A DNA stretch of 64,000 nucleotides. It comes from Candidatus Colwellbacteria bacterium CG10_big_fil_rev_8_21_14_0_10_42_22 (GTDB lineage Bacteria > Patescibacteriota > Minisyncoccia > UBA6257 > Colwellbacteraceae). The notes below the pieces were generated by a model. That model made no database searches. It was not told where the DNA came from and saw only the letters and a list, made by a program, of their open reading frames with translations. The translations under genes and the position numbers were made by a program. The stretch spans positions 59,590 to 123,589 of the forward strand of contig PFAH01000002.1 in NCBI GenBank assembly GCA_002773725.1. Reading direction: 5' to 3'. Positions 1 through 64,000 of the stretch are shown one piece after another. Numbering within the stretch: position 1 is the first letter of the stretch; every line of letters starts with the position of its first letter.

Positions 1-491
1 TGGAGGGAAAGCTTAATATTGTCTTCTATTATCTTTTTGAATCCCTGAACCGTTGTTCGGCTATAAAGAGAAAACCCCTTATTTAAATCATCACCAGACG
101 CTAAGTAGGGCACAACGCGGGCTTTAATATAGCGTTCCAAAAACTCCACATCCACTAAGTTGCCCGGATCTTCCATGGCCACCAATATTGACCCATCTTG
201 ATTGCGTCCAAAAGGCACAGTTCTCTTCTGGCGAGCAACGTCTTCGGGTAAAAGATTTAATATATTTGTATCAATATCTTTTTCTCCCAACTGGGCAAGG
301 GGAACATTTAAATATCTCGATGCTAAGTTAAGAAAATACTCATTAGTAATAATATTTCTAGATATTAGAACTTCGGCAATAGTATTGCCGAGGCGAGTCG
401 CCTCCTCTGCAATGGAGTTGAAAGATTCTTCTGTTACTAGCCCGTCGGCTAGAAGCATTTCTTTTAATTTTGAATCTGGAATTGTAGTCAT
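1..491 (-). CDS. pilB: Type II/IV secretion-family ATPase (PilB/GspE-like), N-terminal part only; the gene runs off the window edge
   Basis: Hand translation of the minus strand from ATG at 491-489 gives MTTIPDSKLKEMLLADGLVTEESFNSIAEEATRLGNTIAEVLISRNIITNEYFLNLASRYLNVPLAQL..., the typical N-terminal (MshEN/GspE_N) domain of pilus assembly ATPases. It is absent from the ORF track because it is truncated at position 1, and it sits beside the pilin gene. Confidence 0.6.
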   Translation of the reverse strand, partial: MTTIPDSKLKEMLLADGLVTEESFNSIAEEATRLGNTIAEVLISRNIITNEYFLNLASRYLNVPLAQLGEKDIDTNILNLLPEDVARQKRTVPFGRNQDGSILVAMEDPGNLVDVEFLERYIKARVVPYLASGDDLNKGFSLYSRTTVQGFKKIIEDNIKLSL

Positions 492-547
492 ACTAAGAAA
501 TGGGGTGATAAAACCCTTCTTTATTCAATTTTAACACAAACCCACGT

Positions 548-1144
548 TTAGATTTTGAGCAAAAGCCAAATATCAGACTTCACGAAGGGTGAGTACCAGA
601 TAAACGTCATTAACAGAGCGGCTGTTGACCATAAATAGTAAAGGGGTAGTCTGGCATTTCTTGCCTCTTTAACCATTTCGAATATATGCCAGAACAAATA
701 TACGACCAGTATTGAAAAAAGATATATTAGAATCCCCGGATAACTAGATAGAAACATAAAGAGCCCCGCAATATATGATTCTTCTTCTTCAAATATCAGT
801 CCGCCTCTTTTAGCATTAATAGCTTCTAGGGCTTTTATAAAAATAAGGGCTAAAAGAAGTGCAATTAAATAAGGAAAAAAGAAATGATAAGAAATGTACT
901 TAAAGTAATATGTGCCCTGTTCTCCAAAAAAAAGGAATCGGCCCAACTCATTGCCTTGCCAAATTTTATATTGCAGATATGAAAGGTATGAGCTATAAGC
1001 CAAAACAGCTCCTCCAAATATATAAAATAAACGCTTCGCACGCTCAACTGCCCTAACTGAACCAGCTTGGAACAACCCCAAAACTATACCAACCGCCACA
1101 AGAACAAGGGCGGTCGGTATAAAACTAACAAAAAATTCGCTCAA
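548..1144 (-). CDS. Hypothetical polytopic membrane protein within the pilus locus
   Basis: 198 aa with several hydrophobic helices (VLVAVGIVLGLF, LIALLLALIFI, ILIYLFSILVVYLFW). It lies between pilin and the PilB-like ATPase. No prepilin-peptidase Asp motifs were recognised. Confidence 0.45.
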   Translation of the reverse strand: MSEFFVSFIPTALVLVAVGIVLGLFQAGSVRAVERAKRLFYIFGGAVLAYSSYLSYLQYKIWQGNELGRFLFFGEQGTYYFKYISYHFFFPYLIALLLALIFIKALEAINAKRGGLIFEEEESYIAGLFMFLSSYPGILIYLFSILVVYLFWHIFEMVKEARNARLPLYYLWSTAALLMTFIWYSPFVKSDIWLLLKI

Positions 1145-1151
1145 ATTGATA

Positions 1152-1703
1152 CTAGTCAGTTATAAGGTCTAACCCCGGATCGTTACCAATCTCGTAAACT
1201 GCAGCATCTGTTCCTCCATCACCACCATCTAGGTCTTCGGTAGTGGCATATTTGGTGCTCTCTAGAACGGTTGTTAACTCCCAAGTGTCAGTAGTGCTAG
1301 AGCCGTTATAACAATAAGCATAATTTCCACTGTTTGTGGGATCTATTGGCAAGACGGACAAAGGAGACCCTCCCGTAAGTTCGTCAAAATCAACATAAAC
1401 CCATCCAACGCCACCCGTTGTTCTAACAGCCGTTGTGCTAGCAGTCATAGCTTCATCGCACGCTCCCGAGGCCTGCGTTACGGTCGTCACTCCAGTACCA
1501 ACAGCGGGGCTAGAGGTTGAAACCAGATAGAGACCAAGGGCAGAATTGATACTAGACAAATCCTGCAACCTCTGTGAGTCCCTCGCCTGCTTCAAAAGCT
1601 CAGCGGGGTTTAGAACTACTACTACTGCGGAAGCCAAAACACCCAAGATGCCAATGACAATCAGCAGTTCAACTAAAGTAAAACCTTTTTTTGTTTGTTC
1701 CAT
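1152..1703 (-). CDS. pilA: Type IV pilin / pseudopilin with prepilin N-terminal cleavage-methylation motif
   Basis: The N-terminus MEQTKKGFTLVELLIVIGILGVLASAVVV is the classic G/FTLxE class III signal plus hydrophobic helix. The C-terminal part is Thr/Gly-rich. Confidence 0.85.
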   Translation of the reverse strand: MEQTKKGFTLVELLIVIGILGVLASAVVVVLNPAELLKQARDSQRLQDLSSINSALGLYLVSTSSPAVGTGVTTVTQASGACDEAMTASTTAVRTTGGVGWVYVDFDELTGGSPLSVLPIDPTNSGNYAYCYNGSSTTDTWELTTVLESTKYATTEDLDGGDGGTDAAVYEIGNDPGLDLITD

Positions 1704-1743
1704 TTTATTAAGCTTAAAAACGACTTTTTATTTTATTACTCTT

Positions 1744-1767
1744 ATTATACCAAATATATGGGGGGGG
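1744..1767 (-). promoter_or_regulatory. Putative pilin promoter: extended -10 (TGGTATAAT on the minus strand) with an 8-nt homopolymeric C tract (G8 on plus, 1760-1767) in the spacer/-35 region
   Basis: Minus-strand reading is ...CCACCACCCCCCCCATATATTTGGTATAATAAG...ATG; the TATAAT lies about 40 nt upstream of the pilin start. Confidence 0.4.
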
Positions 1768-1784
1768 TGGTGGATAATTAAGAT

Positions 1785-2189
1785 TTATTTATTTACTACT
1801 TTTTTAATCTCCTCTACTAGTGTATCTATGGGCATTTGGGCTTTTACGAAATAGTTAATTACGCCTAATTGTTTACCTCTTTCAATATCGCTACTCTGTC
1901 CTAAATTAGATGTAATAATGACAGGCGCCCTATCTAAGGTTGGATCTGCCTGAATTTCTTCCAGTACTTCAAACCCCGATTTTTGAGGCAATATAATGTC
2001 TAAAAGTATCAAATCCGGCTTAGTTTCAGCTCTTAATATAGATAGCGCTTCTTCACCCGTCATAGCCCTAACTACCTTCAAACCGGCTTTTTGCAAACGA
2101 GTTGTTAGAAGGCTCGACAAAAAGGGGTCGTCTTCGACTAGAAGAATTGTCTTGTCTCCCATTTCTGCTTGTATTTTATCTTCGGGCAT
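1785..2189 (-). CDS. Stand-alone response regulator receiver domain (CheY-like)
   Basis: 134 aa: ILLVEDDPFLSSLLTTRLQKAGLKV...PDLILLDIILP...GFEVLEEI...PVIITSN...; the acidic pocket and phospho-acceptor Asp context are typical of REC domains. Confidence 0.8.
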   Translation of the reverse strand: MPEDKIQAEMGDKTILLVEDDPFLSSLLTTRLQKAGLKVVRAMTGEEALSILRAETKPDLILLDIILPQKSGFEVLEEIQADPTLDRAPVIITSNLGQSSDIERGKQLGVINYFVKAQMPIDTLVEEIKKVVNK

Positions 2190-2213
2190 ATCTCATTAAT
2201 TGTATGCTAAAAG

Positions 2214-2241
2214 AAAAGTCCGCTCAAATGAACGGACTTTT
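2214..2241. terminator. Symmetric hairpin with T-tracts on both strands; probable terminator of the 16S transcript
   Basis: AAAAGTCCG-ctcaaatgaa-CGGACTTTT followed by TCTT on plus and TCTTTT on minus. Confidence 0.5.
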
Positions 2242-2367
2242 CTTAAAACGCTTTTTAGTTGTCCCAAGATATCTTGGCAACAAAATCTTTTAATCCAGTA
2301 ACTCTGGATAATCGAGACTTGAAGACTCCTCGATCAACATCTCCCCGATTTAGGTCGGGGACCTATT

Positions 2368-3848
<1,481 letters not shown>

Positions 3849-4114
3849 ATTAATTCTCTCTGAAGTTGAGCTCCAAAGGGAATAGACTTTGTCTACCTAA
3901 TGTAGATCTACCTGCCGATGGGCAGGTTTGGGACAACTAAAAAGCGTTCTGCTTTTTCTATAAGAAAATTCCACCTCTACAAAAGCTTATATATTTTGCC
4001 GAAGGGGCATAAGCATCTGTAGAGGTGGAACCTCTATTTCTTAAAGTTCTCGTATGTCAGTTGTCTTTATGGCTGTTCCATAATGTATAACAATTCATAA
4101 CCGACCGTCTCCAT

Positions 4115-4142
4115 ATTATATGAGTCAAATGTATGTCGTCAA
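4115..4142 (-). promoter_or_regulatory. Near-consensus sigma70-type promoter for the 16S rRNA (TTGACG-N16-TATAAT)
   Basis: Minus-strand reading is TTGACGacatacatttgactcaTATAAT about 250 nt upstream of the 16S 5' end; the leader contains an 11-bp stem (3971-3981 with 4018-4028). Confidence 0.5.
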
Positions 4143-4184
4143 CCCTGCCTGCCGGTAGACAAGGATCGGGGCAAGCCCCATCAG

Positions 4185-4209
4185 AAAAGCCCCCACTACG
4201 GGGGCTTTT
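4185..4209. terminator. GC hairpin (AAAAGCCCCC-actac-GGGGGCTTTT), a bidirectional intrinsic terminator downstream of the 4287-6791 gene
   Basis: Perfect 10-bp stem flanked by an A-tract and a T-tract. Confidence 0.6.
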
Positions 4210-4286
4210 CTTTTAAGAGTTCGTTTTGTCTAGGACACTCACTTTACCAACACGCCTACTCGTAGGCAATGCTGGTTCAACACAGG

Positions 4287-6791
4287 TTACACTAGTGCGG
4301 CAGACCTTTTGTCACGTCCAGCGACAAAGTAACGAACTGCAAAGTAGATCAAGAGGATGAGTAAGAACAGCCACAAGATCGGGCTCGTGAAGAAATCACG
4401 CAAGCTGTCTAGAAGTAAAGCGGTGAAAGTTCCGCCAACCCTACCGCTAATCAACTCTCCAAAAGTGTGTTCGTCAATAACGGTCACAACTTTACGAGTT
4501 CCGCTGTCTGTGTATTCCACGTCAGCAGTAAAGCGGATAGTGTCATTTACATCGACACTGTTGCTTACCTCTGTGGTAATCACGAATGAATCTTGTTCGT
4601 CCGGACTGATGGTGCCGATATTAAATGTCAGCACATCATTTCGGTCATTGTCGGCATTCGGATCTGCATCAACGAAATCAAGCTCACGAGGGAGATCAAC
4701 TAACAGTTGTGCATCGGTGAAGGTTTCATCGGTGCGATTCTCGTAAGAAACTGTGTAGCTAATCTCGCGACTATCCTCAGCGCCGATTCTGTCAGCGTCA
4801 AGGGTAATTATGAGAGCTTCTATTTCTGGCTCTTCTTCTACTTCAACCGTCCTGAAAACTTCAACAATTCGGGTAACTACGTTTACTATCGGAGCTCCAG
4901 TACGGAAACTTCTAACAAAACCGTAGTCGGTACCCTCACTGTTTCTAGCTACAGCGCGGTAGTAGTAAGTAGTTTGAGAAGCGAGACCGGTGATTCTGTA
5001 GTCGAAATCGATATTATCGTTATCGCCTATATCATCGCGAGAGGTCTCCCTGTTAAGATTAGAGACACTAGTGCCCCATTGGAACCACACATCTGTGTCG
5101 TTACCATTGGCATCAACATCGCCCTCTAGAGTAGCTTCGTTTTGTCCAACTCCAGTCGGAGCCAAAGTAGTTACATCGGGCCCTTCGTCAGATGAACTTC
5201 CACCGTTTTCGTCTGTAGTAAAGCTTCTAGTAGAACCCTCATCTTCCTCACCACCGTCATCTTCTATAAAACAACGGAAGTAATACTTAGTGTCCTCGTC
5301 GAGACCAGAAATGATCTTTGTAACTATTTCATTTGTCTCTCCATCTTGAACACTTATTTTAGAGGTCTTTTCATCTAAGTCGGTGTCTTCACCCCACTCA
5401 AACCAAACATCGGCATCGTCGCCATTAGTATCAACTTCACAGCGCAAACGGGCGCTATCTTCATCTATCCTATCGGCAGACAAGGTTGTGGCGCTTGGCT
5501 TGTCGCCTGATCCACCGCCGTTATCGTCTGTAGTGAAGTTCAAAATATTACCCCTGTCTGTGCCTTCGCTATTTTTAGCTACACAGCGGAAGTAATACTT
5601 AGTGTCCTCATCCAAGTCGTCAATGTCTATTTCAACTCTTTCGTTAGTTTCATCAGCATCAACATCAACCTTAGATGTGTCTTCATCGAGATCATCGTCG
5701 TCCTCGCCCCACTCAAACCAAACTTCAGTATCATTGCCATTAGCATCTACATCACAACGCAAGGTTGCACTATCTTCGTCTACGTCAGTAGCAGAGACAG
5801 TAGTTGCCTCGGGCGCGTCTTCTGTTGGTCCGGGATCGTCATCGTCTGTAGTGAAGTTCAAAATATTACCCCTGTCTGTGCCTTCGCTATTTTTAGCTAC
5901 ACAGCGGAAGTAATACTTAGTGTCTTCGTCGAGACCGGTAGCAACTCTAGTAAAAGAGAAGGTGTCATTGTTCTTGCCAATAATTCTTACACTGGTCTCT
6001 TTATTTAAGTTGTTGCTATTCTCACCGTACTCAAACCAAGCTTCTGTGTTGGCTCCATTGGGGTCAACATCACAATGCAATGTAGCACTGTTTCTATCTA
6101 CGTTTGTAGCAGAGACAGTGGTGGCTTCGGGTGCACCCCCTGTTGGTCCAGGATTCTCGTCACCATTAACCCTGAAACTAACTACGACGAAGCCAGCGTT
6201 TCTCTCGCCGGGCTTAATATTCCCGACTGAAAGACCGCTACTATCAAGCACGTCCTCTGGGTCGCCCGAGAGAGGAACTTCGTGCACTGGGTTCCAGTGA
6301 GTGGTCTGAACAGTAGCAAGATGATCCACATCTGTAATCTTTCCGTCTCCGGTTAAATTAACAACCACTGTTTCGGCTTTCTGGGGAGCGTTATTCGCCC
6401 AGATATAACCCCTGATAACCACTTTGCGACCATCAGATGAAATAGTCGGATATATCCTCACTTTGGCACCGTTGGCTCTATCGTCACCGGTATTATTGAA
6501 AAATAATACGGCAGCAACTTTATCACCAAGTTCGGCGTTTACGCTTTGATTTTGCCAATTATAGGTTCCTCCTTGATTAGTGGAGCTCCCTACTCGTAGA
6601 AAATCATAAGGTTGAGAGCCCTGATTAAATACGGCAGCGGCGAAAACGGTGTTAATCAACGGTAGCGCTAAGTTAGCTGCCACAAATAAACCAGTTACAA
6701 TGGCTATCAATCCTTTTCTTTGACCTTTTAACAAATTAGTCATTTGTTTTTTGTATTTATTTTTAACCTTTATGCGAGCTTTATTACCCAC
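4287..6791 (-). CDS. Large acidic cell-surface repeat protein with N-terminal signal anchor, four tandem ~106-aa repeats and a C-terminal TM plus basic tail
   Basis: 834 aa. N-terminal hydrophobic segment GLIAIVTGLFVAANLALPLINTVFA. Repeats of ...ATTVSATxVDxxSATLxCDVDxNGxDTEVWFEWGED...DTKYYFRCVAKNSEGTDRGNILNFTTDD (fibronectin-III/Ig-like feel). C-terminus ILWLFLLILLIYFAVRYFVAGRDKRSAALV. Confidence 0.65.
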   Translation of the reverse strand: MGNKARIKVKNKYKKQMTNLLKGQRKGLIAIVTGLFVAANLALPLINTVFAAAVFNQGSQPYDFLRVGSSTNQGGTYNWQNQSVNAELGDKVAAVLFFNNTGDDRANGAKVRIYPTISSDGRKVVIRGYIWANNAPQKAETVVVNLTGDGKITDVDHLATVQTTHWNPVHEVPLSGDPEDVLDSSGLSVGNIKPGERNAGFVVVSFRVNGDENPGPTGGAPEATTVSATNVDRNSATLHCDVDPNGANTEAWFEYGENSNNLNKETSVRIIGKNNDTFSFTRVATGLDEDTKYYFRCVAKNSEGTDRGNILNFTTDDDDPGPTEDAPEATTVSATDVDEDSATLRCDVDANGNDTEVWFEWGEDDDDLDEDTSKVDVDADETNERVEIDIDDLDEDTKYYFRCVAKNSEGTDRGNILNFTTDDNGGGSGDKPSATTLSADRIDEDSARLRCEVDTNGDDADVWFEWGEDTDLDEKTSKISVQDGETNEIVTKIISGLDEDTKYYFRCFIEDDGGEEDEGSTRSFTTDENGGSSSDEGPDVTTLAPTGVGQNEATLEGDVDANGNDTDVWFQWGTSVSNLNRETSRDDIGDNDNIDFDYRITGLASQTTYYYRAVARNSEGTDYGFVRSFRTGAPIVNVVTRIVEVFRTVEVEEEPEIEALIITLDADRIGAEDSREISYTVSYENRTDETFTDAQLLVDLPRELDFVDADPNADNDRNDVLTFNIGTISPDEQDSFVITTEVSNSVDVNDTIRFTADVEYTDSGTRKVVTVIDEHTFGELISGRVGGTFTALLLDSLRDFFTSPILWLFLLILLIYFAVRYFVAGRDKRSAALV
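5165..6125. repeat. Tandem near-identical DNA repeats (period about 318 bp, 3+ copies) inside the surface-protein gene
   Basis: Identical about 75-nt blocks (gtgaagttcaaaatattacccctgtctgtgccttcgctatttttagctacacagcggaagtaatacttagtgtc) start at 5533 and 5851; related copies occur near 5270 and 5908. Confidence 0.7.
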
Positions 6792-6935
6792 ATTTAAACC
6801 CTTGACGCTTTATTTTCAAGAGTTTAGGCGTAGGTCCCTCCGACTATTTTGTGCGCGAACACACATTTCGTCGGAGGGATTTTTCGGATCTTAGACAGAC
6901 CCGAATATAGCCAGGACGCTACCTACACGGAATCG

Positions 6936-8195
6936 TTACGGGATAGTCGGCTGACTACCACCACCCTCGGTGGTGGCGGACGACTCTGTCGGGATGGTGG
7001 GCTGTCCGGAGCAAGCTTCGGGGTTCTCCACCTCCGGGACGTTGAACCTATAGGAGCGACTCGTCGATGCTCCAAGGTTGTCCGTCGCCGTCACGGTGAC
7101 GGTGTGCCGACCCAAGTAGTACGGGCCATTTGCCAGAGAGAACACAACCGACCTCACGCCGTCTGGATCGGAAACGTTCGCTCCGAAGACGACCTCTGCG
7201 AAACCTTCACAATTCGTCTCCCCGAGCGTCGCCGAAATCGAGATGATTTCAGGGCCGACATTTGGGGTCGTAGTCGTGGTCGGTTCAGTGGTCGTCGGCA
7301 CCTCGGTCGTCGTCGAACCCTCGGTGGTCGTCGTTGAGCCACCACCCCCTCGGGTTGTCGGCGGTTCATAGGGCGCCGTCGACGAAGGAACCTCGCAGGT
7401 GCGGCATGGAATGCCGCACTCATTGAGAACGCCGAGCACCATCAGACGAAACTCGTCCGCTTCCCACGCTCCGGGGTGATCCAGAAGATGAGCATCGATG
7501 AGGGCGTACACCCTGTCGATGTCTCCTTGGATGTAGCCGAGCTTTTCGCTCAGCCACCCGCGAAGATTCGCGATTTCCTGGTCGTTGCCAGCCACGTCCG
7601 CCTTCAGGGCGCCAACACGCGGACCGAAGTCGAGTGTGAACCGCTCGAAGTCAGAGCGAAGGTTGGCGATGGAAGTCACGACTCCGTCGATGCGGTCGTC
7701 GACGGCGCTGATATCACCGGCATTCCGGCCGGCGATGGCGAGCGCCAACACCGTGCCAATCGTGGCGATCAAGATCGCCACGGCACCAAGACCGGCGAGG
7801 AACCGACGACCGTTCCGGCCGTGGGCCTCACCCCGCAAACGCTCATCGCGCTCGCGGTCGAGGTCTCGACGGAGCCGGTCTTCGACGGCCTGATCGGCCG
7901 CCTGGACTTGACCCCAGAGACGACCGAATGCGTTTGTGATCGCATTCGCCGTCTCTCCCGGAATCCGAGCCACGTCGGCACGGATGTCGGAGACCGCGGT
8001 CTCCACTGCATTGATACGGCGACGCGCCGACTTGTCTTTGGACATCTTGTTTCCCTTCTTTCGGGGAGCCTGACGCTTATGGTGATAACAGTAGGGCGGG
8101 TTGGTACCCACTCTAATGCGATTACCGCAGTGGGCTCCGTCCTTTCTATTACCATTGCACAGCATCAGACCCTCCTCTCTAGGGAGTGCTAGCAT
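6936..8195 (-). CDS. GC-rich island protein: cytoplasmic N-region, single TM, extracytoplasmic domain, Thr-rich linker and Ig-like C-terminal domain. The start is uncertain; the internal Met (MSKDKSARRR) at about 8045 may be the true start.
   Basis: 419 aa. TM segment FLAGLGAVAILIATIGTVLALAIAG. Linker TTTTEGSTTTEVPTTTEPTTTTTP. C-terminal beta-rich VVFSLANGPYYLGRHTVTVTATDNLGAS. The region's GC is markedly above the flanks, so overlapping opposite-strand ORFs (7476-8192+, 6849-7337+, 7154-7423-, 7585-7893+, 7769-8155-) are taken as stop-poor GC artefacts. Confidence 0.45.
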   Translation of the reverse strand: MLALPREEGLMLCNGNRKDGAHCGNRIRVGTNPPYCYHHKRQAPRKKGNKMSKDKSARRRINAVETAVSDIRADVARIPGETANAITNAFGRLWGQVQAADQAVEDRLRRDLDRERDERLRGEAHGRNGRRFLAGLGAVAILIATIGTVLALAIAGRNAGDISAVDDRIDGVVTSIANLRSDFERFTLDFGPRVGALKADVAGNDQEIANLRGWLSEKLGYIQGDIDRVYALIDAHLLDHPGAWEADEFRLMVLGVLNECGIPCRTCEVPSSTAPYEPPTTRGGGGSTTTTEGSTTTEVPTTTEPTTTTTPNVGPEIISISATLGETNCEGFAEVVFGANVSDPDGVRSVVFSLANGPYYLGRHTVTVTATDNLGASTSRSYRFNVPEVENPEACSGQPTIPTESSATTEGGGSQPTIP

Positions 8196-8240
8196 GTGCT
8201 AAGTGTCCACCATTTCTGACGGACACTTAGCACATGCTAG
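8189..8240. repeat. Perfect 20-bp inverted repeat (CTAGCATGTGCTAAGTGTCC ... GGACACTTAGCACATGCTAG) with a 12-nt loop at the right edge of GC-rich island A
   Basis: Both arms read directly; the reverse complement of the right arm equals the left arm. It overlaps the annotated ATG (8195-8193) of the island ORF. Confidence 0.8.
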
Positions 8241-8557
8241 GTGTAGATTTTTTGTCCTGCTATTTTCCTATATGAATAGGTTGATAAATGTACAAAGCAG
8301 AAAGCGACAGAATTACTGCCTTTTACCTCTTATTTGGTACTTTCTACCATATGGTAAGTTTATACCACGACTTGACTAAAAAGTCAAGACATATGTGGCC
8401 ATTACTATTCTACCTCGTTAGAAGCAGGGCGCAAGAGTACGTCCGACAGCTCCCTAGGGGTAGCTTGATTTTAACGGGGCTCAAGTAAACGGGATTGACT
8501 ATATCCCCATAATTACTGATAATAAGCCCGTTAAACCTTATGCCGTTAGAGATTATT

Positions 8558-8581
8558 ATGTATTACGCATACGTAATACAT
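8558..8581. promoter_or_regulatory. 10-bp perfect inverted repeat with 4-nt spacer (ATGTATTACG-cata-CGTAATACAT) about 80 bp upstream of rpmE; candidate operator
   Basis: Read directly. The half-site words resemble the CGTAAT/ATTACG words of Firmicutes Zur boxes, but in swapped order. Confidence 0.3.
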
Positions 8582-8663
8582 AGCAAAAAGGGGTTTTAAT
8601 GAAGAATTTTAGATTTCTTTAAGCTAATCTAATCACGAAGTCATTACAAATAAGTTAAATTTA

Positions 8664-8987
8664 ATGAAAAAGGATACCCACCCAACATACTACAAAAACT
8701 CAAAAACTCTGTGTTCATGCGGGAAAACGCATGAAATTGGCTCTACTCGGGAGAAAATGGAGGTAGAAATTTGTTCTAACTGTCACCCCTTCTTCACGGG
8801 TCAAGAACGACTTGTTGATACTGCTGGAAGAGTAGAAAAGTTTAAGGCGCGACGAGCGAAGGCGGAACTCACAAAGGCATCTATTAAAAGCAGGTCTGCT
8901 TCCAAAAGAAAACCAAAAATAGCCAAAACCGAAAAAATTAAGCCCACTAAGAAACCCAAGAAGACCCCCGAAAAGACATCCAAGTAA
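8664..8987 (+). CDS. rpmE: 50S ribosomal protein L31 (zinc-ribbon C+ form) with an unusually long Lys-rich C-terminal extension
   Basis: MKKDTHPTYYKNSKTLCSCGKTHEIGSTREKMEVEICSNCHPFFTG matches the L31 HPxY...CxCG...CxxCH signature. An extra tail of about 35 residues follows (KRKPKIAKTEKIKPTKKPKKTPEKTSK). Confidence 0.85.
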   Translation: MKKDTHPTYYKNSKTLCSCGKTHEIGSTREKMEVEICSNCHPFFTGQERLVDTAGRVEKFKARRAKAELTKASIKSRSASKRKPKIAKTEKIKPTKKPKKTPEKTSK

Positions 8988-9036
8988 ATCCCCCGAAAGG
9001 CGCTTACTTTGTAAGCACCACGAGGCAGGTGGACCT

Positions 9037-9777
9037 ATGAGTGACAAAGCAATACTCGAAATAAGGGCTGGTGCGGGCGGTGACGAAGCCGCTATTTTTG
9101 CGGGCGACCTAGCCCGCATGTATCAGCGTTTCGCTGAAAATGAGGGTTGGAAATTTACTGTTTTAGACACAAGTCAAACCTCCTTGGATGGCTATAAATC
9201 TTTCGTGGCTCAAATTAGGGGTGAGGGAGTATATGAAAAACTTAGGCAGGAATCTGGAGTACATCGTGTCCAACGTATTCCTAAAACAGAAAAGTCAGGC
9301 CGTATTCATACGTCAACTGCTTCTGTAGCAATAATGCCCGTAGTTGAGGCCCAAGAAGTAGCTATTAATCCAAGCGATCTAGACGTTTCTTTCTTCCGTT
9401 CAAGTGGTCCGGGTGGTCAAAACGTTAATAAAGTAGAAACGGCCGTAAGGATAGTCCATAAGCCAACCGGGGTTGTTGTAAGCTCGCAAGCTGGACGAAG
9501 TCAACAAAGTAATCGTGAGGTTGCCCTAGAGGTCCTTCGTTCTAAACTCTATGAAGCTCAAATCGAGAAACAGGGGCAAGAGATGGGAGAGTTGAGGCGT
9601 AGCCAAATAGGATCAGGTGACCGATCGGAGAAGATTCGCACATACAATTTTCCTCAAGACCGCATCACCGATCATCGTATCGGTAAGAAGTGGCACAATT
9701 TAGAAAAAATCCTTGAAGGAGATATAACGCCCATCATTAAGGCCTTTCAAAAAGCTAAAAAGGAAAGCGAGGGTTAA
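9037..9777 (+). CDS. prfA: Peptide chain release factor, RF1-type (PxT motif PKT, GGQ motif), lacking the N-terminal domain 1
   Basis: 246 aa begins EIRAGAGGDEAAIFAGDLARMYQRF, which corresponds to about residue 105 of canonical RF1. It also carries RVQRIPKTEKSGRIHTS and SGPGGQNVNK. An in-frame stop (8986-8988) lies 48 nt upstream, so there is no room for domain 1. Confidence 0.7.
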   Translation: MSDKAILEIRAGAGGDEAAIFAGDLARMYQRFAENEGWKFTVLDTSQTSLDGYKSFVAQIRGEGVYEKLRQESGVHRVQRIPKTEKSGRIHTSTASVAIMPVVEAQEVAINPSDLDVSFFRSSGPGGQNVNKVETAVRIVHKPTGVVVSSQAGRSQQSNREVALEVLRSKLYEAQIEKQGQEMGELRRSQIGSGDRSEKIRTYNFPQDRITDHRIGKKWHNLEKILEGDITPIIKAFQKAKKESEG

Positions 9778-9780
9778 AAA

Positions 9781-11220
9781 TTAACTTTCTAATAGCTTGA
9801 TATCTCTCTCGAATTGAGCTGCATGCTCTATAACGGCACGCCCATAAACATCGGTGCACACATATCTTTGCCAATTACCTCCACAATAATATCTAGCTGC
9901 CGCAGCCAACTCGTTTGATGAAGCTCCAGAATCTTTAAGATAAAGTCCTGATGCTACGAAGGCGTCCAAATTGTTCCACGGATTGGCGGGTCTATTGCCA
10001 GTTACCGCCTCCACGCGCGCCTTATACCCTATCCAAGTTGATGGAATGAACTGGGCAGGACCCATTGCGCCTCCATAAGATCCGTCTGATGTAATCGGAC
10101 AAGAGACATAAACTTTGTCCGGGTCTATGTTCAGTTCTTTTACGATTTGTAAGAATGGAGTTATATCGTCTCGTCTGGATTCTGGGGGTCCAGGCGCCAT
10201 AGCGGTCTTATAATTACACTGCCCCACATTCCTACCAAGGGCGGACTCTCTATCAAGCACAGCCAAAATAAGAGCAGCCCTCACGCCCGTTCTCTTTTCT
10301 GCATACTTAGCAAAATTGTAGGCCTCTTCAAATGTCATTTGCCCACCACCCAATAGGCGAAAGATTCTAGCTCTAATTTCAGCAGCGCTTCTTTCGGTAA
10401 CGGTTAGGAGTTGTTGGTAAGTGGCCTCTTCGCCCTTGGTCACATTAAGCAAGGTGTCTTTTTCTGACTTCACAGAATCAACTTCCTGTTTTTGCTTAAC
10501 CTGATAAAGACGAAGCGCCTCCACGTCGGATTTCTCAAGAGCCAGTATTTCTTTATGAGTAATCAACTCCTCTTGGGACTCGGCAAGCTCTATTAGGGTA
10601 TCTTTTAAGCCCTCTTGCACCACCAGAAGATCATTAACGCTAGTAAAGAAATCGGAAAGGTTTTGGTTAGCTAATAAGATTTCTAATATACCCTTTTCGT
10701 CGTCTCGGTTCATTCGTTGAACTACGTCCGAAAGGATGGTCTTGCTACGCCCGATCCTGCTCCTAACCTCTTCTATTTTTGAGGCAGTGCTTTTGATTTG
10801 TCCATTTAATTTATTTAAAGAAGAATTAATTGTATCTATCTGGCCATTAATACTGGCTATACGAGCATTGAGGCGGTTTATCTCTCCCTGAAGGGTGTCT
10901 CCCTTTTTTTGATATTCTTTAATCGTCTCCTGATATTGCTCTATCTGATATTCATACTGTTGAAGTTGGTCTTCCAGCTGTTCACGTTCTTGCTCAACAG
11001 TTAAGGCCCTAACACCTCCGCCAATCGGAGCAAAAACAGAACCGTTGGTCATAAGCACAAATCCAATAGCCACCAAAGTTCCTAAAACAGGCCTTATATA
11101 AGGAACTCGTGTCTTTGTCTTAGAGATAGGACTCAAGTTAACGCGCCCCGAACGTGGGGCAAAAACATCAACCCTCGACCCTCTCCTTATATCTATCAAT
11201 AAGCGAGGTTTGGGTCTCAT
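9781..11220 (-). CDS. Membrane-anchored coiled-coil protein with a C-terminal MltB-like lytic transglycosylase domain
   Basis: N-terminal TM (VLGTLVAIGFVLM), a long heptad-rich coiled coil, and a C-terminal ...SDGSYGGAMGPAQFIPSTWIGY... (the GAMGxxQFMPSTW motif of MltB-family enzymes). Confidence 0.6.
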   Translation of the reverse strand: MRPKPRLLIDIRRGSRVDVFAPRSGRVNLSPISKTKTRVPYIRPVLGTLVAIGFVLMTNGSVFAPIGGGVRALTVEQEREQLEDQLQQYEYQIEQYQETIKEYQKKGDTLQGEINRLNARIASINGQIDTINSSLNKLNGQIKSTASKIEEVRSRIGRSKTILSDVVQRMNRDDEKGILEILLANQNLSDFFTSVNDLLVVQEGLKDTLIELAESQEELITHKEILALEKSDVEALRLYQVKQKQEVDSVKSEKDTLLNVTKGEEATYQQLLTVTERSAAEIRARIFRLLGGGQMTFEEAYNFAKYAEKRTGVRAALILAVLDRESALGRNVGQCNYKTAMAPGPPESRRDDITPFLQIVKELNIDPDKVYVSCPITSDGSYGGAMGPAQFIPSTWIGYKARVEAVTGNRPANPWNNLDAFVASGLYLKDSGASSNELAAAARYYCGGNWQRYVCTDVYGRAVIEHAAQFERDIKLLES

Positions 11221-11318
11221 TGCTATTTATTATAACGTATCAAGGGCCCCCTTAGTTAGCGTCTTTGTCCCCTAAATCAGTTTTACCGATCGGGCAGACC
11301 ACCTCCTTGAGCGACGCT

Positions 11319-12002
11319 TTAGGCGTTTAGCTTGGCGGTTTTATCCTCATCATCATCTTCACCTTCTTTTGTTTCGCCATCTCTATCTTTCTTCTCGCCT
11401 TCAACCTCAATATCTTCTGGAGATAGCTCTTCCTCTAGCTCCTCCTCTTCTTCTCTCGGCTCCGTAATGCTTGCCACTACTGTTTCGTCATCCGTTAATA
11501 TTTCAAACTTAGCTCCAACTTTTAGGTCAGCCACCGTAATCGATTTACTAAAGTCATCTAAGACAGAAATGTCCACTTTTATCTCGTGAGGAATGTCTGA
11601 CGGCAATGCTTCTACTTCTACTTCATCCAAAACCTTGTTTAAGATTCCACCCAGTTCCTCAACTGCACGTGATTCTCCAACATATTCCAAAGGCACATGA
11701 GTCGTTACCTTTTTCTTTAAATCAACTTGGTAAAAATCAATGTTTAAAAGCTCGTCCGTAACAGGATTAATGTGAACTTCGTGAACTAATACCGGCCTTG
11801 TCTCTTCACCAAAAACCAAATTTATCATAGTGTTTTCTCCGGCCTCTTTATAAATTCTGGAAAAGTCGGCTTCTTTTATCTGAAGATGTTCGTTTTGGGC
11901 ACCGCTTCCATACAATTCAGCAGGAATCAAGCCATTTTTACGTAGGGTTTTTGTTTTTTTACCTAAAATTTCGCGCTTTTGCGCCTGAATCTCTAAAGTC
12001 AT
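11319..12002 (-). CDS. rplY: 50S ribosomal protein L25 / general stress protein Ctc with an acidic C-terminal tail
   Basis: MTLEIQAQKREILGKKTKTLRKNGLIPAELYG... matches the L25/Ctc N-terminal beta-barrel; the tail EEEEELEEELSPEDIEVEGEKKDRDGETKEGEDDDED is acidic. Confidence 0.8.
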   Translation of the reverse strand: MTLEIQAQKREILGKKTKTLRKNGLIPAELYGSGAQNEHLQIKEADFSRIYKEAGENTMINLVFGEETRPVLVHEVHINPVTDELLNIDFYQVDLKKKVTTHVPLEYVGESRAVEELGGILNKVLDEVEVEALPSDIPHEIKVDISVLDDFSKSITVADLKVGAKFEILTDDETVVASITEPREEEEELEEELSPEDIEVEGEKKDRDGETKEGEDDDEDKTAKLNA

Positions 12003-12013
12003 AGCAGGAGGGA

Positions 12014-12886
12014 TTATAGCATCCCGTTAAACAATTTCAATCTGTCTTTAACCACTTCATACACCCCCTCTTCTGATGCTGGGAAAACTTTATAAGGAGC
12101 TACTTGGGTTTTATCTTCCAACGCTCCTTCTATACCTTTGCGCCAAGCTACTCTTAATTCTGTATTTATATGAATTATGCGTATCCCCGCTTCTATGGCA
12201 GATCTGAAATCCTCGTCACTAATACCCGAACCGCCATGCAAGACCATGGGCACGCCGATTGATTTACCAATTGAACGAATCAATTCTATATCTAATTCGG
12301 GATTGGGAGTATTTTTAAACATTCCATGGAGATTGCCTACTGCTGGAGCAACTAAATCTACTCCCGTTTCTTCCACAAATCTTTTAACTTCTTCGACTGT
12401 CGGTAGCGCATCCCCACTTACCACCGCTCCTTCGGGAACTTCCTCTAAAATCTTGGATGATTTTCCTATATATCCCAACTCTCCTTCCACAAACACATCT
12501 TTGTCTATTCTTTTAACTAAACCGACCGCTTCTTTTGTTTTGTTGATATTCTCTTCTAAACCCTCGCTGGCTACGTCAAAGATAACAGCATCGTAGCCAG
12601 CCACCACTGCCTCCTTTATTTTCTCTAAAGATCTAAAATGGTCAGCATTTAAAAATATTGGATGATCTAGTTCTTTGCGAGCGTCCAAAACCATTGAGAC
12701 AGCTACGTTTAAATCTATGAATTCTGCTTCGCCTTCAGAGGTGCCAATGATTACAGGCACGCCCAACTCTTTCGCAGCTTTAGTAATGCCATGAAAAGCC
12801 GCTATGTCTGAAGTATTAAAATGCCCTAAGGCCACCTCTCTTTCTTTAGCCCACTCAAGAGCAGCTCTTAAAGTTTTTATCTTCAT
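12014..12886 (-). CDS. fba: Class II fructose-bisphosphate aldolase
   Basis: ALGHFNTSDIAAFHGITKAA..., ...NADHF..., ...LHGGSGISDEDFRSAIEAGIRIIHINTELR are characteristic of class II FBA / tagatose-bisphosphate aldolase. Confidence 0.8.
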   Translation of the reverse strand: MKIKTLRAALEWAKEREVALGHFNTSDIAAFHGITKAAKELGVPVIIGTSEGEAEFIDLNVAVSMVLDARKELDHPIFLNADHFRSLEKIKEAVVAGYDAVIFDVASEGLEENINKTKEAVGLVKRIDKDVFVEGELGYIGKSSKILEEVPEGAVVSGDALPTVEEVKRFVEETGVDLVAPAVGNLHGMFKNTPNPELDIELIRSIGKSIGVPMVLHGGSGISDEDFRSAIEAGIRIIHINTELRVAWRKGIEGALEDKTQVAPYKVFPASEEGVYEVVKDRLKLFNGML

Positions 12887-13878
12887 ATTTTACAGGGCTT
12901 ATATGATTTTGGAGCTCGAGCTAAATATGACTCAAGCTGATGTTTAATTAGAAGTCCTGCCCTAGCGCCGGTTTTCTGCACTACTGCCATTGAATTAATG
13001 GGGGCTCGTAGGAGCGCTTCTTCGATAGTGCCATTGCCAGCTAAAATAGCAGTGAAAGTGCTTGAGAATGCATCTCCTGCCCCGGTTCTTTCAAATGGAG
13101 GTTTGGAATCAGGATAAATAGGCATGAACCAATAATTGCCACCCTCTTTTACGTAGGCGCCCTCTTTACCATCCGTAATCACAACTATTTTAGGACCGAG
13201 TTTAGCTAAATTGTTTAAAAGTTTCTTAATATTCCCTTCTTTGGTATTGAGAATTCTTTGCGCCTCTTCTTTGTTAGAAAAGAAAAGTTCTGTGTGACGA
13301 TATATGCCCCTTAACTTCTCCTTGCCTAATTGCATCTGGAAAGTGCCTGGCTGAAAAGCAAGTTTAACTTTTGGGTGTTTTTCTAAATATTTTTGAACCT
13401 CCTTATGAAAAGAAAGCGTATTTTCCCCAACAGAAGAAAAGTAAATCCATTTGGGCTCGCCGATGAAAGGTAAAGAGTATTTGTATGTTTCGTGTTTAAT
13501 AAGGATTGTTCTCTCTCCCTTGAAGGATAAAACGTAGTGGTAGTTGCTCTTCTTGCCTTTGTGTACCTTTATAAAATCTTTGGCTACTTTCTCTTTTTTA
13601 AACACAGCTAGGGCCTCTTCTCCGTTTCTATCGTCGCCGATATTTGATACAAAGGCACTCTTGAGGCCTAAACGGGCGGCACAAACGGCAGCGTTTGCGG
13701 CGTTGCCAACTGCTGGCACTACTTCTACGCTTTCGTAAGGTATCTTATCTGCAAAACGCATACAAATTAGTTTGTTACCGTGGTCAATACTGTGGACCTT
13801 CGCCTCTTGAAGCTTGATGAAGGCATCTGTGGTCTGATCGCCGATGGCGATGAAATCATATTTTGTCTTATTTGCCAT
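12883..13878 (-). CDS. PfkB-family carbohydrate kinase (ribokinase superfamily; probable sugar-phosphate kinase of the glycolytic block)
   Basis: FIAIGDQTTDAF... at the N-terminus and the C-terminal GAGDAFSSTFTAILAGNG (PfkB anion-hole motif). Confidence 0.75.
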   Translation of the reverse strand: MANKTKYDFIAIGDQTTDAFIKLQEAKVHSIDHGNKLICMRFADKIPYESVEVVPAVGNAANAAVCAARLGLKSAFVSNIGDDRNGEEALAVFKKEKVAKDFIKVHKGKKSNYHYVLSFKGERTILIKHETYKYSLPFIGEPKWIYFSSVGENTLSFHKEVQKYLEKHPKVKLAFQPGTFQMQLGKEKLRGIYRHTELFFSNKEEAQRILNTKEGNIKKLLNNLAKLGPKIVVITDGKEGAYVKEGGNYWFMPIYPDSKPPFERTGAGDAFSSTFTAILAGNGTIEEALLRAPINSMAVVQKTGARAGLLIKHQLESYLARAPKSYKPCKI

Positions 13879-14869
13879 TTTTTCTTTTAATCACTCTTTT
13901 AACTGCCAATTTGATATCTTTAACAGCCATGCCATATTTATCAATCAATTCTTCGGGCTTGCCAGATTCACCAAAAACCCCTTGTATTCCAATGAATTCT
14001 TGGGGCGTTGGCAATTGGTTAGCCAAAAGTTCTGCTATCGCACTACCCATGCCACCTTCGATTTGATGCTCTTCAACCGTCACTACGGCTCCACAACGCT
14101 TAACCACATCCAAAACTCTAGTATTGTCCATAGGTTTAATAGTGTGATTATTCAAAACCAACGTTTCTATTCCTTCACTTTCAAGCTCTTTAGCTGCCAC
14201 AAGGGCATTATAAACAAGAGAACCGCAAGCGATAATAGCGCATTTGGGATCTTTTGAGTCCCAAAAAACCTCGGCTTGGCCAGGATAAAAAGGCGTATCG
14301 GGCGATGTAATGACGGGCGTTTCTTCTCTAGTATATCTAATATAGACCGGCCCCCAAACGTCGGTAGCTGAAAGGGTTGCTTTACGTGCTTCGTGAACAT
14401 CGCAGGGAACAATCACGCGCATATTGGCCATCACTCGCATAGTGGCAATATCCTCAATGGCCTGATGTGTCGCACCATCGGGACCCACACTAATACCCGC
14501 ATGGTGTCCGGCAATTTTAACATTGGCATTGTTGTATGAAATATTTGTTCGAATCTGCTCCCAATTTCTGCCCGGAGAAAAAGTAGCGTATGAAGCTATA
14601 AAAGGAATTTTACCCGAGACCCCTAAGCCAGCTGCTACACCAGCCATGTTTTGTTCCGCTACTCCAAGCTCAAAAAATCTTTCCGGAAACTTTTTAGCAA
14701 AAGCCGTGCTTTTAGTTGAATCTTTCAAGTCCGCACAAAGCGCCACCACTTCTGGATGTTTTTCACCGGCTTCGACTAGGCCTTCACCGTAACCGTTTCT
14801 AATCGGAATTTTTTCAGGATTCTTATTAAAAACCGTCTTATTTAATTTTTGTTCTCTTGCTAATGCCAT
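13868..14869 (-). CDS. Transketolase, C-terminal (pyrimidine-binding) subunit of a split enzyme
   Basis: ...FFELGVAEQNMAGVAAGLGVSGKIPFIASYATF..., ...HHAGISVGPDGATHQAIEDIA... are typical of the Tkt C-terminal half. Confidence 0.85.
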   Translation of the reverse strand: MALAREQKLNKTVFNKNPEKIPIRNGYGEGLVEAGEKHPEVVALCADLKDSTKSTAFAKKFPERFFELGVAEQNMAGVAAGLGVSGKIPFIASYATFSPGRNWEQIRTNISYNNANVKIAGHHAGISVGPDGATHQAIEDIATMRVMANMRVIVPCDVHEARKATLSATDVWGPVYIRYTREETPVITSPDTPFYPGQAEVFWDSKDPKCAIIACGSLVYNALVAAKELESEGIETLVLNNHTIKPMDNTRVLDVVKRCGAVVTVEEHQIEGGMGSAIAELLANQLPTPQEFIGIQGVFGESGKPEELIDKYGMAVKDIKLAVKRVIKRKNGK

Positions 14870-14870
14870 C

Positions 14871-15728
14871 TTAGTCGTATTCTGATCTAATCTTGCCCTT
14901 TATGCTTCTTAGTTCTTTAATAGCCCTTTCTTTTTCCTGACCGTTAGGCACCTTACCGTGCCAATTGAAATCATACTCCATAAAGCTTACTCCCTTACCG
15001 GGAATGGTGTGCGCAATTATCAAAGTGGGCTGATAGGAGATGGCTTTTGCTTCATTGGTGGCATCTATTATCTCTTCCATGTTGTGACCGTCTATGTCTA
15101 TAACGTTCCAGCCAAATGCTTCGTATTTTTCACGTAACGGTTCGAGGGGCATCACGTCCTCTGTTAAACCATCTATCTGGATATTGTTTCTATCTATGAT
15201 GGCGGTGATGTTTGAAAGTTTGTTTTTGCCGATAAACATAGCCGCTTCCCAAATCAAACCCTCCTGCTGTTCACCATCAGACATCAAACAATAGATTCTG
15301 TGTTTTTTTCCATCTAACCTAGCCGCTAAAGCCATCCCGGCTGCCTGCGATAGTCCAGCGCCTAGAGGACCTGAAGTGGCATCAATACCGGGCAAGGTTT
15401 CTCGATGGGGGTGGCCCTGCAATCTAGAATGTATCTTCCTCAAACTTTTTAATTCTTTCAGGGGAAAATAACCGGCGTATGCCATGGCAACATATTGCAC
15501 AGGAACGATATGTCCGTTAGATAAAATTAACCTGTCTCTATTTTCCCAATTCGGCTTTTTGGGATCATGCTTTAACACATGAAAATAAAGGGCGGTAAAC
15601 ACATCGGCCATACCCAAAGACCCAGCAGAGTGTCCGCTACCAGCATCTTCAAGAGCTTCAACAATCTTACGTCTAATTTTGTTAGCTGTTTTTTCTAAAA
15701 ACTCCTGTTCTTTTTCGCTTAAATACAT
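14871..15728 (-). CDS. Transketolase, N-terminal (thiamine-diphosphate-binding) subunit
   Basis: ...GSGHSAGSLGMADVFTALYF..., ...LSNGH..., GDGEQQEG are the Tkt N-terminal TPP-binding motifs. It overlaps the downstream subunit gene by 2 nt. Confidence 0.85.
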   Translation of the reverse strand: MYLSEKEQEFLEKTANKIRRKIVEALEDAGSGHSAGSLGMADVFTALYFHVLKHDPKKPNWENRDRLILSNGHIVPVQYVAMAYAGYFPLKELKSLRKIHSRLQGHPHRETLPGIDATSGPLGAGLSQAAGMALAARLDGKKHRIYCLMSDGEQQEGLIWEAAMFIGKNKLSNITAIIDRNNIQIDGLTEDVMPLEPLREKYEAFGWNVIDIDGHNMEEIIDATNEAKAISYQPTLIIAHTIPGKGVSFMEYDFNWHGKVPNGQEKERAIKELRSIKGKIRSEYD

Positions 15729-16360
15729 TAGATAAGTAATTCTAATTCTCTATATGCTTGGCTCGGATCCGGACTTTCAAAGATATAACTGCCAGACACC
15801 AGTATATCAGCGCCAACACCTAAAAATTGTATAGCCGTCTCCGGATCTACCCCTCCATCTACCTCTATTTTAACACCCCGATTTTCCCCTCGCAAAAATT
15901 CTATTTTTTTAGGAGCACCAGAACTCATTTTATGTCCACTAGGACCAGCCGGAACAGTTAATAAATTCACGTAATTAAATTTATTAAGATAGGGCAAGGC
16001 ATCCTCTTTGGCGGTGTTGATATCCAAAGATGGTACCAACTCCGCACCGCCCGCTTTAACTTGCTTTATAAGGTCTTCGTTAATTTTCTCCACCGGTACA
16101 ATAATTCGCCTCGCGCCCACTCGTAACCAATCATGAACTCTCTTTTCTATATCTTCTACCATTAAATGAACTTCTATGTTTAGGCGAAGATTAAGGGTTA
16201 TGAAGTCATGCACATCTCCCCAACTTTTCGTTTTGGTATATTTACCATCTGAAACATCTATATGTATCCAACCGATAGAAGGTGGCAAAAATCTCTCGGC
16301 TAAGCGAATGTTTCTACTGGCGCCCGTGAAATCCGGGCAATTAATGGCTGGTATGATCAA
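15728..16360 (-). CDS. rpe: Ribulose-phosphate 3-epimerase
   Basis: TIM-barrel with IHIDVSDG, HLMV, GVDGGV, which correspond to the RPE HxDxMDG / HLMV motifs. Confidence 0.7.
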   Translation of the reverse strand: MIIPAINCPDFTGASRNIRLAERFLPPSIGWIHIDVSDGKYTKTKSWGDVHDFITLNLRLNIEVHLMVEDIEKRVHDWLRVGARRIIVPVEKINEDLIKQVKAGGAELVPSLDINTAKEDALPYLNKFNYVNLLTVPAGPSGHKMSSGAPKKIEFLRGENRGVKIEVDGGVDPETAIQFLGVGADILVSGSYIFESPDPSQAYRELELLI

Positions 16361-16796
16361 GGGCTTTTAGTTGTTCTATTCTTCGTTTATGGTTTTCCTC
16401 TTCAGAGAAAGGTGTTTGCATCCAAACGCTAACTGTTTTAAGAGCTACATTCGCCTCAATAAAATCAGCTCCTAAGCATAAAATATTTGTATCGTCGTCA
16501 CTTCTACTAACCATTGCATGGTCTGGCGACATTGCCAAAACGCTTCTAACGTTTGCAAATTTATTGGCGGCAATATCCATCCCCACGCCCGAGGCGCAAA
16601 CCAACACCCCCCTACTGTTTTTAGAATCCATTGAAACTCTTTCTGCTACAGATTTTGCATAGTCGGGATAATCGTCGTTCTCAAGAATCGCTTCAGCACC
16701 CATATCGTGGACGGCATAACCGCTATTTTGCAAAAGGGCTTTTATTTGTTCCTTGAGGTTAAAACCACGATGGTCGGCACCTAAATATATAACCAT
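16341..16796 (-). CDS. rpiB: Ribose-5-phosphate isomerase B
   Basis: MVIYLGADHRGFNLKEQIKALL...GVLVCASGVGMDIAANKF... gives the RpiB/LacAB signature. Confidence 0.8.
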   Translation of the reverse strand: MVIYLGADHRGFNLKEQIKALLQNSGYAVHDMGAEAILENDDYPDYAKSVAERVSMDSKNSRGVLVCASGVGMDIAANKFANVRSVLAMSPDHAMVSRSDDDTNILCLGADFIEANVALKTVSVWMQTPFSEEENHKRRIEQLKALDHTSH

Positions 16797-16802
16797 TTTA
16801 AG

Positions 16803-17819
16803 TTAGACCAAGCTTGAAGCGTTTTCGACGTGGCGAACAAGCGTAGATACATATCCGGCTTCATTGTCATACCACGAAATCACCTTAACTAAACTGCCAT
16901 CCACCACTCGAGTGAAAGCCAAATCCACCACCGCTCCATAGGGCTCACCGATAATATCAGTAGAGACCACCTGTTCGTCAGTTACTTTCATGATGTTTCT
17001 CCAGCGTGGGGAACCAGCCGCTTTTTTAAGTAAATCATTAACTTCTTTAACGCTGGTTTTCTTTTTAGAGATAAAGGTTATGTCCGCTAAAGAAACTGCT
17101 ATCACCGGCACCCTAAAAGCTACTCCGTCAAACTTACCGTCCATCTCGGGAATGGCCCTGCCCACCGCAATAGCTGCTCCGGTTGATGTGGGAACAATAT
17201 TTTGAGCTGCCGCCCTACCTTTTCTAAAATCCTTTCCCTTGGTCTCTGTGTCTACCAGTCCCTGGCTGGCAGTGTATCCATGCACGGTTGATAGCATCGC
17301 CTTTTCAATACCTAGTTTTTCAGATAAAGCAGAGATAACTGGCGAAGTGGCATTCGTCGTGCAAGAACCATTTGAAGTCAAAACCACCGATTCAAGTTTC
17401 TTTTCATTCACTCCAACTAAAACCGTAGCCCCCTCTTTACCATCAGCGTCTTTCGAGGGAGCGGTAATAACCACTCTTTTAGCCCCAGCCCTAAGGTGTG
17501 GTTTAGCTTTCTCATAGGAGTTGAAAACACCAGTTGCCTCAACCACAATATCCACTCCCAACTTTTTCCAAGGCAGTTTAGCGGGATCGGATTCTTGAAG
17601 AACCTCTATTTTCTTATTACCAATTACCAACTTCCCACTCGAAAATTTAACTAAATCTTCGTATCTACCATAAACGCTGTCATATTTAAAAAGATAGGCA
17701 AGATTTTCCGGATCTCCTAAATCATTAATAGCGACTATTTCTAAATTCTTATTATTAAGGGCCTGCCTTAAAAAAAGCCGACCAATTCGGCCAAAGCCGT
17801 TTATTGCTACTTTGCTCAT
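16803..17819 (-). CDS. gap: Glyceraldehyde-3-phosphate dehydrogenase (type I)
   Basis: MSKVAINGFGRIGR NAD-binding N-terminus and the catalytic SNGSCTTNATSPV (the SNASCTTN block). Confidence 0.9.
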   Translation of the reverse strand: MSKVAINGFGRIGRLFLRQALNNKNLEIVAINDLGDPENLAYLFKYDSVYGRYEDLVKFSSGKLVIGNKKIEVLQESDPAKLPWKKLGVDIVVEATGVFNSYEKAKPHLRAGAKRVVITAPSKDADGKEGATVLVGVNEKKLESVVLTSNGSCTTNATSPVISALSEKLGIEKAMLSTVHGYTASQGLVDTETKGKDFRKGRAAAQNIVPTSTGAAIAVGRAIPEMDGKFDGVAFRVPVIAVSLADITFISKKKTSVKEVNDLLKKAAGSPRWRNIMKVTDEQVVSTDIIGEPYGAVVDLAFTRVVDGSLVKVISWYDNEAGYVSTLVRHVENASSLV

Positions 17820-17837
17820 ACAATTATTATACCCTAT

Positions 17838-18302
17838 CTATTCAAATCGAATGCTAACATCTGTACCCTTTTTTATACCTAGAGCACTAGCTCTACCCGA
17901 TGCTATTTCCAACACGTAATTTACTCTCTGCGGAGAGGGATATCTCTTCTTTTTATAAAGTGGCACATTAATCTCGGGATCAACCCGGTGCTCAACTCCG
18001 ACCACTTGATTATCTTTAATCCAAATAATATCTATAGGGATTAACATATCCTTCATCCAAAACTTTCTATTTGTAGGTGAGTCAAAAACAAAAAGCATGC
18101 CTTCGTTTTGAGCTAACGCATCTTCGCCCCCCAAACCCTTAGCTTGTTGAATGGCCGTGTTTGCGACATCTACCCTAAACTCCTGCCCACTGACCACAAT
18201 GGTCGCCTTTTTATATTGCGCTTTTGGTAACCAATCGCCTCTTAGAAACCAAAAGATAAGAAACGCTGTTGCTACTAATCCTAATATATAAATGGATTTC
18301 AT
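17838..18302 (-). CDS. DUF192 (COG1430) family protein with N-terminal signal/anchor
   Basis: ...GMLFVFDSPTNRKFWMKDMLIPIDIIWIKDN... matches the conserved DUF192 core. Confidence 0.6.
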   Translation of the reverse strand: MKSIYILGLVATAFLIFWFLRGDWLPKAQYKKATIVVSGQEFRVDVANTAIQQAKGLGGEDALAQNEGMLFVFDSPTNRKFWMKDMLIPIDIIWIKDNQVVGVEHRVDPEINVPLYKKKRYPSPQRVNYVLEIASGRASALGIKKGTDVSIRFE

Positions 18303-18772
18303 TTTTTGTTTTTATATTTCAAATTATACGCCACGATACTAAAGGCGACGGCTACGTTTAAGGATTCTTTTATGCCTCCCATTGGAATCTCTAACACCTT
18401 GTCCGCTCTTTTTAAAACAGAAGCCGGCAATCCTCTCACCTCATGCCCCATCACTAGAGCGTATCTCTCGTTTTTAGGGATGTATTTATAAAAAGGAATT
18501 GAGTTGTCCGCCTGTTCAATCGCTATAACTTGGTAGCCATCTTTTTTAAGTTTGTCTAAAAGGCGAGTGGTAGAAACACGTTTTTCATACGACACGGATG
18601 ATTCTGAACCCAAGGAGGTTTTTAAAAATTTAGGTCTTATTCTCCCAAGTTTATCCAGGGGTGAGGGCGTAACTCCACAAAGATATATTTTCTCCACGCC
18701 TAAAGCATCGGCTGTTCTAAACACAGAGCCGGTGTTGAACATGCTTCTTACGTTGTCCAAAACTACTATCAT
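18299..18772 (-). CDS. SpoU/TrmH-family RNA 2'-O-methyltransferase
   Basis: MIVVLDNVRSMFNTGSVFRTADALGV...ALVMGHEVRGLP...LEIPMGGIKESLNVAVAFSIVAY gives SPOUT class motifs 1-3. Confidence 0.8.
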   Translation of the reverse strand: MIVVLDNVRSMFNTGSVFRTADALGVEKIYLCGVTPSPLDKLGRIRPKFLKTSLGSESSVSYEKRVSTTRLLDKLKKDGYQVIAIEQADNSIPFYKYIPKNERYALVMGHEVRGLPASVLKRADKVLEIPMGGIKESLNVAVAFSIVAYNLKYKNKK

Positions 18773-18794
18773 TTATCTAAATCATAACACTCAA

Positions 18795-18868
18795 AAATAA
18801 AACAAGACCCACGTAGGGTCTGTTAGAGGAAACGGTAGGGATGAAACCCTTTCCGTTCCCTCCAACGA
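18795..18868 (-). terminator. Two tandem hairpins then a U-tract on the minus strand: terminator for GC-island B genes
   Basis: Minus-strand GAGGGAACGG...CCGTTTCCTC nested stem, then AGACCC-tacgt-GGGTCT followed by TGTTTTATTTTT. Confidence 0.5.
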
Positions 18869-19255
18869 TTAGTCGATGGAACGAAGTCCGTTGAGGCGAC
18901 GCATCACCTCTCGTGGAATTTGGTCGAATTCTTCGATCTGAAGAATCCTTGTTCCACCGGCACAGTTGCGCTTCGTGACTCCCTTCAGGCATTCACCCTC
19001 AAGGAGAACACGGCCTGTATGACAGGAGACATCCCTCCGCAGACGGACGTCATATGCCAAGGCCCTGCCTCCAAGAAAGTTGACGGGTGGATCAAATTCC
19101 CCCTGAACTCTGCGATGGTCAGGACCATCATCAGTCCACTCGTCGCCACGAAGGCGCTGGCGCAATGCATCCAAGATGTAGCGGAAGATCATCTCTTCCT
19201 CTCCTATCGAAGGCGCATCGCCCAATCTGTAGTAGTGGGTACGTTTACTTCCCAC
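18869..19255 (-). CDS. Hypothetical Cys/His-containing protein (GC-rich island B)
   Basis: 128 aa, ...SCHTGRVLLEGECLKGVTKRNCAGG... (possible small metal-binding fold). Coding-like on the minus strand. The overlapping ORFs 18920-19333+, 18985-19170-, 19087-19296+ are treated as GC artefacts. Confidence 0.4.
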   Translation of the reverse strand: MGSKRTHYYRLGDAPSIGEEEMIFRYILDALRQRLRGDEWTDDGPDHRRVQGEFDPPVNFLGGRALAYDVRLRRDVSCHTGRVLLEGECLKGVTKRNCAGGTRILQIEEFDQIPREVMRRLNGLRSID

Positions 19256-19358
19256 GGTTTTCTTCCTTTCTTCCCCGCCGTGGGCTCTCCTTCTAGCGAC
19301 AGCGCTAGATTGTTTTTATATCACATTCAATAGTTTTGTGTAAACCCCAAAAACAAAA

Positions 19359-19395
19359 AAAAGCCGTTCCATATGGATACGGCTCCTGGGAATTG
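19359..19395 (-). terminator. Intrinsic terminator (minus strand): AGCCGT-atccatatggaa-CGGCT then T8
   Basis: The plus strand shows aaaaaaaagccgttccatatggatacggct; on minus the hairpin is followed by TTTTTTTTGTTTTTGGGG. Confidence 0.6.
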
Positions 19396-19447
19396 ATTTA
19401 AAGACTCAATTCCTACAAATTCCGGCTTTCGGAATCTGCCCCATAGG

Positions 19448-19573
19448 TCTTTGGAAGCTATTGCCTCTCATTCAACTTCTCCTTCTCTTTCTCAGGATCT
19501 GACGCTCCCTGAAGAGCGCAGAACAGAAGGAGAAGCGCGATTCCGACAAGGAACGCGACCACTCCAAAGATGA
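19448..19573 (-). CDS. Putative 41-aa single-TM micro-protein (below the ORF-track length cutoff)
   Basis: Hand translation gives MGWVIFGVVAFLVGIALLLLFCALQGASDPEKEKEKLNERQ*. It sits between the 65-aa membrane ORF and the terminator at 19359-19395. Confidence 0.3.
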
Positions 19574-19653
19574 CCCATCCCATTTCCCCTCCTCCCAAGG
19601 GTTTTAAGGAGGGGCGACCAGCGCGGTCGCCCCTCCGGGATTATGCGAATTAC

Positions 19654-19851
19654 TTACTCGTCCGGACTTCCCAACACAAGGGTGATGTAGTAAATCCCTG
19701 CCCCCACAAGGGCAAAAATCAACGAATCGACCCAAACGTTGGCTGTCGGATTCAACTCCTGCCAACCATCCACGCTCTTAACGAGCCAAACGATGAACAG
19801 GTAGAAGGCCCCGAAGAAGAAGACCCGACGGATAAGAGAATACCGTTGCAC
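19654..19851 (-). CDS. Small two-TM membrane protein (GC-rich island B)
   Basis: 65 aa: ...VFFFGAFYLFIVWLV...LIFALVGAGIYYITLVL... A candidate TTGACA-N17-TAGTGT promoter on the minus strand lies at about 19955-19983, just downstream of tRNA-Ala. Confidence 0.4.
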   Translation of the reverse strand: MQRYSLIRRVFFFGAFYLFIVWLVKSVDGWQELNPTANVWVDSLIFALVGAGIYYITLVLGSPDE

Positions 19852-19996
19852 GATACATCCTCTCTGTAATCCGCCCGCTTTTTCACCCCGGTGGTAATGT
19901 GCGTATCATAAGAATTCCAGCGCGGAACCCTGTGCCTAGACCTTCTAGACACACGTTTACACTACCATATTTGATATCCTTTGTCAATTCACTATT

Positions 19997-20070
19997 CGGT
20001 GGACCTAGGCGGAATCGAACCGCCGTCTGCGCAATGCGAATGCGCTGTTCTACCACTGAACCATAGGCCC
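19997..20070 (-). tRNA. tRNA-Ala (anticodon CGC)
   Basis: Reverse complement GGGCCTATGGTTCAGTGGTAGAACAGCGCATTCGCATTGCGCAGACGGCGGTTCGATTCCGCCTAGGTCCA folds as a cloverleaf with G3:U70, anticodon loop TTCGCAT and T-loop TTCGATT. CCA is not fully encoded (CCG). The ORF 19981-20457+ is spurious. Confidence 0.8.
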
Positions 20071-20163
20071 AAACTCATCTTACTAACCAAAGAAGTCGGA
20101 CCGCCGGCCTGCCTGCCGGTAGGCAGGGATTCGTTTATCACCAAGACTAGGAAAACCCGATTG

Positions 20164-20234
20164 TCGGGCCGGGGAGAATCGAACTCCCACTACAGGCACC
20201 CGAAGCCCGCGTACTACCACTATACTACGGCCCG
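20164..20234 (-). tRNA. tRNA-Pro (anticodon CGG)
   Basis: Reverse complement CGGGCCGTAGTATAGTGGTAGTACGCGGGCTTCGGGTGCCTGTAGTGGGAGTTCGATTCTCCCCGGCCCGA has the C1:G72 typical of bacterial tRNA-Pro, anticodon loop TTCGGGT and no encoded CCA. Confidence 0.75.
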
Positions 20235-20364
20235 AAGTGAGGAGATATATAAAAAGATCCTCTTTCTATATATTCCGAACAATCGGGACGAAAAGCAAAT
20301 TATTGGAAGACAATTTGCGACGGTCCGAACAGTAAACCATACAAACAACAAGACGTTTATTCCG

Positions 20365-21900
20365 CTATTTCACAAAGTATTTCTCTTTGATAGCGTCGTC
20401 AAGGCGGTCTTGTGCTTCTCTTGCCATCTCTTTTGCTTTGTCGGCCATCTTCTTTAACTTATTTTCGTCCATTTCCATAAGCTCTCGCGCTCTTTTAAGA
20501 AGCGCCTCTTCCGTATTAAGCTCCGGGCTATCCAAAACCTCTTCTAATAAAATCGCTAAAACATACCCCATTTGAGGACCGGGCTTCATACCCACTTCGT
20601 TCATAAGAACTTTCCCATCTATTTTTAATTGCTTCACGCCAACCGGCTCTTTCTTAGCCATCTCTATTTTGGCTTGTAAATCACGGAGGCGATATGGTTG
20701 AGCTTTAGGGACTCCTGAACCTATACGATCTGCTTCACGCAGTTTAACAAGATCATCTATATTCTCTACGCCCACTCTTCTTAAAAGACGTCTCACGCCC
20801 TTCTCCGTCACCACTTCGGGATCATAAACAAACATATGCTCACGCACTAAAAGAGCTACTTTTTTAATCATCTCTTTCGGGAACTTCAGGCGATTCATAA
20901 CTTCCTTAACTATCTTTTCTCCCAAGTATTGATGCTGATAAAAAGTCCAATCACCCTTTTTACCTTTCTTCGTTCTATCGCCTCTGGGGTCATCTTTCCA
21001 TTCACGTGTTCCAACCTTTCCAATGTCATGAAGAAGTGAGGATATGCGTAAATGAAGAGGAAATCCTTTTTCTACTGCGTATTCCAAAGCCCTCACGTTG
21101 TGTTCAAATACCGTATATATATGATGTTTGTTTTGCTCCATCCCCACCCCCTCTTGAAGCTCAGGTATCACTTGTTCTAAAAGCCCGACTTCCGACATCA
21201 ATCGAATCCCACCTCCCGCCCCATCTGTCATTAAAAGTTTTATTAATTCATCCCGTATTCTTTCGGGCGCTATTTCCGCCAAAGTTTCTGCCTGTTTTTG
21301 AATGGCCTTTTTTGTTTTTGCTTCAATATCAAACCCAAAACGAGCAGCAAACCTAACCGCCCTCATCATTCTCAAAGAATCCTCACCGAACCTATCCTCA
21401 GGACTACCCACCGCTTTAATGATGCCGGCCCTAATATCAGCTTGTCCACCATACGGGTCTATGATGATTTGCTCGTCCGACACGATGTCCAGGGCGATAG
21501 CGTTCATCGTAAAATCTCTACGCGAAAGATCTTCTTCAATCGTGTCTGTGAACTCCACCGCATCGGGATGTCTATGGTCTGAATAACTATTTTCTTTCCT
21601 AAAGGTGGTTACTTCGACTATGTCTAGTCCTTCTTCTTCGGAACCCGTCTTCACTAACACGGTTCCAAACTCATTTTCATAAACGCTCTCGGGGAAAATT
21701 TCTTGAATATCTTTCGGTTTAGCGCTCGTCGCGATATCCCAATCCTTAGGATTTTCTCCCATCAAAAAATCCCTCACGCATCCACCAACTAAATATGCTG
21801 AAAAACCAGCCTCTTTAAGAGCTTTTGCAAGTTCTTTAACTTCTTGAGGTAGTTCCATAGAAGTTTCTGATTCCCACAATTTACGTTCTCCTTTCATTAT
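20365..21900 (-). CDS. cca: CCA-adding enzyme (tRNA nucleotidyltransferase with HD domain). The start is probably at the internal Met (21900 or 21858), not 21990.
   Basis: ...GFSAYLVGGCVRDFLMGENPKDWDIATSA... (Pol-beta NT head), ...RDFTMNA..., an HD motif (...LLHDIGK...) and a C-terminal tRNA-binding region. The annotated N-terminus at 21990 would overlap the tRNA-like fragment. Confidence 0.8.
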   Translation of the reverse strand: MMKGERKLWESETSMELPQEVKELAKALKEAGFSAYLVGGCVRDFLMGENPKDWDIATSAKPKDIQEIFPESVYENEFGTVLVKTGSEEEGLDIVEVTTFRKENSYSDHRHPDAVEFTDTIEEDLSRRDFTMNAIALDIVSDEQIIIDPYGGQADIRAGIIKAVGSPEDRFGEDSLRMMRAVRFAARFGFDIEAKTKKAIQKQAETLAEIAPERIRDELIKLLMTDGAGGGIRLMSEVGLLEQVIPELQEGVGMEQNKHHIYTVFEHNVRALEYAVEKGFPLHLRISSLLHDIGKVGTREWKDDPRGDRTKKGKKGDWTFYQHQYLGEKIVKEVMNRLKFPKEMIKKVALLVREHMFVYDPEVVTEKGVRRLLRRVGVENIDDLVKLREADRIGSGVPKAQPYRLRDLQAKIEMAKKEPVGVKQLKIDGKVLMNEVGMKPGPQMGYVLAILLEEVLDSPELNTEEALLKRARELMEMDENKLKKMADKAKEMAREAQDRLDDAIKEKYFVK

Positions 21901-21921
21901 ATATGAGATTAATTTATACGG

Positions 21922-21982
21922 TCCGCGCGGGAGGAATCGAACCTCCAACCTTCTCCTTAAGAGGGAGCTGCTCTGCCGATTG
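21922..21982 (-). pseudogene. tRNA-Lys(CTT)-like 3' two-thirds (anticodon arm, T-arm, acceptor 3' strand) lacking a matching 5' acceptor and D-stem
   Basis: Reverse complement ...CAATCGGCAGAGCAGCTCCCTCTTAAGGAGAAGGTTGGAGGTTCGATTCCTCCCGCGCGGA parallels the neighbouring intact tRNA-Lys from the D-loop onward. No CCGCGCG / GCTC partner was found upstream; the 5' side is occupied by a 28-bp palindrome. Confidence 0.4.
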
Positions 21983-21983
21983 T

Positions 21984-22011
21984 CCGCCAAAGGCGGATCC
22001 GCCTTTGGCGG
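21984..22011. repeat. Perfect 28-bp palindrome CCGCCAAAGGCGGA|TCCGCCTTTGGCGG centred on GGATCC
   Basis: Read directly. Each half is itself a hairpin (CCGCC-AAA-GGCGG). Confidence 0.8.
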
Positions 22012-22031
22012 AAGCTATTCAACGCACGCTG

Positions 22032-22104
22032 TCCGTCTCCTGGGAATCGAACCCAGAACCTTCGGCTTAAGAGGCCGCTGCTCTGCCAGTTGAGCTAGAG
22101 ACGG
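22032..22104 (-). tRNA. tRNA-Lys (anticodon CTT)
   Basis: Reverse complement CCGTCTCTAGCTCAACTGGCAGAGCAGCGGCCTCTTAAGCCGAAGGTTCTGGGTTCGATTCCCAGGAGACGGA has a 7-bp acceptor, GCTC/GAGC D-stem, CTCTTAA anticodon loop and TTCGATT T-loop. Confidence 0.8.
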
Positions 22105-22105
22105 A

Positions 22106-22180
22106 TGGTGTCCCCGGAGGGATTCGAACCCCCAACGGCTGGTTCGAAGCCAGCAATGATATCCATTTCACCACGGGGAC
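22106..22180 (-). tRNA. tRNA-Arg (anticodon TCG), CCA encoded
   Basis: Reverse complement GTCCCCGTGGTGAAATGGATATCATTGCTGGCTTCGAACCAGCCGTTGGGGGTTCGAATCCCTCCGGGGACACCA. It lies 1 nt from tRNA-Lys. The ORF 22105-22491+ is spurious. Confidence 0.8.
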
Positions 22181-22264
22181 AAACGATGTTCCCGCAAGCA
22201 ATCGCGCCACGGGGACTTTGGCTTCGCGCATTCACGATAGCAAAATCCCATACTACTAATCAAT

Positions 22265-22621
22265 ACAAAACACCCCGACTTGGGTCGGGGCGTTTTGGTT
22301 TCCACTCGGTGCCTTCTCTCATGAGTCTGCGAAGGGGGGTTCGCGGACTCATGAGAGAAGCGGAGAGAGGACGAACGAGATTATCATTCGTTCCCTCTCC
22401 GTTGAAGTTTGTGGGGTGGTGGATGGACGTTAATCCACTGCGCTTTGACGCCAAGCAGGCGTGGGAGAACTTGTTCCCACAGGGACCATAACTAGCGTGT
22501 GGTCGTAACCACACGGCGCTCTAGCCGTCCTCTATCCACCACCCCGGCTAATTAATCCGAATATTCAGATGAATTAGTCGAAGTAGTGGAGCCACTCCAT
22601 CGTTTCAAATTTTCAGGGTAC
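22265..22621 (-). ncRNA. Candidate structured RNA of about 350 nt and unknown class, running from a consensus promoter to an intrinsic terminator (hairpin 22274-22290 plus U-tract)
   Basis: Contains a 12+5-bp closing helix (GGGGUGGUGGAU...GGACG / CGUCC...AUCCACCACCCC, 22413-22547) enclosing a multi-branch junction with two internal hairpins. Two further long hairpins follow (22318-22366 and about 22370-22410), then CCCCGAC-ccaa-GUCGGGG-UGUUUUG. The only long ORF (22260-22514, GTG start, 84 aa) runs through the hairpins into the terminator and is not protein-like. Confidence 0.45.
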
Positions 22622-22627
22622 ACGTGC

Positions 22628-22656
22628 ATTATAACACAAGATATCCATTTTGTCAA
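22628..22656 (-). promoter_or_regulatory. Perfect consensus promoter: TTGACA - 17 nt - (TGT)TATAAT on the minus strand
   Basis: Reverse complement of 22626-22660 is GGTGTTGACAAAATGGATATCTTGTGTTATAATGC: -35 and -10 hexamers both match consensus, the spacer is 17 nt, and TGn (extended -10) is present. Confidence 0.6.
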
Positions 22657-22692
22657 CACCTCTACTCTTTGCTCTCTATTCTCCAACAAAAA

Positions 22693-22712
22693 CCGCCCCA
22701 CATGGGGCGGAT
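22693..22712 (-). terminator. Intrinsic terminator of the 22735-23067 gene (CCGCCCCA-catg-TGGGGCGG then TTTTTGTTGG on minus)
   Basis: Read directly. Confidence 0.6.
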
Positions 22713-22734
22713 GTCTTTCTATATTAAGAGTTTC

Positions 22735-23067
22735 TTAAGAAAGAATATCTCTCATCGCCAACATCTCGTTTCTCAACCTGTCATTTAGGTCATCGTAAAA
22801 AGTCGGCATAGCAGAAGCATAAAGCTCTATTTTTTCTTCCATCTCCTCCGGCCTAGCCATTGATTCTTTTAAGTCCTTAAGTTGTTCGGTGGTTAACCTA
22901 TTAAGAAGCGTGTCTAGCACAATATCGTCAAAGTGGTCCCTGATTTTTTCTGCTAACACTTTTTTCTTTTTTTCATCAAGGCCCCGTAATTCAGAACTAT
23001 CAAGCACAACTGCTATCATGCTATCAAAGTATCTTTGTACATTTTTTTCTGTTAAATCTTCTGTCAT
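22735..23067 (-). CDS. Hypothetical small alpha-helical acidic protein
   Basis: 110 aa with no recognisable motif. It is adjacent (2-nt gap) to the upstream 688-aa gene and followed by a terminator. Confidence 0.5.
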   Translation of the reverse strand: MTEDLTEKNVQRYFDSMIAVVLDSSELRGLDEKKKKVLAEKIRDHFDDIVLDTLLNRLTTEQLKDLKESMARPEEMEEKIELYASAMPTFYDDLNDRLRNEMLAMRDILS

Positions 23068-23068
23068 A

Positions 23069-25135
23069 TTAAGATGATTTTTCCGTTAATATTTCTAATA
23101 AGGTCGCCCTTGTTCTAGCTCCAAAATTCATTTCATAACCAACAGGTATCGCTCTGTGGTCAACCCAATTTTCTCCCGTTACACCCGCTTCTGGCCAAGC
23201 AATCTTAGAATCCATACAAAGCGCCCTATCTATCCTTGCAATATCTGCATTCGTAAAATTACCTTCTCCGAAGAATTGGTCTAACCATTTGTGGCTCTCA
23301 TTCCATGGGTTAGACCCCTCCATCAAAGAAAAGTTTCTTGGCAACATGCCGATGGTCTCCGGGATACCATCCATGGCGCTAAGAGCATCTTCTCCCGAAG
23401 CTAATTCGTGCATAAACCCGTTCATACCCGACATATCTAGGGCCCTACTACCAGTGAATATCTCATCTGCACCAGCCGGACCGTATATCTGATCAAGTCC
23501 CAAACCATTGCCTTCCATCACTTCAGATAAAGCGCCTTGAAACTCTAATGGTGTCGGTTCTACGCCATTAACGTCTACAAAGTATTCTCTGACGGCATCT
23601 GCTATCGAGCTACCCTCGGGAACGTCAACGCTAGCAAGCTCTCCTTGAAGAGGAATATATTCCGGAACACCAGCAAGCCCACCATCGGCACCAATATCAA
23701 TTATCGATTCTCCGGTTCCTGGAACACCAGCAATCTCCCCAGGATCAATACCACTCCCATCAGGCACACCAGCATCTCCAACCTCAATTACAATTGGGTT
23801 AGGACTACTGGTAGCTTCGGCCTCGCCTAAAAGGCCCAACTTCTTACCCAAAGCTTCCGTTCCTTCATCAACCGCCGCTCCGCCAGCCCCCCTAATCGCC
23901 TCTATTACTTCTAATGCGGCTGCCGCTAAACCACCACCAACTGCTCCCCAAATAGCACCTCTTTTGGCTGCCTTTAATATCCTGGCTCTTGTTTCACCTT
24001 TAGCAGCTCGAATTTCTGCAATCAAAGCCATCCTTTCGGCGGTCTCTGGATCAATTTCAGGCGTGCTCTCTTCACCTCCTTCAATATCCATATCCCCCAT
24101 GGCATCAACCATGCTTTCGGGAGTTTCCAACTTACCCATCTTTTTACCCAAGGCCCAAAGGAGATGTCTACGCCTATCTCTAATATGTTCAACCGCCCTT
24201 ATTCTTTCCCGTGCCTCTGCTTCCTCAAGTTGTTTTTCTAAAAGCTTCAACTCATTTTTAATATCGACTTCTGATAATTCTCCTAAACCACCCTCACCTT
24301 CATTCAGTTCTTTAATAACTCTCCTACGAGCAAAAGTTTCTGAAACTCTTTCTCGAATTGCACCCGACGCATAGCCAGCTGCAGCACCACCACCAACTGC
24401 TCCAATAAAACCACCGAAGACAAAAAAGGCCGTTCTAGCTCCTCGACGAATAACCATTCTAGCGGCGCCACCGGCAACACCACCGGTCAAAAATTCCGTT
24501 ACGGGTTTACCAAAAATTTTAGTTTCTCCTAAACGAGCGCTTAGCTTGCCAAGAAAACCCTTTCCTTCTTTATCTGCCTCGGCTTCTTTTCTAAGGGCTT
24601 CTAATAAAAACTCTCTTAGCTCCTCCGGGTTTTCAGAACGAGAGCCCTTGCCACCCAAAAGTCGATATTGTGCTTTTAACAACTCCTCGTCTGTGGCTCT
24701 CTCTACCCACGCCTCCAGAACTTTGGCTCCTTTTTTATCAATTTGCTCCCGAAGCCTAGTGGTGCCTTTAATTCCTTCTAATAGTTCTCCGCGAACGGCT
24801 TCTTGCGTAGCGATATAATCATCGAGTGATTCTAATAATCTAGCCCTAATTTCTTCTGGATCACCCGTTAGAGCACCTTTGCCCACTAATCTACCTTTAG
24901 CAAAACGAGCTACATCTTCCGGGTTCAGCATGGCCAGGGTTTCTCGCCAACCCTTCAACGATTCTAAATCAGAATATTCCCTAGCTAGTCGTTTTTGATA
25001 TCCTGAACCTATCCTAAAAGCTGGACCCTCTGGTTCTTTCTCAACTTTCGGCTCTTCAGCCGGCTCTTCCAGGTCTAAACCTTCTTCTGTATCAGAATCC
25101 TCGCTCCTTCCTCTGAATTTATCGAAAAATCCCAT
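23069..25135 (-). CDS. Hypothetical large protein: acidic N-terminus, coiled-coil segments, two glycine-zipper-like hydrophobic segments, Gly/Asp-rich linker and a C-terminal globular domain
   Basis: 688 aa. AFFVFGGFIGAVGGGAAAGYASGAI and AIWGAVGGGLAAAALEVI are GxxxG-rich. Linker GVPDGSGIDPGEIAGVPGTGESIIDIGADGGLAGVPEYIP. C-terminus ...NPWNESHKWLDQFFGEGNF...WPEAGVTGENWVDHRAIPVGYEMNFGARTRA. Divergent from recG. Confidence 0.5.
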   Translation of the reverse strand: MGFFDKFRGRSEDSDTEEGLDLEEPAEEPKVEKEPEGPAFRIGSGYQKRLAREYSDLESLKGWRETLAMLNPEDVARFAKGRLVGKGALTGDPEEIRARLLESLDDYIATQEAVRGELLEGIKGTTRLREQIDKKGAKVLEAWVERATDEELLKAQYRLLGGKGSRSENPEELREFLLEALRKEAEADKEGKGFLGKLSARLGETKIFGKPVTEFLTGGVAGGAARMVIRRGARTAFFVFGGFIGAVGGGAAAGYASGAIRERVSETFARRRVIKELNEGEGGLGELSEVDIKNELKLLEKQLEEAEARERIRAVEHIRDRRRHLLWALGKKMGKLETPESMVDAMGDMDIEGGEESTPEIDPETAERMALIAEIRAAKGETRARILKAAKRGAIWGAVGGGLAAAALEVIEAIRGAGGAAVDEGTEALGKKLGLLGEAEATSSPNPIVIEVGDAGVPDGSGIDPGEIAGVPGTGESIIDIGADGGLAGVPEYIPLQGELASVDVPEGSSIADAVREYFVDVNGVEPTPLEFQGALSEVMEGNGLGLDQIYGPAGADEIFTGSRALDMSGMNGFMHELASGEDALSAMDGIPETIGMLPRNFSLMEGSNPWNESHKWLDQFFGEGNFTNADIARIDRALCMDSKIAWPEAGVTGENWVDHRAIPVGYEMNFGARTRATLLEILTEKSS

Positions 25136-25207
25136 TTGCTTTAAATATCATATATATAGGACTATAAATCAATTCTGTTGTCCACAATAACTGTTAAAAT
25201 AAGATAG

Positions 25208-27340
25208 ATGTCTGAGATTAAGCTACTCGACCCTTTAGAAAACGTAGCTAATGGTATTCAAAAACGTTTTTTAAACCATCTTTCACGCATGGGTATTAAA
25301 ACCGTTAAGGACTTACTTTGGCACTTCCCCGTTCGTTACCAAGACCGGTCCGAAATCTCCAATATCTCCGGACTAAAGGAAGGCGAAGAGGCCACTATTT
25401 ACGGCATTGTCCAAAGCGTAAATACTAGGCGCATCCCTACCCGCAAATTAACTCTCACCGAAGTCCAAATAGCCGACGATGAGGGCAAGGTCATGAACCT
25501 CACTTTTTTCAATCAATCTTACGTAGCTAACGCCCTCACTCCCGGTAAATCTGCCAACTTCTCCGGCAAAGTGAAAGAATATAAAGGCAAGCAAACACTC
25601 CAATCTCCCATTTACGAGTTCACAAAGGCGCGCGGAAAAGAAAAAGAAACCCAACATACTGGTCGTCTCGTCCCAATTTATGGAGAAACCCGAGGACTTA
25701 CGTCTCGCGGTATTCGCTATATTATCAAACCCCTTTTAGACAATCTTGAGAAACTCCCCGAATACATCCCAGCTAAAATATTAAAAGATTTAGGCCTACC
25801 CGATATTAACGTTGCTATCCAAGACATCCATTTTCCCAAAACACAAAAGGATGCCCTCAAAGCACTTGAAAGTTTTGCTTTTCGTGACTTGTTTCTTCTT
25901 CAGCTTCGCAATGCCGAAGAAAAACAACGCCTCCGCGAAGAACAAGCTCATCAAATTACATATACGGACAAAGAATTAAAAGAAATCTTAAGCTATTTAC
26001 CTTTCGAACTCACGGCTTCTCAAAAGAAATCCCTCGACGAGATTCTTCAAGATATAAAGATGGGGCACCCCATGAATCGCCTTCTTCAAGGAGATGTGGG
26101 CTCTGGCAAAACAATTATTGCCGGCATTGGCGCCCTCCTTACAGTTCGTCGAGGATACCAATCTGCCTTCATGGCACCTACCGAAATCCTCGCCCGCCAA
26201 CATTTCAAAACACTTATTAAATTTTTTGAAGAATACGATGGAGGCATCGCCCTTCTTATCTCTAAAGAGGCGCGCGTCTTCTACGGCGATGGACTTGAAT
26301 CAACGGTTAAAAAATCCGAACTGATTAAAAAAATCCGCACAGGCAAAGTGGGTATTGTTATCGGCACTCACGCCCTCATCCAGAAAAATGTTGTATTTAA
26401 AAACTTGGCTTTCGCCGTAGTAGATGAACAGCATCGCTTCGGCGTTGGTCAACGCGCCAACTTGGCTGGAAGTGAGAAGATTTTGCCCCATTTTCTTTCT
26501 ATGAGTGCTACCCCTATCCCACGTACCTTAACCATGACAATCTTTGGCAATCTTGATCTTTCTCTCATCAACGAACTCCCTAAAGGTAGAAAATCCATTA
26601 TCACTAAAATTGTTGATGCCAAAAATCGTAATAAAGCATATGACTTTATTCGCGAACAAATTAAATCAGATCGGCAAGTATTCGTAATCTGTCCTCGTAT
26701 TGAAGATCCCGAAGAACAAGTTGAAACTACTTCTAGGCAAAAATCTGCTTGGGCTGTTAAAGCTGTTAAAGTTGAACACGAAAAACTATCTAAAGAAATC
26801 TTTCCAGAATTCAACGTGGTCATGCTCCACGGCAAATTGAAAACCGAAGAAAAAACAAAAGCTATGCGCGCTTTCGCTGAAGGTAGGGCGGATGTCCTCG
26901 TTTCGACATCTGTGGTGGAAGTGGGAGTCGATATTCCCAACGCCACCATCATGATGATAGAGGGCGCTGACAGATTCGGCCTCGCTCAACTCTACCAATT
27001 CCGCGGGCGGGTCGGCAGGGGTGAACATCAATCGTATTGTCTACTTTTTACGGACTCTAAATCTACTCAAACCCACGAACGTCTTAAGTCGCTCGTTACC
27101 GCTAAAAACGGCTTCGAACTTGCAGAGATGGATCTTAAACTTCGTGGTCCCGGAGAATTCCTGGGGCAAACCCAAACTGGCATGCCCGACCTAGCTCTTA
27201 AAGCCCTTCAAAATCCGGAACTTCTCAAAACTGCCGAAGAGAAAACAAAAGACCTCCTCAAAGAAGACCCTCAATTCAAAAATTCTCCTCTTTTAGAAAA
27301 GAAACTCGCACAATTCAAGCGCGAGATTCACTTAGAATAG
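25208..27340 (+). CDS. recG: ATP-dependent DNA helicase RecG
   Basis: 710 aa with an N-terminal wedge/OB region, Walker A DVGSGKT, DEQHRFGV, and helicase motifs ...LSMSATPIPRT..., ...VLVSTSVVEVGVDIPNAT..., ...QLYQFRGRVGRG.... Confidence 0.9.
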   Translation: MSEIKLLDPLENVANGIQKRFLNHLSRMGIKTVKDLLWHFPVRYQDRSEISNISGLKEGEEATIYGIVQSVNTRRIPTRKLTLTEVQIADDEGKVMNLTFFNQSYVANALTPGKSANFSGKVKEYKGKQTLQSPIYEFTKARGKEKETQHTGRLVPIYGETRGLTSRGIRYIIKPLLDNLEKLPEYIPAKILKDLGLPDINVAIQDIHFPKTQKDALKALESFAFRDLFLLQLRNAEEKQRLREEQAHQITYTDKELKEILSYLPFELTASQKKSLDEILQDIKMGHPMNRLLQGDVGSGKTIIAGIGALLTVRRGYQSAFMAPTEILARQHFKTLIKFFEEYDGGIALLISKEARVFYGDGLESTVKKSELIKKIRTGKVGIVIGTHALIQKNVVFKNLAFAVVDEQHRFGVGQRANLAGSEKILPHFLSMSATPIPRTLTMTIFGNLDLSLINELPKGRKSIITKIVDAKNRNKAYDFIREQIKSDRQVFVICPRIEDPEEQVETTSRQKSAWAVKAVKVEHEKLSKEIFPEFNVVMLHGKLKTEEKTKAMRAFAEGRADVLVSTSVVEVGVDIPNATIMMIEGADRFGLAQLYQFRGRVGRGEHQSYCLLFTDSKSTQTHERLKSLVTAKNGFELAEMDLKLRGPGEFLGQTQTGMPDLALKALQNPELLKTAEEKTKDLLKEDPQFKNSPLLEKKLAQFKREIHLE

Positions 27341-27390
27341 ATATCCATAAATTAGAGGAGCCCGACTTGGAGTTGGGCTCCTCATCGGGC

Positions 27391-27861
27391 TCATATGGGC
27401 GATTTGACCTCGGCGACGAAAGTCGCACCACCAGACCACACGGCGGGGAATCCGGCAGCGTCAAATCTGAATTCACGCGGATTGTTGACAATTTCTACGA
27501 AGGACTCGGTTTGTCCTCTGCGAAGAACTTCTCGCCGAACCTTGTCCAACACCTCCTTGGACAAGTCGCCGTCCAAGGAACGAACACCCCTCATCTTGGC
27601 AGTGTTGATGTCAAGAACAACATCGGCAGAGAAAAGCTGTTTGGGATGTTTTCCAACCGGGAACTTCGCGGACACCCCATTTTCCTTGAAGAAAATGGGG
27701 TCATAGAAGAACCACGGCCTCATGACAAATCGTTCTCCGGGGTAGAAGACCTTCCCCTGAAAGACAACGATGTGCCCCTTGCTTATCACGGGGCGAGACC
27801 AAACGGTCAGCTGGCCAGCAACTGCGACGGCTATGGAAATCAGGGTCCCATAGATAATCAC
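27391..27861 (-). CDS. Hypothetical membrane-anchored protein (GC-rich island C)
   Basis: 156 aa with N-terminal TM (MIIYGTLISIAVAVAGQL) then a soluble domain (...FQGKVFYPGERFVMRPWFFYDPIFFKENG...). The opposite-strand ORFs 27367-27936+ and 27395-27706+ are low-complexity GC artefacts. Confidence 0.4.
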   Translation of the reverse strand: MIIYGTLISIAVAVAGQLTVWSRPVISKGHIVVFQGKVFYPGERFVMRPWFFYDPIFFKENGVSAKFPVGKHPKQLFSADVVLDINTAKMRGVRSLDGDLSKEVLDKVRREVLRRGQTESFVEIVNNPREFRFDAAGFPAVWSGGATFVAEVKSPI

Positions 27862-27888
27862 CCTGGAAGCGGGCTCACTCAGGTTGGC

Positions 27889-28239
27889 TTATTTGGTCAC
27901 CCCAATCCCCAACACGAGCATGAAAAAGCCGAGTAGACCCGCCGCAAAGGTCGCTACACCACAGACAAATCGCAGAACATTCTGCCACCACGCTCCGCCG
28001 TAAACCACGACGGAACGAGAGAAATTTGTCCACCAGAAAAGGGGCGTCATTACCCACGTGAGAGCAACCGAACCAACAACGATCATCCAGGGTGTGAATC
28101 CCGCGTAATCGGAGCGCATCGCCACGTCCAATTGCATGAACCACGAAAGGAACCAAAAAAACCCCGAGAGCAAAACCCCCATAATGGGAGTGAACCAATT
28201 CAAACGCTTCTCTTTCTTCACAATAGACCTCCAGTCCAT
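27889..28239 (-). CDS. Hypothetical Trp-rich polytopic membrane protein (GC-rich island C). The start was moved to the internal Met (MDWRSIVKK) because the first 18 codons of the ORF are AT-rich flank.
   Basis: ...WFTPIMGVLLSGFFWFLSWFMQ...TPWMIVVGSVALTWVMTPLFWW...FVCGVATFAAGLLGFFMLVLGIGV gives 3-4 TM segments. The overlapping ORF 27875-28273- is an alternate frame. Confidence 0.4.
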   Translation of the reverse strand: MDWRSIVKKEKRLNWFTPIMGVLLSGFFWFLSWFMQLDVAMRSDYAGFTPWMIVVGSVALTWVMTPLFWWTNFSRSVVVYGGAWWQNVLRFVCGVATFAAGLLGFFMLVLGIGVTK

Positions 28240-28295
28240 GTTGAATATGTGTAGAACTACGAACTTCGTACAATATTCATAATAGAATGTCAATT

Positions 28296-30848
28296 CTATA
28301 TTTCCCCATATAAAAAGCTATGTATTATATCTAGATCTTCTTCATTAATCACAGCATCCTGGTTGCTAACCAAATAAACCATCCCTCCGGTATTCCCCAG
28401 CGCCTGACTCCAAGACATATCCACCCCCTCACAAGGGATGGCTCCACTACAATTCAGCCCAATCACAAATTCTTCACCGCTCTCAACTTGATGGCCACTT
28501 TCAAAGTTTTTCTTTTTGAGATTAGTAAAATCGCCGGTCGTACTTAGATACTGAATGGAATAACTTTCTAAAATCACGGTTGAGCTACCGTTGTTTTTAA
28601 TCACTATCCTTTCTTGACCCTCATCAGCCCCTTCTACATCGTAGATGACTTCTTCTATCTCTAGGTTTAAAATTTCTTCGTTTGTATCACTCTCCCCATT
28701 TCCATTACTATCTTCTTCTAATTCTGGCGACGAGTCGCCCTCGTTTTCGTCTTGGTCTTCATCTTGATCTTCTTCTTCGGACTCATCCTCAATTTCATTA
28801 TTGCCTGAATTTTCTGACCCAGGCGTGCCCATAACTCCATTTTCGCCAGCACCAAGATATGTTTGCCACGCGCCTACCCCTGCTCTTTCCGCTGTTTTAT
28901 AGTCCGGCGAAGCAGTTCCACCGATGTTTATCCAACTAGAACCAACATCCACTACCTCGTCCACCAAGTTACATGAAGCATCAAAAAGGCGCAGATTCTC
29001 ATCCTCGTTTTGAAGAACGCCCGTATATGTATAATCAACACCCACACCTCCAATAAAATAAGAACCGTTGAGGTCATCTGTTGTTAAAATTCTTTTTAAT
29101 AGGATATATTCGTCTATCCTATCATCCGTTCCAAACTCAATTTGTATTTCCCTATTCTTATCAAGCAACTGCCACCCCGAAAGAGATAATCCTCCCTGAA
29201 TGGATGTGTATAGCTCAAACCATTCCTCATTCGTAGAAGAGGCGCTCCCCGCCCAAGCTATTTCATTTATATAAACAATGTGGGTTGGTGAACTTAAGTC
29301 ATCTTGAGAACAAAAACTAGTTTCTTCCTCTGGAGAACTTTCTATATCTGGCGAACTAGAAGAACCACTCGATCCACCAGAACCACCACCCGAAGGTATT
29401 GTAATAATTTCGGGCGTACTATTTTGACTCCTAGGTGTTCCCATTACCCCTCCATTTCCCGAACCACTATAGGTGTGCCAATTTTCAATATCGGTTCTCT
29501 CTGCAGTTCTATAGTCGGGTGAGGCGGTCCCACCAACACGATTCCAATTACTTCCCACATCGCTCACCCTATCTACTAGACGACAAGATTCGTCAAAAAG
29601 CATTAGTGATTCCTCGCTATTTTGAATTACTCCCGTATAGGTCCTATCTGCCACGACGCCACCAACTTTATATTCTTTACTTGGATCATCGGTTGATAGA
29701 ATTCTCTTAAGTAGCAAATAATTATCTATCGCATCTTGTTTATTAAAAATGATTACGATTGAGGACTCTTTATCTAACAATTGCCAGCCGTCTAAATCAA
29801 TTTCTTTGTTTGTCGGATTATAAAGCTCTATCCATTCTTCCGATGTATTTTCGCTTTTCCCCGCCCAAGCAACTTCATTAATCAATATTTCATATGTGGG
29901 CATTGATGGCACTCCTTGGGAACACAGAGAAAACTTACTGCTTATGGACTCTGCTTCTGTCTTTTGCTTATCTTCATATTCATTAACTATTTCAACCACC
30001 GCCATGCTATTCTCGCGTCCAGGCGTTCCTAAAATACTGTCAATCAAAGCACCGCTATATGTATGCCAGTCCAAATCCGGACTACGCTCCATAGACCTTC
30101 TATTTTGGGCGTCTCCCGCTAGCCAAGAACCCTCCACAATTACCTCATCTTCAAGAAGACATTCTTTATTAAACAATCTTAACCCCTCATTTTCATTAGA
30201 AAGATTTCCACTATATATCAAATCAGCTATCTCGCCCGGCACGCTATCATCGTCTGTTCGCTCAAGTAAATAGAAACTTCTGGGAAGTATGATCGACCCT
30301 TCGGGAAACAATATCTTTATTTGATCGTCTTTATCCACCAGCAGCCAACCGCTCAAATCAATTGATCTATCAGATATATTTTTAAGTTCAATCCACTCAT
30401 CGCTAGCGCTTAAATCTTCGCTGTCCAAGCCCCCCATCCAAGCTATTTCGTTTATCAAAATAGTGTTTCTTTGCGTTTTACCACCTTGGCCATAGAAACA
30501 CCTAGTACCTAAAACATTGTTTTTATTCAATGTGTCTTTCTTTTGATTAATGTGAGCAGGGGCGCTGTCTGATATAATTCTGTCCGGCTCTTTAGACAAA
30601 ACATTGTTTGGTGAGAACTGATCAACATTCACCACTTCTACAAATTGTCCTTTATTAGGAAAAATTTCTTCCCACGCTTCTAAAAAAGCGGCTAAGAACT
30701 TCGGCGGTGCGTCCATATTGCCGGCTGTATATCCAAAGATTCCGACTAGAATAATCGACGTCACCCAAAAAGTAGGCAATAGATATCCCTTAAATGAGTT
30801 AATTTTTAAAACTTCCTCGTGAAACTCTTTTCCAAGAGGCCCCTCCAT
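28296..30848 (-). CDS. Large secreted/anchored protein with three tandem lamin-tail-domain (LTD) repeats, an acidic linker and a C-terminal LTD-like domain
   Basis: 850 aa. N-terminal TM LLPTFWVTSIILVGIFGYTAG. Repeats ILINEIAWMG...DEWIELKN...LSGWLLVD, ILINEVAWAG...EEWIELYN...LDGWQLLD, VYINEIAWAG...EEWFELYT...LSGWQLLD (the INEx...EWxELxN...GWxL LTD signature). Linker EDESEEEDQDEDQDENEGD. Confidence 0.7.
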   Translation of the reverse strand: MEGPLGKEFHEEVLKINSFKGYLLPTFWVTSIILVGIFGYTAGNMDAPPKFLAAFLEAWEEIFPNKGQFVEVVNVDQFSPNNVLSKEPDRIISDSAPAHINQKKDTLNKNNVLGTRCFYGQGGKTQRNTILINEIAWMGGLDSEDLSASDEWIELKNISDRSIDLSGWLLVDKDDQIKILFPEGSIILPRSFYLLERTDDDSVPGEIADLIYSGNLSNENEGLRLFNKECLLEDEVIVEGSWLAGDAQNRRSMERSPDLDWHTYSGALIDSILGTPGRENSMAVVEIVNEYEDKQKTEAESISSKFSLCSQGVPSMPTYEILINEVAWAGKSENTSEEWIELYNPTNKEIDLDGWQLLDKESSIVIIFNKQDAIDNYLLLKRILSTDDPSKEYKVGGVVADRTYTGVIQNSEESLMLFDESCRLVDRVSDVGSNWNRVGGTASPDYRTAERTDIENWHTYSGSGNGGVMGTPRSQNSTPEIITIPSGGGSGGSSGSSSSPDIESSPEEETSFCSQDDLSSPTHIVYINEIAWAGSASSTNEEWFELYTSIQGGLSLSGWQLLDKNREIQIEFGTDDRIDEYILLKRILTTDDLNGSYFIGGVGVDYTYTGVLQNEDENLRLFDASCNLVDEVVDVGSSWINIGGTASPDYKTAERAGVGAWQTYLGAGENGVMGTPGSENSGNNEIEDESEEEDQDEDQDENEGDSSPELEEDSNGNGESDTNEEILNLEIEEVIYDVEGADEGQERIVIKNNGSSTVILESYSIQYLSTTGDFTNLKKKNFESGHQVESGEEFVIGLNCSGAIPCEGVDMSWSQALGNTGGMVYLVSNQDAVINEEDLDIIHSFLYGEI

Positions 30849-30887
30849 TAAAAATTATTATAACGAAAACCTGCTCGGTAAAATAAT

Positions 30888-31817
30888 CTATTCTGTAGGT
30901 TGGCTAGTTATTTGATCGTAGATGTCTAAAACTGCCTTAATAGCATCACCAGCGGAGATATTATTTTGCTTATACAAAACTTCCGATGCGTCACCGGCCG
31001 ACCAAATGCCAGAGTCGGAAGATTGCATAGTTTTGTGGTTCACCACAACTTCGTCTCGCTTATTAAGTTTCACTAGTTTTTTAACAATATCTGTATTGGG
31101 CACAGAGCCGATTTCTACAAACACACCTTCTAATTTTAATTCTACATCTTCTCCGGAATTCATATCTTTATATTTGAGTCCGGACACAAACTGCTTACCC
31201 ACAATCTCTTGGATATCTACACCAAACCTAATCTCTACTTTATCGGACTCTTCTATTTTCTTTTTAGTAACCGCGTCTCCTCGAAGATGGCCGTTTTTTT
31301 CTAGTAAATAAATCTTGGAAGCATAGGGCATCAAATCTATAACCGATTCCAAACCGGCATTACCTCCTCCCACTACCGCCACTACTTTGTTTTTAAAAAG
31401 AGGTGCATCGCATGTAGCGCAATAAGCTACTCCTTTACCGTCGAACTCTTCTCCTCCCGGCACATCTAACCGACGCCTCCTACTACCCGATACAAGCAAT
31501 ATTCTCTCCGTCTCGTATTCTTTGCCATCTCTAGTCGCCACCTTGAAATGATTCTCGCCTAATTTTTTTATTTTGATAACTCTATCACCTTCTAGGAGGT
31601 CAATATCTTTTTGCGCCTTAAGATGCCCTTCCAAATTATTAGCTAGTTCAAGACCAGAAATGGATTTGGTTCCAATCCAATTTTGGATATCATCCGACAC
31701 AACTGATTGCCCGCCAAACTCTTCGGCAATCAACAGGGTTTTTATTTTCTTTCTGGCGGCATAAACACCCGCAGCCACTCCTCCAGGGCCACCGCCGATA
31801 ATAATTAGCTGATACAT
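30888..31817 (-). CDS. trxB: Thioredoxin-disulfide reductase
   Basis: IIIGGGPGGVAAGVYAARK FAD motif, redox CATCDAPLF (the CxxC of TrxB) and NADPH motif AVVGGGNAGLE. Confidence 0.85.
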   Translation of the reverse strand: MYQLIIIGGGPGGVAAGVYAARKKIKTLLIAEEFGGQSVVSDDIQNWIGTKSISGLELANNLEGHLKAQKDIDLLEGDRVIKIKKLGENHFKVATRDGKEYETERILLVSGSRRRRLDVPGGEEFDGKGVAYCATCDAPLFKNKVVAVVGGGNAGLESVIDLMPYASKIYLLEKNGHLRGDAVTKKKIEESDKVEIRFGVDIQEIVGKQFVSGLKYKDMNSGEDVELKLEGVFVEIGSVPNTDIVKKLVKLNKRDEVVVNHKTMQSSDSGIWSAGDASEVLYKQNNISAGDAIKAVLDIYDQITSQPTE

Positions 31818-31851
31818 GGAGTTATATTTTAACGGATGCTCTTACAAAATA

Positions 31852-31873
31852 AAACCTCCCCATAAGGGGGAGG
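31852..31873 (-). terminator. Intrinsic terminator (CCTCCCC-ataa-GGGGAGG plus T-tract) after the 31902-32183 gene
   Basis: aaaacctccccataagggggaggttttatt. Confidence 0.6.
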
Positions 31874-31901
31874 TTTTATTTAATCCGATTGAATTACTAA
31901 T

Positions 31902-32183
31902 TTAGACAACTGGAGGCGCTTCCTCTGCAGGAGCTTCCTCATCAGCTGGCATAACTTCGGCTGGGGTCTCTACTGCAGGAGCTTCGGGAGCTGGTTCTGG
32001 AGCAGCCATTGGCTCTGTAGTAGGAGCATCTATTTCATCAGCAGTAGGGGCGTCAGTAGCAGGAGTTGCTACTGGGTCCATTGCTGAATCGTCTTGTAAT
32101 CTAATGTCCATTGGTATGTTACAAACCGGGCAGACTCCGGCTTCTCTACTAATCCGCTTGCATTGTCGGCATTCGTAAGCCAT
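31902..32183 (-). CDS. Small zinc-ribbon protein with a Pro/Ala/Glu-rich low-complexity tail
   Basis: MAYECRQCKRISREAGVCPVCNIPMD (CxxC...CxxC), then PVATPATDAPTADEIDAPTTEPMAAPEPAPEAPAVETPAEV. Confidence 0.5.
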   Translation of the reverse strand: MAYECRQCKRISREAGVCPVCNIPMDIRLQDDSAMDPVATPATDAPTADEIDAPTTEPMAAPEPAPEAPAVETPAEVMPADEEAPAEEAPPVV

Positions 32184-32197
32184 AACTGCCCGAAGTT

Positions 32198-32431
32198 TTA
32201 AGCGACCTTTATTGCTTTCTCAAGCTTCGTTCGATTGAAGCCTACAAGAATCTCTCCATCAATGTCAAATACAGGCACAGACATCTGCTGTGACTTACTC
32301 ATCATTTCCTTCATGGCCTTATCGTCTTTTGTGATGTCAACTTCAGTAAAAGAAATGTTTTTTGTTTTGAAAAACTCCTTAGCCACCTTGCAGTACTTAC
32401 AAAAGGGTGTTGTGTACATCTTTATAGTCAT
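32198..32431 (-). CDS. Glutaredoxin-like protein (NrdH/Grx family)
   Basis: 77 aa, ...YTTPFCKYCKVAKEFF... (CxxC in thioredoxin fold) and ...VPVFDIDGEILVGF.... Confidence 0.75.
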   Translation of the reverse strand: MTIKMYTTPFCKYCKVAKEFFKTKNISFTEVDITKDDKAMKEMMSKSQQMSVPVFDIDGEILVGFNRTKLEKAIKVA

Positions 32432-32447
32432 AATCTTTCTAGTTAGC

Positions 32448-32948
32448 TTATTGAGCAGGCACTTCCTTTAACTTTTGGATAACGTTCATTACCTGACTGT
32501 CTTTACCAATCTTAGCCGTAAATATAATTTGGGCGCGGTTTAGCTGAAGTTTGTCGGGTCCCCAAAAGGCGATGAGGTTTAGGGGCACCACTTGAAGTGA
32601 TGTTTGGTCTGGATTCTCAGCATCGGCAACCGGCTGGATAACGTGGACGTCTCTCAACTCAAAATGTGGAAACCTATAGAGCTGGCCAAAGTACGTATCG
32701 CCATTAGAAAGGTGAACAGCAACATAGGGCCTTTCAAAAATTTTGTCCCAATACAAAAAACCAATTACTATCAACACGCCAATTAAAAGCACCAGTAGTA
32801 TAGCTGTTAATCTTTGACTCATTAATCCTTTGTTTATTCTTCCTGGCATGTTTATAGATTGAACACTAGTCATTATAAATCTATGATTAGAGATATGGCA
32901 AACTCCAAGTTGGGGAAATTCCTTTTTCACAACACAACTACTTCTCAA
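32448..32948 (-). CDS. Hypothetical signal-anchored protein. The start is probably an internal Met at about 32822-32849, so the true CDS is about 32448-32822.
   Basis: TM LTAILLVLLIGVLIVIGFLYW followed by a soluble domain. The annotated N-terminal 40 codons would overlap the divergent flippase gene start. Confidence 0.4.
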   Translation of the reverse strand: MRSSCVVKKEFPQLGVCHISNHRFIMTSVQSINMPGRINKGLMSQRLTAILLVLLIGVLIVIGFLYWDKIFERPYVAVHLSNGDTYFGQLYRFPHFELRDVHVIQPVADAENPDQTSLQVVPLNLIAFWGPDKLQLNRAQIIFTAKIGKDSQVMNVIQKLKEVPAQ

Positions 32949-34355
32949 ACCATAGCTAAAAACACGTTTTGGCTTTCTTTTGGTGAAATCTTTGGACGAT
33001 TCTTAAGAGTTATCCTTATATTCTCTGCTGCCCGCATTTTGGGAGTAGCGGGTTGGGGTACTTTTTCTTATATGGTAAGTATGGCAGCTATTTTAACTGT
33101 CTTTTCAGATATTGGACTCACTAGCATTGTAGTAAGGGAGGGTTCTAAAAACAGTGAATTGCGAAAAACATATTTTGCAACCTCTCTATTCTTAAAACTA
33201 ATCTTAATCTTTCTAAGTTTTCTGTTGATTGTTTTTGTGACTCCCCGCATTAGTGATATAGGTCTTTCTCCAATATTAGTTTATGCAGTCGGGTTCTTAA
33301 TGGTATTTGATGCCTTGCGCGTTTTTGGAAACTCTATTTTTAGATCTGAACAACAAATGCAATTTGAGGCCGGCACCAACATTTTTACACAAGTATCAAT
33401 ATTCAGTTTGGGATTTTATGTTCTGCTTAGAAATCCTTCGCCGGAATTATTGGCGGTAGCTTATGCGGCTGGTTCCGGTATCGGTTTGTTGGTTATTACC
33501 TTTCTAATCAGAAAATATATTAAGGTGGTTTTCAAATATTTCCGTAGAGATATTATCAAAAATATTTTGGCATATAGCTGGCCGATAGGATTTTCTGCCA
33601 TCTTTGGGGGATTAATGGTGAACATAGACACCGTTATGGTTGGTTGGTTTAGAGACGCAACGCATGTCGGGCTATATGCGGCTGCCCAAAAACCTATTGC
33701 CTTTCTTTATTTGTTGCCAGCACTTATAGCTGGAGCGCTTTTCCCAGTTTTAGCCAAGAGGGCAGAAAAGGACAAAGATGGGTTTAGGAAGGTATTGGAG
33801 AACGGAGTTGCCGCCACCCTGCTAGTTGCCTATCCAATAGTGGTTGGTCTGTTGATGACAGCCGATCAGATAGTTAATTTCGTTTATGGACAAGATTATC
33901 TTCTCTCTGCAGGTCCTTTGCGCATCTTGGCAATGACACTAATTATAACTTTTCCAAGCACCATCATAGTTCACGCCTTCATAGCATATAATCGTCAAAA
34001 GGAGCTGGTGCCGTTATGGACGATGGGCACAATTTTTAATATCTTAACCAATTTTATGCTCATACCTATCTTTGGTATTGTCGGAGCCGCCTGGACAAGC
34101 TTTTTCACTCAAGTGGGAGTAAACACTGTTCTTTGGAGAAAAATGATTAAAATCAACCCCTTTGTTGTTCATAGAAGAATGAAAACAATTTTATTAGCGT
34201 CTCTTTTAATGGCTTTAGCTGTAATGATAACTAGGTCGCTTGGATTGCATGTATTATTAACTGTGGGGGTGGCTTGTGCGGTCTATTTCGCATCGCTCTT
34301 AGCTCTTAAAGACCACACTCTTTTGGAAATTAAATCAATTATTAGAACCCAATAA
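32859..34355 (+). CDS. Polysaccharide biosynthesis flippase (Wzx-like, MOP superfamily)
   Basis: 498 aa with about 12-14 TM segments; the N-terminal ...NTFWLSFGEIFGRFLRVILIFSAARILGVAGWGTFSY... is typical of Wzx/PST-family oligosaccharide flippases. Confidence 0.75.
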   Translation: MNTSHYKSMIRDMANSKLGKFLFHNTTTSQTIAKNTFWLSFGEIFGRFLRVILIFSAARILGVAGWGTFSYMVSMAAILTVFSDIGLTSIVVREGSKNSELRKTYFATSLFLKLILIFLSFLLIVFVTPRISDIGLSPILVYAVGFLMVFDALRVFGNSIFRSEQQMQFEAGTNIFTQVSIFSLGFYVLLRNPSPELLAVAYAAGSGIGLLVITFLIRKYIKVVFKYFRRDIIKNILAYSWPIGFSAIFGGLMVNIDTVMVGWFRDATHVGLYAAAQKPIAFLYLLPALIAGALFPVLAKRAEKDKDGFRKVLENGVAATLLVAYPIVVGLLMTADQIVNFVYGQDYLLSAGPLRILAMTLIITFPSTIIVHAFIAYNRQKELVPLWTMGTIFNILTNFMLIPIFGIVGAAWTSFFTQVGVNTVLWRKMIKINPFVVHRRMKTILLASLLMALAVMITRSLGLHVLLTVGVACAVYFASLLALKDHTLLEIKSIIRTQ

Positions 34356-35036
34356 ATGATTCTTAACATAAACAAACCCGCCGGTATCACCTCTCACGAT
34401 GTTGTCGATAGGGTGCGTAAAATAACCGGCGTAAGAAAAGTTGGGCACGGCGGGACGCTTGATCCTTTTGCTACAGGTGTTTTAGTAGTCGGAGTCGGCA
34501 GAGAATCCACAAAAAAACTTGGCGAAATATCAAGAGGGACAGTTAAAGAATATGAGGCAACGATCGAGCTTGGTAAAACAAGCACCACCGGAGACCCCGA
34601 AGGCAAAATCATAAACACGGCTAATGAAGCAACCGTCAGTGCTATCGGTCTTCAAAGAGTTGAAGAAGTATTAGTTGGTTTCTTGGGAGAAACTTCTCAA
34701 ACGCCACCGATATATTCGGCTCTTAAAATAAAAGGTGTCCCTGCATATAAACTGGCGCGCAAAGGATTAATACCCAAACTTGAAAAAAGAGATATTAAAA
34801 TTGATGCACTAGAAATTGTTAAACATCATCCACCCTTCCTCCAAATCAGGGTGGCAGTTTCATCCGGAACCTATATAAGATCGTTAGCTGGAGATATAGG
34901 CAAAGCCCTTGGTGTTGGCGGTTATCTTAAAAAGCTCAAACGCACTCGAGTTGGGGAATACACCGTTGATCAAAGCCAAAATTTAGCAGATTTGCAAAAA
35001 GAATTTGTAAAGAGTAGTAGTAAATTAAATGAATAA
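34356..35036 (+). CDS. truB: tRNA pseudouridine-55 synthase
   Basis: MILNINKPAGITSHDVVDRVRKITGVRKVGHGGTLDPFATGVLVVGVG is the TruB catalytic-Asp motif (HxGTLDP). Confidence 0.85.
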   Translation: MILNINKPAGITSHDVVDRVRKITGVRKVGHGGTLDPFATGVLVVGVGRESTKKLGEISRGTVKEYEATIELGKTSTTGDPEGKIINTANEATVSAIGLQRVEEVLVGFLGETSQTPPIYSALKIKGVPAYKLARKGLIPKLEKRDIKIDALEIVKHHPPFLQIRVAVSSGTYIRSLAGDIGKALGVGGYLKKLKRTRVGEYTVDQSQNLADLQKEFVKSSSKLNE

Positions 35037-36366
35037 GGGTCTTTTTAGAAAAACCTTACTTTTGTTGGGTGACTGGACGCTTCTTTACGCTTCTTTATTT
35101 GTATTAGTTCTTCTAAGGTATGGTGGGGATTGGTTGGCAAATTGGCGCCTTCACTTTAAACCTTTTTCTATCATTTTTCCCCTTTGGATATTATCAATCT
35201 ATGGAAACTATCTTTATGAAACAAGGTTTTTCAGGCAGAACCTAGATGCGCTAAGAGCTATGGGGGTGTCCATTTTTATAGCTCTTGTCACGAGTATTTC
35301 GGCATTTTACCTATTTCCACCCGGCCTCATACACCCTAGACGAAACTTGGTTATTTTTGCACTTATTTATGGTGTAACCATTGTTATTTGGAGAGCAATT
35401 TTCTATAGAATTCTTCGCAATAGCATCGAAACAAAGCTTCTCTTTTTGGGGGGAGGAAAAGAAGTCAAAGAACTCATCGTCTTCTTTAAGAAAAATCCTC
35501 ATCTTAAATACGACAATCGAGGCGTTTTTGATAAACCGCCCAGCAATTTTAAAGAAGTGACTGAAAAAATTAGCAAAGAAGGTGTCCGTTTAATAGTGGT
35601 TAAACCAGACCAAAGATCACACTCCATCAAAAACCTATTCTCGCTTCTATCTAGCGACGTGGTTGTAATTGACTTAAGCACTTTCTATGAACAAATATTT
35701 AATAAGGTAGCTCCAGGACTCGCTGACGACGCTTGGTTTATTAAAAATATGGAGAATGTCAGTTTGGGTGTCTATGAATTTGGCAAAAGAATTGTTGACC
35801 TTATAATTGGTCTTTTTGGAACCATTCTTTTTATCGTTTCCTACATACCATTGGCAATAGCTATAAAGCTTGAGTCAAAAGGACCAGTCATCTTTAAACA
35901 AAAGCGAGTCGGCAAAGGTGGTGAAGTTTTTAATATCTATAAATTTAGAAGTATGGAAGCACTCAGCCGAGATGGTTCAGCTGAAACTTCGGGAGCAACC
36001 TGGGCTAAGGTCGATGACAAAAGAATCACAACGGTTGGAAAACTTATGAGAAAAATGCGCTTGGATGAATTACCCCAATTCTGGAATATTCTAATTGGGG
36101 ATATGAGTTTTGTGGGTCCTCGACCAGAACGTCCAGAGTTTGTGGAATCACTGGCACAAAAAATTCCCTATTATAATATGCGTCACTTAGTAAAACCGGG
36201 GCTTACTGGTTGGGCACAGATCAACTACAAATACGGAGATAGCGTTAAAGATGCGGGTATAAAATTAGAATATGATATCTTCTATGCCAAAAAACGCTCT
36301 CTGACGCTGGATTTAGCAATTTTTTTAAAGACCATCAAGGTTATCTTAACTAGACAGGGGCAATAA
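35029..36366 (+). CDS. Polyprenyl-phosphate hexose-1-phosphate transferase (WbaP/bacterial sugar transferase family; priming glycosyltransferase)
   Basis: N-terminal TM bundle plus C-terminal ...KRIVDLIIGLFGTILFIVSYIPLAIAIKLESKGPVIFKQKRVGKGGEVFNIYKFRSM...DELPQFWNILIGDMSFVGPRPERPEF.... Confidence 0.85.
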   Translation: MNKGLFRKTLLLLGDWTLLYASLFVLVLLRYGGDWLANWRLHFKPFSIIFPLWILSIYGNYLYETRFFRQNLDALRAMGVSIFIALVTSISAFYLFPPGLIHPRRNLVIFALIYGVTIVIWRAIFYRILRNSIETKLLFLGGGKEVKELIVFFKKNPHLKYDNRGVFDKPPSNFKEVTEKISKEGVRLIVVKPDQRSHSIKNLFSLLSSDVVVIDLSTFYEQIFNKVAPGLADDAWFIKNMENVSLGVYEFGKRIVDLIIGLFGTILFIVSYIPLAIAIKLESKGPVIFKQKRVGKGGEVFNIYKFRSMEALSRDGSAETSGATWAKVDDKRITTVGKLMRKMRLDELPQFWNILIGDMSFVGPRPERPEFVESLAQKIPYYNMRHLVKPGLTGWAQINYKYGDSVKDAGIKLEYDIFYAKKRSLTLDLAIFLKTIKVILTRQGQ

Positions 36367-36378
36367 ACCTTTCTCTGA

Positions 36379-37200
36379 TTAACCTCTTTTGTAGATTGAG
36401 AAAATTCTGACCTTAATAATCTTAGGCATTAAATTGTAAAAAACATACAAAACGTTTCTTATATAAGAAAAGATTAAGTATTTGGAATACCCTGGATAAT
36501 TTTTTCCGTATTTTTTAATTAATTTGGTATTTTTTGATAACTGTTCTTTCTTGTTTTGAGAGCTAATGCCACCGCTATCTAAAAGAAAGGATGTGCAGTT
36601 ATGATTAATCCCTGCAAACTTTGCATGCCCCCCAACACGCAACCAAAGATCATAGTCCTCTAGATGTAGCGTCTCTTCAGATTCTGAATATCCTCCGAGC
36701 TTCACAACTAGATCTTTTCTAAACATAACCGATGCATGAATATAGGGATTCTTCTTTAAAATTTTCCTCCTTATCTCGCTATCCTTAGTGGCCAGCTCGT
36801 ATTTAAAAAGTTCGTTACCTACTTTATCTATGATTATTGCCCCCGTACCAACAACACCAATATCAGGATTAGAATCTAAAAACTCGACTTGTCTTTGTAG
36901 TTTGTCTTTACAATTCCACCAATCATCATCGTCTAATCGAGCAACATATTCACCTTTCGATTCTTTGAGGCCTCTATTTAAGGTTTTTTGGATGCGTAAA
37001 TTTTTCTCATTTTTAAGAACTCTAACTCGCGAATCATCAAGGTATTTCTTTTCGATAGTAGCATCAATCGCTGGACTAGAGCCGTCGTCAATGATAATCA
37101 ATTCCCAATCAACATATGTTTGCTCAAAAACACTACCAATTGCTCTGTTTATAAACTGATGCCCATTATAAGTGGGCAGGACTATAGATACTTTAGGCAT
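36379..37200 (-). CDS. Family 2 glycosyltransferase
   Basis: VSIVLPTYNGHQFINRAIGSVFEQTYVDWELIIIDDGS (the GT2 DxD context). Confidence 0.8.
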   Translation of the reverse strand: MPKVSIVLPTYNGHQFINRAIGSVFEQTYVDWELIIIDDGSSPAIDATIEKKYLDDSRVRVLKNEKNLRIQKTLNRGLKESKGEYVARLDDDDWWNCKDKLQRQVEFLDSNPDIGVVGTGAIIIDKVGNELFKYELATKDSEIRRKILKKNPYIHASVMFRKDLVVKLGGYSESEETLHLEDYDLWLRVGGHAKFAGINHNCTSFLLDSGGISSQNKKEQLSKNTKLIKKYGKNYPGYSKYLIFSYIRNVLYVFYNLMPKIIKVRIFSIYKRG

Positions 37201-37887
37201 CTATTGAATAGAGGCATATCTTTCGGGAGTTCCAATATCTAAGAAGTCATCTTCTATAACGTGACCATAGCACGGTTTTTCTGCAACTATCTTCGGAAAG
37301 AAATCATACTCAATTGAGAATTTGCCATCGGGCATAGAGAGTAAAAGTTCTTTCTCAAAGATATACTGTCCAACCGATACCAAGGCCTTTTCTACTTTTT
37401 CACTTTTCTCAATAAAATCTAAAATTTTATAATCATCGCCTATAACAACAGATCCAAGATCTCTATTCTTTTGTTTCGTCAAAAGCAAGCTAAGAGCGCT
37501 TCCTTTCTCCAAATGGCTATTCAAAAAATCGTGGTGGTGAGCTTTGAAAATGATGTCTCCATTTAGAGTAAAAAACCTGTTTCCTTCGATGTGGTGTCCC
37601 GCCAACTTAATAGCCCCACCTGTTCCAAGCTCTTCTTCTTCCTTAGATATTATGAAATCTATATCCCTATATTTACCGCGAAGCTCTTTATTCAAATATT
37701 CTTCTATTTTTTCAGATAAATGCCCTGTGGCCAGAATAATCTTCTTGACTGGTCCTTGTTTGACCAAATCATCTATCATCAAATCTAAAATTGTTCCCTT
37801 ACGAGTGGGCGCTAACACTTTCGGCATATCACTTAAAACCGAATTAATCCTCGTTCCCTTGCCGCCACAAAGTATAATTGCTTCCAT
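37201..37887 (-). CDS. Sugar-1-phosphate nucleotidyltransferase (NTP_transferase family; candidate HddC/RmlA-like)
   Basis: MEAIILCGGKGTRINSVLSDMPKVLAP is the G-loop GGxGTR. Confidence 0.75.
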   Translation of the reverse strand: MEAIILCGGKGTRINSVLSDMPKVLAPTRKGTILDLMIDDLVKQGPVKKIILATGHLSEKIEEYLNKELRGKYRDIDFIISKEEEELGTGGAIKLAGHHIEGNRFFTLNGDIIFKAHHHDFLNSHLEKGSALSLLLTKQKNRDLGSVVIGDDYKILDFIEKSEKVEKALVSVGQYIFEKELLLSMPDGKFSIEYDFFPKIVAEKPCYGHVIEDDFLDIGTPERYASIQ

Positions 37888-38008
37888 ACTCTTAATCTTT
37901 TATATAGGGTTTATCTATAATCCGTCTCAATATCGCAGTCTATATCTTTGTTGCGCGAAACGTCAATAATAACAGGAAGGGCTGTGTGGTGTTTGTAATT
38001 AAACGTTT

Positions 38009-39352
38009 TTACAATTCAAAACCTTGTGTTGAGTTAGATCTCTCTGCACCACTAAGTTCAAGCGTGGCATATCCTACAATCATACCCATAATAAACCACA
38101 GCCCCTTTAGAGTTAGTATATCAATAAATATTCCGCTAATCAGAAAAAATAAAAAAATTATTGATAGGGTTATTCCAATAAAATCTTTCTTTTTTGATAT
38201 CTTAATAGCATTCCGAGAAACTACACCAAGAAATATAATCCACAGAAGAAATCCTCCCCATCCAGCCGTAAGTGGGACTTGGAGCCAAAAGTTATGTGCT
38301 CCTTTTCCGTGCTGAATTGGGTTCCAGTTTTGGTATGCCGGGCCAAATCCGAGTGGAGACTTTATTATATTGTCTAAACCCTGCCTCCATAAATCTCCGC
38401 GAGAGATATCAAAAGAATCTATTTGAGTATCTTTATAAAAAGAGGCGTACAATTCATTATCCCCTTCTAAAATCCAATCTTTTACGACTATCTCGCGTAA
38501 ATTCTCATTGGATAGAACCGGTCTTATAGATCTTTCATATATAGAAATTTGAGTATCTTTAGGCAAAACAATAAATGCCATTGAGATCGAAAAGATAAAA
38601 AGGCAAAAAAGGATAAATATGGCTTTGGTTCTTTCTCGTGAAAATCCTTGAGATAAATACAAGATTAAAAGAAGAATAAATGATGCGACGAAGGCAAGAA
38701 TACTACCTCTTGAATTTGTCCATAAGAAAAGGGGCGTCACGAGAACAATGTGGAAAACGCCAAGCCACCGTAAATGCGATTCCCTATAGAGATATAGAAC
38801 GGAGGCAATCAAAAGGCTAATAGCAATGAAGCTCGCTGTGATATTGGGATCATCTTGCATCCCAACAAGTCGTGCATTGTCAATAAAGAAACTCTCCCAC
38901 CTTGGAACAAATGCAGCGAAAAATAACAACGGCGAGGTCAGCATCGCCAAAAGCCCCCAACGAAGACCTCTCTCGTGCCTAATAACAACATACGTTGAGA
39001 TAAAAAAGACCAGAATAGCAAGGGCGATGTTGGCGTATCCAAGATATACTTGTGGCGCAAATAATAACCATTTAGAAAACACCGATATGCTTCCTATAAG
39101 CATAAAGAGGCATAACGCACCAAGGAGCATACCATAAAGAACCCTCGTCGATTTTAAGCTATACCACAAGGAACGACTTTCCGCAGATATTATAAATTCA
39201 AATAATATAAGCAAAAAGAGGGCCACTAAAAAAACCTCGAATGGTTTTAGCGTACTCGTTAAGAAGGGTTTACCTTGTCGCCAAACAAGACTAAAAATTG
39301 TCAGAGCAAATATGGCAGGTGTTACGTAGCGACGATAATCAGGCAAGCTCAT
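38009..39352 (-). CDS. O-antigen ligase / Wzy-like polytopic membrane protein
   Basis: 447 aa with more than 10 TM segments, ...WTNSRGSILAFVASFILL... and ...HGKGAHNFWLQVPLTAGWGGFLLW... (Wzy_C-like). Confidence 0.55.
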   Translation of the reverse strand: MSLPDYRRYVTPAIFALTIFSLVWRQGKPFLTSTLKPFEVFLVALFLLILFEFIISAESRSLWYSLKSTRVLYGMLLGALCLFMLIGSISVFSKWLLFAPQVYLGYANIALAILVFFISTYVVIRHERGLRWGLLAMLTSPLLFFAAFVPRWESFFIDNARLVGMQDDPNITASFIAISLLIASVLYLYRESHLRWLGVFHIVLVTPLFLWTNSRGSILAFVASFILLLILYLSQGFSRERTKAIFILFCLFIFSISMAFIVLPKDTQISIYERSIRPVLSNENLREIVVKDWILEGDNELYASFYKDTQIDSFDISRGDLWRQGLDNIIKSPLGFGPAYQNWNPIQHGKGAHNFWLQVPLTAGWGGFLLWIIFLGVVSRNAIKISKKKDFIGITLSIIFLFFLISGIFIDILTLKGLWFIMGMIVGYATLELSGAERSNSTQGFEL

Positions 39353-40011
39353 AATTTAGACCTCTGTGTAATCGTGGATCTCTCTGCGCCGACAACTTCC
39401 TTAATTACAAAATCTTTGCCGTCAAATTCAAGCACGGCATATCCTCCGGTTCTAAGAGCCCCGTCTCTCAAGTTTTCATGCTTTCCCAAACTGAGATGCA
39501 ATAGAAACATTCTTATAGCATACCTATGAGCGACTATTAAAACTTTTTCCCCGAGATGGCTAGTGGCTACTTCTCTTAAGTAAGTAATGAACCTATCAAG
39601 TAGTTCTTTGTCGGATTCGATGGATGGATGCGCTTTATGCACCCACCTCTCTTCAGTACTTAATTGATTATCAAATTTCTCAAACTCGTCTTTTAGAACC
39701 TCCATATATTCACCATGATTCTTGCCTTCAAATATTCCAAAATATTTTTCTCTTAAGAATGGAGACGTCTTAATTTCTATACCTCGACTTAACCTTATTA
39801 TTTCCGCGGTACGCCTTGTCCTATCTAAATCAGAAGAATAAATAGCATCAAATTTAACACCCTTAAAAACATCGGCCACTTCTTCCGCTTGTCTTTCTCC
39901 TTTCTCAGTTAACGGTGAGTTCGTGTGCCCTTGAACGATTTTATTGACATTGGCTTCGGATTCTCCATGTCGAACCAAATAGATTGTACACACCCCATTT
40001 TCTTTATTCAT
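39349..40011 (-). CDS. Histidine phosphatase family protein (phosphoglycerate-mutase-like)
   Basis: IYLVRHGESEANVNKIVQGHTNSPLTEKGERQAEEV is the RHG catalytic motif. A 4-nt overlap with the upstream gene indicates an operon. Confidence 0.8.
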   Translation of the reverse strand: MNKENGVCTIYLVRHGESEANVNKIVQGHTNSPLTEKGERQAEEVADVFKGVKFDAIYSSDLDRTRRTAEIIRLSRGIEIKTSPFLREKYFGIFEGKNHGEYMEVLKDEFEKFDNQLSTEERWVHKAHPSIESDKELLDRFITYLREVATSHLGEKVLIVAHRYAIRMFLLHLSLGKHENLRDGALRTGGYAVLEFDGKDFVIKEVVGAERSTITQRSKL

Positions 40012-40466
40012 TTACCCAACTTGTCCTGATAATTTTTTAAGAAGTTATCGATTAGCCATGAGCTTGACTGCACTTTATCGCCACCAATGCCAGCCACCAT
40101 TTTGCACCCTATTTCTTCACAAGCCGCAATCTCAAATTCATTAGTAATACCTTTATCGCCACCGTTTACAAAAATGTCTGGCTTAACTTTTCTTAACGTA
40201 AATCCTATATGCCCATAGTCCGCATTCTTTGGATGCTCTGTTAAGACAACCCCGTCAACAGATTTTAGCGCTTTTATAATTTCTACCCTTTCTTTCTCCG
40301 GCATAAAGACATACCCCTTTTTCTTCATAAGCCAATTGTCGTTGTTTAAAATTACAACCAATTTGTTTCCAAGCTTTTTGGCCTCTTCGAACAAACGAAT
40401 ATGCCCAACATGAATTGGGTCAAACCCACCTGATACTGCTACGGTTATTTCTTTTTTTTGAACCAC
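40008..40466 (-). CDS. Cytidylyltransferase-like nucleotidyltransferase (HIGH-motif family; HldE-domain-II / TagD-like)
   Basis: ITVAVSGGFDPIHVGHIRLFEEAKKLG gives the (H/T)xGH motif of the cytidylyltransferase superfamily. Confidence 0.75.
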   Translation of the reverse strand: MVQKKEITVAVSGGFDPIHVGHIRLFEEAKKLGNKLVVILNNDNWLMKKKGYVFMPEKERVEIIKALKSVDGVVLTEHPKNADYGHIGFTLRKVKPDIFVNGGDKGITNEFEIAACEEIGCKMVAGIGGDKVQSSSWLIDNFLKNYQDKLGK

Positions 40467-40485
40467 TTAGTTTTTTATAAAACTC

Positions 40486-41472
40486 TTATTTCGGTTGGTA
40501 ATGAATAATCTGACTGCCAGAACTCTCGAACTTAAACGGGACATGAACTAAATCGCTTAAGGCCTCTCTAACTTTATCTTGGAGCTCTGGTTTAACAAAA
40601 AATAATATGAATCCTCTGCCACCAGCACCGAGCAGTTTGCCTCCAAGCGCGCCGGCTTTAGTACCCTTATCATAGATCTCATCTATTTTCGAATTCGAGA
40701 TAAGGTCGGCTAATGTTCTTTTGAGCTTCCATGTCTCGTCTAAAAGATGTCCGAAATCTTCAATACTATCGTTCTTAAATAATATTTTTTCTGCATCAGT
40801 AACTAAACTGGCCATTTTTTGAAGTTCTGTGCTTTTCTTGGGAGTGTTTTTTATTTGCTCGGCCGCTACCTTAAGGCCCATCTTAGTAGTGCCGGTAAAA
40901 AATAGCATAAGGTGGCTTTGCAACTCATCAATTCTTTGTTTTTGTAATGCTAGTGGAACCACCTCGAATTCTTCTTCTCCACCAAAGATAATTTTATTAA
41001 ATCCGCCGAAGGCGACGGCGATTTGATCCTGAATTCCCCCATCTTCTTTCAAAACGTTCCGTTCTATGTGAATAGCTTCCGAAGCAAGCTGTTCTTTACT
41101 AGGCAGATGTCCTTTCAGTGTATGTAGAGCATTTAGAAGGCCGACTGCGAAAGAAGAGCTGGAGCCCATCCCGGACCAAGCTGGTAAATCTGCAGAATTG
41201 TGAATCTCCATACCATCAGAAATATTTAAAAATTTTAAAACCTCGCGGACAACCGGATGCTCAATTTCATCAATATTTTTAACCGCCTCTATTTTAGACC
41301 AAACAATTTTATATTTATTATCAAAAAATGGCGGAAGGTAACGACAGTTAAGATAGGAATATTTGTCTATTGTCGTTGAAAGGACAACTCCTCCGTTTTC
41401 CCTATACCAAACCGGATAATCAGTCCCTCCTCCGAAGAAAGATATTCTAAATGGCGTTCGTGAAATAATCAT
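40486..41472 (-). CDS. GHMP-family sugar kinase (COG2605; D-glycero-D-manno-heptose 7-phosphate kinase HddA-like)
   Basis: RTPFRISFFGGGTDYPVWY and ...PAWSGMGSSSSFAVGLLNAL... (GHMP ATP-binding loop). Confidence 0.75.
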   Translation of the reverse strand: MIISRTPFRISFFGGGTDYPVWYRENGGVVLSTTIDKYSYLNCRYLPPFFDNKYKIVWSKIEAVKNIDEIEHPVVREVLKFLNISDGMEIHNSADLPAWSGMGSSSSFAVGLLNALHTLKGHLPSKEQLASEAIHIERNVLKEDGGIQDQIAVAFGGFNKIIFGGEEEFEVVPLALQKQRIDELQSHLMLFFTGTTKMGLKVAAEQIKNTPKKSTELQKMASLVTDAEKILFKNDSIEDFGHLLDETWKLKRTLADLISNSKIDEIYDKGTKAGALGGKLLGAGGRGFILFFVKPELQDKVREALSDLVHVPFKFESSGSQIIHYQPK

Positions 41473-42431
41473 GTCTTTATTTCTAACACAATCTTTTCGT
41501 TGTGATCTAAAAACTTAATAGTTTTTTGACCTTTAAGTTTGTTTCTGAAATCCGCAACTTTTTTATTATAACTTTCTGTTAACTCAGTATCGAGCTTTCT
41601 CAAATCCTGTCCCTCTATATGCATTCTACTGAAATTACCCGCGAGCGGTAGTCCATAAGCTAAGTAACCTCTCGTGTTGAAATTAAATGTAAAATCCAAA
41701 AGTGCAGAGTTCGTCATTGTTTCTTTTGGAAATCTAGTAGTATTTCTTACATACACGTCTTTGCGCACACACATATTTTGCTCAGGAAAGGCACGGCCGG
41801 TCTTTAACCAATAATAAAACCACTTCTCTTTCTGTGGGATGTCTTGCTTGAAAAAACTGCGAAACACCATTCCAACCCGACGAGGCGTTAGTTTACGAAC
41901 TATTCGTAAGAAATGAAGAGGCGCCGATATACTATGCCAGCTCACTTTTGAAACAGCCGTAGAAATAGGTCTAGTGTTTTCTTTATATCGCTTATCTTTA
42001 AGAAACTTCGCGTAGGCATAGTGCGGACCCAATAACTTGCCGTCCTCGCTCATATTAAATGGAATTCCCCAAACCAAAGAAACCTCTGGATGTTCTTTAA
42101 GAACCTCGATGCAACGCTCAAACCAATCATTATCCAAAAATCCATCCTGACCACAAAGCTGAAACAAATATTCTCCCTTAGTAAGAGCGAGGGCTTTATC
42201 TAACCCATGCCACTGTCCCTTATCAGGCTCAGAAACAACGGTGATGTTTTTATATTTTGATGTATATTCATTTAATATATCTAAAGTTTTATCAGTTGAT
42301 GCTCCATCCATAATGATTAATTCCCAATTTGGATAAGTTTGGCTAACCACTGATTCCAGCGTCTCATGAATGAATTGCGCATCATTACGAACGGCGCAGA
42401 TAATAGAAACTAGAGGTTTTTCTGATGCCAT
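41469..42431 (-). CDS. Family 2 glycosyltransferase
   Basis: PLVSIICAVRNDAQFIHETLESVVSQTYPNWELIIMDGASTD. Confidence 0.8.
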   Translation of the reverse strand: MASEKPLVSIICAVRNDAQFIHETLESVVSQTYPNWELIIMDGASTDKTLDILNEYTSKYKNITVVSEPDKGQWHGLDKALALTKGEYLFQLCGQDGFLDNDWFERCIEVLKEHPEVSLVWGIPFNMSEDGKLLGPHYAYAKFLKDKRYKENTRPISTAVSKVSWHSISAPLHFLRIVRKLTPRRVGMVFRSFFKQDIPQKEKWFYYWLKTGRAFPEQNMCVRKDVYVRNTTRFPKETMTNSALLDFTFNFNTRGYLAYGLPLAGNFSRMHIEGQDLRKLDTELTESYNKKVADFRNKLKGQKTIKFLDHNEKIVLEIKT

Positions 42432-43228
42432 ATTTTCGCTTCTTTAATTACCTCGTCAACACCTTGTTCTAAGGAAAATGCCGGTTTCCATGATTTTAGA
42501 AGTATTTCTGGAAAATACATCGGGGACTTGCCAGGGTTAGATCCAAGCACAACCTCTGCGTCCAATTTTTCTCCGATCAAGCTGGCAATGTGTTTAACAG
42601 AGACCCATTCGTCGCTTGTAACATCCGCATGTTTTTGACCGATATCAAACTGATGAACGAGTGCCTTGGCACAGTCCTTCACATATAAAAACTGACGCTC
42701 CTCTTCGCCATTACTCATAAGTTCAATCGTCCCTGTTGTTATGCCTTTCCAAATTAAATCGGGGATAAGGTGGCTCTTTTCACCAATTGGTTCCCATCCA
42801 TATACATTCCAGAGTCGAGCAACATGTCCCCCAAGAATCCATGTCCACATTTCACCAACACGCTTAGTTGCACCCAACGTCGTCATATTTGAAGATGGAG
42901 CCGCTTGGGAACTAACAAAAAGGAATGGTTTTTTCGTTTGCTGTAAAACTCCAAATACCGACTGACACAACCGAAGATTAGAATTCAAAATTTCGGATTC
43001 ATACTCGGGTAGATTTTCTTTTTTCCAAACTCCAACATCCCAAGCTAAGAACCAGACCCTGTCTGCCCACTCAAACTTATCAATATATTTTTCGGCCTCC
43101 CTAAGATCATGGTCATCTCCACGAGAAAGAATAGAAACTTTTTCTCCTTTTTCTTCTAAAAGAATGGCTAAATGTGAACCGATTAGCCCTCTTCCCAAAA
43201 TCAAATTTTTCCTAGCTTTTGCCTTCAT
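42410..43228 (-). CDS. NAD(P)-dependent epimerase/reductase-like protein (Rossmann fold)
   Basis: NLILGRGLIGSHLAILLEEKGEKV glycine-rich loop; an atypical short SDR-like protein. Confidence 0.55.
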   Translation of the reverse strand: MKAKARKNLILGRGLIGSHLAILLEEKGEKVSILSRGDDHDLREAEKYIDKFEWADRVWFLAWDVGVWKKENLPEYESEILNSNLRLCQSVFGVLQQTKKPFLFVSSQAAPSSNMTTLGATKRVGEMWTWILGGHVARLWNVYGWEPIGEKSHLIPDLIWKGITTGTIELMSNGEEERQFLYVKDCAKALVHQFDIGQKHADVTSDEWVSVKHIASLIGEKLDAEVVLGSNPGKSPMYFPEILLKSWKPAFSLEQGVDEVIKEAKIWHQKNL

Positions 43229-43333
43229 CGCTTAAATATACTACGAATTTGGGTATCTATGAGCAAGTAAATTCATTTTTATTTAAAAATCATCGATTAA
43301 ATCGACGATTTTCACCTCTTAAAAACTGTTTAA

Positions 43334-44272
43334 TTAAATATTAGACAGCCCCTCTTTAGAATCAATCTCCTGATAACCTTTAATAAGTTCTCTAATTCCA
43401 TCTTGGATAGAGTGGTCTGGTTTAAATCCAGTTTTCTCGATTTTCTCATTTGAAACAATATAGTCCCGCTTATCTGGATCTTCCCCTTCTGAAATCTCGT
43501 ATTCGAATTCCGAAATCTGTTTTTTAATTTCCTCGCAGAGTTCTTGCTTGCTTAAATTCGCGGTTGATAAACCAACGTTATACGGCTCATTTTTCATCTT
43601 CTCAAAGTTGTTCATCGCGTGAATAAACGCCTTAACAACATCCCGAACATGAATGTAGTTTCGCTTAGCGTGGGGCTGAAACACTTTCATCCTCCTCTCT
43701 TTAACCGCAGTAAATACAAAATCGTTGACCAGGAGGTCAAGACGCATCCTCGGACTGATGCCAAAAACCGTAGCAAGGCGTAAGGTTATCGCCTCTCCAT
43801 CATCTAAAAGTGCTTTCTCTGCATCAACCTTAAGTTTTCCATAGAGAGAAACTGGGTGAAGAGGGCTCTGCTCGTCACAGAAGCTTGTTCCCTCTTCCAT
43901 ATAGCCATAACCGCTATTGGTGTTTGGAAATATTATCTTCTGAGTATCTTTGTCGCGAAGCTTAATAATTAGTTCGATAGCATCGAGATTCACTCCCTTT
44001 GCCTCCTCGGGACTCTTGTCACAAAGAGGCGCACCAACAAGTGCGGCCAAGGGAATTATAAAATCTTTATCCTTCATATGTTCACTCATCAAATCTTCAT
44101 CACGAACATCTCCTTTAAGTAAGTTAAGGTTTCTATTATACATCACATCAAAGAGCGATCGCTGACCGAACATGAAGCTATCTATGACGGTTACTTCGTG
44201 ACCTAATTCTAAAAGCTTGGGAACCAATACAGAACCAATATATCCAGCGCCTCCTGTAACCAAAATTTTCAT
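43334..44272 (-). CDS. NAD-dependent nucleotide-sugar epimerase/dehydratase (extended SDR)
   Basis: MKILVTGGAGYIGSVLVPKLLELGHEVTVID; a YxxxK context is present. Confidence 0.8.
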   Translation of the reverse strand: MKILVTGGAGYIGSVLVPKLLELGHEVTVIDSFMFGQRSLFDVMYNRNLNLLKGDVRDEDLMSEHMKDKDFIIPLAALVGAPLCDKSPEEAKGVNLDAIELIIKLRDKDTQKIIFPNTNSGYGYMEEGTSFCDEQSPLHPVSLYGKLKVDAEKALLDDGEAITLRLATVFGISPRMRLDLLVNDFVFTAVKERRMKVFQPHAKRNYIHVRDVVKAFIHAMNNFEKMKNEPYNVGLSTANLSKQELCEEIKKQISEFEYEISEGEDPDKRDYIVSNEKIEKTGFKPDHSIQDGIRELIKGYQEIDSKEGLSNI

Positions 44273-44284
44273 AGCAAATCTATT

Positions 44285-45529
44285 CTACACTTCCTTGGGA
44301 TTAATGGGAAAATAAAATTCCACTCCATCCTTAATTAGCTCTTGATTATTGGCTAAAATTTCCTTTTTGAAATTCCAGGCAAGCACGTAATAGACGTCTG
44401 GTAATTCTTTTAATTCTTTTTCAATCAGAATCTCTAGGTGCGACCCAGGCGAATAGAGCCCACGACGTGATTCGTTCTTTTCTACAAGATAATCAAGATA
44501 TTTCGAGTCGACTCCAAAATAATTCATTAACGTATTGCCTTTCACCGGAGCACCCATGCCGTAGATCTTCTTGCCTTCTGCTTTCTTTTGCTCAAGATAT
44601 GCAATATTTTCCTGCTTCATCGTTTCAAGTCTTTTCGCAAACCCCAAATATGTTTCGTATTCGTTGCTCTTATCTCTTTTCTCCTGCTCAACGTAAGCTT
44701 TGAGTTGTTCCGAGGGCGTTTTTGCGTCCCTATGTGTTACATACGCCACCATTGAACCTCCATGAGCTGGCGTTAAATAGGCGTCAAACGTAGAAAGGCC
44801 ATGACGATTCAGAAGTGTTTCTACGTTCTTTAGGTTGTAATAGAGTAGGTGCTCGTGATAAATCTGGTCAAAAGCCAAATTTTCCACAATTCGCTTCATA
44901 TATAGAAATTGAATGACGAATACTCCATCTTTTGCCAAAACTTCTTTTATCCCTTCGCACACGGAATGCAATTCTTCAAGATGGAAGAAAAATCCGGCAG
45001 CGTTAACGACGTCGAATTTCTTTCCTAAGTTTTTAGCAGATTCGAGGTTAAAAAAAGCATGCACGGTGGGAATACCAGCATCATTGGCAATTTGTGCCGG
45101 CACCGTAGCTGATTCTACTCCGAGCACGTCGTAGCCAAGGTTCTTAAAATGCTTGAGTTGGGTGCCGTCATTAGAACCAAGATCCAACACCGATTTATTC
45201 TTAATTCCGTTAAAGAATCTCCTATCGACCTCTTCTGCAACTGACTTAAAGTGGTCGCTCAATGTTTTTGTAACTCCCGATAAATAAGTATGTTCGGCGA
45301 ACATTGTCTCTTTAGGAACGGTATAGTCCAACTGTGGGGTCTTGCAGTCCATACAAAAAACAACACGTAGAGGATAGAAGGGCTCTTTGCCGACTTCTTC
45401 TTTTTTGAGAAAATGATTACCCCAAGGCTGAAAACCCAGATCGATAGCAAGTTCGAGATTCTCTGAGTCACATACTCGACAATTCTTAATCAACCTCTTT
45501 GGGTCACAAACGATGTTCTTGTAGTTCAT
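44285..45529 (-). CDS. SAM-dependent C-methyltransferase with N-terminal zinc ribbon (NDP-hexose C-methyltransferase-like). The start was taken at the internal Met MNYKNIVC.
   Basis: CRVCDSENL...CMDCKTPQL Zn-ribbon, class I MTase motif VLDLGSNDGTQL, C-terminal C-methyltransferase-type domain. The annotated 45568 start would overlap the upstream gene by 26 nt. Confidence 0.65.
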   Translation of the reverse strand: MNYKNIVCDPKRLIKNCRVCDSENLELAIDLGFQPWGNHFLKKEEVGKEPFYPLRVVFCMDCKTPQLDYTVPKETMFAEHTYLSGVTKTLSDHFKSVAEEVDRRFFNGIKNKSVLDLGSNDGTQLKHFKNLGYDVLGVESATVPAQIANDAGIPTVHAFFNLESAKNLGKKFDVVNAAGFFFHLEELHSVCEGIKEVLAKDGVFVIQFLYMKRIVENLAFDQIYHEHLLYYNLKNVETLLNRHGLSTFDAYLTPAHGGSMVAYVTHRDAKTPSEQLKAYVEQEKRDKSNEYETYLGFAKRLETMKQENIAYLEQKKAEGKKIYGMGAPVKGNTLMNYFGVDSKYLDYLVEKNESRRGLYSPGSHLEILIEKELKELPDVYYVLAWNFKKEILANNQELIKDGVEFYFPINPKEV

Positions 45530-45542
45530 CTTGTCCTGTATT

Positions 45543-46754
45543 TTAACTCGACTGAGGAGAAATCTCATAGAGCTCTTCTACATATCCTTTTCGCAACCAA
45601 AACGGAAAGCGATACACCCTCTTAAATCCGCCCACCTTTTCTATCACTTCGGGCACTACCAAGTTTCGACCTTCCGATCCCGGGAAAAGTGGTGCTTGGT
45701 GCTCATTATTAATGCTCAGGAAATACTTTGTAGCTTTCCTTATATCTCTTAAATATCGCTCAATCACACCTCTTTCTATTTCGGGAAAAGAGTCTTGGTT
45801 CAAAACCAATCCGTATTTCTTCTGCGGAAACAGCCAGTATGGTAAAACACGAATCACATCCTCCCGATTAGGCTCTCCATATAAGGTAATGGCTTGTCCA
45901 GGCAACGACTTAATGAGATGCCATGCAGTCATGGCGTTCATAATCGGAAGATCAAACAAAGAATAATCTTTAAATCCAAATCTTGATGTATAAATCGCAA
46001 CCTTCCCGAGACCACCTCCTATCTCAGCAATCGAGATACCCTCTTCAATATTTTTGTTGATTCTCCAAGCGGCATATAACGACCACATATCCCTGTAATC
46101 CAAGAATCCCTCTCTAAATTTCAATTTAAATAATCCCCCTTCAACGGGGGGGAGAAAAATTTCTATACCCATATATTTACTAATCTTCTCGGCAAGCATA
46201 TCCGAATCTATATACATGTTCTTTTTTTCAACATAGGGCACAACCGCCTCAAAAGGCAGAATCCCAAGCGACTCAGCCAAGGAAACCAAGATGTCTTTCA
46301 TCCATGTGAGTTCTTTATCCCTTAAAAAAGAGCTCCTCTTCAGCCTTCTATTCTCTACAACGCTCCCCGAAATCCCATAGGTTGATTTCCGACGATGCAT
46401 GTTTGCAAAATAATAAGCAAGACCTAAAGAATCTCTAGAATGCAAAAGGTCTAGAAGCTCCCCGTAATAGACTTCGTGATTATTATCCCAAGCATCAATA
46501 TAACTCTTACTAGCACCCTCTTCATCTGCAATCGCTCGATGAAATGCGGCTATGATTCTTTCGGCTATTGCCTCATCGCCGTCGCCCACTAAAATGCTAA
46601 TCTCCTCCAGCTCACCCGGTGGCACACCGTGGGGCAATTCATGAAAAAAATAATTAGTATCATATCGTGCGGTCGCACGCATCCAAATCTTTCTTACCAA
46701 AAGCCTGCCCCCCCCTTCTTCAATTATTGATTTAAATCTTTTATATGTCCTCAT
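45543..46754 (-). CDS. Putative SAM-dependent (sugar O-)methyltransferase
   Basis: 403 aa with ...ISIAEIGGGLGKVAIYTSRFG... (motif I-like ExGxGxG). The remainder is unrecognised; the assignment is by context and motif only. Confidence 0.4.
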   Translation of the reverse strand: MRTYKRFKSIIEEGGGRLLVRKIWMRATARYDTNYFFHELPHGVPPGELEEISILVGDGDEAIAERIIAAFHRAIADEEGASKSYIDAWDNNHEVYYGELLDLLHSRDSLGLAYYFANMHRRKSTYGISGSVVENRRLKRSSFLRDKELTWMKDILVSLAESLGILPFEAVVPYVEKKNMYIDSDMLAEKISKYMGIEIFLPPVEGGLFKLKFREGFLDYRDMWSLYAAWRINKNIEEGISIAEIGGGLGKVAIYTSRFGFKDYSLFDLPIMNAMTAWHLIKSLPGQAITLYGEPNREDVIRVLPYWLFPQKKYGLVLNQDSFPEIERGVIERYLRDIRKATKYFLSINNEHQAPLFPGSEGRNLVVPEVIEKVGGFKRVYRFPFWLRKGYVEELYEISPQSS

Positions 46755-46777
46755 GAGAACAAATGATAATCTGTTAG

Positions 46778-47866
46778 TTATAGCGGCTTGCCCATCATCT
46801 TAAAGATATCCTCAAAGCGCTGTTTGGTAGAATGTTCGCGTATAGTGCGCTCGTATCCAGCCTTGGCAATTGCTTCACGTTCTTCGTCGTGCATTAAATA
46901 ATATTTGATTTTTTCTACTAAGTCCTCTTTATTCTCGTACACAACAATCTCTTCCCTTAGTTTGTAATAATCTCTCATATCATCTGCATCTTGAGTCATC
47001 TCCAATGTTCCACACGCCGGTACTTCAAAATGGCGCGATTTAACCTGGGCATTTCTTTTCATGAACCACGAACGTATGTTGTCAAAGAAATTGTGAATAT
47101 CCAGCTTGATGGGTAGGCCTCCCTCCCCAAAATATGCCCTACGGAAAAATAAGCGCACTATCGGACGCCAACCGAAATAAAACGCCGGCGTATTTAAAGA
47201 AAGGGCTATCTTGCTTCGATTAATAATCCTGATTAGCTCTTCTTGGCTAACTGGTCCCTCGGGCCAACCCACACCGCGAACAAACACATCGATACCCTGT
47301 TTTCGCAGATAATGGATGAGTTGTTCTCTTGGTTTAGACCAAAGGCCAACAAAACTGACATCGATATCTTTTTTGGCATTCTCCAACTTGTGATACGTTT
47401 CTAAATCTACACCGGGCTGATGATGAATGATGTTCTTGCATCCAATGCTTTTATACTTCTTTATCGCCCGACCATCATAAGTGAGAATCCAATTAAAACA
47501 ATCTGCAAAATGGCGACTTACTCGCTCCCAACGCCAAGTATCGTCGTCCCCAATATAAACAAGTTCTGTGGAGGTCTCGTTTTTTACCCTACAATAAACT
47601 TTTTTACCAAGATCATATTCATTGAACCCCGCTAGACATACATCTGGTTTTTTAGTCATAATGTATTCCCAAAACATTTTTCGGGCTCCCTCAATCCCCT
47701 TAGTCATAATGGCTTCGTCGATATAAAAGATGTCTGCCGAGTGCCCATGCTCTTCCGCAACAGCTTTAAGAGGTAGATATTCCAAATAGTAGCTCGTAGA
47801 ACGTCTCCCTAGATTATTCCAGCCCCTATCGTATTCGTACTTATAATTGACTAATAATATTTTCAC
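46778..47866 (-). CDS. CgeB-like glycosyltransferase (GT1-fold; DUF3880 + Glyco_trans_1_2-like), paralog of 49576-50619
   Basis: Shares long blocks with 49576-50619 (e.g. ...DVSFVG...VFVRG.GW.EG..S..E...I...SKIALSLN...FE..A.G......D..DM..Y......EIV.Y....DL..KIKYYL.H.EER.AIAKAGYER...EH). Confidence 0.6.
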   Translation of the reverse strand: MKILLVNYKYEYDRGWNNLGRRSTSYYLEYLPLKAVAEEHGHSADIFYIDEAIMTKGIEGARKMFWEYIMTKKPDVCLAGFNEYDLGKKVYCRVKNETSTELVYIGDDDTWRWERVSRHFADCFNWILTYDGRAIKKYKSIGCKNIIHHQPGVDLETYHKLENAKKDIDVSFVGLWSKPREQLIHYLRKQGIDVFVRGVGWPEGPVSQEELIRIINRSKIALSLNTPAFYFGWRPIVRLFFRRAYFGEGGLPIKLDIHNFFDNIRSWFMKRNAQVKSRHFEVPACGTLEMTQDADDMRDYYKLREEIVVYENKEDLVEKIKYYLMHDEEREAIAKAGYERTIREHSTKQRFEDIFKMMGKPL

Positions 47867-48408
47867 TCTGTGTTTATGTATTTCTCATCAGCGTCACGCG
47901 AAGATAAAATCGGATTTTCTACCGGCCAATCGATGCCAAACTCGGGGTCGTCCCACTTATACCTAAATTGTCCATCAGGATTGTAGTGTGAAGATTGTTT
48001 GTATTGGAAGATAACCTTATCGGTTAGGGCTAGATATCCATTGCCATACATCGGCGGTACTAAAATTTTCCAGCGATTTTCTTCATTCAAGTCAAATGAT
48101 TCCCATCTTCCAAACCCAGAGGACTCTTTGTTACAGTTAACCACCACAAAGAAAACTTTTCCGTGAACACATGAAACTAACTTCCATGTTTTATCGTCTC
48201 CATGGATACCGCGGAGCACATTCTTCTTAGAAACGGAAATGTCGTCTTCAACAAAATGGATTTTAATATCGTGGTCTTTATACTTTGACTCGTTATAGGT
48301 CTCAAAAAAAGACCCACGCAGATCCTCAAAAAACTCACCTCTACCATCAATGACTAGTTCAGGTTTAACAAGCAATACTCCCTCGAGAGACGTTTTTTCC
48401 ACTTTCAT
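47863..48408 (-). CDS. dTDP/NDP-sugar 3,5-epimerase-like cupin (RmlC family)
   Basis: ...LEGVLLVKPELVIDGRGEFFE...LRGIHGD...KLVSCVHGKVFFVVVN... is the RmlC-type beta-jellyroll. Confidence 0.65.
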   Translation of the reverse strand: MKVEKTSLEGVLLVKPELVIDGRGEFFEDLRGSFFETYNESKYKDHDIKIHFVEDDISVSKKNVLRGIHGDDKTWKLVSCVHGKVFFVVVNCNKESSGFGRWESFDLNEENRWKILVPPMYGNGYLALTDKVIFQYKQSSHYNPDGQFRYKWDDPEFGIDWPVENPILSSRDADEKYINTE

Positions 48409-48410
48409 AT

Positions 48411-48995
48411 CTATTCAAAAATTGTAGGCTTAAAAAGGCCTATCTCTACGAGTTCGCACATAATATGTCCAACAGCAATGTGCGCTTCTTGAATGTGTCC
48501 CGTAACATTCGAGGGGATATTTAATAAGATATCTACTTTATCTTTTAATTCTCCTCCACTCTCACCAGTAAATCCAATTGTTTTTGCACCCATCTCTCTT
48601 GCTTTAAGAATGCCTCGAATAACATTTCCTGCGTTACCACTTGTGCTAATCCCAATTACAACATCACCGGGACGAACAACCCCTTCTACTTGTCTCTCAA
48701 AAAGAGAATGATAATAATAGTCGTTTGAAAGCGCTGTCATAATTGATACGTTTGTATTCAATGCAACCGCGGGCAAGCTTTTTCTTTCCATTGTGTATCT
48801 ACCAATCAGTTCTCCAGCGATATGTTGAGCATCAGCTGCTGAACCTCCATTTCCAAACAGAACCAACTGGCCATTGTTTTTATAGCAATCGATAACGGCA
48901 TTAGCTATTTCAACAATAGTATCTGCGTGAACATCTACAACCTTAGTCATAACATCAACGTGGTTGCGTAGATAGTTTTCGGTTGTTTTCTTCAT
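48411..48995 (-). CDS. gmhA: Phosphoheptose (sedoheptulose-7-phosphate) isomerase
   Basis: SIS domain: ...NNGQLVLFGNGGSAADAQHIAGELIGRY...VVIGISTSGNAGNV.... Confidence 0.8.
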   Translation of the reverse strand: MKKTTENYLRNHVDVMTKVVDVHADTIVEIANAVIDCYKNNGQLVLFGNGGSAADAQHIAGELIGRYTMERKSLPAVALNTNVSIMTALSNDYYYHSLFERQVEGVVRPGDVVIGISTSGNAGNVIRGILKAREMGAKTIGFTGESGGELKDKVDILLNIPSNVTGHIQEAHIAVGHIMCELVEIGLFKPTIFE

Positions 48996-49066
48996 ACAGT
49001 CATTAAGTTACAAATTAACCCTTTTGACGTCAATACTTTGGGGCTTTCTTTAACTCTACGGTTTAT

Positions 49067-49576
49067 TTATTTAAACCCTCCTTGCTCCAGCAGGTCACAC
49101 CTATTTTTTAGGTGTGGGGGTATAAACCCCGCTTTTTCTAAACAATGCCTAACGTAGGGGTGCCAATTTTTGTTTATCTTTTCAAACCACTTAATTTCGG
49201 AAAAGTCGGATATACCAGATTTTTCAAAATTCATGTCTGGTTTTTTGATCAGCTTTACTAAGTAGGCCGCATTAACCGTGTGTCTCACATATCCTCCTTT
49301 AGAATTCTTGAAGATAGTTTCTTCCGTTAATAAAAACTTGGGCTCACGATATCCTGTCCTAAGGCCTAGGTCGTCTTTAAGCTTTCTCTCGGTAGCATCT
49401 AAGAGTTTTTCCCCGATTAAAACCCTTCCTCCGGGTGGCCACCATTTCCCCGCCTCTGGTTCAATTCTACGTTTCCCTAAAAGAAACTTTCCATTGTAAA
49501 CGACTATAAGATCAACACATGGAAGGGGAACAAGCGTAACAATCTTTTTATAAAGTTTCTCTGGAATTAACTTCAT
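49067..49576 (-). CDS. NUDIX-family hydrolase (variant Nudix box; GDP-sugar hydrolase-like)
   Basis: ...PGGRVLIGEKLLDATERKLKDDLGL... approximates GX5EX7REUXEEXGU. Confidence 0.5.
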   Translation of the reverse strand: MKLIPEKLYKKIVTLVPLPCVDLIVVYNGKFLLGKRRIEPEAGKWWPPGGRVLIGEKLLDATERKLKDDLGLRTGYREPKFLLTEETIFKNSKGGYVRHTVNAAYLVKLIKKPDMNFEKSGISDFSEIKWFEKINKNWHPYVRHCLEKAGFIPPHLKNRCDLLEQGGFK

Positions 49577-50619
49577 TATTTTAAACCGAGTTCCTCAAAT
49601 ATCTTTTCGAGTCGTGCTTGATATGTGTGCTCTTTTAATGCGCGCTCATATCCTGCTTTTGCAATTGCCCTTCTCTCTTCTTCGTGCTCTAAATAATATT
49701 TAATCTTCTTGATTAGATCTTTCGTGTCTTTATAAATGACTATTTCTTTGTCTGGCTCAAAATAACTTTCCATATCGTCGGCATCGCCCGTAATACAAAA
49801 TCCACCCGAACCGGTGATTTCAAACGGTCGTGCTTTAATTTGCGGAATTTTTTTCTGGAAATAGGAACGTATGTTCGGATAGATATGCAAAAAATCTGGT
49901 ACGATCAAATTTCTACGTCTTCTGAAAAAGATTTGAGCGAATGGCTTAAGGGCTAGTGCAGACATAGGTGGGTTTAAGTTCAGATTAATCTTGCTACGAG
50001 AAAATATATCAAGCATCTCAGTAAAACTTGCCCTTCCTTCAGACCATTTATAGCCACGCACAAATACATTAATATCTGCCTTCCGCAATTTATCAATTAT
50101 TTTTTTTCTATGAGACGTTTGCATGCCTACGAAAGAAACTCCTATGTTATGATTTGGAACAACAACTGACTTATAAAGTCCCGGATTAAAACCCCATTGA
50201 GAGCGAATCACGTTCGTAATGCCATATTTTGCGTAACGTTTTTTTGCCTTAGACCAAGTGGTAATTACTTTTGTAAAATGTGGTGCCCAGAATCTAGAAT
50301 AATTATCCAATCGCCAATGGTCATCAGAGAACCAAGCGACACTTGTGGTTAGTTTCTTAATTTCGTCGAGCGTTTCGGGTTCTAATTCATCCGTATACAT
50401 AAAAGCCCAAAAAAGGTCGGGTTTTTCACTCCTTACCGTATCTAAAAGCTCTTGATTATAAGCTCGCTTACCTACTTTAAGTGCCCTATCAAATGGAATA
50501 TATATAACTTCGTTCTTCGGATTACTTTTTAATAATAAATAAAAGTTGTTGTGCTCATTGGTTTTGCCAAGTTCGGGACGATAACGCTCATTCTCTAGTC
50601 CCGTAAATAGAATTTTCAT
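49576..50619 (-). CDS. CgeB-like glycosyltransferase, paralog of 46778-47866
   Basis: See 46778-47866; ...KIKYYLEHEEERRAIAKAGYERALKEH.... Confidence 0.6.
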   Translation of the reverse strand: MKILFTGLENERYRPELGKTNEHNNFYLLLKSNPKNEVIYIPFDRALKVGKRAYNQELLDTVRSEKPDLFWAFMYTDELEPETLDEIKKLTTSVAWFSDDHWRLDNYSRFWAPHFTKVITTWSKAKKRYAKYGITNVIRSQWGFNPGLYKSVVVPNHNIGVSFVGMQTSHRKKIIDKLRKADINVFVRGYKWSEGRASFTEMLDIFSRSKINLNLNPPMSALALKPFAQIFFRRRRNLIVPDFLHIYPNIRSYFQKKIPQIKARPFEITGSGGFCITGDADDMESYFEPDKEIVIYKDTKDLIKKIKYYLEHEEERRAIAKAGYERALKEHTYQARLEKIFEELGLK

Positions 50620-51626
50620 TAAGATTTATATTCTTTGCCCTCTTTCTCGCGTGCATCTTTGACTTGTTTTTCTATCCACCTATAAGTCTCTTCGAGTCCT
50701 TCGCGTAATGGTTTAGATGGAGCCCAATTCAAATGATGTTTAATAAGGTCATTGTGAGAATTTCTACCACGCACACCTAAGGGGCCCTCTATGTGTTTCT
50801 TTTTTATCTTTTTACCAGCAATCTCTGCAACCATATCAGCTAATTGATTGATGCTCACCATTTCTTCAGAACCGATATTAACGGGCCCACTGAAATTCGG
50901 ATGTTTCATTAATTTGCCAATCCCATCTAAACATTCGTCTATATATAGAAAAGAGCGGGTCTGTCCACCGTCTCCCCAAATTTCTATTTCGTCACCATCT
51001 TCTACTTCAGCAATTTTTCTACAAATTGCGGCTGGCGCCTTATCTCTCCCCCCCCTCCAAGCTCCATCCGGACCAAAAATATTGTGAAATCTTGCAATTC
51101 TAACATCTAATCCATAATTACGATTAAAAGATAAGTACATTCTCTCACTAAAAAGCTTTTCCCAACCATATTCACTATCTGGATAGGCAGGATAGGCGGT
51201 ATGCTCAGCCGTGTGCGGGGTTTCTGCGTTTTCTTGATTGTATTTTGGGTAAATGCATGCAGACGAAGAATAAAAGATTCTGCCCACCTTACGTTCTTGC
51301 GCCAAAGTAAGAAGGTTTAAGTTTATAAGAGCGGAGTTGTGCATTATATTCGCATCGTTATCCCCCGTAAAAACATAGCCCGCCCCACCCATATCGGCTG
51401 CCAGCTGGTAAACCTCGTCAAATGGTCTGTCTAAAACAGCGTTCCAAACGGCCGGATCCCTAAGGTCTCCGATAATAAAATCGTCTGCAACGGTTTTCGA
51501 AAACTCTGGATATTTCAGATCAACGCCTCGCACCCAATAACCATCGTTTTTCAAGCGCTTGACTAAGTGTGAACCTATAAATCCACCCGCCCCAGCCACA
51601 ACTGCTGTTTTTTCATTTGAATTCAT
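50619..51626 (-). CDS. NAD-dependent nucleotide-sugar epimerase/dehydratase (extended SDR)
   Basis: AVVAGAGGFIGSHLVKRLKNDGYWVRGVD... Confidence 0.8.
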   Translation of the reverse strand: MNSNEKTAVVAGAGGFIGSHLVKRLKNDGYWVRGVDLKYPEFSKTVADDFIIGDLRDPAVWNAVLDRPFDEVYQLAADMGGAGYVFTGDNDANIMHNSALINLNLLTLAQERKVGRIFYSSSACIYPKYNQENAETPHTAEHTAYPAYPDSEYGWEKLFSERMYLSFNRNYGLDVRIARFHNIFGPDGAWRGGRDKAPAAICRKIAEVEDGDEIEIWGDGGQTRSFLYIDECLDGIGKLMKHPNFSGPVNIGSEEMVSINQLADMVAEIAGKKIKKKHIEGPLGVRGRNSHNDLIKHHLNWAPSKPLREGLEETYRWIEKQVKDAREKEGKEYKS

Positions 51627-51648
51627 AGTGTGTATCTATTTATTTATA

Positions 51649-51900
51649 TTATTCAATGTTCTTTTTCAAGGACTTTGTGTCCGACTCTTTTATAAATATT
51701 TTCATCAAAATAGTGTTGCCTATTACCATCACCGTAAACATAGGCACGGCAACTATTAATTTTCCCGTAAAGATAATACTGACAATAAACCCCCAAACCA
51801 AAGTTGCTATTCGCGTTTTCCAAAATGAACTCATTCTTTTGTTTCTTTCTTTGAGCTTTCTAAGGTTAGAGGTTAATTCCAGAAAAGCCAAACTCATCAA
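51649..51900 (-). CDS. Possible small membrane protein
   Basis: 83 aa, ...RIATLVWGFIVSIIFTGKLIVAVPMFTVMVIGNTILM... It overlaps the neighbouring gene end by 35 nt, so it is low confidence. Confidence 0.25.
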   Translation of the reverse strand: MMSLAFLELTSNLRKLKERNKRMSSFWKTRIATLVWGFIVSIIFTGKLIVAVPMFTVMVIGNTILMKIFIKESDTKSLKKNIE

Positions 51901-54109
51901 ATTTAATTAGACCATTTTTTAGATTATCTACGTCCGAGTCCTGAATCTCTAGAATTAATCTATCCTCAAACTGCTTTGATTGAATATCTAATAAAAGCTC
52001 TTCTATTTTGATTGCGCGCACTAATGTCTTGCGGAAATCAATTAAGTTTTTTTCTTTATAAAAGTATTTGAGGTATCTTTCTCCAATTTTCCTGTAAAAA
52101 ATTAAATATTTTCCTCTAAAAGGAATCTCGTTTTCCAAAAAAAGTTTTTCTATCTTTTCATTTGTTTGATATTCGCCATTCCAATCTATTGGACCTAAAA
52201 GAGCTGTTTCATAAAGCCCGCCCACCATAGAGTTGGGTTCTAGGGCAATTAATTCTCTGGTTGTCTTTTTGACTTCATCTAATTTGCCCTGACTAATTAA
52301 ATTTTGGGCGAGATTATAGTATAAATCTTGCCTACCCGGGGCTAAATCAATGGCTGTACGCAATTTTTCTTCTCCGACCTTGATATAATCTAACCTGTTT
52401 TGTAAGTCGCCAACGCTCTCGTAAAAATAACTCATCTCCAATAAGTGTCGTGGCTCTGCTGGCTCATTTAATATAACTTCTTCCATTAGTTTAATGGATT
52501 TGTTTATAAGGAGAGAGGCCTTGGGATTGTTGAGATTGGCAGTGGCAAAAGAAAATACCTTTGATCTAATTTCCGCTTGAGCATAATTATAAGGTAGGGT
52601 TATTCTATCTATATCCACCGTAACTCCTGTCAGATCTTTAGCTAGCAAGTGCTGAATAAACACCTTCATCTGGAAAGCTGGAATAGCGCTGTTATAGATA
52701 AAGAAAGTTATAAACAATAATGCGAAAGAGGCAAATAAATATTTTATTAGCAAAATACGTCTAGGCGAATCGAACATTGTGGGTTTATCAGATTTATTCA
52801 AATAGATAACAAAACCCAAGAACATAAATAGAGGCACGAACGTAGATACTTGATCAAATAGAAATAAATTTTGGACAAAATAGGCAGTAGCAAAAAACAA
52901 AACCGCTGTATTGATTAGTATTTTTCGCGCAACCAGTTTTTCATCGTTCTCTTGAATTTTCTTAAATGCAGAACGAAAAACGAAAAACCATATACTCATA
53001 AAAGCGACTAAACCAAACAAGCCGTGCATGGTTATCACGTCAATTAATCTGTTGTGAGCTCTGTCAAACCAAAGAGTTTCATATTTCTGAAAAGATGGAT
53101 CAAAATATTTGTTGAAAGCTATATTGAAATTATCTGGACCCCAACCAAAAAATGTCCTACCCCATCCTTCATTACTAGGCCTGATTGAATTTAAACTAAT
53201 CTTGGCAGATATAAGGCGAGATTGAACAGTGCTATCCTCAAAAGATATCTCCGACAACCTATCAAATCCAGGCACCCTATCCCAAACAGGGCTTCTGAGA
53301 GTAAGTCCGAAAATGGATATAAAAATAGCTGTTAGAATAAGTATTTCAATTGATAGGTTACGCATTCTAACGCCTCGAAACTTAACTTTCCCGGCCCTTT
53401 TCGCAAGGTATATAGAAGCAACGATTATGCCAGCGAATATGCCCACAAAAGATCCTCTAGTATTGGCAACCGCCAAACCAGCAATGACAAAAAGCATTGT
53501 TAGATAGACGGCGTAGCGCCAATAGCGCCTATCTTCATAAGCAAGGATCACAAGCCCCGCAAAAATCACAAATATAAGATACGTAGCTATAAAGGCGGGG
53601 TTTCCAACGAAAGAACCGTTCGGACGCCAACCCGTAACAATAAACATTGTTACGGCGTCTAGAGCTACCAGCAATCCAGTAAATACAGACAAAGCCATAA
53701 AAATAAGCCAATCCTTTTTTTCAAAAACTAATAAGGTTCCAATTAATAGGGCTAATAAAACCACTAGGTTCGTATACCCTTCGCCCCTTTCTATTGTGCC
53801 AAAAATAGCCCTGGTTATATTTGGAGCCGTCAAGGTGCTTACAAAAGCTAGTCCGATATAAGCAAAAACGCTTAGAAAAATATAATCTTTAAATAATCCG
53901 AAGTTAATTTTTTCTAAAAAGTTTTTTCCTTTCTTGCTAAATACAAGAAAAGTTAAAATCATCCAGAACAAAGCAACTATTAATCTCAAATATAATGTTT
54001 TTCCGAATATAAAAGGAAAAAGCGTATTTTGAGTGACTATAAGAGGAGTCAATGCTAGTGATATAAGTAACAGCTTTGCCAATTTTGTTATGCTTAGTGT
54101 CTTTGTCAT
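51866..54109 (-). CDS. O-antigen-ligase-like polytopic membrane protein with a long C-terminal soluble (TPR-like) domain; paralog 1 of 3
   Basis: 747 aa, about 12 TM segments, ...FFGWGPDNFNIAFNKYFDPSFQKYETLWFDRAHNRLIDVITMHGLFGL... (Wzy_C-like RAHN block), helical-repeat C-terminus. Confidence 0.6.
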   Translation of the reverse strand: MTKTLSITKLAKLLLISLALTPLIVTQNTLFPFIFGKTLYLRLIVALFWMILTFLVFSKKGKNFLEKINFGLFKDYIFLSVFAYIGLAFVSTLTAPNITRAIFGTIERGEGYTNLVVLLALLIGTLLVFEKKDWLIFMALSVFTGLLVALDAVTMFIVTGWRPNGSFVGNPAFIATYLIFVIFAGLVILAYEDRRYWRYAVYLTMLFVIAGLAVANTRGSFVGIFAGIIVASIYLAKRAGKVKFRGVRMRNLSIEILILTAIFISIFGLTLRSPVWDRVPGFDRLSEISFEDSTVQSRLISAKISLNSIRPSNEGWGRTFFGWGPDNFNIAFNKYFDPSFQKYETLWFDRAHNRLIDVITMHGLFGLVAFMSIWFFVFRSAFKKIQENDEKLVARKILINTAVLFFATAYFVQNLFLFDQVSTFVPLFMFLGFVIYLNKSDKPTMFDSPRRILLIKYLFASFALLFITFFIYNSAIPAFQMKVFIQHLLAKDLTGVTVDIDRITLPYNYAQAEIRSKVFSFATANLNNPKASLLINKSIKLMEEVILNEPAEPRHLLEMSYFYESVGDLQNRLDYIKVGEEKLRTAIDLAPGRQDLYYNLAQNLISQGKLDEVKKTTRELIALEPNSMVGGLYETALLGPIDWNGEYQTNEKIEKLFLENEIPFRGKYLIFYRKIGERYLKYFYKEKNLIDFRKTLVRAIKIEELLLDIQSKQFEDRLILEIQDSDVDNLKNGLIKFDEFGFSGINL

Positions 54110-54169
54110 ACTAAAGATAAAGAAGTTTGCTGTTCGTGAATCATAATTATTAAAAGTTCAAGCAACTAA

Positions 54170-56443
54170 TTACTTCAAATTTATCGCATCTAAACCATAT
54201 TGATTCAAAACACTTAATGCCTGCGTAAATGTCGTCTCCCTTGTATCCACTGACCTCTTAATAAGCCCGTTTTCGGCTTGAAAATTTATAATCTCTTTTA
54301 GAGCTTTTTCTATCTCGATTGTTCGTAATATAAATCTTCGGAAAAGAGCTTCGTCTCTTATGTGGTGTGCATAGTGAAGATGGTTGCTATAGCTTTCTCT
54401 CAGATAGAGAATCTCTGCATCGTTTATAATACGATTCTTCTCAATACTATCTCCTCCTATATAAATCTTCTTTAGTTTTTCTATCGTCCCGTTGCTTCCG
54501 TTCAGGTCACTTGGCGCCAGGTAGCTAAGATAAAATATATCTATATTGGCACCCTCCGGTTCGGCTGCCCTAGCGGCGTCCATCACCTCTTTTACTTCAT
54601 CAAATCTACCCTGAAGCGTTAAGTTCTCCGCCAACATAAAAGCTGTGGTTTGCCTCCCACGAACTAAATCCATTGATTTTCTTAAATGTTCTTCTCCTAG
54701 TACTAAATACTCATTTTTTTCAAAGGCCTTAAAGGCATCGTTGTAGATAACCCCCATTTCATGCTCTCTGCGAGCCCTGTTGTCGGTTTTCTCCAACGCC
54801 TCTTCCCCTAATTTCAGCATTTGAGGAAGAATATCTGTCAGATTTTCTTTCGATAACCTATCTAGGGCACTAAAGAGCATGATTGATCTCACCTCCGCCT
54901 GAACAAAGTTATCTGGTGCGGTTACTCTGCGAACATCATCCGCATCAAGATGCTCCCGTTTCAATTCACCAAACATCGTCCTCATCTGATATGTAGGAAT
55001 AATAGAAGCCCAAATGAACAAAACGATTAATAGCACCCCCAACGTTGCTGAACCCAATTTTACGGATGTAGAGAATCTACTAATCTCAACATCTTCATTT
55101 TGGGGCTCTCTGTTCTTCACGTAATAGGTGTATGCGCTAAAAGAGAGCAAGCTAAAGAGTGGTATATAGATAGCAATTGAATCAAAGAAGAACAGGCTCT
55201 GCACAAAATAAGCCGTAACAATTCCTCCGATTGTTAAAGAAGTCCAAAATTCCTTGTTTGATTGCCCATACTCTTCCTCAGGTTTGACACTAAAGGATTT
55301 CCGGAAGAGAACGCCCCACATAAAAAGATATGCCATTAAACCAAGCACCCCATTCATAACCAACACGTCCAATATCTTGTTGTGGGCTCGATCAAACCAA
55401 GGGGTTTCAAATTTCTGGATGCTTGGGTTGTAAAACTGGTTGTGAGCATTGACATAACCCTCCAGACCCCAGCCAAATAAACTCCTTGTGGCTCCCACAT
55501 TGGCTGGGTTAATGGCATTTAAGCTTATGCCTATGTTGATTAGGCGCGCTTGGGTAGCTGGGTCTGTGCTAGAGATTTCGGCTAACCTATTTAAGCCGGG
55601 AACTCCCTGCCAAATAGAGTTGCTTCTAGTAAAGATAAATACAATTGAGAAGACGGCAATTAATAAAAGTAGTCCGGCTGATAGTTTTCTAGTATTGATG
55701 GATTTTTTGAATAGGTGCAGTTTAACGTATGGTTCTTTAGTCAACACCAAACGTAAAAGCGTGACGAGTATGGCCGCTACCAATCCCACCATCACTCCTC
55801 GAGTCCCCGTTGCAACAATAGTGACCACGGCAGTTATGGCAATCCCTCCACTTAGATAACGCCATATTTTGTTTTTATCTAAGATGCCGACTATTAAGGC
55901 AAAAAAGAGGGTGAAGAGGGCATAGGCGGCGGTCACCGCCGAATTGTCTAAGAAGGCTCCATCTGGGCGGTGAGCTCCCCCAAGCCATTCTATAAACACG
56001 TTTATGGCTATCACGCCTCCTACAAGGAGATTCACCTTGAAAAAGTTTAGCCAGTCCTTCTTATTAAAGAAGAGCAAAGTGCCAAGAAAAGATAGAAGCA
56101 TATAGATTAGTATCAAAAACCCTTCCGAACGCTCTACGTTGCCCCAGAAAGACCTATAGGGATTAACGGATAGAACGGTGCTAGCCAAGACCAAAAGCAT
56201 GAAAACCGCATAGGCAATCATCAGGGGATTAAATAATCTGCCTAATTTAAGGTGAATAGGGTTCTTTTTGTTTAGAATTCCTATAGCAAACAGCACGCCC
56301 GAAACACCTATCATAAATCGTATAAAGACCGCTTTGCCAAACATAAATGGGAAAAGAGTTCCATGGGTAATGGCAAAAGGAGTAAAAGCTAAGAGTATAA
56401 ATGAAAACTTGATTAAATTTTGTACACTAAATGTTTTTTCCAT
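54170..56443 (-). CDS. O-antigen-ligase-like membrane protein with C-terminal domain; paralog 2 of 3
   Basis: 757 aa, ...LFGWGLEGYVNAHNQFYNPSIQKFETPWFDRAHNKILDVLVMNGVLGL.... Confidence 0.6.
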   Translation of the reverse strand: MEKTFSVQNLIKFSFILLAFTPFAITHGTLFPFMFGKAVFIRFMIGVSGVLFAIGILNKKNPIHLKLGRLFNPLMIAYAVFMLLVLASTVLSVNPYRSFWGNVERSEGFLILIYMLLSFLGTLLFFNKKDWLNFFKVNLLVGGVIAINVFIEWLGGAHRPDGAFLDNSAVTAAYALFTLFFALIVGILDKNKIWRYLSGGIAITAVVTIVATGTRGVMVGLVAAILVTLLRLVLTKEPYVKLHLFKKSINTRKLSAGLLLLIAVFSIVFIFTRSNSIWQGVPGLNRLAEISSTDPATQARLINIGISLNAINPANVGATRSLFGWGLEGYVNAHNQFYNPSIQKFETPWFDRAHNKILDVLVMNGVLGLMAYLFMWGVLFRKSFSVKPEEEYGQSNKEFWTSLTIGGIVTAYFVQSLFFFDSIAIYIPLFSLLSFSAYTYYVKNREPQNEDVEISRFSTSVKLGSATLGVLLIVLFIWASIIPTYQMRTMFGELKREHLDADDVRRVTAPDNFVQAEVRSIMLFSALDRLSKENLTDILPQMLKLGEEALEKTDNRARREHEMGVIYNDAFKAFEKNEYLVLGEEHLRKSMDLVRGRQTTAFMLAENLTLQGRFDEVKEVMDAARAAEPEGANIDIFYLSYLAPSDLNGSNGTIEKLKKIYIGGDSIEKNRIINDAEILYLRESYSNHLHYAHHIRDEALFRRFILRTIEIEKALKEIINFQAENGLIKRSVDTRETTFTQALSVLNQYGLDAINLK

Positions 56444-56519
56444 TTCTTAAGAGCAATTACTAATTATTATATTTTGTCCTATTCTGTAGGATAACATGCC
56501 AAAAAACCAGCTAAAGAAT

Positions 56520-58775
56520 CTAAAAACTCACGCCCTCCCATCCAAACTGATCAAATAAGTTTAGGGCCTGTTCAAGCACCTGTTTCATGCTTCCCATCGG
56601 CTCATCCATAAACCCGTTAGGAATCTGCTCCGTCTGAATTGACTGGAGGATATCTTCCATCCTAATGGCCCTTGAGAGCACGCTTCTGAAGGCTCCTCCG
56701 TCGCGCTGGCGAGCATAATGGACTAGATAGAGCCTGTGCATGTTTCGGTAATAAGTAATCTCCTGCTCACTTATTTCTATATAGACGTTAAAAGCTTTCC
56801 TATTTTCGTAGAATAAATCTTTCATAAGTTCGTCTATTCCATGCGCACCACTCCAATCTAATGGAGCCATTATCATTGAATAATAAAGATTAGCATTCGC
56901 CGAACTGGAATCTGTCGCCAAAATATCATCTGCTACACCAAGCGCCTCCTCTAACCTGCCTTGGGTTATTAAGTTTTTGGCTAGCAAGAAAAGCGTTTCC
57001 TGCCTTCCCGGGATAAGTTCCAGCTCCTGTCTGAATAGTTCTTCCGCCCGCTTTATAAGCTCGGGTGATCCGCTATTCTCTCCGTAAGTTTGATATGAGA
57101 GCGCTAAAACCTCCATATTTCTCGGCTCTTGGGGCTCTAGAGAAATTATTTCTTCCATTAAGGCCCAAGATTTATTAATCAGCGGTTTAGCTCTCGGGTC
57201 GTTAATTATATCTGCGAGTGATAAAACAAGCTTTTTTCTGATTTCGGCCTGAGCATAATTGAGAGGGCTGGATATTTCGTCCATGTGCTCCATTATAAAT
57301 GTCGGGTTTTGTTTCCTTAGGCCTTCTGTAAGCTTGCTTGTCTGTCTATACGGAATAAATGCGGTTACATAAAAAGACGCCAGCAAGAACAACCCCAAAA
57401 TTACTGCTATCCATTTAGGGGTCTTGATGAATTCGTAGCTGGGTTTAGATTTTTCTCTCTGCAAAACGTAAGAAGAGAACCCCCAGAAAACAAATACGGG
57501 AACATATGTAGATATTTGGTCAAAAAAGGCCAGGTTGTGAACAAAATAAGCTACGGCAAAGAATATCATTGAGGATTTTAATAATAATTCTTTACCCTTG
57601 TCTTCATTGCTCAAAGAGGCCGTTAGGGTAGCCCTGAAGGCGAAAAACCAAATAGATAGGTACGCCACCAACCCCAACAGACCGTTCATCACAAGCACGT
57701 CCATAACTTGGTTATGTGCCCGATCAAACAATTTTGTCTCATATCTTTGAATCTTTGGGTCGAAGTATTTATTAAAAGCTACATTATAGCTATCCGGCCC
57801 CCAACCAAATAAAAACCTATCAAAACCAACACTGGTCGGATTAATCGAAGCCAAACTAATCTTAGCCGCTACAAATCTGGATTGGATTGTTTGAGTTTGT
57901 GTTGAGAGCTCAGAGAATCTATTCAACCCGGGAACTCTCTCCCAAATAGAATTATTCAATGTAAAGATGAAAATAACCCCGAAGAGGGCTAAGAGTATAA
58001 AGAGTTGAATGACCAAGTTGCGAATACTGATGTGTTTGCCTAATAGTTTGACCCTAGCTCCACCCGCCTTAACGGCTAGATAAAAAGCCGTAGTTAGTAG
58101 GGCTACTATTAATCCTAAAATAATGCTTCTTGTGTTAGAAACCGCCAGACCAATTACAGAAAGGCCTAGAACGGCATAAGAGAACTTCTTCCAACTTCGC
58201 CTATTTTCATAGACCAAAACAATAAGAGCGCTAAAGATTGCAAACAATAGATAAGCCGAAATAAACGTGGGGTTCCTAAGAAAGATCCCCTCTGCCCTCT
58301 CTCCGGTTTGTATATACGACAAAATCGTGTCCGCCGATACCATCGCCCCCGTAACAATGCTTGCTTTGAAAAACTGAAGCCACTGTTTCCTTCTAAAAAC
58401 TAGAGATGTCAATGCAAAGAAAGTGAACATGTAGAGAAGATGCACATACCCTTCTCCTCTTAAAATGGTCCCAAAGAACGACCTATAAGGATTGCCTGCC
58501 AAGAAGGTGCTGATTCCAGCTAAAATTGTAAAAAAAGAGAGGGATATAAAAATCGGACTTTTAAGAAAACTCCAGTTCAAAAAATCAACAAAATCTTTTT
58601 TCTTAAAAAGAAACATAGCTAAAAAAACCAAAGCTAAGGCGATTAAAAACCTGGTGAAAGCCACTTTAGCAATAATCAAAGAAACCAAAGTATTAGAAGT
58701 AATCACCACGGGCACAAATGCCAGTCCTAAAAGAGACCAAATTATAGTTTTTCTATAAAAAGAATCTGTCACCAT
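56520..58775 (-). CDS. O-antigen-ligase-like membrane protein with C-terminal domain; paralog 3 of 3
   Basis: 751 aa, ...LFGWGPDSYNVAFNKYFDPKIQRYETKLFDRAHNQVMDVLVMNGLLGL.... Confidence 0.6.
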   Translation of the reverse strand: MVTDSFYRKTIIWSLLGLAFVPVVITSNTLVSLIIAKVAFTRFLIALALVFLAMFLFKKKDFVDFLNWSFLKSPIFISLSFFTILAGISTFLAGNPYRSFFGTILRGEGYVHLLYMFTFFALTSLVFRRKQWLQFFKASIVTGAMVSADTILSYIQTGERAEGIFLRNPTFISAYLLFAIFSALIVLVYENRRSWKKFSYAVLGLSVIGLAVSNTRSIILGLIVALLTTAFYLAVKAGGARVKLLGKHISIRNLVIQLFILLALFGVIFIFTLNNSIWERVPGLNRFSELSTQTQTIQSRFVAAKISLASINPTSVGFDRFLFGWGPDSYNVAFNKYFDPKIQRYETKLFDRAHNQVMDVLVMNGLLGLVAYLSIWFFAFRATLTASLSNEDKGKELLLKSSMIFFAVAYFVHNLAFFDQISTYVPVFVFWGFSSYVLQREKSKPSYEFIKTPKWIAVILGLFLLASFYVTAFIPYRQTSKLTEGLRKQNPTFIMEHMDEISSPLNYAQAEIRKKLVLSLADIINDPRAKPLINKSWALMEEIISLEPQEPRNMEVLALSYQTYGENSGSPELIKRAEELFRQELELIPGRQETLFLLAKNLITQGRLEEALGVADDILATDSSSANANLYYSMIMAPLDWSGAHGIDELMKDLFYENRKAFNVYIEISEQEITYYRNMHRLYLVHYARQRDGGAFRSVLSRAIRMEDILQSIQTEQIPNGFMDEPMGSMKQVLEQALNLFDQFGWEGVSF

Positions 58776-58847
58776 TTCTAATCCAATTATAGCTAGAATT
58801 TATATTTACAAATAACAGCTAATTTTCGCCTTGATAGAAAACATAGA

Positions 58848-58872
58848 AAGCCGCCTTTCGGCGGCTTTCTGC
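58848..58872 (-). terminator. Hairpin terminator (AAGCCGCC-tttc-GGCGGCTT) after the 58930-60876 gene
   Basis: gaaagccgcctttcggcggctttctg; the minus strand continues tctatgttttct. Confidence 0.5.
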
Positions 58873-58929
58873 CAACCCATCTAGAGAAAATTCTCTAAAT
58901 GTGGATTTACTAGATAACTTAGGAATTCA

Positions 58930-60876
58930 CTATTCCTGGTCGTCCAAGAAAACCGCAGGAGTTCTAAACTCTCCAAGGTTGAGGGTGTACGTAAGAGTAC
59001 CTGTAGCATCTGTCAGGTTATACCTTAGACTGCTCAACGACATGTCTAGGTATCCATCCGCAAGGTCGTCGTCACCATCGCCAACACGGCCAATGACGCT
59101 GAACCTTTCGGTTTGACCCTCCAGTACTGTAAATGCGCTTGCACTTTCACTCGCACCACTATCGGTCCTAATGTCAGTTGTCAGCGTACCTGTGCTGACA
59201 GACGTAGTAACATTGGACTCTGTCGTTCCTGCACGAGTTGGGCTCGTAGCATCGATGAAGATACTTCCGCCCCACGCAGTTACATCAAATGTAATGGTGT
59301 ATTCAGCAGAATCGCTAGTTCCCGTAGAGGCGTTTCCAGCGGTCTTTACAGCTGTCGGAGTCCCTACAAGCGCTATGTCAAATCCTACATCACGAATCTC
59401 GTTTGCTTCACCAGCTGCCGAACCGGTTATCTGGGCATCAGCCAACTGAGTGTTAGATTCGTCTCTTACATCAACGAGAGCGGTTTGGTCAGTTTCGGTC
59501 TCTCCAAGCGTAGCTTGGATTGTGTCACCAACATCAGGGTCTTCATCCAGACCTCTAATGGTAACCTCAATCTGTCCACTGACGGTCTCGCCAGCAGGGT
59601 GAGTGAAGTTAACATCATCAAACAAGATATCCTCGTCGGTACCTACACTGATATCATCAGCATCATCCTGGTAAGAAGCCGTACCATAATCTTCCCCGTC
59701 AAGGACGAGGTAGATCTGCGGTGAAGTACCACCAGCGATGAAATCGTCAACGTCAGCACTACCCGTCACGTCAAGGTTGACGCCAAACTCATTGTATTCA
59801 AGGTCTGTGTCTCCCTTGTTCTCCAACTCGAAGTCAAGGATGGTTACTCGAGTGTTCTCCGTGGCGTGCACGTCAACTAAGTGTGCCTTGTTAACGGCAT
59901 CATTGTCAGCCAACGTAATATGGAGTTCCAAGCTACTCGCTGTAGCAAATGTCTCGAACGAGAAGGTTCGAGTACCTGTGCCTGGGTCTTCAGAAACTGA
60001 AGAACCAGCAGCGTCCATGTAACGAACTTGGGTGAAATCAACTGTCCAGGTTTCGGTTACATCGTTTGAATCGATGTTCCTAGCACCTGAAACAGCTACT
60101 ACTAATTCTCCTTTTTCACCTTCTTCAACAACTGCGCCGCTATCCAAGGCAATCGTGGACTGGAAAGCATTGTCGTCATTAAAGTCATCCGCGTCTACGC
60201 GACCAAACTCTTCTCCATCAAGCCAGATAGAGACCTCGTCAGCGTATTCCTCGAAGTCGTTGTCGGCTGTTCCTTGGTCAAAGTTGACCCTAACAGCTTT
60301 GAGCTCTAAATCAGAGTCGATGGCCTCTACTTCAAGACCGGAAACCTCTACGTCATCAGCGCCTTCGCCAACCTCTTCGCCGGACCAAGTAGAGAGCAAC
60401 TTGTAATCAGCTGAACCAGAACCACCTTCTAAACCACTAGATGTTCCAGGTGTTTCTGGTGTAGCGGGTGTACTGCTACACAATGTGTTGTACTTGGCTC
60501 TTGAAATTGGACCGAAGTATCCAACTGCTGGGGCTATACCATTGGCAGCCTGCCAAGCAGCTACAGCGGTCTGAGTGATCGGACCGAAGTAACCAGTGGC
60601 TCCACCTGCAAAGGTGAAGTGTCCAGTGCCTTGAAGATAATTCTGCAAGGTGGTTACGTCTGGACCCGTTGAACCTACTGTGAGGTCCACATTAAAGGCA
60701 TAGCAAGCAGTTGTGCTAGTACCACCTGTCAAAGCTGCCAATTGTGCTGTAAGTGTGGCAATTTGTGCCTGTAATTCAGCAATAGTAACAGCGCCAGCAA
60801 CAGGAGCTAAAACACCTGCACCAGCTAGAGACAGAACGGTAGCAATTGATATGCCTATTGTTCCTAATTTTCTCAT
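58930..60876 (-). CDS. Secreted cell-surface protein with an N-terminal peptidoglycan-binding (PG_binding_1-like) domain and a long acidic Thr/Asp-rich beta-rich region
   Basis: Signal peptide MRKLGTIGISIATVLSLAGAGVLA. ...VTTLQNYLQGTGHFTFAGGATGYFGPITQTAVAAWQAANGI...GYFGPISRAKYNTL (LxxxLxxxG...G.FG..T..AV..FQ pattern). The ORFs 59113-59724+ and others are opposite-strand artefacts. Confidence 0.6.
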   Translation of the reverse strand: MRKLGTIGISIATVLSLAGAGVLAPVAGAVTIAELQAQIATLTAQLAALTGGTSTTACYAFNVDLTVGSTGPDVTTLQNYLQGTGHFTFAGGATGYFGPITQTAVAAWQAANGIAPAVGYFGPISRAKYNTLCSSTPATPETPGTSSGLEGGSGSADYKLLSTWSGEEVGEGADDVEVSGLEVEAIDSDLELKAVRVNFDQGTADNDFEEYADEVSIWLDGEEFGRVDADDFNDDNAFQSTIALDSGAVVEEGEKGELVVAVSGARNIDSNDVTETWTVDFTQVRYMDAAGSSVSEDPGTGTRTFSFETFATASSLELHITLADNDAVNKAHLVDVHATENTRVTILDFELENKGDTDLEYNEFGVNLDVTGSADVDDFIAGGTSPQIYLVLDGEDYGTASYQDDADDISVGTDEDILFDDVNFTHPAGETVSGQIEVTIRGLDEDPDVGDTIQATLGETETDQTALVDVRDESNTQLADAQITGSAAGEANEIRDVGFDIALVGTPTAVKTAGNASTGTSDSAEYTITFDVTAWGGSIFIDATSPTRAGTTESNVTTSVSTGTLTTDIRTDSGASESASAFTVLEGQTERFSVIGRVGDGDDDLADGYLDMSLSSLRYNLTDATGTLTYTLNLGEFRTPAVFLDDQE

Positions 60877-61323
60877 TTATTTTAATTTGTATTTTTACTT
60901 TTTAGCTTGCGCTAAAATTTTCTCAGGATCTTTTACTCCAAGAACATGCCATCGACCAAAGACAATGTTTGGAAAATCCCCTAGCAGTTTTTTGTGCCAC
61001 AACTTGCGCTAGGCAGTCGTGGACTTTTGCGGTTTTTAATTTCCGCTTGCAAGCGGGACAAGCCGCTACTTAAAGCCCGACAGGCGGACCTTTGTAGATC
61101 AACCGACCTGCCATCCTATGGTTTAAACTGCTAGAATCCTCGCGCCATATAGCGCAGAAGATAAATCCCTTTACAGGGACTTAGAGCAATTCTAGTACAT
61201 CAAGCTACAAGCAACAAGCCCCCTAAAAGGGTGAGCTGTGGAAAAGCTCTTTGGCTCTTGCTTACACTTTACAACGTGCGCTTAAGCCCCTGTGTTACAC
61301 CAAAATATGGCTTAAAAACACGA

Positions 61324-62058
61324 TTATTCAAAAGTGTCAAAAATTCCTACTTTGGGGCCAGAAAGAAGAATTGTTGATCCTTCTTCTATATTTACATGAT
61401 CATTATCCTGCTCTCCTTCCTTATTATATATAGTATCTCTACCCCCCTCTTTTATGGCCTTTAAATAGCTATATGGACCCCTACTCCCAATTCTCTCTAT
61501 GCGCCCTTCCCTTATAAGAGATGATATATCATTGCGAAGAGTCCTCTTGCTAACCTCCCCGAATCTAGTCGCAAGATCGGACATACGGCAATTGCCATCA
61601 AATTGCCGTATGAATTCCAGTATTTCCGTTTGCCGTTTACTTGGCTCTTTGCCAGACCTGGTTTCATTGCCGTTTGAAATTTCCTTTTTAAACGGCAACT
61701 CTTGGCTGTTTTTCTCAAACATTCCGGATATATCTTCATCCGGCATTTCTTCCATATATTCAGCCACTAAAAGCTCCTTGAGGTTGGCGAGCTCTCTATT
61801 TAGAACACTTGTATTAATATCGCTTATTTCCTCAAGAGAATTGGCTAAATTGATTAATCTTTCCAGTTTGTGAATAGAGCTCTCGTCAACGTATGTAGAA
61901 AGCTCAACTGCCGACATTTCTAATTCTTTCCTTAAAAAGGCATGTTCAATTAATGCACTCACGCGGAAAACGGCAAAACTAATATCATGCACTAACTCGG
62001 CAATATATGAGTTCCGAAACATCGGCAATAAAATACCAAACTTGCCTATAAATGGCAA
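61324..62058 (-). CDS. Hypothetical protein with a winged-helix DNA-binding segment (possible transcriptional regulator)
   Basis: ...RQTEILEFIRQFDGNCRMSDLATRFGEVSKRTLRNDISSLIREGRIERIGSRGPYSYL... resembles a wHTH; the N-terminal helical region is unassigned. Confidence 0.4.
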   Translation of the reverse strand: MPFIGKFGILLPMFRNSYIAELVHDISFAVFRVSALIEHAFLRKELEMSAVELSTYVDESSIHKLERLINLANSLEEISDINTSVLNRELANLKELLVAEYMEEMPDEDISGMFEKNSQELPFKKEISNGNETRSGKEPSKRQTEILEFIRQFDGNCRMSDLATRFGEVSKRTLRNDISSLIREGRIERIGSRGPYSYLKAIKEGGRDTIYNKEGEQDNDHVNIEEGSTILLSGPKVGIFDTFE

Positions 62059-62071
62059 GTATTAGGAAAGA

Positions 62072-63646
62072 TTATCTCAAATAGTTGAAAAGACCTATAC
62101 CAGTCATTTCTGAGGGCTTGGGAATACCCATTAATTCCAAAACGGTTGGGGCAACATCAGATATAACACCTGTATTTATCTTCTCTATCTCATCTGCTTG
62201 GGCCTCACTTTTTGGTCTTTCATATCCTCCGGCTACTACATAGATTGGCACAGGCGAAATGTTGTGTCCCGTTTCCGCCATACCCGTTCTAATATCTAAC
62301 ATCTTATCTGCATTGCCATGATCCGAAGTTATCACCATCACAGACCCCGAGCTCAAAACCGCTCTCATTAAAAGACCGACCTGTTCGTCTATATAATTAA
62401 TTGCCTTTATGGTTGCTTCAAAATCTCCCATGTGAGCCATCACATCTGCATTGGCAAAGTTGATTAATATAAAGTCGTAAACGCCTTCGTTAATGGCAGT
62501 TAATGCCCGAGAGCCAACTTCCCTCACCCTCATCTCTGGGTGCTCTGTGATTTTCGCCTCTTCTCTGGAGGGCACCACTACTCTGTATTCATTCTTATAC
62601 GGCATCTCGTGCATACCATTAAAAAAGTATGTGACATGAGCGTATTTTTGGCTTTCGGTTAATCTAAGCTGAACCTTACCCGCATCCGCCAACACCTTTC
62701 CTAGGGGCATTTCAACATTATCCGCCGGAAAGGCGATGGGTAAATTAAATCGATCGCCGTAGTTTGTGAATGTAACGAGATGAAGGTCTTTGGGAATTAA
62801 GTGTTTTTGCGCCTCCACTATGCCCATTGCCGGGTTAGCCCTCCCCCCCGCCTCCTCGTCTATAAACATTTCTGTAATTTGACGCATATTGTCCTCTCGG
62901 AAATTGAAGAACACTACACTATCGCCGTCTTTAATCTTTAATTCATCGCTTATAAGGGTTGGATTTATAAATTCGTCTGTTAAGCCCCTTTCATAGAAAG
63001 ATTCTAAAAGGGTGGGAATCGTATTTTCTCCGAGGATATTCTTTGAAACGCCCACCATCGCCTCATACGCTCTTTTTGTACGGTCCCAATGCAGATCTCT
63101 ATCCATAGCAAAGTGGCGTCCCGACAAACTGGCAATCTTTTCTTGGGGTACTTTGTTTATTAAATTCAGAGCTCCTTTGGGAGCGCTATTAATCCCGTCT
63201 GTAAAAAGATGTAGGGCAAAACCCATCTGCTTTTGTTGCATCAATTCAATTAATGCCTGTAGGTGTTCTAGAGAAGAATGGTCGCTTCCCGCACTTAAAA
63301 GTCCCACCAGATTTACCTTGGCGCCGTTTTCTTTAGCATGGTTTATGGCGCGCATGAGCTCTTCGTTTTCAAAAAAGGTTTTATCCTTAATAGCTAAGCT
63401 AATGCGTGGATAGTCCTGATATAGAACCTTGCCTGCGCCCAATGTTAAGTGTCCAACCTCGGAACTGCCCGGCTCATTCCAAGGAAGACCCACCGCAATT
63501 CCTGATGCCTGCAGGGTGCCTGCTGGATAGTTCAAACGAATATGGTTTAGATTCTTGGGCTCTGCTTTATATATAGAATTGGATGCGTCCTTCTTGCCAA
63601 CACCCCAGCCGTCCAAAATTAGTAGTACCAAAGTTTGCTTTCGCAT
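62072..63646 (-). CDS. gpmI: 2,3-bisphosphoglycerate-independent phosphoglycerate mutase (start taken at the internal Met MRKQTLVLLILDGWG)
   Basis: ...LLILDGWGVG..., ...SEVGHLTLGAG..., ...ITSDHGNAD... are hallmarks of iPGM. The ORF-track N-terminal 34 codons are probably untranslated. Confidence 0.85.
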   Translation of the reverse strand: MRKQTLVLLILDGWGVGKKDASNSIYKAEPKNLNHIRLNYPAGTLQASGIAVGLPWNEPGSSEVGHLTLGAGKVLYQDYPRISLAIKDKTFFENEELMRAINHAKENGAKVNLVGLLSAGSDHSSLEHLQALIELMQQKQMGFALHLFTDGINSAPKGALNLINKVPQEKIASLSGRHFAMDRDLHWDRTKRAYEAMVGVSKNILGENTIPTLLESFYERGLTDEFINPTLISDELKIKDGDSVVFFNFREDNMRQITEMFIDEEAGGRANPAMGIVEAQKHLIPKDLHLVTFTNYGDRFNLPIAFPADNVEMPLGKVLADAGKVQLRLTESQKYAHVTYFFNGMHEMPYKNEYRVVVPSREEAKITEHPEMRVREVGSRALTAINEGVYDFILINFANADVMAHMGDFEATIKAINYIDEQVGLLMRAVLSSGSVMVITSDHGNADKMLDIRTGMAETGHNISPVPIYVVAGGYERPKSEAQADEIEKINTGVISDVAPTVLELMGIPKPSEMTGIGLFNYLR

Positions 63647-63738
63647 ATACATCCAGTTTATCACACCCACACTTCCAAAAGTTGTAAGAGTTACCCTTCT
63701 CGTGATAAGCTTTTGGGCGAAGCTAATACAACTTATTA

Positions 63739-63960
63739 ATGAACACAATTACCGTTTTGCAACTTATAGCCGGCGTCGTCACCATCGTATTGATTTTACT
63801 TCAACAACGTTCATCCGGGGCTGGCGGTCTTTTTGGCGGAGGTGGTTCGGGGGGATTCTATCAACGTCGTAGAGGAATAGAAAGAACACTTTTTATGGCC
63901 ACCATTGGTTCTGTTGCTATATTTACGTTGCTTTCAATTGCAAATCTGATTCCTAACTAA
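63739..63960 (+). CDS. secG: Preprotein translocase subunit SecG
   Basis: 73 aa with two TM helices (LQLIAGVVTIVLILLQQ and FMATIGSVAIFTLLSIANLI) separated by a Gly-rich loop (GAGGLFGGGGSGGF); the SecG architecture. Confidence 0.7.
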   Translation: MNTITVLQLIAGVVTIVLILLQQRSSGAGGLFGGGGSGGFYQRRRGIERTLFMATIGSVAIFTLLSIANLIPN

Positions 63961-64000
63961 TAATCCCCTACACCCCGGGAGAATGAAGATCTTTTTTAAG

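Follow-up and report, generated by a model that had tools for sequence, protein, structure and literature searches.

A persistently GC-rich gene slot in a small clade of Paceibacteria, which is very likely native

The question raised by this locus is why a single protein gene should be so much richer in GC than the genome that carries it. In the window, which is the whole 64-kb stretch of DNA that was analysed, the region from about 6900 to 8165 has 56–71% GC versus 42% window-wide, and 500-nt windows between 7001 and 8000 gave GC fractions of 0.61–0.65 against a window mean of 0.424. An earlier note on this DNA had described a jump from 40% to 60% GC over 6845–8245. The jump was confirmed, while the 1.4-kb extent was not, as 100-nt windows gave values of at least 0.56 from about 6900 to about 8050 and of 0.49–0.54 from 8050 to 8250; the strongly GC-rich stretch is about 1.25 kb long and coincides with the coding sequence. 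The sliding-window and codon-usage analysis proposed in that note showed both a sharp step and atypical codon usage, and of the window's 52 ORFs with 120 aa or more, the island ORF had the most extreme GC (z 4.7) and GC3 (0.69 vs 0.39 ± 0.07, z 4.6). The other islands lying at least 0.12 above the mean in the 64 kb are the 16S rRNA gene and the tRNA cluster, which makes this the sole non-RNA GC island of the window. Contigs of many assemblies end within or close to the island; however, the contig is not a chimera, an alternative that the earlier note had raised, because four independent assemblies from different samples cover the junctions (L004, 1–8347, L006, 6909–9089, and L047, 8207–11244, each with 100% identity, and L005, 4190–10014, with 99.95% identity).

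Only one plausible ORF is present in 6830–8390 (Table 1). It can be read as a 419-aa frame on the minus strand (6936–8195), and the start annotated in this way had been noted to overlap a hairpin. The overlap is real, but this ATG (8195) is part of the hairpin arm and precedes the Shine–Dalgarno sequence GAGGAGGG, and the ATG at 8165 is supported instead; public pipelines also place the start there, and a GGAGG-type Shine–Dalgarno sequence is found at the equivalent position in relatives. The comparison with the related locus L001 gave a dN of 0.23 and a dS of 0.64, and by this measure the coding sequence is under purifying selection.

Table 1. Features of the GC-rich cassette and its borders (window coordinates)
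Feature	Position	Strand	Basis or remark
Predicted promoter of the island gene: -35 TTGACT, 17-nt spacer, extended -10 TGgTATAAA	8359..8387	-	Motif kept in relatives
5′ leader, ~185 nt, 41% GC (genome level)	8166..8352	-	Six-locus alignment, consensus fold
Perfect 20-bp hairpin, 12-nt loop ending TGGTGG	8189..8240	-	5′ UTR, just upstream of Shine–Dalgarno
Shine–Dalgarno GAGGAGGG	8170..8177	-	4 nt upstream of ATG 8165
Coding sequence, 409 aa + stop	6936..8165	-	61% GC, GC1/2/3 = 0.62/0.52/0.70
N-terminal cytoplasmic Cys3His motif CNGNRKDGAHCGNRIRVGTNPPYCYHH, putative zinc knuckle	8079..8159	-	Pattern recurs in relatives
Basic Arg-rich helical cytoplasmic segment	7803..8078	-	Sequence; AF2 secondary structure, low confidence
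Single transmembrane helix FLAGLGAVAILIATIGTVLALAIAG	7728..7802	-	Sequence, AF2
Conserved helical ectodomain core FERFTLDFGPRVGAL...LGYIQGDI...ECGIPCRTCE	7392..7712	-	53 invariant columns, four orthologues
Thr/Pro/Gly-rich (mucin-like) linker	7263..7391	-	Sequence
C-terminal beta-sandwich (Ig-like) module	7032..7262	-	Five predicted strands, pLDDT 50–77
Structured 3′ UTR: closing stem GTAGG/CCTAC enclosing three hairpins	6830..6926	-	MFE z -6.5
Promoter-like block for the fn3 surface-protein gene downstream (CTCTTGAAAATAAAGCGTCAAGGGTTTAAAT)	6787..6822	-	Conserved; 88–93% identical to L001

The architecture claimed for the protein in the earlier note, which was a basic N terminus, one transmembrane helix, an ectodomain, a Thr-rich linker and a beta-rich C terminus, is borne out by the agreement of sequence and AF2 secondary structure; the AlphaFold2 model, built from a 4-sequence alignment, has a pLDDT of 45 and was used for secondary structure only. 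The positive-inside rule suggests an N-in orientation of the membrane helix. The pattern C-x(9-11)-C-x(6-14)-C-x(2-4)-H is common to the otherwise unalignable proteins of L001, L062 and L037, while those of L002 and L003 lack the Cys/His motif; the Cys3His segment, which could bind zinc, matched in Pfam only zf-primase, and weakly (E 0.086). The linker found in the island protein is TTTTEGSTTTEVPTTTEPTTTTTP, and Thr-rich linkers of varying length occur in every full-length relative. The C-terminal module had no Pfam match, and its one match, a weak one (E 9.5e-4), was with a repeat of P0005, a protein with the precomputed Pfam domains PF23157 and PF19077. A search with this 87-aa module by itself gave no match at all, the parent protein included. 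The window protein has no PKD/Ig-like profile match in Pfam or NCBIfam, and its beta-sandwich model is of low confidence. Sequence and profile searches of the whole protein against Pfam, PHROGs, NCBIfam and PDB returned nothing significant, only coiled-coil noise. A sortase-anchored LPXTG protein was considered and rejected, as the sole hydrophobic helix is at residues 122–146 and the C terminus (...GGGSQPTIP) has neither an LPXTG motif nor a hydrophobic tail. The product is most likely an exposed surface or host-contact protein. Its real coding status is backed by dN < dS against L001, by the 53 invariant core residues and by PKD matches in relatives.

The gene is flanked by putative regulatory regions, and its transcript is predicted to start near 8350 and to end near 6830. 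The predicted promoter overlaps a palindrome, CTTGACTTTTTAGTCAAG (8371–8388), to which a response regulator encoded downstream may bind, and was missed by a strict consensus scan because the last base of its -10 element is A; the motif TTGACTT..T.GTCAA.T..TGGTA is nevertheless present at every related locus. The leader contains the conserved blocks CATATGGTA, GCTTTGTACATTTA and ATAGCAGGA (8255–8263) and a weak terminator-like stem at 8306–8320, and its MFE has a z of -6.6. The consensus fold has compensatory changes at 16 pairs, mostly in the 20-bp stem. From these patterns we infer the promoter and UTR functions. When the leader, the hairpins and the island were compared with Rfam, nothing reached the gathering or E-value thresholds, and 8189–8240 matched only generic miRNA hairpins below threshold.

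Both inverted repeats reported at the island edges were recovered as perfect, the 10-bp one on the left at 6835–6844/6870–6879 with a 25-nt loop and the 20-bp one on the right at 8189–8208/8221–8240; no perfect hairpin elsewhere in the 64 kb is as long as the latter. The interpretation of these hairpins as borders of an insert had to be abandoned, since each of them is a local stem–loop in the gene's own 5′ or 3′ UTR, kept by covariation. At the position of the 20-bp repeat, all eight related lineages have a hairpin of 17–26 bp, whose arms differ in sequence; the loops contain TGGTG or TGATG in seven of the eight. The left repeat is one of the three hairpins of the 3′ UTR, whose arms differ in L001, L002 and L003, yet stay complementary, and whose GTAGG/CCTAC closing stem is retained in L001 and L002. 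Neither edge hairpin qualifies as an intrinsic (Rho-independent) terminator, as no T-run follows in the gene direction, and the 3′ one has an A-run before it. The promoter-like block of the fn3 gene (Table 1) forms the 3′ conserved flank of the cassette.

Hairpins at both edges could also be the terminal inverted repeats of a mobile element (IS, MITE or integrative island), or the gene could be a DGR target, and the many contigs that end in or near the island would fit such an origin. The GC-rich islands of the distant genomes L029 and L030 encode proteins related to each other, and the one in L029 adjoins a DGR-type reverse transcriptase and an Avd-like gene. However, the inverted repeats are self-contained, independent stem–loops that are not repeats of each other, no second copy is present in the window, the island has no transposase or integrase ORF, and its position is fixed in all lineages. 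As to a DGR, the 64 kb contained neither a repeat that involves the island nor a template/variable repeat pair, and nothing in it matched a reverse transcriptase. The island protein (P0001) is identical in three samples and the L005 DNA is 99.95% identical, which is evidence against rapid hypermutation. An explanation of this kind is extremely improbable. The near-identity across four samples also indicates that the variation lies between lineages and not within populations.

The comparison with relatives, which are labelled Patescibacteria or 'Ca. Colwellbacteria' and form a clade within the Paceibacteria (CPR), bears on the origin of the gene. The order of the genes L25, SLT, RF, L31, island and fn3 protein is the same in L001, L002 and L003, and also in L008, L009, L035, L037/L042 and L062. 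A GC-rich gene occupies the same locus in 8/8 related lineages found, several of them sampled on truncated contigs. The additional loci were found with the promoter DNA pattern, of whose 35 hits about 25 were chance matches, including phage contigs; a metagenome scan with the protein core found nothing. The island lies 13–20 GC points above its own flanks in each of the eight lineages, with none at parity, and its GC3 is 0.66–0.87 versus 0.30–0.62 in flanking genes of the same lineage, an excess of 0.12–0.45. The L003 allele reaches 70% GC and a GC3 of 0.87, while genomic GC in the clade spans about 42 to 54%. In tblastn the window protein had no hit in L008, L009, L035, L037 or L062, and at least three mutually unalignable protein classes with a common architecture occupy the slot. 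The full-length L037 and L062 proteins have the Cys/His motif, a membrane helix, a Thr linker and a PKD domain, matched by the Pfam profile K319L-like_PKD with E 2e-8 in L037 and E 2.9e-11 in L062. Among more distant Paceibacteria the gene is missing from 18 of the 21 equivalent neighbourhoods, and the three exceptions carry unrelated GC-rich genes there. The GC-rich segments near the SLT homologue in these distant genomes were considered as island relatives and proved unrelated; the one in L017 is an RTX-like repeat protein. No description of the locus was found in the literature searched.

These data are at odds with the main proposal of the earlier note, namely that this genome gained the gene recently by horizontal transfer, possibly from a high-GC host or partner. 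The sharp compositional step and the atypical codon usage are what such an event would leave, and the Thr/Pro-rich linkers and GARP-rich composition may be reminiscent of actinobacterial proteins. On the other hand, a GC-rich homologous segment at the same locus in all relatives, which that note itself had named as contrary evidence, is present in 8/8 lineages, whose flanks are at or near saturation (see below). The promoter and leader are conserved, native and AT-rich. The taxonomy of the best protein matches also failed to point to a high-GC donor, as the matches were clade members only. A profile search of 1.84 billion representative proteins returned the clade's own three clusters, with weak matches to coiled-coil and low-complexity proteins that are not relatives; a class II protein of the slot matched only itself among 5.8e9 clusters, and phage, plasmid and viral-contig (IMG/VR) searches gave no homologue. 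Mobility genes, a tRNA and direct-repeat borders are absent from the island, the nearest tRNA being 12 kb away. The locus resembles horizontally acquired compositional islands in its sharp GC and codon-usage step and in its surface-associated orphan product, but it consists of a single gene, occupies one locus with the same compositional offset in 8/8 relatives despite saturation, and fails as an acquired island on patchy distribution, on mobility genes or borders, and on donor homologues of matching composition. Recent acquisition is thus very improbable. Since all the close relatives sampled have a GC-rich gene in this position, it is a long-maintained oddity and not a recent foreign insertion.

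The age of this arrangement can be judged from synonymous codons. The flanking genes use the same codon at 0.36–0.48 of identical residues, versus 0.34–0.37 expected at saturation, and by this estimate are at or near synonymous saturation; the GC richness has therefore either persisted or been repeatedly renewed. The island alleles of the window and L002 are also saturated (0.39 vs 0.36), with GC3 near 0.7 in both, which means a long residence of at least those alleles. The picture differs for L001, where the flanks are about 70% identical, while identity rises to 89–96% in the C-terminal module (7000–7300) and to 85–93% over 6180–6850; the same-codon fraction is 0.70 for the island, 0.64 for fn3 and 0.44 for SLT. 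Such tracts against 70% flanks indicate that cassette segments are mosaic and have been exchanged laterally between relatives, and we regard this exchange at the locus, as read from the alignments, as real.

Exchange at the locus lends some weight to an older import. The gene may have been foreign in the clade ancestor, acquired from a high-GC organism such as a host, or its alleles may be re-imported through the conserved flanks from an unsampled GC-rich pool (GC-richer relatives, a host or phage), so that their GC has had no time to decay. The absence of the gene from 18 of the 21 distant neighbourhoods, the unalignable classes in one slot, a GARP usage of 0.35 vs 0.18–0.27, as in high-GC proteomes, and the spread of clade genomic GC are all in line with this. 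However, no donor was found among representative proteins, clusters, phages, plasmids or IMG/VR, none of the eight lineages is at parity with its flanks, the L003 allele would need a still richer donor, the window and L002 alleles are long resident, and the excess folding described below is left unexplained. We consider ancient import or replacement unlikely, although it is the most serious of the rivals.

The same recombination tracts could mark a hotspot at which GC-biased gene conversion, through biased repair of heteroduplexes, pushes weakly constrained sites to G or C. GC is raised at each of the three codon positions, and amino-acid usage is shifted likewise, which fits directional pressure on a weakly constrained protein. 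Against this, the recently exchanged 5′ part of fn3 (85–93% to L001) keeps a GC of 0.35–0.45 and a GC3 of 0.41, and the composition step falls at the start and stop codons, not at the identity tracts. The bias reported for bacterial gene conversion shifts GC3 by a few points, not by 30–45, and conversion predicts no excess pairing over synonymous shuffles. It is improbable as the cause.

The folding of the coding sequence was compared with shuffled controls for all six complete island coding sequences. Relative to synonymous-codon shuffles, the z values were -5.8 for the window, -6.6 for L001, -8.6 for L002, -5.4 for L003, -8.8 for L037 and -8.0 for L062, while the control genes RF and SLT gave -0.1 and -1.8. 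Dinucleotide shuffles gave -6.3 to -12.8 for the island versus +0.2 and -0.9 for the controls. The antisense strand of the island also folds well (z -5.6), and the signal is therefore largely Watson–Crick self-complementarity, which could come from DNA-level inverted repeats or a mutational process and not from selection on RNA. Intragenic double-change pairs numbered 11 in the island core versus 5.1 in shuffled sequences, and the RF control behaved similarly (6 vs 3.7). The neighbouring fn3 gene has some excess folding (z -4.3 to -4.8) without GC richness. The association of excess folding with GC richness is a correlation only.

In the explanation that we favour, the island is a single gene cassette, complete in itself, among the cell-surface and pilus genes of a small Paceibacteria clade. 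It would carry a strong promoter with an operator-like palindrome, a leader of about 185 nt that ends in a long hairpin before a strong Shine–Dalgarno sequence, and a multi-hairpin 3′ UTR after the coding sequence. The product would be a single-pass N-in/C-out protein with Cys3His and a basic helix inside and, beyond the membrane helix, a helical ectodomain that contains Cys, a Thr-rich spacer and, farthest out, an Ig-like module. The locus is probably anchored vertically, as place, promoter, leader and architecture are common to eight lineages, while the coding sequence would diversify fast and pass from one lineage to another when the conserved flanks recombine. High GC would then be a persistent property of whichever coding sequence fills the slot, possibly because selection favours a transcript with extensive base pairing, which is probably long-lived or limited in its translation, and with it G and C at weakly constrained codon positions. 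For the anatomy, and for a native cassette instead of a recent insertion, our confidence is high. Transcript-structure selection as the cause of the GC richness is a tentative proposal, with somewhat less than even chances. Taken as a whole, a self-contained native cassette whose GC is kept by such selection is in our judgement modestly probable. If this is true, it would be a case of unusually strong selection at the nucleic-acid level overriding genomic mutation bias across a whole bacterial gene.

A broader form of the idea is doubtful but deserves mention. Here the slot would hold any resident coding sequence, even in classes whose proteins can no longer be aligned, 15–20 GC points (GC3 +12 to +45) above the genome and much more self-complementary than the codons demand. 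The nucleic acid itself would be under a selective or mutational regime that is specific to this gene and long-lasting. Such a regime would be, for example, an obligatorily compact or long-lived mRNA under dual constraint, or hairpin-driven diversification or exchange, and the gene concerned would encode a surface protein with which an episymbiotic CPR bacterium contacts its host.

Stabilising 5′ stem–loops and structured UTRs are known from ompA and S-layer mRNAs, which encode abundant envelope proteins. The island is similar to them in its predicted strong promoter, in its long leader, where a very stable hairpin precedes a strong Shine–Dalgarno sequence, and in its 3′ stem–loop. It differs in that the hairpin lies about 110 nt from the predicted transcript start and that the excess structure runs through the coding sequence. 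To our knowledge, a departure of 20 points from genomic GC is not normal for highly expressed or stable mRNAs.

Flexible genomic islands are usually AT-richer than their genomes. The slot has much in common with hypervariable surface-protein loci, such as S-layer or slpA-type cassettes and 'metagenomic islands', which share with it a lineage-variable surface gene, conserved flanks, Pro/Thr-rich spacers, mosaicism and fragmented assemblies. It is unlike them in being always GC-richer than the genome, in its over-self-complementary transcript, and in having one allele that did not differ among three samples and hardly differed in a fourth. A precedent in CPR is the hypervariable PTD-repeat gene of a Gracilibacterium, for which the text consulted mentions no such GC shift (PMC6851277).

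Compositional islands are routinely taken as recent horizontal transfer, and this slot is a clear counter-example for island-calling in CPR genomes, because here the GC signal belongs to one gene slot and is stable throughout the clade. The protein is lineage-restricted, rapidly diversifying and laterally shuffled. In its small basic Cys/His N terminus, one membrane helix and external domain it resembles type-II single-pass proteins whose cytoplasmic head binds zinc or DNA, such as zinc anti-sigma factors and ToxR-like regulators, which is a resemblance only. The zinc anti-sigma motif is H-x3-C-x2-C and thus unlike the one found here, no sigma-factor gene is adjacent, two of the relatives lack the motif, and the external part is a Thr-linker and Ig/PKD stalk, which is typical for adhesins. 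These bacteria are presumed to live attached to hosts. This presumed mode of life, together with the position of the gene beside type IV pilus genes and the gene for a giant fn3 protein, makes the island protein a candidate host-contact determinant.

The claim of the earlier note that a GC-rich island is present was borne out, with a GC content of 0.61–0.65 at 7001–8000 versus a window mean of 0.424 (500-nt windows). In 100-nt windows it was at least 0.56 from ~6900 to ~8050, and then 0.49–0.54 up to ~8250. Only three 600-nt stretches of the window exceeded the mean by at least 0.12, which were the 16S rRNA gene, the tRNA cluster, and the island. Of the 52 ORFs with 120 aa or more, that of the island was the most extreme in both GC (z 4.7) and GC3 (0.69 versus 0.39 ± 0.07, z 4.6); its GC1/2/3 values were 0.62/0.52/0.70, and GARP amino-acid usage was shifted too (0.35 versus 0.18–0.27). 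Across one or both junctions, the window is matched at 99.95–100% by four contigs that come from different samples, which shows that the contig is not chimeric. In independent metagenome assemblies breaks recur at the promoter, within the 20-bp hairpin, or in the island itself; the likely causes are the palindrome, coverage that depends on GC, or differences among strains.

The promoter, leader, gene, 3′ UTR, and the promoter block of the next gene all lie on the minus strand. The island promoter overlaps the palindrome CTTGACTTTTTAGTCAAG, and it was missed by a strict consensus scan only because its −10 element ends in A. The previously assumed start at 8195 had to be abandoned, as it is located inside a hairpin arm, upstream of the Shine-Dalgarno sequence, while a start at 8165 (409 aa) agrees with public gene calls; the in-frame Cys/His motif downstream from it is kept in the related lineage L001, given the true start of L001. 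Both inverted repeats are present, but they do not bracket the island as had been thought: they are stem–loops of the gene's own 5′ and 3′ UTRs, and not repeats of each other. The 5′ hairpin, which is the longest perfect one in the window, was found in all eight lineages with differing arm sequences, and seven of the eight carry a (U)GGUG-like motif on the 3′ side of its loop. This TGGTG(G) is kept in the window, L001–L003, L008, L035, and L062 with wholly different stems, and its complement, CCACCA, resembles the tRNA 3′ end. The consensus fold of five leaders contained 16 pairs with compensatory changes, and the 3′ hairpin varies in sequence while its pairing is kept. The edge hairpins are not canonical intrinsic terminators, nor did the locus match an Rfam family. 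A palindrome, CTTGA(C/A)-N6-8-GTCAAG, covers the −35 in both the island and fn3 promoters and is conserved in relatives; possibly, a single regulator uses it as a common operator at both promoters.

Features of the GC-rich locus and its surroundings (window positions, or residues of the 409-aa protein)
Feature	Position	Strand	Remarks
Island promoter	8359-8387	-	conserved; TTGACT, 17-nt spacer, TGgTATAAA
Leader	~185 nt	-	0.41 GC, the genomic level; conserved sequence blocks and 20-bp hairpin
Right inverted repeat	8189-8208/8221-8240		20 bp, perfect, 12-nt loop
Shine-Dalgarno GAGGAGGG	4 nt 5′ of ATG 8165	-	strong
Cys3His motif	residues 3-29	-	
Basic helical segment	residues 30-121	-	
Membrane helix	residues 122-146	-	
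Conserved helical ectodomain	residues 152-258	-	ends in ECGIPCRTCE
Thr-rich linker	residues 259-301	-	
Beta-sandwich	residues 302-378	-	predicted
Short tail	residues 379-409	-	with QPTIP
3′ UTR	6830-6926	-	closed three-hairpin fold, z -6.5; includes left inverted repeat
Left inverted repeat	6835-6844/6870-6879		10 bp
Promoter-like block of next gene	6787-6822	-	conserved; 834-aa fn3/DUF11 surface protein
Palindrome over -35	8371-8388; 6787-6822		island and fn3 promoters
Contig ends of L004, L047, L006	8347; 8207; 6909		
Other contigs ending at or near island			L008, L009, L035, L042, L046, L065
16S rRNA gene	2373-3851	-	full-length; ~435 nt downstream of fn3 gene, same strand
Hairpin beside tRNA-Lys/tRNA-Arg cluster	22313-22360		21 bp, 95% complementary; sole other of comparable length in window

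All homologues share one locus, made up of L25, an SLT-domain protein, a release factor (RF), L31, the island, and the fn3 protein, which in L001 is followed further downstream by a response regulator, pilin, and PilB/PilC-type genes; a response-regulator gene is also located downstream in L004. A search for the SLT neighbor in species-representative genomes found two further close relatives, one labelled Ca. Colwellbacteria, and in both of them the contig ends within a GC-rich gene at the same place. A promoter-motif scan of metagenomes added L035, L037/L042/L046, and L062, which have RF and L31 upstream, plus SLT where the contig extends that far, giving eight lineages in total with a GC-rich gene in this slot. 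In distant Paceibacteria (SLT ~35% identical), 18 of 21 loci had no comparable island within 10 kb, and the three GC-rich exceptions were rejected as counterparts, being unrelated genes. The class-I release factor of the window (9037–9777, plus strand), which starts 'ILEIRAGAGGDEA' and carries the PKT and GGQ motifs, is short, at 246 aa, and the same 243–247-aa form is found in relatives; judged against E. coli RF1, we take it to lack N-terminal domain 1.

The island GC3 was 0.66–0.87 in the other lineages, while that of their flank genes was 0.30–0.62. The offset over the flanks was +0.12 to +0.45 in every lineage, and island GC3 tracks the background (0.87 in L003, with flanks at ~0.57). Between lineages, flank-gene pS was 0.75–0.93, and the same codon was used at identical residues in 0.36–0.48 of cases versus 0.34–0.37 expected at saturation. 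The island pair of the window and L002 was equally saturated (0.39 versus 0.36), with GC3 near 0.7 in both alleles. Judged by these sequence comparisons, the lineages are old. The window protein had no detectable similarity to the same-slot proteins of L008, L009, L035, L037, and L062, and hence the GC richness is a property of the slot, not of one protein family. The earlier note had proposed horizontal acquisition, possibly from a high-GC host or partner, and had itself named homologous GC-rich segments at the same locus in relatives as evidence against it; such segments are what was found. The locus also failed the defining tests of an acquired genomic island, an IS or MITE, and a DGR target. 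The island is very probably native to the clade and present throughout it, as a surface-protein cassette of one gene that has a promoter of its own and structured UTRs, diversifies fast, and is exchanged among relatives. A recent insertion of foreign DNA, a mobile element, or an artefact of assembly is very unlikely to account for it.

The island protein had no relative in Pfam, PHROG, NCBIfam, or PDB. Among 5.8e9 clusters, a word-indexed search returned three homologues and nothing else besides the query protein, and a full HMMER profile search of the conserved core against 1.84e9 representatives retrieved only those same clusters, the remaining matches being coiled-coil noise. It also failed the defining tests of an LPXTG protein. 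The full-length L037 and L062 proteins share its architecture in having a Cys/His motif, a membrane helix, and a Thr linker, and they bear a distal PKD domain where the window protein has its predicted beta-sandwich; the L037 class is likewise an orphan. The function can be read from architecture and neighborhood only; the protein is probably a membrane-anchored stalk, formed by the helical domain and a mucin-like spacer, which carries a variable Ig/PKD module on the cell surface and a small cytoplasmic Cys3His head. In the L002 (10001–10140) and L003 (4057–4225) alleles a short collagen-like G-X-Y run (GPRGNAGPAGPMGPVGPMGPPG) replaces this head on what is presumed to be the cytoplasmic side; in L003, the gene as called by JGI begins 168 nt too late.

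The DNA identity between the window and L001 was ~70% in the housekeeping flanks and 45–67% in the N-terminal part of the island, while it was 89–96% in the Ig-like module (7000–7300) and 85–93% in the fn3 promoter and 5′ part (6180–6850). The same-codon fractions were 0.70 for the island, 0.64 for fn3, and 0.44 for SLT. The locus is therefore a mosaic recombining between lineages, presumably through the conserved flanks. GC-biased gene conversion could be considered as the source of the GC richness, but it is improbable and fits more poorly than the accounts given below; the recently exchanged fn3 segment, which retains ordinary GC, argues against recombination-driven bias as the only cause. 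In the fn3 gene (4287–6791, minus strand), four ~318-nt repeat units in 5070–6161 are 61–74% alike, and a 94-nt stretch is 97% identical between 5519–5612 and 5837–5930, which suggests recent gene conversion between repeats.

All six complete island coding sequences fold much better than expected. In synonymous shuffles, which keep the protein and codon counts, the z score was −5.8 for the window and −6.6, −8.6, −5.4, −8.8, and −8.0 for five relatives, versus −0.1 for RF, −1.8 for SLT, and −4.3 for the 5′ part of fn3. Dinucleotide shuffles gave −6.3 to −12.8 (controls +0.2 and −0.9). The local signal peaks at both UTRs and in 7700–8200. The antisense strand scored −5.6, and therefore most of the signal is Watson–Crick self-complementarity. 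When the core coding region was examined for conserved helices, double-change pairs numbered 11 (shuffles 5.1), and 6 in the RF control treated in the same way (shuffles 3.7). One tentative explanation, which we consider possible, is that a need for heavy base-pairing in the transcript, or in the single-stranded DNA, keeps the GC content high. The main rival, in which an ancient import was followed by one replacement after another from a GC-rich pool that has not been sampled, seems rather unlikely.

The locus resembles exchangeable or hypervariable surface-protein loci of other bacteria, and an earlier case in CPR is a hypervariable PTD-repeat gene because of which the assembly of a Gracilibacterium came out in pieces (PMC6851277). 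Unlike in those loci, the GC of the island is constantly and strongly elevated, with excess self-complementarity. In two distant Paceibacteria, L029 (6451–7700) and L030 (1–1000), the sole GC-rich islands (0.58 versus 0.39–0.40) code for related proteins, and that of L029 adjoins an Avd-like gene and a reverse transcriptase of DGR type (YADD). High GC in an AT-rich CPR genome is thus seen in a further kind of variable gene as well. In L001, an 86-aa GIY-YIG gene (9272–9532), flanked by CCCGTTAGAGAC and GTCTCTAACGGG, lies between L31 and the island promoter. At 8541–8582 the window retains only CCGTTAGAGA followed by 'ATGTATTACGCATACG', the latter within the palindrome TATGTATTACG/CGTAATACATA; the first four of its six residues (MYYAYV) match the GIY-YIG start MYYTYV, and this segment looks like a deletion remnant.

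Follow-up and report, generated by a model that had tools for sequence, protein, structure and literature searches.

In the textbook picture, class I release factors of bacteria and organelles include a domain 1, which to our knowledge even very small genomes retain, as do many bacteria that have no RF3. The 64-kb stretch of DNA analysed here (64,000 nucleotides, referred to as the window) carries at 9037..9777 on the forward strand a gene for a release factor of only 246 amino acids, from which this domain is missing. The locus raises the question of whether such a short product is a genuine and complete protein and, if it is, whether it serves as the ordinary release factor of its host. The database entries for the protein, PIR98205.1 and A0A2H0VGH2, assign it to a Candidatus Colwellbacteria bacterium in the CG10_big_fil_rev_8_21 series, and the NCBI taxonomy places Candidatus Colwellbacteria in the Parcubacteria group within the Patescibacteria. 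Our best reading of the sequence is that the gene would encode the ordinary and essential UAA/UAG release factor of the organism, RF1, with domain 1 lost; the evidence supports this loss as a trait of the lineage and not an error. The gene and the elements upstream of it are as follows.

8495..8523, forward strand: promoter-like site (TTGACT, 17-nt spacer, GATAAT) upstream of rpmE, from a consensus scan
8664..8987, forward strand: rpmE, encoding bL31 of 107 aa, with Pfam PF01197 (Ribosomal_L31) matched over residues 1-63 at E 1e-26
9027..9033, forward strand: Shine-Dalgarno-like AGGTGGA, 3 nt before the ATG, read from the sequence
9037..9777, forward strand: prfA without domain 1, encoding an RF1 of domains 2, 3 and 4 only, 246 aa

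Domain content and predicted fold of the product

The open reading frame begins with ATG and ends with TAA. The Pfam PCRF profile is covered only in its C-terminal half (positions 101-194 of 194, E 2e-45), and it is followed by the RF-1 domain, which contains the GGQ motif and is matched in full (E 3e-41). The best NCBIfam matches are two prfA models, NF001859 (382.2 bits, profile positions 105-344 of 347) and TIGR00019 (372.1 bits, positions 113-353 of 361). Both scores lie just under the equivalog cutoffs of 400 and 423.25 bits, respectively, because about 100 profile positions, those of domain 1, have no counterpart in the protein. The prfB/RF2 model TIGR00020 reaches 247.8 bits against a cutoff of 370, and the tripeptide is PKT and not SPF. 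The PrfH model TIGR03072 gives 84 bits against a cutoff of 166.65, and the ArfB model gives 54 bits against 100 and covers residues 105-140 only. Comparison with the four families that had been named as possible relatives therefore places RF1 first, as the earlier note had claimed on the strength of a PKT in the PxT position and a GGQ motif, both of which are present.

Pairwise alignments define the start of the protein precisely. By phmmer, residues 4-243 correspond without a gap to residues 106-345 of Thermus thermophilus RF1 (E 7e-81), residues 2-236 correspond to residues 85-319 of T. maritima RF1, and the RF1 chains of the PDB are matched at E 6e-83. The identity to canonical RF1 across domains 2, 3 and 4 is 50-52%. 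Only 7 residues precede the EIRAG strand, the first of domain 2, and domain 1 is wholly absent. The alignments to T. thermophilus RF1 and to the prfA profiles agree on a start equivalent to about residue 105 of RF1, the position originally proposed. By its sequence, the 246-aa product appears to be a bacterial RF1 in every respect except domain 1.

The fold predicted by AlphaFold2 from the family alignment (pLDDT 84.5, pTM 0.70) superposes on domains 2-4 of ribosome-bound RF1. A Foldseek comparison of the model with ribosome-bound T. thermophilus RF1 gave a TM score of 0.88 and an rmsd of 2.6 Å, with PDB 4v63 as hit 9; many of the deposited RF1 chains in this comparison are themselves without a modelled domain 1. 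The model adopts the open conformation, which is not evidence on the conformational equilibrium because it may reflect the ribosome-bound structures that AlphaFold learned.

Decoding, catalytic and clade-specific residues

Residue equivalence to T. thermophilus RF1 follows from the phmmer alignment with an offset of 102. Five sites were located in the gene by this and related comparisons.

9076..9087, forward strand: G14-G15-D16-E17 at the tip of the first helix, with G14 and E17 equivalent to T. thermophilus G116 and E119
9271..9312, forward strand: codon-recognition loop with Q79, P82-K83-T84 and I90-H91-T92, from alignment to T. thermophilus RF1
9412..9420, forward strand: GGQ catalytic motif G126-G127-Q128, equivalent to T. 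thermophilus G228-G229-Q230
9622..9654, forward strand: switch loop RSEKIRTYNFP (R196-P206), identical in T. thermophilus and T. maritima RF1
9685..9690, forward strand: K217-K218 basic pair of domain 4 (HRIGKKWHN), from a group comparison of RF1s

The PxT 'anticodon' tripeptide is PKT at residues 82-84 (nt 9280-9288). In the codon-recognition loop, Q79 corresponds to Q181 of T. thermophilus RF1, P82-K83-T84 to P184-V185-T186 and I90-H91-T92 to I192-H193-T194. In the RF1-70S structure (PDB 4v63), G116 and E119 recognise the first base of the stop codon, and the aligned residues as a set are those responsible for recognising U1, A2 and the purine in third position and for catalysing hydrolysis.

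The same positions are strongly conserved within the truncated family. An alignment of 39 truncated homologs has a mean column identity of 74% and 85 invariant columns, which include G14, G15, E17, Q79, P82, T84, H91, T92 and the GGQ motif. Nine of the 11 switch-loop residues are invariant as well, and the variable decoding positions are 83 (K, A or E) and 90 (I or V). When 48 truncated RF1s were compared with 15 short and 16 full-length ones, the K217-K218 pair proved specific to the truncated clade. The longer RF1s mostly have Ser at position 218, and 15 of the 16 longest have Ser, Asn or Thr there. We speculate that invariant residues peculiar to the clade, such as K217 and K218, are candidates for compensating the loss of domain 1.

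Genomic context, stop-codon workload and other release factors

A class I factor without domain 1 might be a specialised paralog, PrfH-like or rescue-like, that stands beside a full-length prfA elsewhere in the genome. PrfH offers a precedent for such a factor with a special role (PMC1586002; PDB 9mor, 7sa4), and our reading spans the 64-kb window and about 11 kb more of a 435,746-bp contig. This explanation is nevertheless quite unlikely. The score of 84 bits is below the PrfH cutoff, the PxT loop is canonical, the decoding residues and the switch loop are conserved as described above, and the protein branches within the Patescibacteria RF1s. The location of the gene, its neighbours, the searches for a second factor and the use of stop codons also argue against a paralog, as set out below.

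The gene neighbours are rpmE and a gene with an SLT domain. The placement right after rpmE had been pointed out before; it is true, but it is ordinary synteny. Within the Patescibacteria, rpmE precedes truncated, short and several full-length RF1 genes alike, so the gene is the positional ortholog of prfA in an ordinary location. Among the truncated forms, rpmE is also found upstream in loci L083, L088, L089 and L090. No RtcB-type neighbour is present, and no RtcB was found in the Colwellbacteria loci examined (L081-L083 and L088-L090).

A tblastn search with the 246-aa protein revealed no second release factor gene in the 64-kb window, and none appeared in flanking sequence of about 11 kb. 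None was found in 13 related loci either, nor in the whole set of 80 related genome loci and further Colwellbacteria loci. For the gene at 62072-63748, one look-up returned no database record.

The stop codons suggest a heavy workload for RF1. Among the 56-60 genes called in the window, 36-38 end in TAA, 14-16 in TAG and 6 in TGA, and each of the six TGA stops overlaps the start of the following gene by 4 nt (ATGA or GTGA). Including three Colwellbacteria loci and about 11 kb more of this genome brings the counts to TAA 63, TAG 37 and TGA 13 for 113 genes; the three added loci are syntenic with the window, and their counts are not independent. In this larger set, 12 of the 13 TGA stops fall in ATGA or GTGA overlaps. 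UAA and UAG together end 100 of the 113 genes (about 88%), and UAG is commoner than UGA. In most bacteria, TAG is rarer as a stop than TGA (PMC8789281). Since between a quarter and a third of the genes terminate at UAG, a working RF1 is required, which argues against a paralog with a special role.

Whether UGA is used at all had been put forward as a point of interest. It is used, in the Colwellbacteria loci almost only in overlaps. Other members of the truncated clade have TGA at 42 of 155 stops, 25 of these outside ATGA overlaps; this freer use indicates that UGA is a stop codon in the clade and that RF2 is to be expected. A bolder proposal is that Colwellbacteria-type lineages run termination almost entirely on the minimal RF1, which we regard as unlikely. 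If RF2 were absent, truncated or marginal, UGA would be part-way to unassignment, and termination-reinitiation at overlaps would be its last use. Were the proposal true, the stepwise loss of domain 1 would be part of a wider dismantling that takes in RF3, the contact between release factor and L11, and RF2.

Graded shortening of RF1 across the Patescibacteria

The distribution of RF1 lengths was surveyed with one genome per species, giving 80 RF1 loci in which each open reading frame and its N-terminus were re-derived. The length classes are listed below.

239-249 aa: nine loci, the closest ones, at 62-69% identity and labelled Liptonbacteria, Jorgensenbacteria, Saccharibacteria or unnamed Patescibacteria
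267 and 270 aa: two loci, with a leader of only about 25-30 residues
292 aa: one locus
315-329 aa: many other Patescibacteria, with the first helix and part of the second absent
341-360 aa: a few Patescibacteria
352-364 aa: the majority of the loci that belong to other phyla

A neighbour-joining tree restricted to domains 2-4 unites the window protein and all nine forms of 239-249 aa in one clade, which nests inside the Patescibacteria RF1s. The forms of 267, 270 and 292 aa are placed apart from it, among the forms of about 320 aa. A single truncated clade together with scattered intermediate forms indicates that the complete loss took place once, in the ancestor of the clade, and that erosion proceeded independently elsewhere. 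As judged from these sequences, domain 1 appears to have been eroded stepwise and more than once in the Patescibacteria. The truncation defines a single clade, whose sequences carry the labels Colwell-, Wolfe-, Lipton- and Jorgensenbacteria. The suggestion that the lineage has a reduced termination machinery thus holds as regards RF1 itself, with graded shortening across the Patescibacteria.

An exhaustive search against clusters at 50% identity gave the same range of start positions, the match to the cluster representatives beginning at target residue 2-23, 31-54, 70-86 or about 105-120; the truncated clade collapses into a few clusters in this search. Its two top matches, P0121 and P0122, were considered as tandem truncated factors and rejected, being RF1s with internal tandem duplications that are most likely assembly artefacts.

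The graded lengths also bear on whether the gene has been split, with domain 1 made as a separate small protein that joins the rest non-covalently. Domain 1 is a flexible and separately folding helical unit (PMC1586002), which would suit such an arrangement. However, no domain-1-like open reading frame was found at E < 0.05 in the window, in flanks of about 11 kb or in 11 loci. These 11 loci are those with truncated or 267-270-aa genes, and the best match, at chance level, had E 0.08; the searches used tblastn and an HMM, with queries from domain 1 of the longer RF1s of the set (Patescibacteria and other phyla). Moreover, the progressive shortening in sister lineages (329, 292, 270 and 245 aa) resembles decay more than fission. 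A split gene is very unlikely on these grounds, and loss of the domain from an otherwise ordinary RF1 remains the preferred reading.

Integrity of the gene and its upstream region

The short N-terminus could in principle be an artefact: a miscalled start, a frameshift or an assembly error might have removed a normal domain 1. The upstream sequence argues strongly against it. The rpmE stop codon, TAA, lies 49 nt upstream of the prfA ATG, in a frame different from that of the release factor. The nearest stop in the release factor frame is a TAG at 8920-8922, 114 nt upstream of the ATG. The earlier note had put an in-frame stop 48 nt upstream, which is incorrect, the TAA at 49 nt being that of rpmE. 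The open stretch in the release factor frame consists of 38 codons that overlap the tail of rpmE, and ATG, GTG and TTG are all absent from it. There is accordingly no space for a domain 1 of about 100 amino acids, and the wrong stop distance leaves the conclusion of a domain-1-less factor unaffected because some 100 residues cannot fit upstream. A search by tblastn and with a domain-1 HMM detected no remnant of domain 1 and no frameshifted segment in three frames of 8600-9060; the idea of an upstream segment joined by a frameshift was tested in this way, and no frame resembles domain 1.

Comparison with relatives points in the same direction. The identical protein is encoded on contigs of three independent Colwellbacteria assemblies (two from ENA and one from JGI). 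Among the best 120 of 8000 scored homolog clusters (69-85% identical), 117 have a length of 238-258 aa. Of the other three, P0025 is a fusion of L31 with RF1, P0080 probably has a miscalled start and P0101 is extended at its C-terminus. Most truncated relatives have an in-frame stop 1-25 codons upstream of the ATG, and in the close relatives L088-L090 the rpmE stop TAG directly abuts the prfA ATG. Orthologs that all carried a normal N-terminus would have spoken for an artefact; the closest relatives are likewise without it. With three assemblies in agreement, the protein is genuinely 246 aa long and lacks domain 1, as was first claimed, and an artefact is extremely unlikely.

The gene is intact and under strong purifying selection. 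Against three Colwellbacteria orthologs with 73-80% protein identity, dN is 0.15-0.22 with synonymous sites saturated, and the one computable pair gives a dN/dS of about 0.06. That the lineage can do without RF1 and the gene is a pseudogene in decay is next to impossible, given this constraint, the conservation across 39 diverged homologs, the intact catalytic and decoding motifs and the heavy use of the UAG stop codon.

Several features of the upstream region concern expression. The promoter-like site at 8495..8523 is the sole match on both strands of 8150-9950, and shuffled sequences average 3.5 matches, so the evidence for the site is weak; it may possibly mark the start of an rpmE-prfA transcript. 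No terminator-like site was found between rpmE and prfA. A hairpin at 9002-9016, in the rpmE-prfA spacer, was considered as a regulatory element and set aside, as it folds no better than shuffles (z -0.53). The bL31 protein encoded by rpmE has a lysine-rich C-terminal tail that extends past the 65-position Pfam profile.

Proposed mode of action

The window gene is, with good probability, the housekeeping and RF3-independent RF1 of the lineage. The factor would bind the A site at UAA or UAG through domains 2 and 4 and would place its GGQ motif in the peptidyl-transferase centre as canonical RF1 does, so that the peptidyl-tRNA is hydrolysed. The contact with the N-terminal domain of L11 would be absent and recycling by RF3 would be impossible, and the factor must then leave the post-termination ribosome spontaneously. 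Such a mode of action would fit a slow-growing lineage that presumably has no prfC, in which domain 1 probably decayed stepwise once selection for it ceased. Many RF3-less bacteria, such as Bacillus, Mycobacterium and Mycoplasma, appear to retain domain 1; in that case the absence of RF3 cannot by itself account for the disappearance of the domain.

Published work bears on each of these steps. In the accounts cited in PMC1586002 (Mora et al. 2003, Vestergaard et al. 2005), domain 1 is dispensable for release in vitro. As far as the same source relates, N-truncated E. coli RF1 keeps its codon specificity and works in vivo, and the stimulation of nucleotide exchange on RF3 needs domain 1 of RF1. 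Helices alpha2 and alpha3 of E. coli domain 1 contact the N-terminal domain of L11 and, in the complex with RF3, domain 3 of RF3 (PMC3677378). RF3 is missing from 72 of 191 surveyed genomes, including most of the small ones, and from Bacillus, Mycobacterium and Mycoplasma; weaker binding of release factors has been proposed as compensation for its absence (PMC1780047). Dissociation independent of RF3 is a recognised pathway (PMC10287982). A reviewer comment within PMC1586002 states that E. coli RF1 is inactive on ribosomes without L11; on this account, the L11 contact may matter and compensation may be needed.

Comparison with known release factors

The window protein shares the core domains 2-4 with canonical RF1 (TIGR00019 and NF001859; T. 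thermophilus, PDB 4v63) and differs from it in lacking the N-terminal domain 1 of about 100 residues. Its closest longer relatives are the Patescibacteria RF1s with a reduced domain 1 (315-329, 292 and 267-270 aa), which are 54-61% identical and share the rpmE-prfA synteny. In these forms about 25-85 residues precede the EIRAG strand, against 7 in the window protein. The architecture of domains 2-4 is the same as that of an engineered E. coli RF1 deletion (Mora, Zavialov, Ehrenberg & Buckingham 2003, Mol Microbiol 50:1467). That construct, according to the summary given in PMC1586002, releases peptide in vitro, works in vivo and does not stimulate nucleotide exchange on RF3. The engineered form is a laboratory deletion in a host that has RF3, while the form described here is natural and clade-wide and has substitutions of its own (K217-K218).

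Two other groups of factors lack domain 1. PrfH (RF-H; TIGR03072) is a class I factor without domain 1, with a codon-recognition-type domain and a GGQ motif, as described in parts of PMC1586002 and PMC6514570. It has a divergent recognition loop and an RtcB2 partner and rescues damaged ribosomes, whereas the RF1 decoding residues are intact in the window protein; the absence of domain 1 is the sole defining PrfH feature found there. ArfB, ICT1 and mtRF-R (C12orf65) resemble the window protein in having a GGQ domain (E 1e-5 to 1e-9) and no domain 1. They have no codon-recognition domains and carry a basic C-terminal tail, whereas domains 2 and 4 are complete in the window protein and a tail of this kind is absent. 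In the sections of a release-factor diversity survey drawn on here, only PrfH, ArfB and organellar forms are mentioned as lacking the N-terminal domain (PMC6514570).

Full-text searches found no paper on truncated RF1 in CPR/Patescibacteria and none reporting a natural domain-1-less RF1. A natural clade here repeats a deletion hitherto seen only in laboratory constructs. What is new is that the deletion is fixed throughout a clade and that intermediate forms record how it came about. The find is notable but not astonishing, because the laboratory deletion work predicted that such a factor would be viable.

A clade in which domain 1 is deleted, together with graded intermediates, would mean that the reading of stop codons and the release of peptides need only domains 2-4 in vivo. 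It opens a route to asking what domain 1 does beyond RF3, namely in the contact with L11, in the rate of arrival and departure of the factor and in the equilibrium between closed and open conformations. The protein may also be a ready-made minimal RF1 for reconstituted translation systems. For annotation, the consequence is that prfA equivalog models miss their cutoff in these genomes. Such models also serve to identify phylogenetic marker genes. Databases give these proteins no name beyond 'peptide chain release factor 1' and 'PCRF domain-containing protein', the latter being what NCBI calls many of the relatives.

Junction of rpmE and prfA and the bL31 tail

The ATG of prfA, the gene of the truncated RF1, directly abuts the TAG stop codon of rpmE, the upstream gene for bL31, with no gap between them in three close relatives (L088, L089, and L090).

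L088, 9998-10003: rpmE TAG followed by prfA ATG
L089, 3456-3461: rpmE TAG followed by prfA ATG
L090, 5184-5189: rpmE TAG followed by prfA ATG

TAG is a codon that RF1 itself reads. The arrangement suggests translational coupling of rpmE and prfA in these loci, and the RF1 level may possibly feed back on its own synthesis. The junction in the window (8985-9039) differs from these three, with TAA as the rpmE stop and a 49-nt spacer before prfA.

The bL31 encoded in the window carries a lysine-rich C-terminal extension (8853-8987) of about 44 residues past the Pfam profile, giving 107 aa overall in comparison with 81-98 aa in relatives. Separately, a 296-aa ORF (P0025) from Candidatus Wolfebacteria GW2011_GWA2_47_9b joins bL31 and a truncated RF1 in frame, with the first ~52 bL31 residues running straight into the truncated RF1 at ILEIRAG. 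Either a genuine deletion merging the rpmE and RF1 genes or an assembly collapse produced this join.

Stop-codon use

All six TGA stops among the 56-60 genes called in the window lie within a 4-nt ATGA or GTGA overlap with the start of the next gene.

12883-12886: TGA-stop overlap
18299-18302: TGA-stop overlap
39349-39352: TGA-stop overlap
40008-40011: TGA-stop overlap
41469-41472: TGA-stop overlap
47863-47866: TGA-stop overlap

Across Colwellbacteria loci, the window and L088-L090 among them, the same holds for 12 of 13 TGA stops, and TAG terminates about one third of the genes. A free-standing UGA stop seems to be avoided.

RF1 model and unusual RF1 representatives

The AlphaFold2 model of the factor at 9037-9777 adopts the open, ribosome-bound conformation (TM 0.88), and the closed crystal form fits it less well (TM 0.58-0.62). 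The open conformation may merely mirror the training data of the method. In the 50%-identity library, the two top-scoring representatives (P0121 and P0122) are RF1s of full length in which a segment of ~120-160 residues is duplicated internally in tandem; they are most likely assembly artefacts kept as cluster representatives.

Other gene clusters in the window

On the minus strand at 4287-8195, two large ORFs fall within a stretch of elevated G+C (54% at 6001-8000, against 40-44% nearby).

First ORF: 834 aa, faint fn3/PhoD_N matches
Second ORF: 419 aa, with a high content of Pro, Thr, and Gly

In one independent assembly the contig breaks at about 8207, the edge of this stretch, and the genes of relatives at this position vary in size (606, 597, and 708 aa). 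The region looks like a strain-variable surface-protein region.

Three large paralogs in a row (747, 757, and 751 aa; 51866-58775, minus strand), each with a Wzy_C (O-antigen ligase-type) domain, are embedded in a long cluster of glycosylation and sugar-nucleotide genes at roughly 36-60 kb. Type IV pilus-type genes occupy the start of the window (548-1703), where a N_methyl prepilin-like protein is encoded, and continue in L087, a locus reaching past the window edge, with a T2SSE ATPase just beyond that edge; the same pilus-type genes also flank the RF1 region of L088.

Follow-up and report, generated by a model that had tools for sequence, protein, structure and literature searches.

An intriguing question raised by a GC-rich segment that abuts the 3' end of a tRNA gene is whether it is the scar of an integrated element or a resident part of the chromosome. 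The segment considered here (18795-19998) belongs to the genome of a Colwellbacteria-like member of the Patescibacteria and lies in a 64-kb stretch of DNA, which is referred to in its entirety as the window. The gene order of the region is tRNA-Arg/Lys, CCA enzyme, tRNA-Pro, tRNA-Ala, GC-rich island, SpoU, DUF192, and GAPDH, with the tRNA-Ala(cgc) gene at 19998-20070 on the minus strand (ARAGORN; 69.4 bits with Rfam). That the segment between tRNA-Ala and SpoU is GC-rich, as the original prediction held, was confirmed, since GC content in 300-nt windows is 0.49-0.55 across 18800-20000 versus about 40% in the flanks (0.38-0.44 in the SpoU, DUF192, and CCA enzyme genes), and 0.424 over the window as a whole. 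The GC3 values are 0.54-0.67 in the ORFs of the locus versus 0.37-0.41 in neighboring genes, and 0.54-0.78 in island ORFs versus 0.22-0.53 in host genes. The composition of the segment is foreign-looking, and it is atypical in both GC and GC3, as is expected of a genomic island. At the other end the island has a native edge, which is the SpoU gene's own extended -10 (TGTTATGAT, 18781-18789, minus strand, read from the sequence); this element is kept in the related lineages L004 and L055 and in part in L005 and L056.

The island consists of two promoter-to-terminator units, both on the minus strand. A promoter of its own, two terminators, and ORFs of 65, 41, and 128 aa had been predicted for it; the sequence bears out a promoter and a terminator for each unit, and all three ORFs are where they had been placed. 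Unit 1 starts with promoter P1 (TTGACA-N17-TGG-TAGTGT, 19959-19987, by sequence reading), which begins 10 nt past tRNA-Ala and has a perfect -35 and a TG extended -10 (TGGTAGTGT). The sequence first proposed, TTGACA-N17-TAGTGT, is present, but its position was about 4 nt off. An automated promoter scan missed P1 because TAGTGT fits just 3/6 positions. P1 is kept in L004 and L135 as TTGACA-N17-TGGTAACGT, and it is followed by a predicted 5' leader hairpin (GUGUCUAGA-AGG-UCUAGGCAC, 19929-19955) that reads CUGGA-AGG-UCCAG in L004, where an A-U pair has undergone a compensatory change to G-C.

ORF1 (19654-19851) is found in both the ORF list and the JGI gene call; it has a GTG start, with the SD AGAGAGGA 7 nt upstream, and its 65 aa include hydrophobic helices at about residues 9-25 and 40-60. 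ORF2 (19458-19583) has 41 aa from the ATG at 19583, or 46 aa from an alternative TTG at 19598 with the same end at 19458, and comprises a single TM helix (residues 3-24) and, C-terminal to it, a charged tail, DPEKEKEKLNERQ. Maximum KD19 hydropathy values of 2.01 for ORF1 and 3.08 for ORF2 agree with the prediction of a two-TM and a one-TM protein. A predicted structure between the two ORFs (19577-19641, fold z -3.43) starts 13 nt past the ORF1 stop codon and is formed by a 12-bp clamp hairpin (GGAGGGGCGACC/GGUCGCCCCUCC), a small hairpin (CCCUU/GAGGG) in which the SD of ORF2 lies, and an outer helix (UCCC/GGGA) that surrounds the ORF2 AUG. The motif occurs once in the window, with a chance expectation of 0.00, and a like architecture with compensatory changes is found in L004. 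The unit 1 3' UTR (19354-19439, fold z -4.56) has two hairpins and then the intrinsic terminator T1 (19387-19354; AGCCGUAUCCA-UA-UGGAACGGCU plus U8), which is kept in L004 and L055 and corresponds to the terminator predicted at 19359-19395.

Unit 2 starts with promoter P2 (TTTACA-N18-TATAAA, 19315-19344, by sequence reading), the counterpart of which in L055 and L134 is TTTACA-N17-TATAAA. The predicted 5' UTR fold (19251-19309) comprises the hairpin CUAGCG-CUGU-CGCUAG and then the hairpin CCCACGG...CCGUGGG, with the purine-rich SD of ORF3 in the loop of the second hairpin and the GUG start in its 3' arm. Both hairpins recur in L055 and L134 with compensatory changes, and the block formed by P2 and the 5' UTR has 86% identity to L055 over 86/97 nt. 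ORF3 (18869-19255 in the ORF list) is a soluble orphan of 128 aa with Cys78-His79, Cys89, and Cys98; an alternative ATG at 19192 gives the 107-aa form called by JGI. Immediately past the ORF3 stop is a predicted 3' stem-loop (18822-18866; z -6.22 for the fold of 18798-18872) with a 14-bp lower stem and a conserved apical AAGGGUUUCAUCCCUA. L004 and L134 have an identical apex (one W position), and the lower stem covaries, with ACGG/CCGU versus AUAG/CUAU; L055 lacks the stem-loop. The intrinsic terminator T2 follows (AGACCC-UACGU-GGGUCU plus a U-run, 18797-18821; hairpin 18821-18805, U-run to about 18797), and the block of stem-loop and T2 has 86% identity to L004. The second predicted terminator, placed at 18795-18868, thus proved to be a long hairpin (18866-18822) and then T2. 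The apical 17-mer of the 3' hairpin has 6 exact matches in viral contigs, which is at chance level by a rough estimate.

A GC-rich segment lies directly upstream of SpoU in the Colwellbacteria-like lineages L004, L005, L055, L056, and L134, and it adjoins tRNA-Ala in both lineages whose contig covers the upstream DNA. The gene order from tRNA-Arg/Lys to GAPDH is common to the window, L004, and L005. The island is absent from more distant relatives (SpoU identity of 58% or less), and tRNA-Ala joins SpoU directly in none of the relatives. The regulatory skeleton of the window is common to L004 and L055: conservation is 80-86% in promoters, start-site hairpins, and terminators, and the coding bodies are unalignable. 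The alignable non-coding blocks are P1 with the leader, the ORF1-ORF2 structure, T1, P2 with the 5' UTR, and the 3' stem-loop with T2. Several of these blocks show compensatory pairs, a covariation drawn from two or three sequences among about six known lineages with RNAalifold, which favors compatible pairs. TM-like hydropathy (KD19 of at least 2.0) is confined to the sense-strand ORFs at the places of ORF1 and ORF2, in the window as in L004, L005, and L056, and none of the approximately 50 remaining island ORFs of at least 30 aa has a KD19 of 1.6 or above. Positional counterparts of ORF2 with 37-41 aa and one TM helix are present in L004, L005, and L056, those of L005 and L056 being homologous (E 8e-9), and a partial one is present in L055.

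At the position of ORF3 the relatives have a family of proteins of 184-204 aa (P0003, P0004, and P0005) encoded upstream of SpoU in every case. ORF3 and this family have in common their position, a homologous promoter, the 5' UTR, and the 3' stem-loop, and the SD and start codon of ORF3 are conserved in place. Comparison of ORF3 with the three proteins gave BLASTP E-values of 0.12-0.64 and an hhalign probability of 2.9%, and tblastn in six frames gave nothing; the latter search thus gave no sign that ORF3 belongs to the P0003 family with a frameshift. A dN/dS of 0.11 between L055 and L134 shows that the positional family is truly coding. L055 and L134 have 74.5% identity in ORF3 versus 62-65% in SpoU and GAPDH, and L004 and L055 have 30% in ORF3 versus 77% in SpoU, identities that are discordant with the host phylogeny. 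The lower ORF3 dS could, however, reflect RNA-structure constraint instead of recent transfer. Since ORF3 is missing beside the TM pair in L005 and L056, and the TM pair is missing beside ORF3 in L134, the two are not obligately linked.

ORF length by itself is no significant argument for coding. In 1000 dinucleotide shuffles of the island, the probability of a longest ORF of at least 128 aa was 0.195, so the length of ORF3 is within chance, and the antisense strand of the island has an ORF of 137 aa. The three ORFs of the window are all orphans and are known from one 100%-identical population alone, four other assemblies of the same organism being 100% identical over 2.1-2.5 kb. Searches with all three ORFs against Pfam, PHROGs, NCBIfam, PADLOC, PDB sequences, and, by word seeding, 5.8 billion clusters yielded nothing significant; the sole match to ORF1 across these clusters was to itself, which leaves it an orphan. 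The searches with ORF3, among them an exhaustive HMMER search over 1.84 billion representatives, returned self matches alone once P0002 (E 2.5e-20), the sole non-self match, was set aside as spurious; this protein is a 552-aa tandem repeat with a 51-aa unit, and its score summed 10 partial matches. AlphaFold2 models were unusable (pLDDT 39.6 for ORF3 alone and 35.2 for the three-member positional family). Neither ORF1 nor ORF3 nor the ORF3 family had relatives in scans of viral contigs, the island itself had no blastn match in phage and plasmid collections, and a literature search turned up nothing relevant. With Rfam 15, tRNAs alone passed the gathering threshold, no credible match turned up in 18500-22800 at E <= 10, and the relatives gave nothing. 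The functional labels of the original prediction found no backing here: the C-H...C...C spacing of the proposed metal-binding mini-protein fits no known family in Pfam, NCBIfam, or PDB, the proposed holin-like proteins have neither a lysis gene in the vicinity nor a holin match in Pfam or PHROG, and no phage, holin, or defense homology was seen in Pfam, PHROG, NCBIfam, PADLOC, and viral contigs. Judging from its conserved expression signals, the window's ORF3 is probably coding.

The sense transcripts of the two units have fold z values of -5.63 and -7.84, versus +0.99 for the SpoU control, values near 0 for the flanking genes, and a background over the whole window with a mean of -0.86 and an sd of 1.8. 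Both unit mRNAs are therefore predicted to be GC-rich and far more folded than expected, and a like excess is found in the islands of L004, L005, L055, and L134. The consensus structure of the ORF3 CDS in L055 and L134 has a z of -5.1 in the sense and -2.35 in the antisense orientation, with controls at -2.5 and -1.4. We infer selection on this excess of mRNA structure itself, which would stabilize the RNA and keep translation low and gated.

The explanation that we favor, and hold to be reasonably probable, is that the island is a resident accessory locus of one Colwellbacteria-like clade of Patescibacteria, made up of two independent minus-strand units and occupying a recombination hotspot that is delimited by tRNA-Ala and the gene for the SpoU/TrmL-type methyltransferase. 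This explanation builds on what the comparisons demonstrate, namely the anatomy of the locus, its conservation pattern, its TM character, the coding nature of the relatives' ORF3 family, the predicted excess of RNA structure, and the position of the island outside the insertion site of the real integrative element found in strain L141. The island is presumably transcribed. Unit 1 would be expressed from P1, a sigma-70 promoter, or by read-through from the tRNA operon as a bicistronic RNA of about 600 nt. The ORF1 SD would be accessible for translation, and the SD and AUG of ORF2 would be enclosed in the conserved three-helix structure, so ORF2 is probably translated only via coupling to ORF1 or opening of the structure. 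ORF1 and ORF2 probably yield a pair of small proteins that reside in the inner membrane. P2 would drive a monocistronic RNA of about 500 nt with its start codon in a stem and its SD in a loop; this RNA would encode the small soluble orphan, the translation of which in the window is likely, and would end in the conserved stem-loop and then the terminator. The regulatory skeleton is inherited, and the coding bodies either diverge very fast or are exchanged among lineages. Our leading guess for the cellular role is that of small membrane peptides, toxin-like or related to stress, under tight translational control.

It is possible, though unlikely, that the locus is a type I toxin-antitoxin-like module in which ORF2, and perhaps ORF1, is a membrane-damaging peptide that is encoded by a very stable, highly folded mRNA with a sequestered SD and is neutralized by a small antisense or overlapping RNA. 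The 41-aa product of ORF2, with its single TM helix and charged tail, is a hydrophobic peptide of fewer than 60 aa, the locus is accessory and variable among genomes, and the fast-evolving peptide retains its hydrophobicity. The transcript is strongly structured (z -5.63), and the ORF2 SD and AUG lie inside a conserved hairpin set with compensatory changes in L004, an occlusion that is seen in the predicted fold only. Against such a module, no convincing plus-strand promoter was found (only 9/12 matches, with 8 found versus 7.5 +/- 3.0 in shuffles), there is no Pfam or NCBIfam match to Hok, Ldr, Fst, TxpA, or similar toxins, two TM ORFs per operon are atypical, and the intergenic ORF1-ORF2 hairpin is missing in L056.

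A quite unlikely alternative is that the island is partly or wholly a non-coding structured RNA and that its ORFs, above all ORF3, are by-products of the high GC content or a decayed gene that persists within a conserved frame. The fold z values of -5.6 and -7.8 fit this idea, as do the non-significant ORF length, the antisense ORF of 137 aa, the lack of homologues and of a confident fold for ORF3, and ORF bodies that are less conserved than the non-coding parts. It is countered by the strong protein-level purifying selection in the positional homologues of ORF3 (dN/dS 0.11), the SDs and start codons conserved in place, the confinement of TM helices to the ORF1 and ORF2 positions, and the lack of an Rfam match even at E <= 10. 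A further idea, which we regard as rather improbable, is that the island represents a class, not recognized before, of "coding-plus-RNA" cassettes in Patescibacteria that are small, GC-rich, and hyper-structured. Selection would then act on the way the whole mRNA folds as well as on the protein, bodies would be swapped among lineages inside fixed promoter and terminator frames, and the locus would in effect be an RNA-centered module of a selfish or addiction type, or else a dual-function RNA system, for which no counterpart has been described.

Very unlikely is the reading from which we set out, in which the island is what remains of a prophage or of a degraded integrative element inserted at the tRNA-Ala 3' end, its surviving cargo being holin-like proteins and a metal-binding protein. 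The atypical composition, the adjacency to a tRNA gene, and the discordance of the ORF3 family with the host phylogeny speak for it, and tRNA-Ala is a proven integration site in the clade. L141, a strain of the L004 species, has a 5-kb element integrated exactly at the tRNA-Ala 3' end that encodes a large serine recombinase (Resolvase, Recombinase, and Zn_ribbon_recom) and has GTCCAC as its crossover core. This element uses the tRNA-Ala 3' end (..GGTCCACC) as its attB crossover site, and alignment of attL, attR, and the empty site showed the empty-site form in L004 and the window. The element of L141 inserts between tRNA-Ala and P1, and therefore the island is resident flank and not cargo; the element has a GC content of 33-44% and nothing in common with the island, which lies outside the real element's insertion site. 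As originally noted, no integrase remains in the segment: the ORF list and Pfam gave no integrase or recombinase ORF in 18795-19998, and the recombinase is known just from L141, outside the island. A repeat search of 18600-20300 found no direct repeat of the tRNA-Ala 3' end. Every close relative has the island, with a common regulatory skeleton, all five related lineages have a GC-rich segment upstream of SpoU, and in L134 the ORF3 unit sits beside SpoU without a nearby tRNA. Together with the lack of viral, plasmid, PHROG, or holin similarity, these results leave the remnant reading largely unsupported. The island is a locus resident in the group and not a scar left by an inserted element. 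The interval between tRNA-Ala and SpoU is a genuine flux hotspot. A bacteriocin or toxin that has small membrane proteins for immunity and diversifies through conflict between strains would account for small TM proteins alongside a small Cys-containing soluble protein, for coding bodies that are replaced or rapidly diverge within conserved flanks, and for the horizontal discordance, but it is most improbable given that no leader peptide, signal peptide, transporter, or processing enzyme is nearby and that the TM pair occurs without ORF3 in L005 and L056 and ORF3 without the TM pair in L134.

Since the genomes of Patescibacteria are tiny, the accessory DNA that they retain likely matters to the organism. 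The resident locus described here indicates that a tRNA-adjacent, GC-rich island is insufficient grounds for calling an integrated element; it was strain comparison that separated the real element and its attB from the island. The mode of evolution is unusual, with expression signals conserved and coding bodies replaced or diverging very fast. The mRNAs of L055 and L134, the sole testable pair, show protein-level and RNA-structure constraint together. If this dual constraint is general, it would point to selection for RNA-level control or stability in accessory small-protein genes of these episymbionts, and the locus would supply candidates for small membrane-active peptides, the genes for which have yet to be characterized in this phylum.

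The island shares features with several known systems and differs from each of them. Like class II holins and pinholins, ORF1 is small (65 aa) and has two TM helices, but no endolysin, spanin, or phage gene is near it and no PHROG or Pfam holin matches it. An exchangeable ORF body followed by a conserved imperfect hairpin recalls integron gene cassettes; unlike these, the units of the island are each equipped with a promoter and a terminator, neither an IntI integrase nor an attI was seen, and the apex of the hairpin does not look attC-like, to the extent that this could be judged. Type I toxin-antitoxin systems such as hok/sok, tisB/istR-1, and fst/RNAII resemble the island in that it has a hydrophobic peptide of no more than 60 aa, a highly folded mRNA, and a sequestered ribosome-binding site, both of them predicted, and is accessory and fast-evolving. 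The island differs from them in its two membrane ORFs, its separate unit for a soluble protein, and its lack of sequence similarity to known toxins. Dual-function RNAs, which are both coding and structured, include RNAIII/hld and SgrS/SgrT; the transcripts of the island likewise combine short ORFs with strong predicted structure that is conserved in the ORF3 family, but the predicted structure covers whole coding regions of 0.4-0.6 kb. Finally, the island is like tRNA-linked islets and integration hotspots in being tRNA-adjacent, compositionally atypical, and variable in content among close relatives, and it occupies the same interval that the L141 serine-recombinase element uses. Unlike such islets, it has no recombinase or att sites and is present in all close relatives, and it lies outside the insertion point, with promoters and terminators that are inherited with the chromosome.

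The GC-rich segment at 18795-19998, which lies between tRNA-Ala(cgc) (19998-20070, minus strand) and the SpoU gene of a patescibacterial (CPR) genome of ~42% GC, is a real clade-specific accessory locus of orphan small-protein genes. GC content in this island is 49-55%, compared with 38-44% in the flanking SpoU, DUF192 and CCA-enzyme genes. Two complete expression units occupy its minus strand. Unit 1 begins with promoter P1 (19987 to 19959, TTGACA-N17-TGGTAGTGT), which is followed by a leader hairpin, ORF1 (65 aa; GTG start at 19851, Shine-Dalgarno (SD) sequence AGAGAGGA), a three-helix structure (19641-19577), ORF2 (41 aa, ATG at 19583), and a 3' UTR of two hairpins that leads into terminator T1 (19387-19354). 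Unit 2 begins with promoter P2 (19344 to 19315, TTTACA-N18-TATAAA) and a 5' UTR of two hairpins, the second with the SD in the loop and the GUG start codon in the 3' arm. After ORF3 (128 aa, 19255-18869) come a long stem-loop (18866-18822), terminator T2 (18821-18805) and, immediately beyond it, the extended -10 of SpoU's own promoter. Since both units can be read directly on the minus strand, the original prediction of a GC-rich island with a promoter, terminators and small ORFs is confirmed, with small coordinate shifts.

SpoU scans found relatives in five lineages (L004, L005, L055, L056 and L134); L135, L137, L138 and L141 are of the same species as L004 and were counted with it. The SpoU protein of the window is 76% identical to those of L004 ("Patescibacteria group bacterium") and L005 (a Candidatus Colwellbacteria MAG), and these three share the order tRNA-Arg/Lys, CCA enzyme, tRNA-Pro, tRNA-Ala, island, SpoU, DUF192, GAPDH. 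A 92-nt spacer with a GC-rich palindrome (CCTGCCTGCC/GGTAGGCAGG) separates tRNA-Ala from tRNA-Pro in the window (20071-20162), whereas the two tRNAs abut in L004 and L005. L005 also has an extra tRNA-Arg(ccg) (5264-5339), 10 nt past tRNA-Ala and before the island, which is missing in the window and L004. The island of L004 encodes an ORF1 of 63/71 aa and an ORF2 of 37 aa, each with one TM, and an ORF3 of 184 aa, and that of L005 an ORF1 of 65 aa with two TM, an ORF2 of 40 aa with one TM, and no ORF3. The L056 contig includes only the C-terminal end of ORF1, a one-TM ORF2 of 41 aa and no ORF3; in L055, ORF1 falls outside the contig, ORF2 is partial, and ORF3 has 204 aa. L134 has a 204-aa ORF3, no ORF1 or ORF2, and another upstream neighbourhood with no tRNA. 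GC3 is 0.54-0.78 in island ORFs versus 0.22-0.53 in host genes, the most extreme contrast being that in L134 (ORF3, 0.615; SpoU, 0.22).

Expression signals of the island are conserved around coding bodies for which neither the DNA nor the protein sequences of the window align with those of its relatives. P1 and the leader are conserved in L004, with a compensatory change in the leader hairpin (window, CUAGA/UCUAG; L004, CUGGA/UCCAG), and terminator T1 is among the conserved blocks. The structure between ORF1 and ORF2 is 80% identical to that of L004 (60/70 nt aligned), with equivalent clamp helices (GGAGGGGCGACC/GGUCGCCCCUCC in the window, GGAGGGGUAGC/GCUACCCCUCC in L004) and SD hairpins (CCCUU/GAGGG and CCCUC/GAGGG, respectively). 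P2 and its 5' UTR are 86% identical to those of L055 over 86/97 nt and recognisable in L134 too. The 3' stem-loop and T2 are 86% identical to those of L004, and the apex AAGGGUU(U/A)CAUCCCUA is found also in L134, whose lower stem covaries. The pattern is also a mosaic: P2 and its UTR are nearest to L055, and the 3' stem-loop has matches in L004 and L134 and none in L055. The composite motif GGAGGGG...CCCCUCC...GGAGGGG occurs once in the window, against a chance expectation of 0.00.

Is the island foreign? We reject an artefact or a decayed integrative element as its identity. The original prediction had suggested a tRNA-integrated remnant, and the decisive evidence against this is a 5.0-kb integrative element in L141 (2970-7990 of JBDREL010000005.1, GCA_043819735.1; 33-44% GC), whose insertion point is precisely the 3' end of tRNA-Ala(cgc). 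Its genes include one for a large serine recombinase of 506 aa (with Resolvase, Recombinase and Zn_ribbon_recom domains), one for a DUF3800 protein and several orphans; the crossover core is GTCCAC, and the rebuilt tRNA-Ala no longer encodes CCA. The element sits between tRNA-Ala and P1, and the junction in L004 and in the window is that of the empty site; as read from these junctions, the island is therefore resident DNA flanking a real attB site and not part of the cargo. Repeats of the tRNA 3' end that would bound the island were not found, nor was any viral or plasmid similarity. In none of the relatives examined is tRNA-Ala followed directly by SpoU, and all five lineages have a GC-rich segment (51-62%) upstream of SpoU; distant CPR genomes (SpoU identity ≤58%) are without one.

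Length alone is no evidence that the ORFs are coding: when the island was dinucleotide-shuffled 1000 times, an ORF of 128 aa or more arose in 19.5% of the shuffles, and an ORF of 137 aa exists on the antisense strand. By sequence search all three ORFs are orphans. ORF1 matched only itself, as did ORF3 among 5.8 billion clusters and 1.84 billion representatives, apart from P0002, a 552-aa protein that we rejected as a tandem-repeat artefact. None of the island ORFs had a match in Pfam, PHROGs, NCBIfam, PADLOC or PDB sequences, and AlphaFold2 models were unusable (pLDDT 39.6 for ORF3 alone, 35.2 for the ORF3 family). The suggested holin, metal-binding and phage-remnant labels are without support. 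Four other assemblies of the organism are 100% identical and hence lack polymorphism, so coding status must rest on comparative context. TM-like hydropathy (KD ≥2.0 over 19 residues) is confined, in each island, to the sense-strand ORFs in the positions of ORF1 and ORF2, and the other ~50 ORFs (30 aa or longer) all stay below a KD of 1.6. ORF2 homology is clear between L005 and L056 (E 8e-9). The ORF3 proteins of L055, L134 and L004 form one family (E 2e-10), with only these three members in databases besides the window's non-homologous protein, and purifying selection acts on it (dN/dS = 0.11, L055 versus L134). Window ORF3 shares its promoter, UTR, start context and 3' end with this family, and protein similarity is undetectable; it is either a replaced body or one that has diverged past recognition.

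ORF3 identity is at odds with the host phylogeny. Between L055 and L134 it is 74.5% for ORF3, 62.7% for SpoU and 65.1% for GAPDH, with a dS of 1.43 for ORF3 and saturation for SpoU; between L004 and L055, it is 30% for ORF3 and 77% for SpoU. This suggests that the ORF3 unit has been exchanged or recombined between lineages. Alternatively, the discordance may reflect RNA-structure constraint on synonymous sites or differences in evolutionary rate.

Both sense transcripts are much more stably folded than their dinucleotide-shuffled versions (unit 1, -221.6 kcal/mol, z -5.63; unit 2, -224.0 kcal/mol, z -7.84). The antisense values are -174.7 (z -5.73) and -188.5 (z -5.09), and the SpoU CDS control gave -103.9 kcal/mol (z +0.99). 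All 300-nt windows across 18700-20050 have z of -3.2 to -5.6, with flanking genes scattered around 0; over the whole 64-kb stretch (213 windows) the mean is -0.86 (sd 1.8). Excess folding of this kind is also seen in the islands of L004, L005, L055 and L134. For ORF3 of L055 and L134, the energy of the consensus structure was set against shuffled columns, with codon position and conservation kept (z: sense -5.1, antisense -2.35; SpoU control -2.5, GAPDH control -1.4), and RNAalifold found 26 double-sided changes in this structure. Given this excess and the purifying selection, ORF3 genes appear to be constrained in both protein and predicted mRNA structure. Rfam has no match for the island.

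Other structured or GC-rich segments were observed. A candidate RNA at 22260-22656 (minus strand), just upstream of tRNA-Arg/tRNA-Lys and without annotation, has a perfect promoter (TTGACA-N17-TATAAT, 22656 to 22628), a terminator (22297-22266), a ~370-nt transcript of 53-55% GC, and the strongest fold in the window (z -8 to -10), with no Rfam match even at E ≤10. Compensatory changes are seen in its 3' half, a long hairpin (CUCUCAUGAGUCCGCGAACCCCCCUUCGCAGACUCAUGAGAG) followed by GGCACCGAGUGGAAA and the terminator, which L005 and L004 retain. A tRNA-like match below threshold (21930-21985, minus strand; 24.6 bits, gathering score 29) adjoins tRNA-Lys and overlaps the N-terminal extension that the CCA-enzyme ORF gains when read from a TTG start (541 aa); since other assemblies call this gene at 504 aa, the extension is probably non-coding. 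An orphan ORF (419 aa; 6936-8195, minus strand) whose product has a Thr/Pro-rich linker fills the window's most GC-rich island (6801-8260; mean 59%, peak 69%), which is strongly structured only at its high-coordinate end and adjacent flank (z -4.5 at 7801-8100, -7.2 at 8101-8400). L134 has a second GC-rich, strongly structured segment (6150-6750; 55% GC, z -4.8 to -6.1) between SpoU and GAPDH, in the place of the DUF192 gene of other genomes; its called 120-aa ORF has no Pfam match, and the segment matches nothing in Rfam.

P1 would produce a bicistronic mRNA, to which read-through from the tRNA operon may add, as no terminator intervenes. The SD and AUG of ORF2 are enclosed by a predicted structure that starts 13 nt after the ORF1 stop codon, so ORF2 translation is probably coupled to that of ORF1 or gated otherwise. 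Placement of the ORF3 start codon in a stem and its SD in a loop suggests low or conditional initiation, and in an AT-rich cell the GC-rich fold probably makes the RNAs more stable. Our leading guess is that the island is a module of small membrane peptides that are toxin-like or linked to stress. Antisense RNA genes were not found, and we consider a bona fide type I TA unlikely. As a category, orphan small proteins in a variable interval are ordinary; what is unusual here is the conservation of expression signals around non-alignable coding bodies, together with a discordant ORF3 phylogeny and hyper-structured mRNAs that appear to be under dual constraint.
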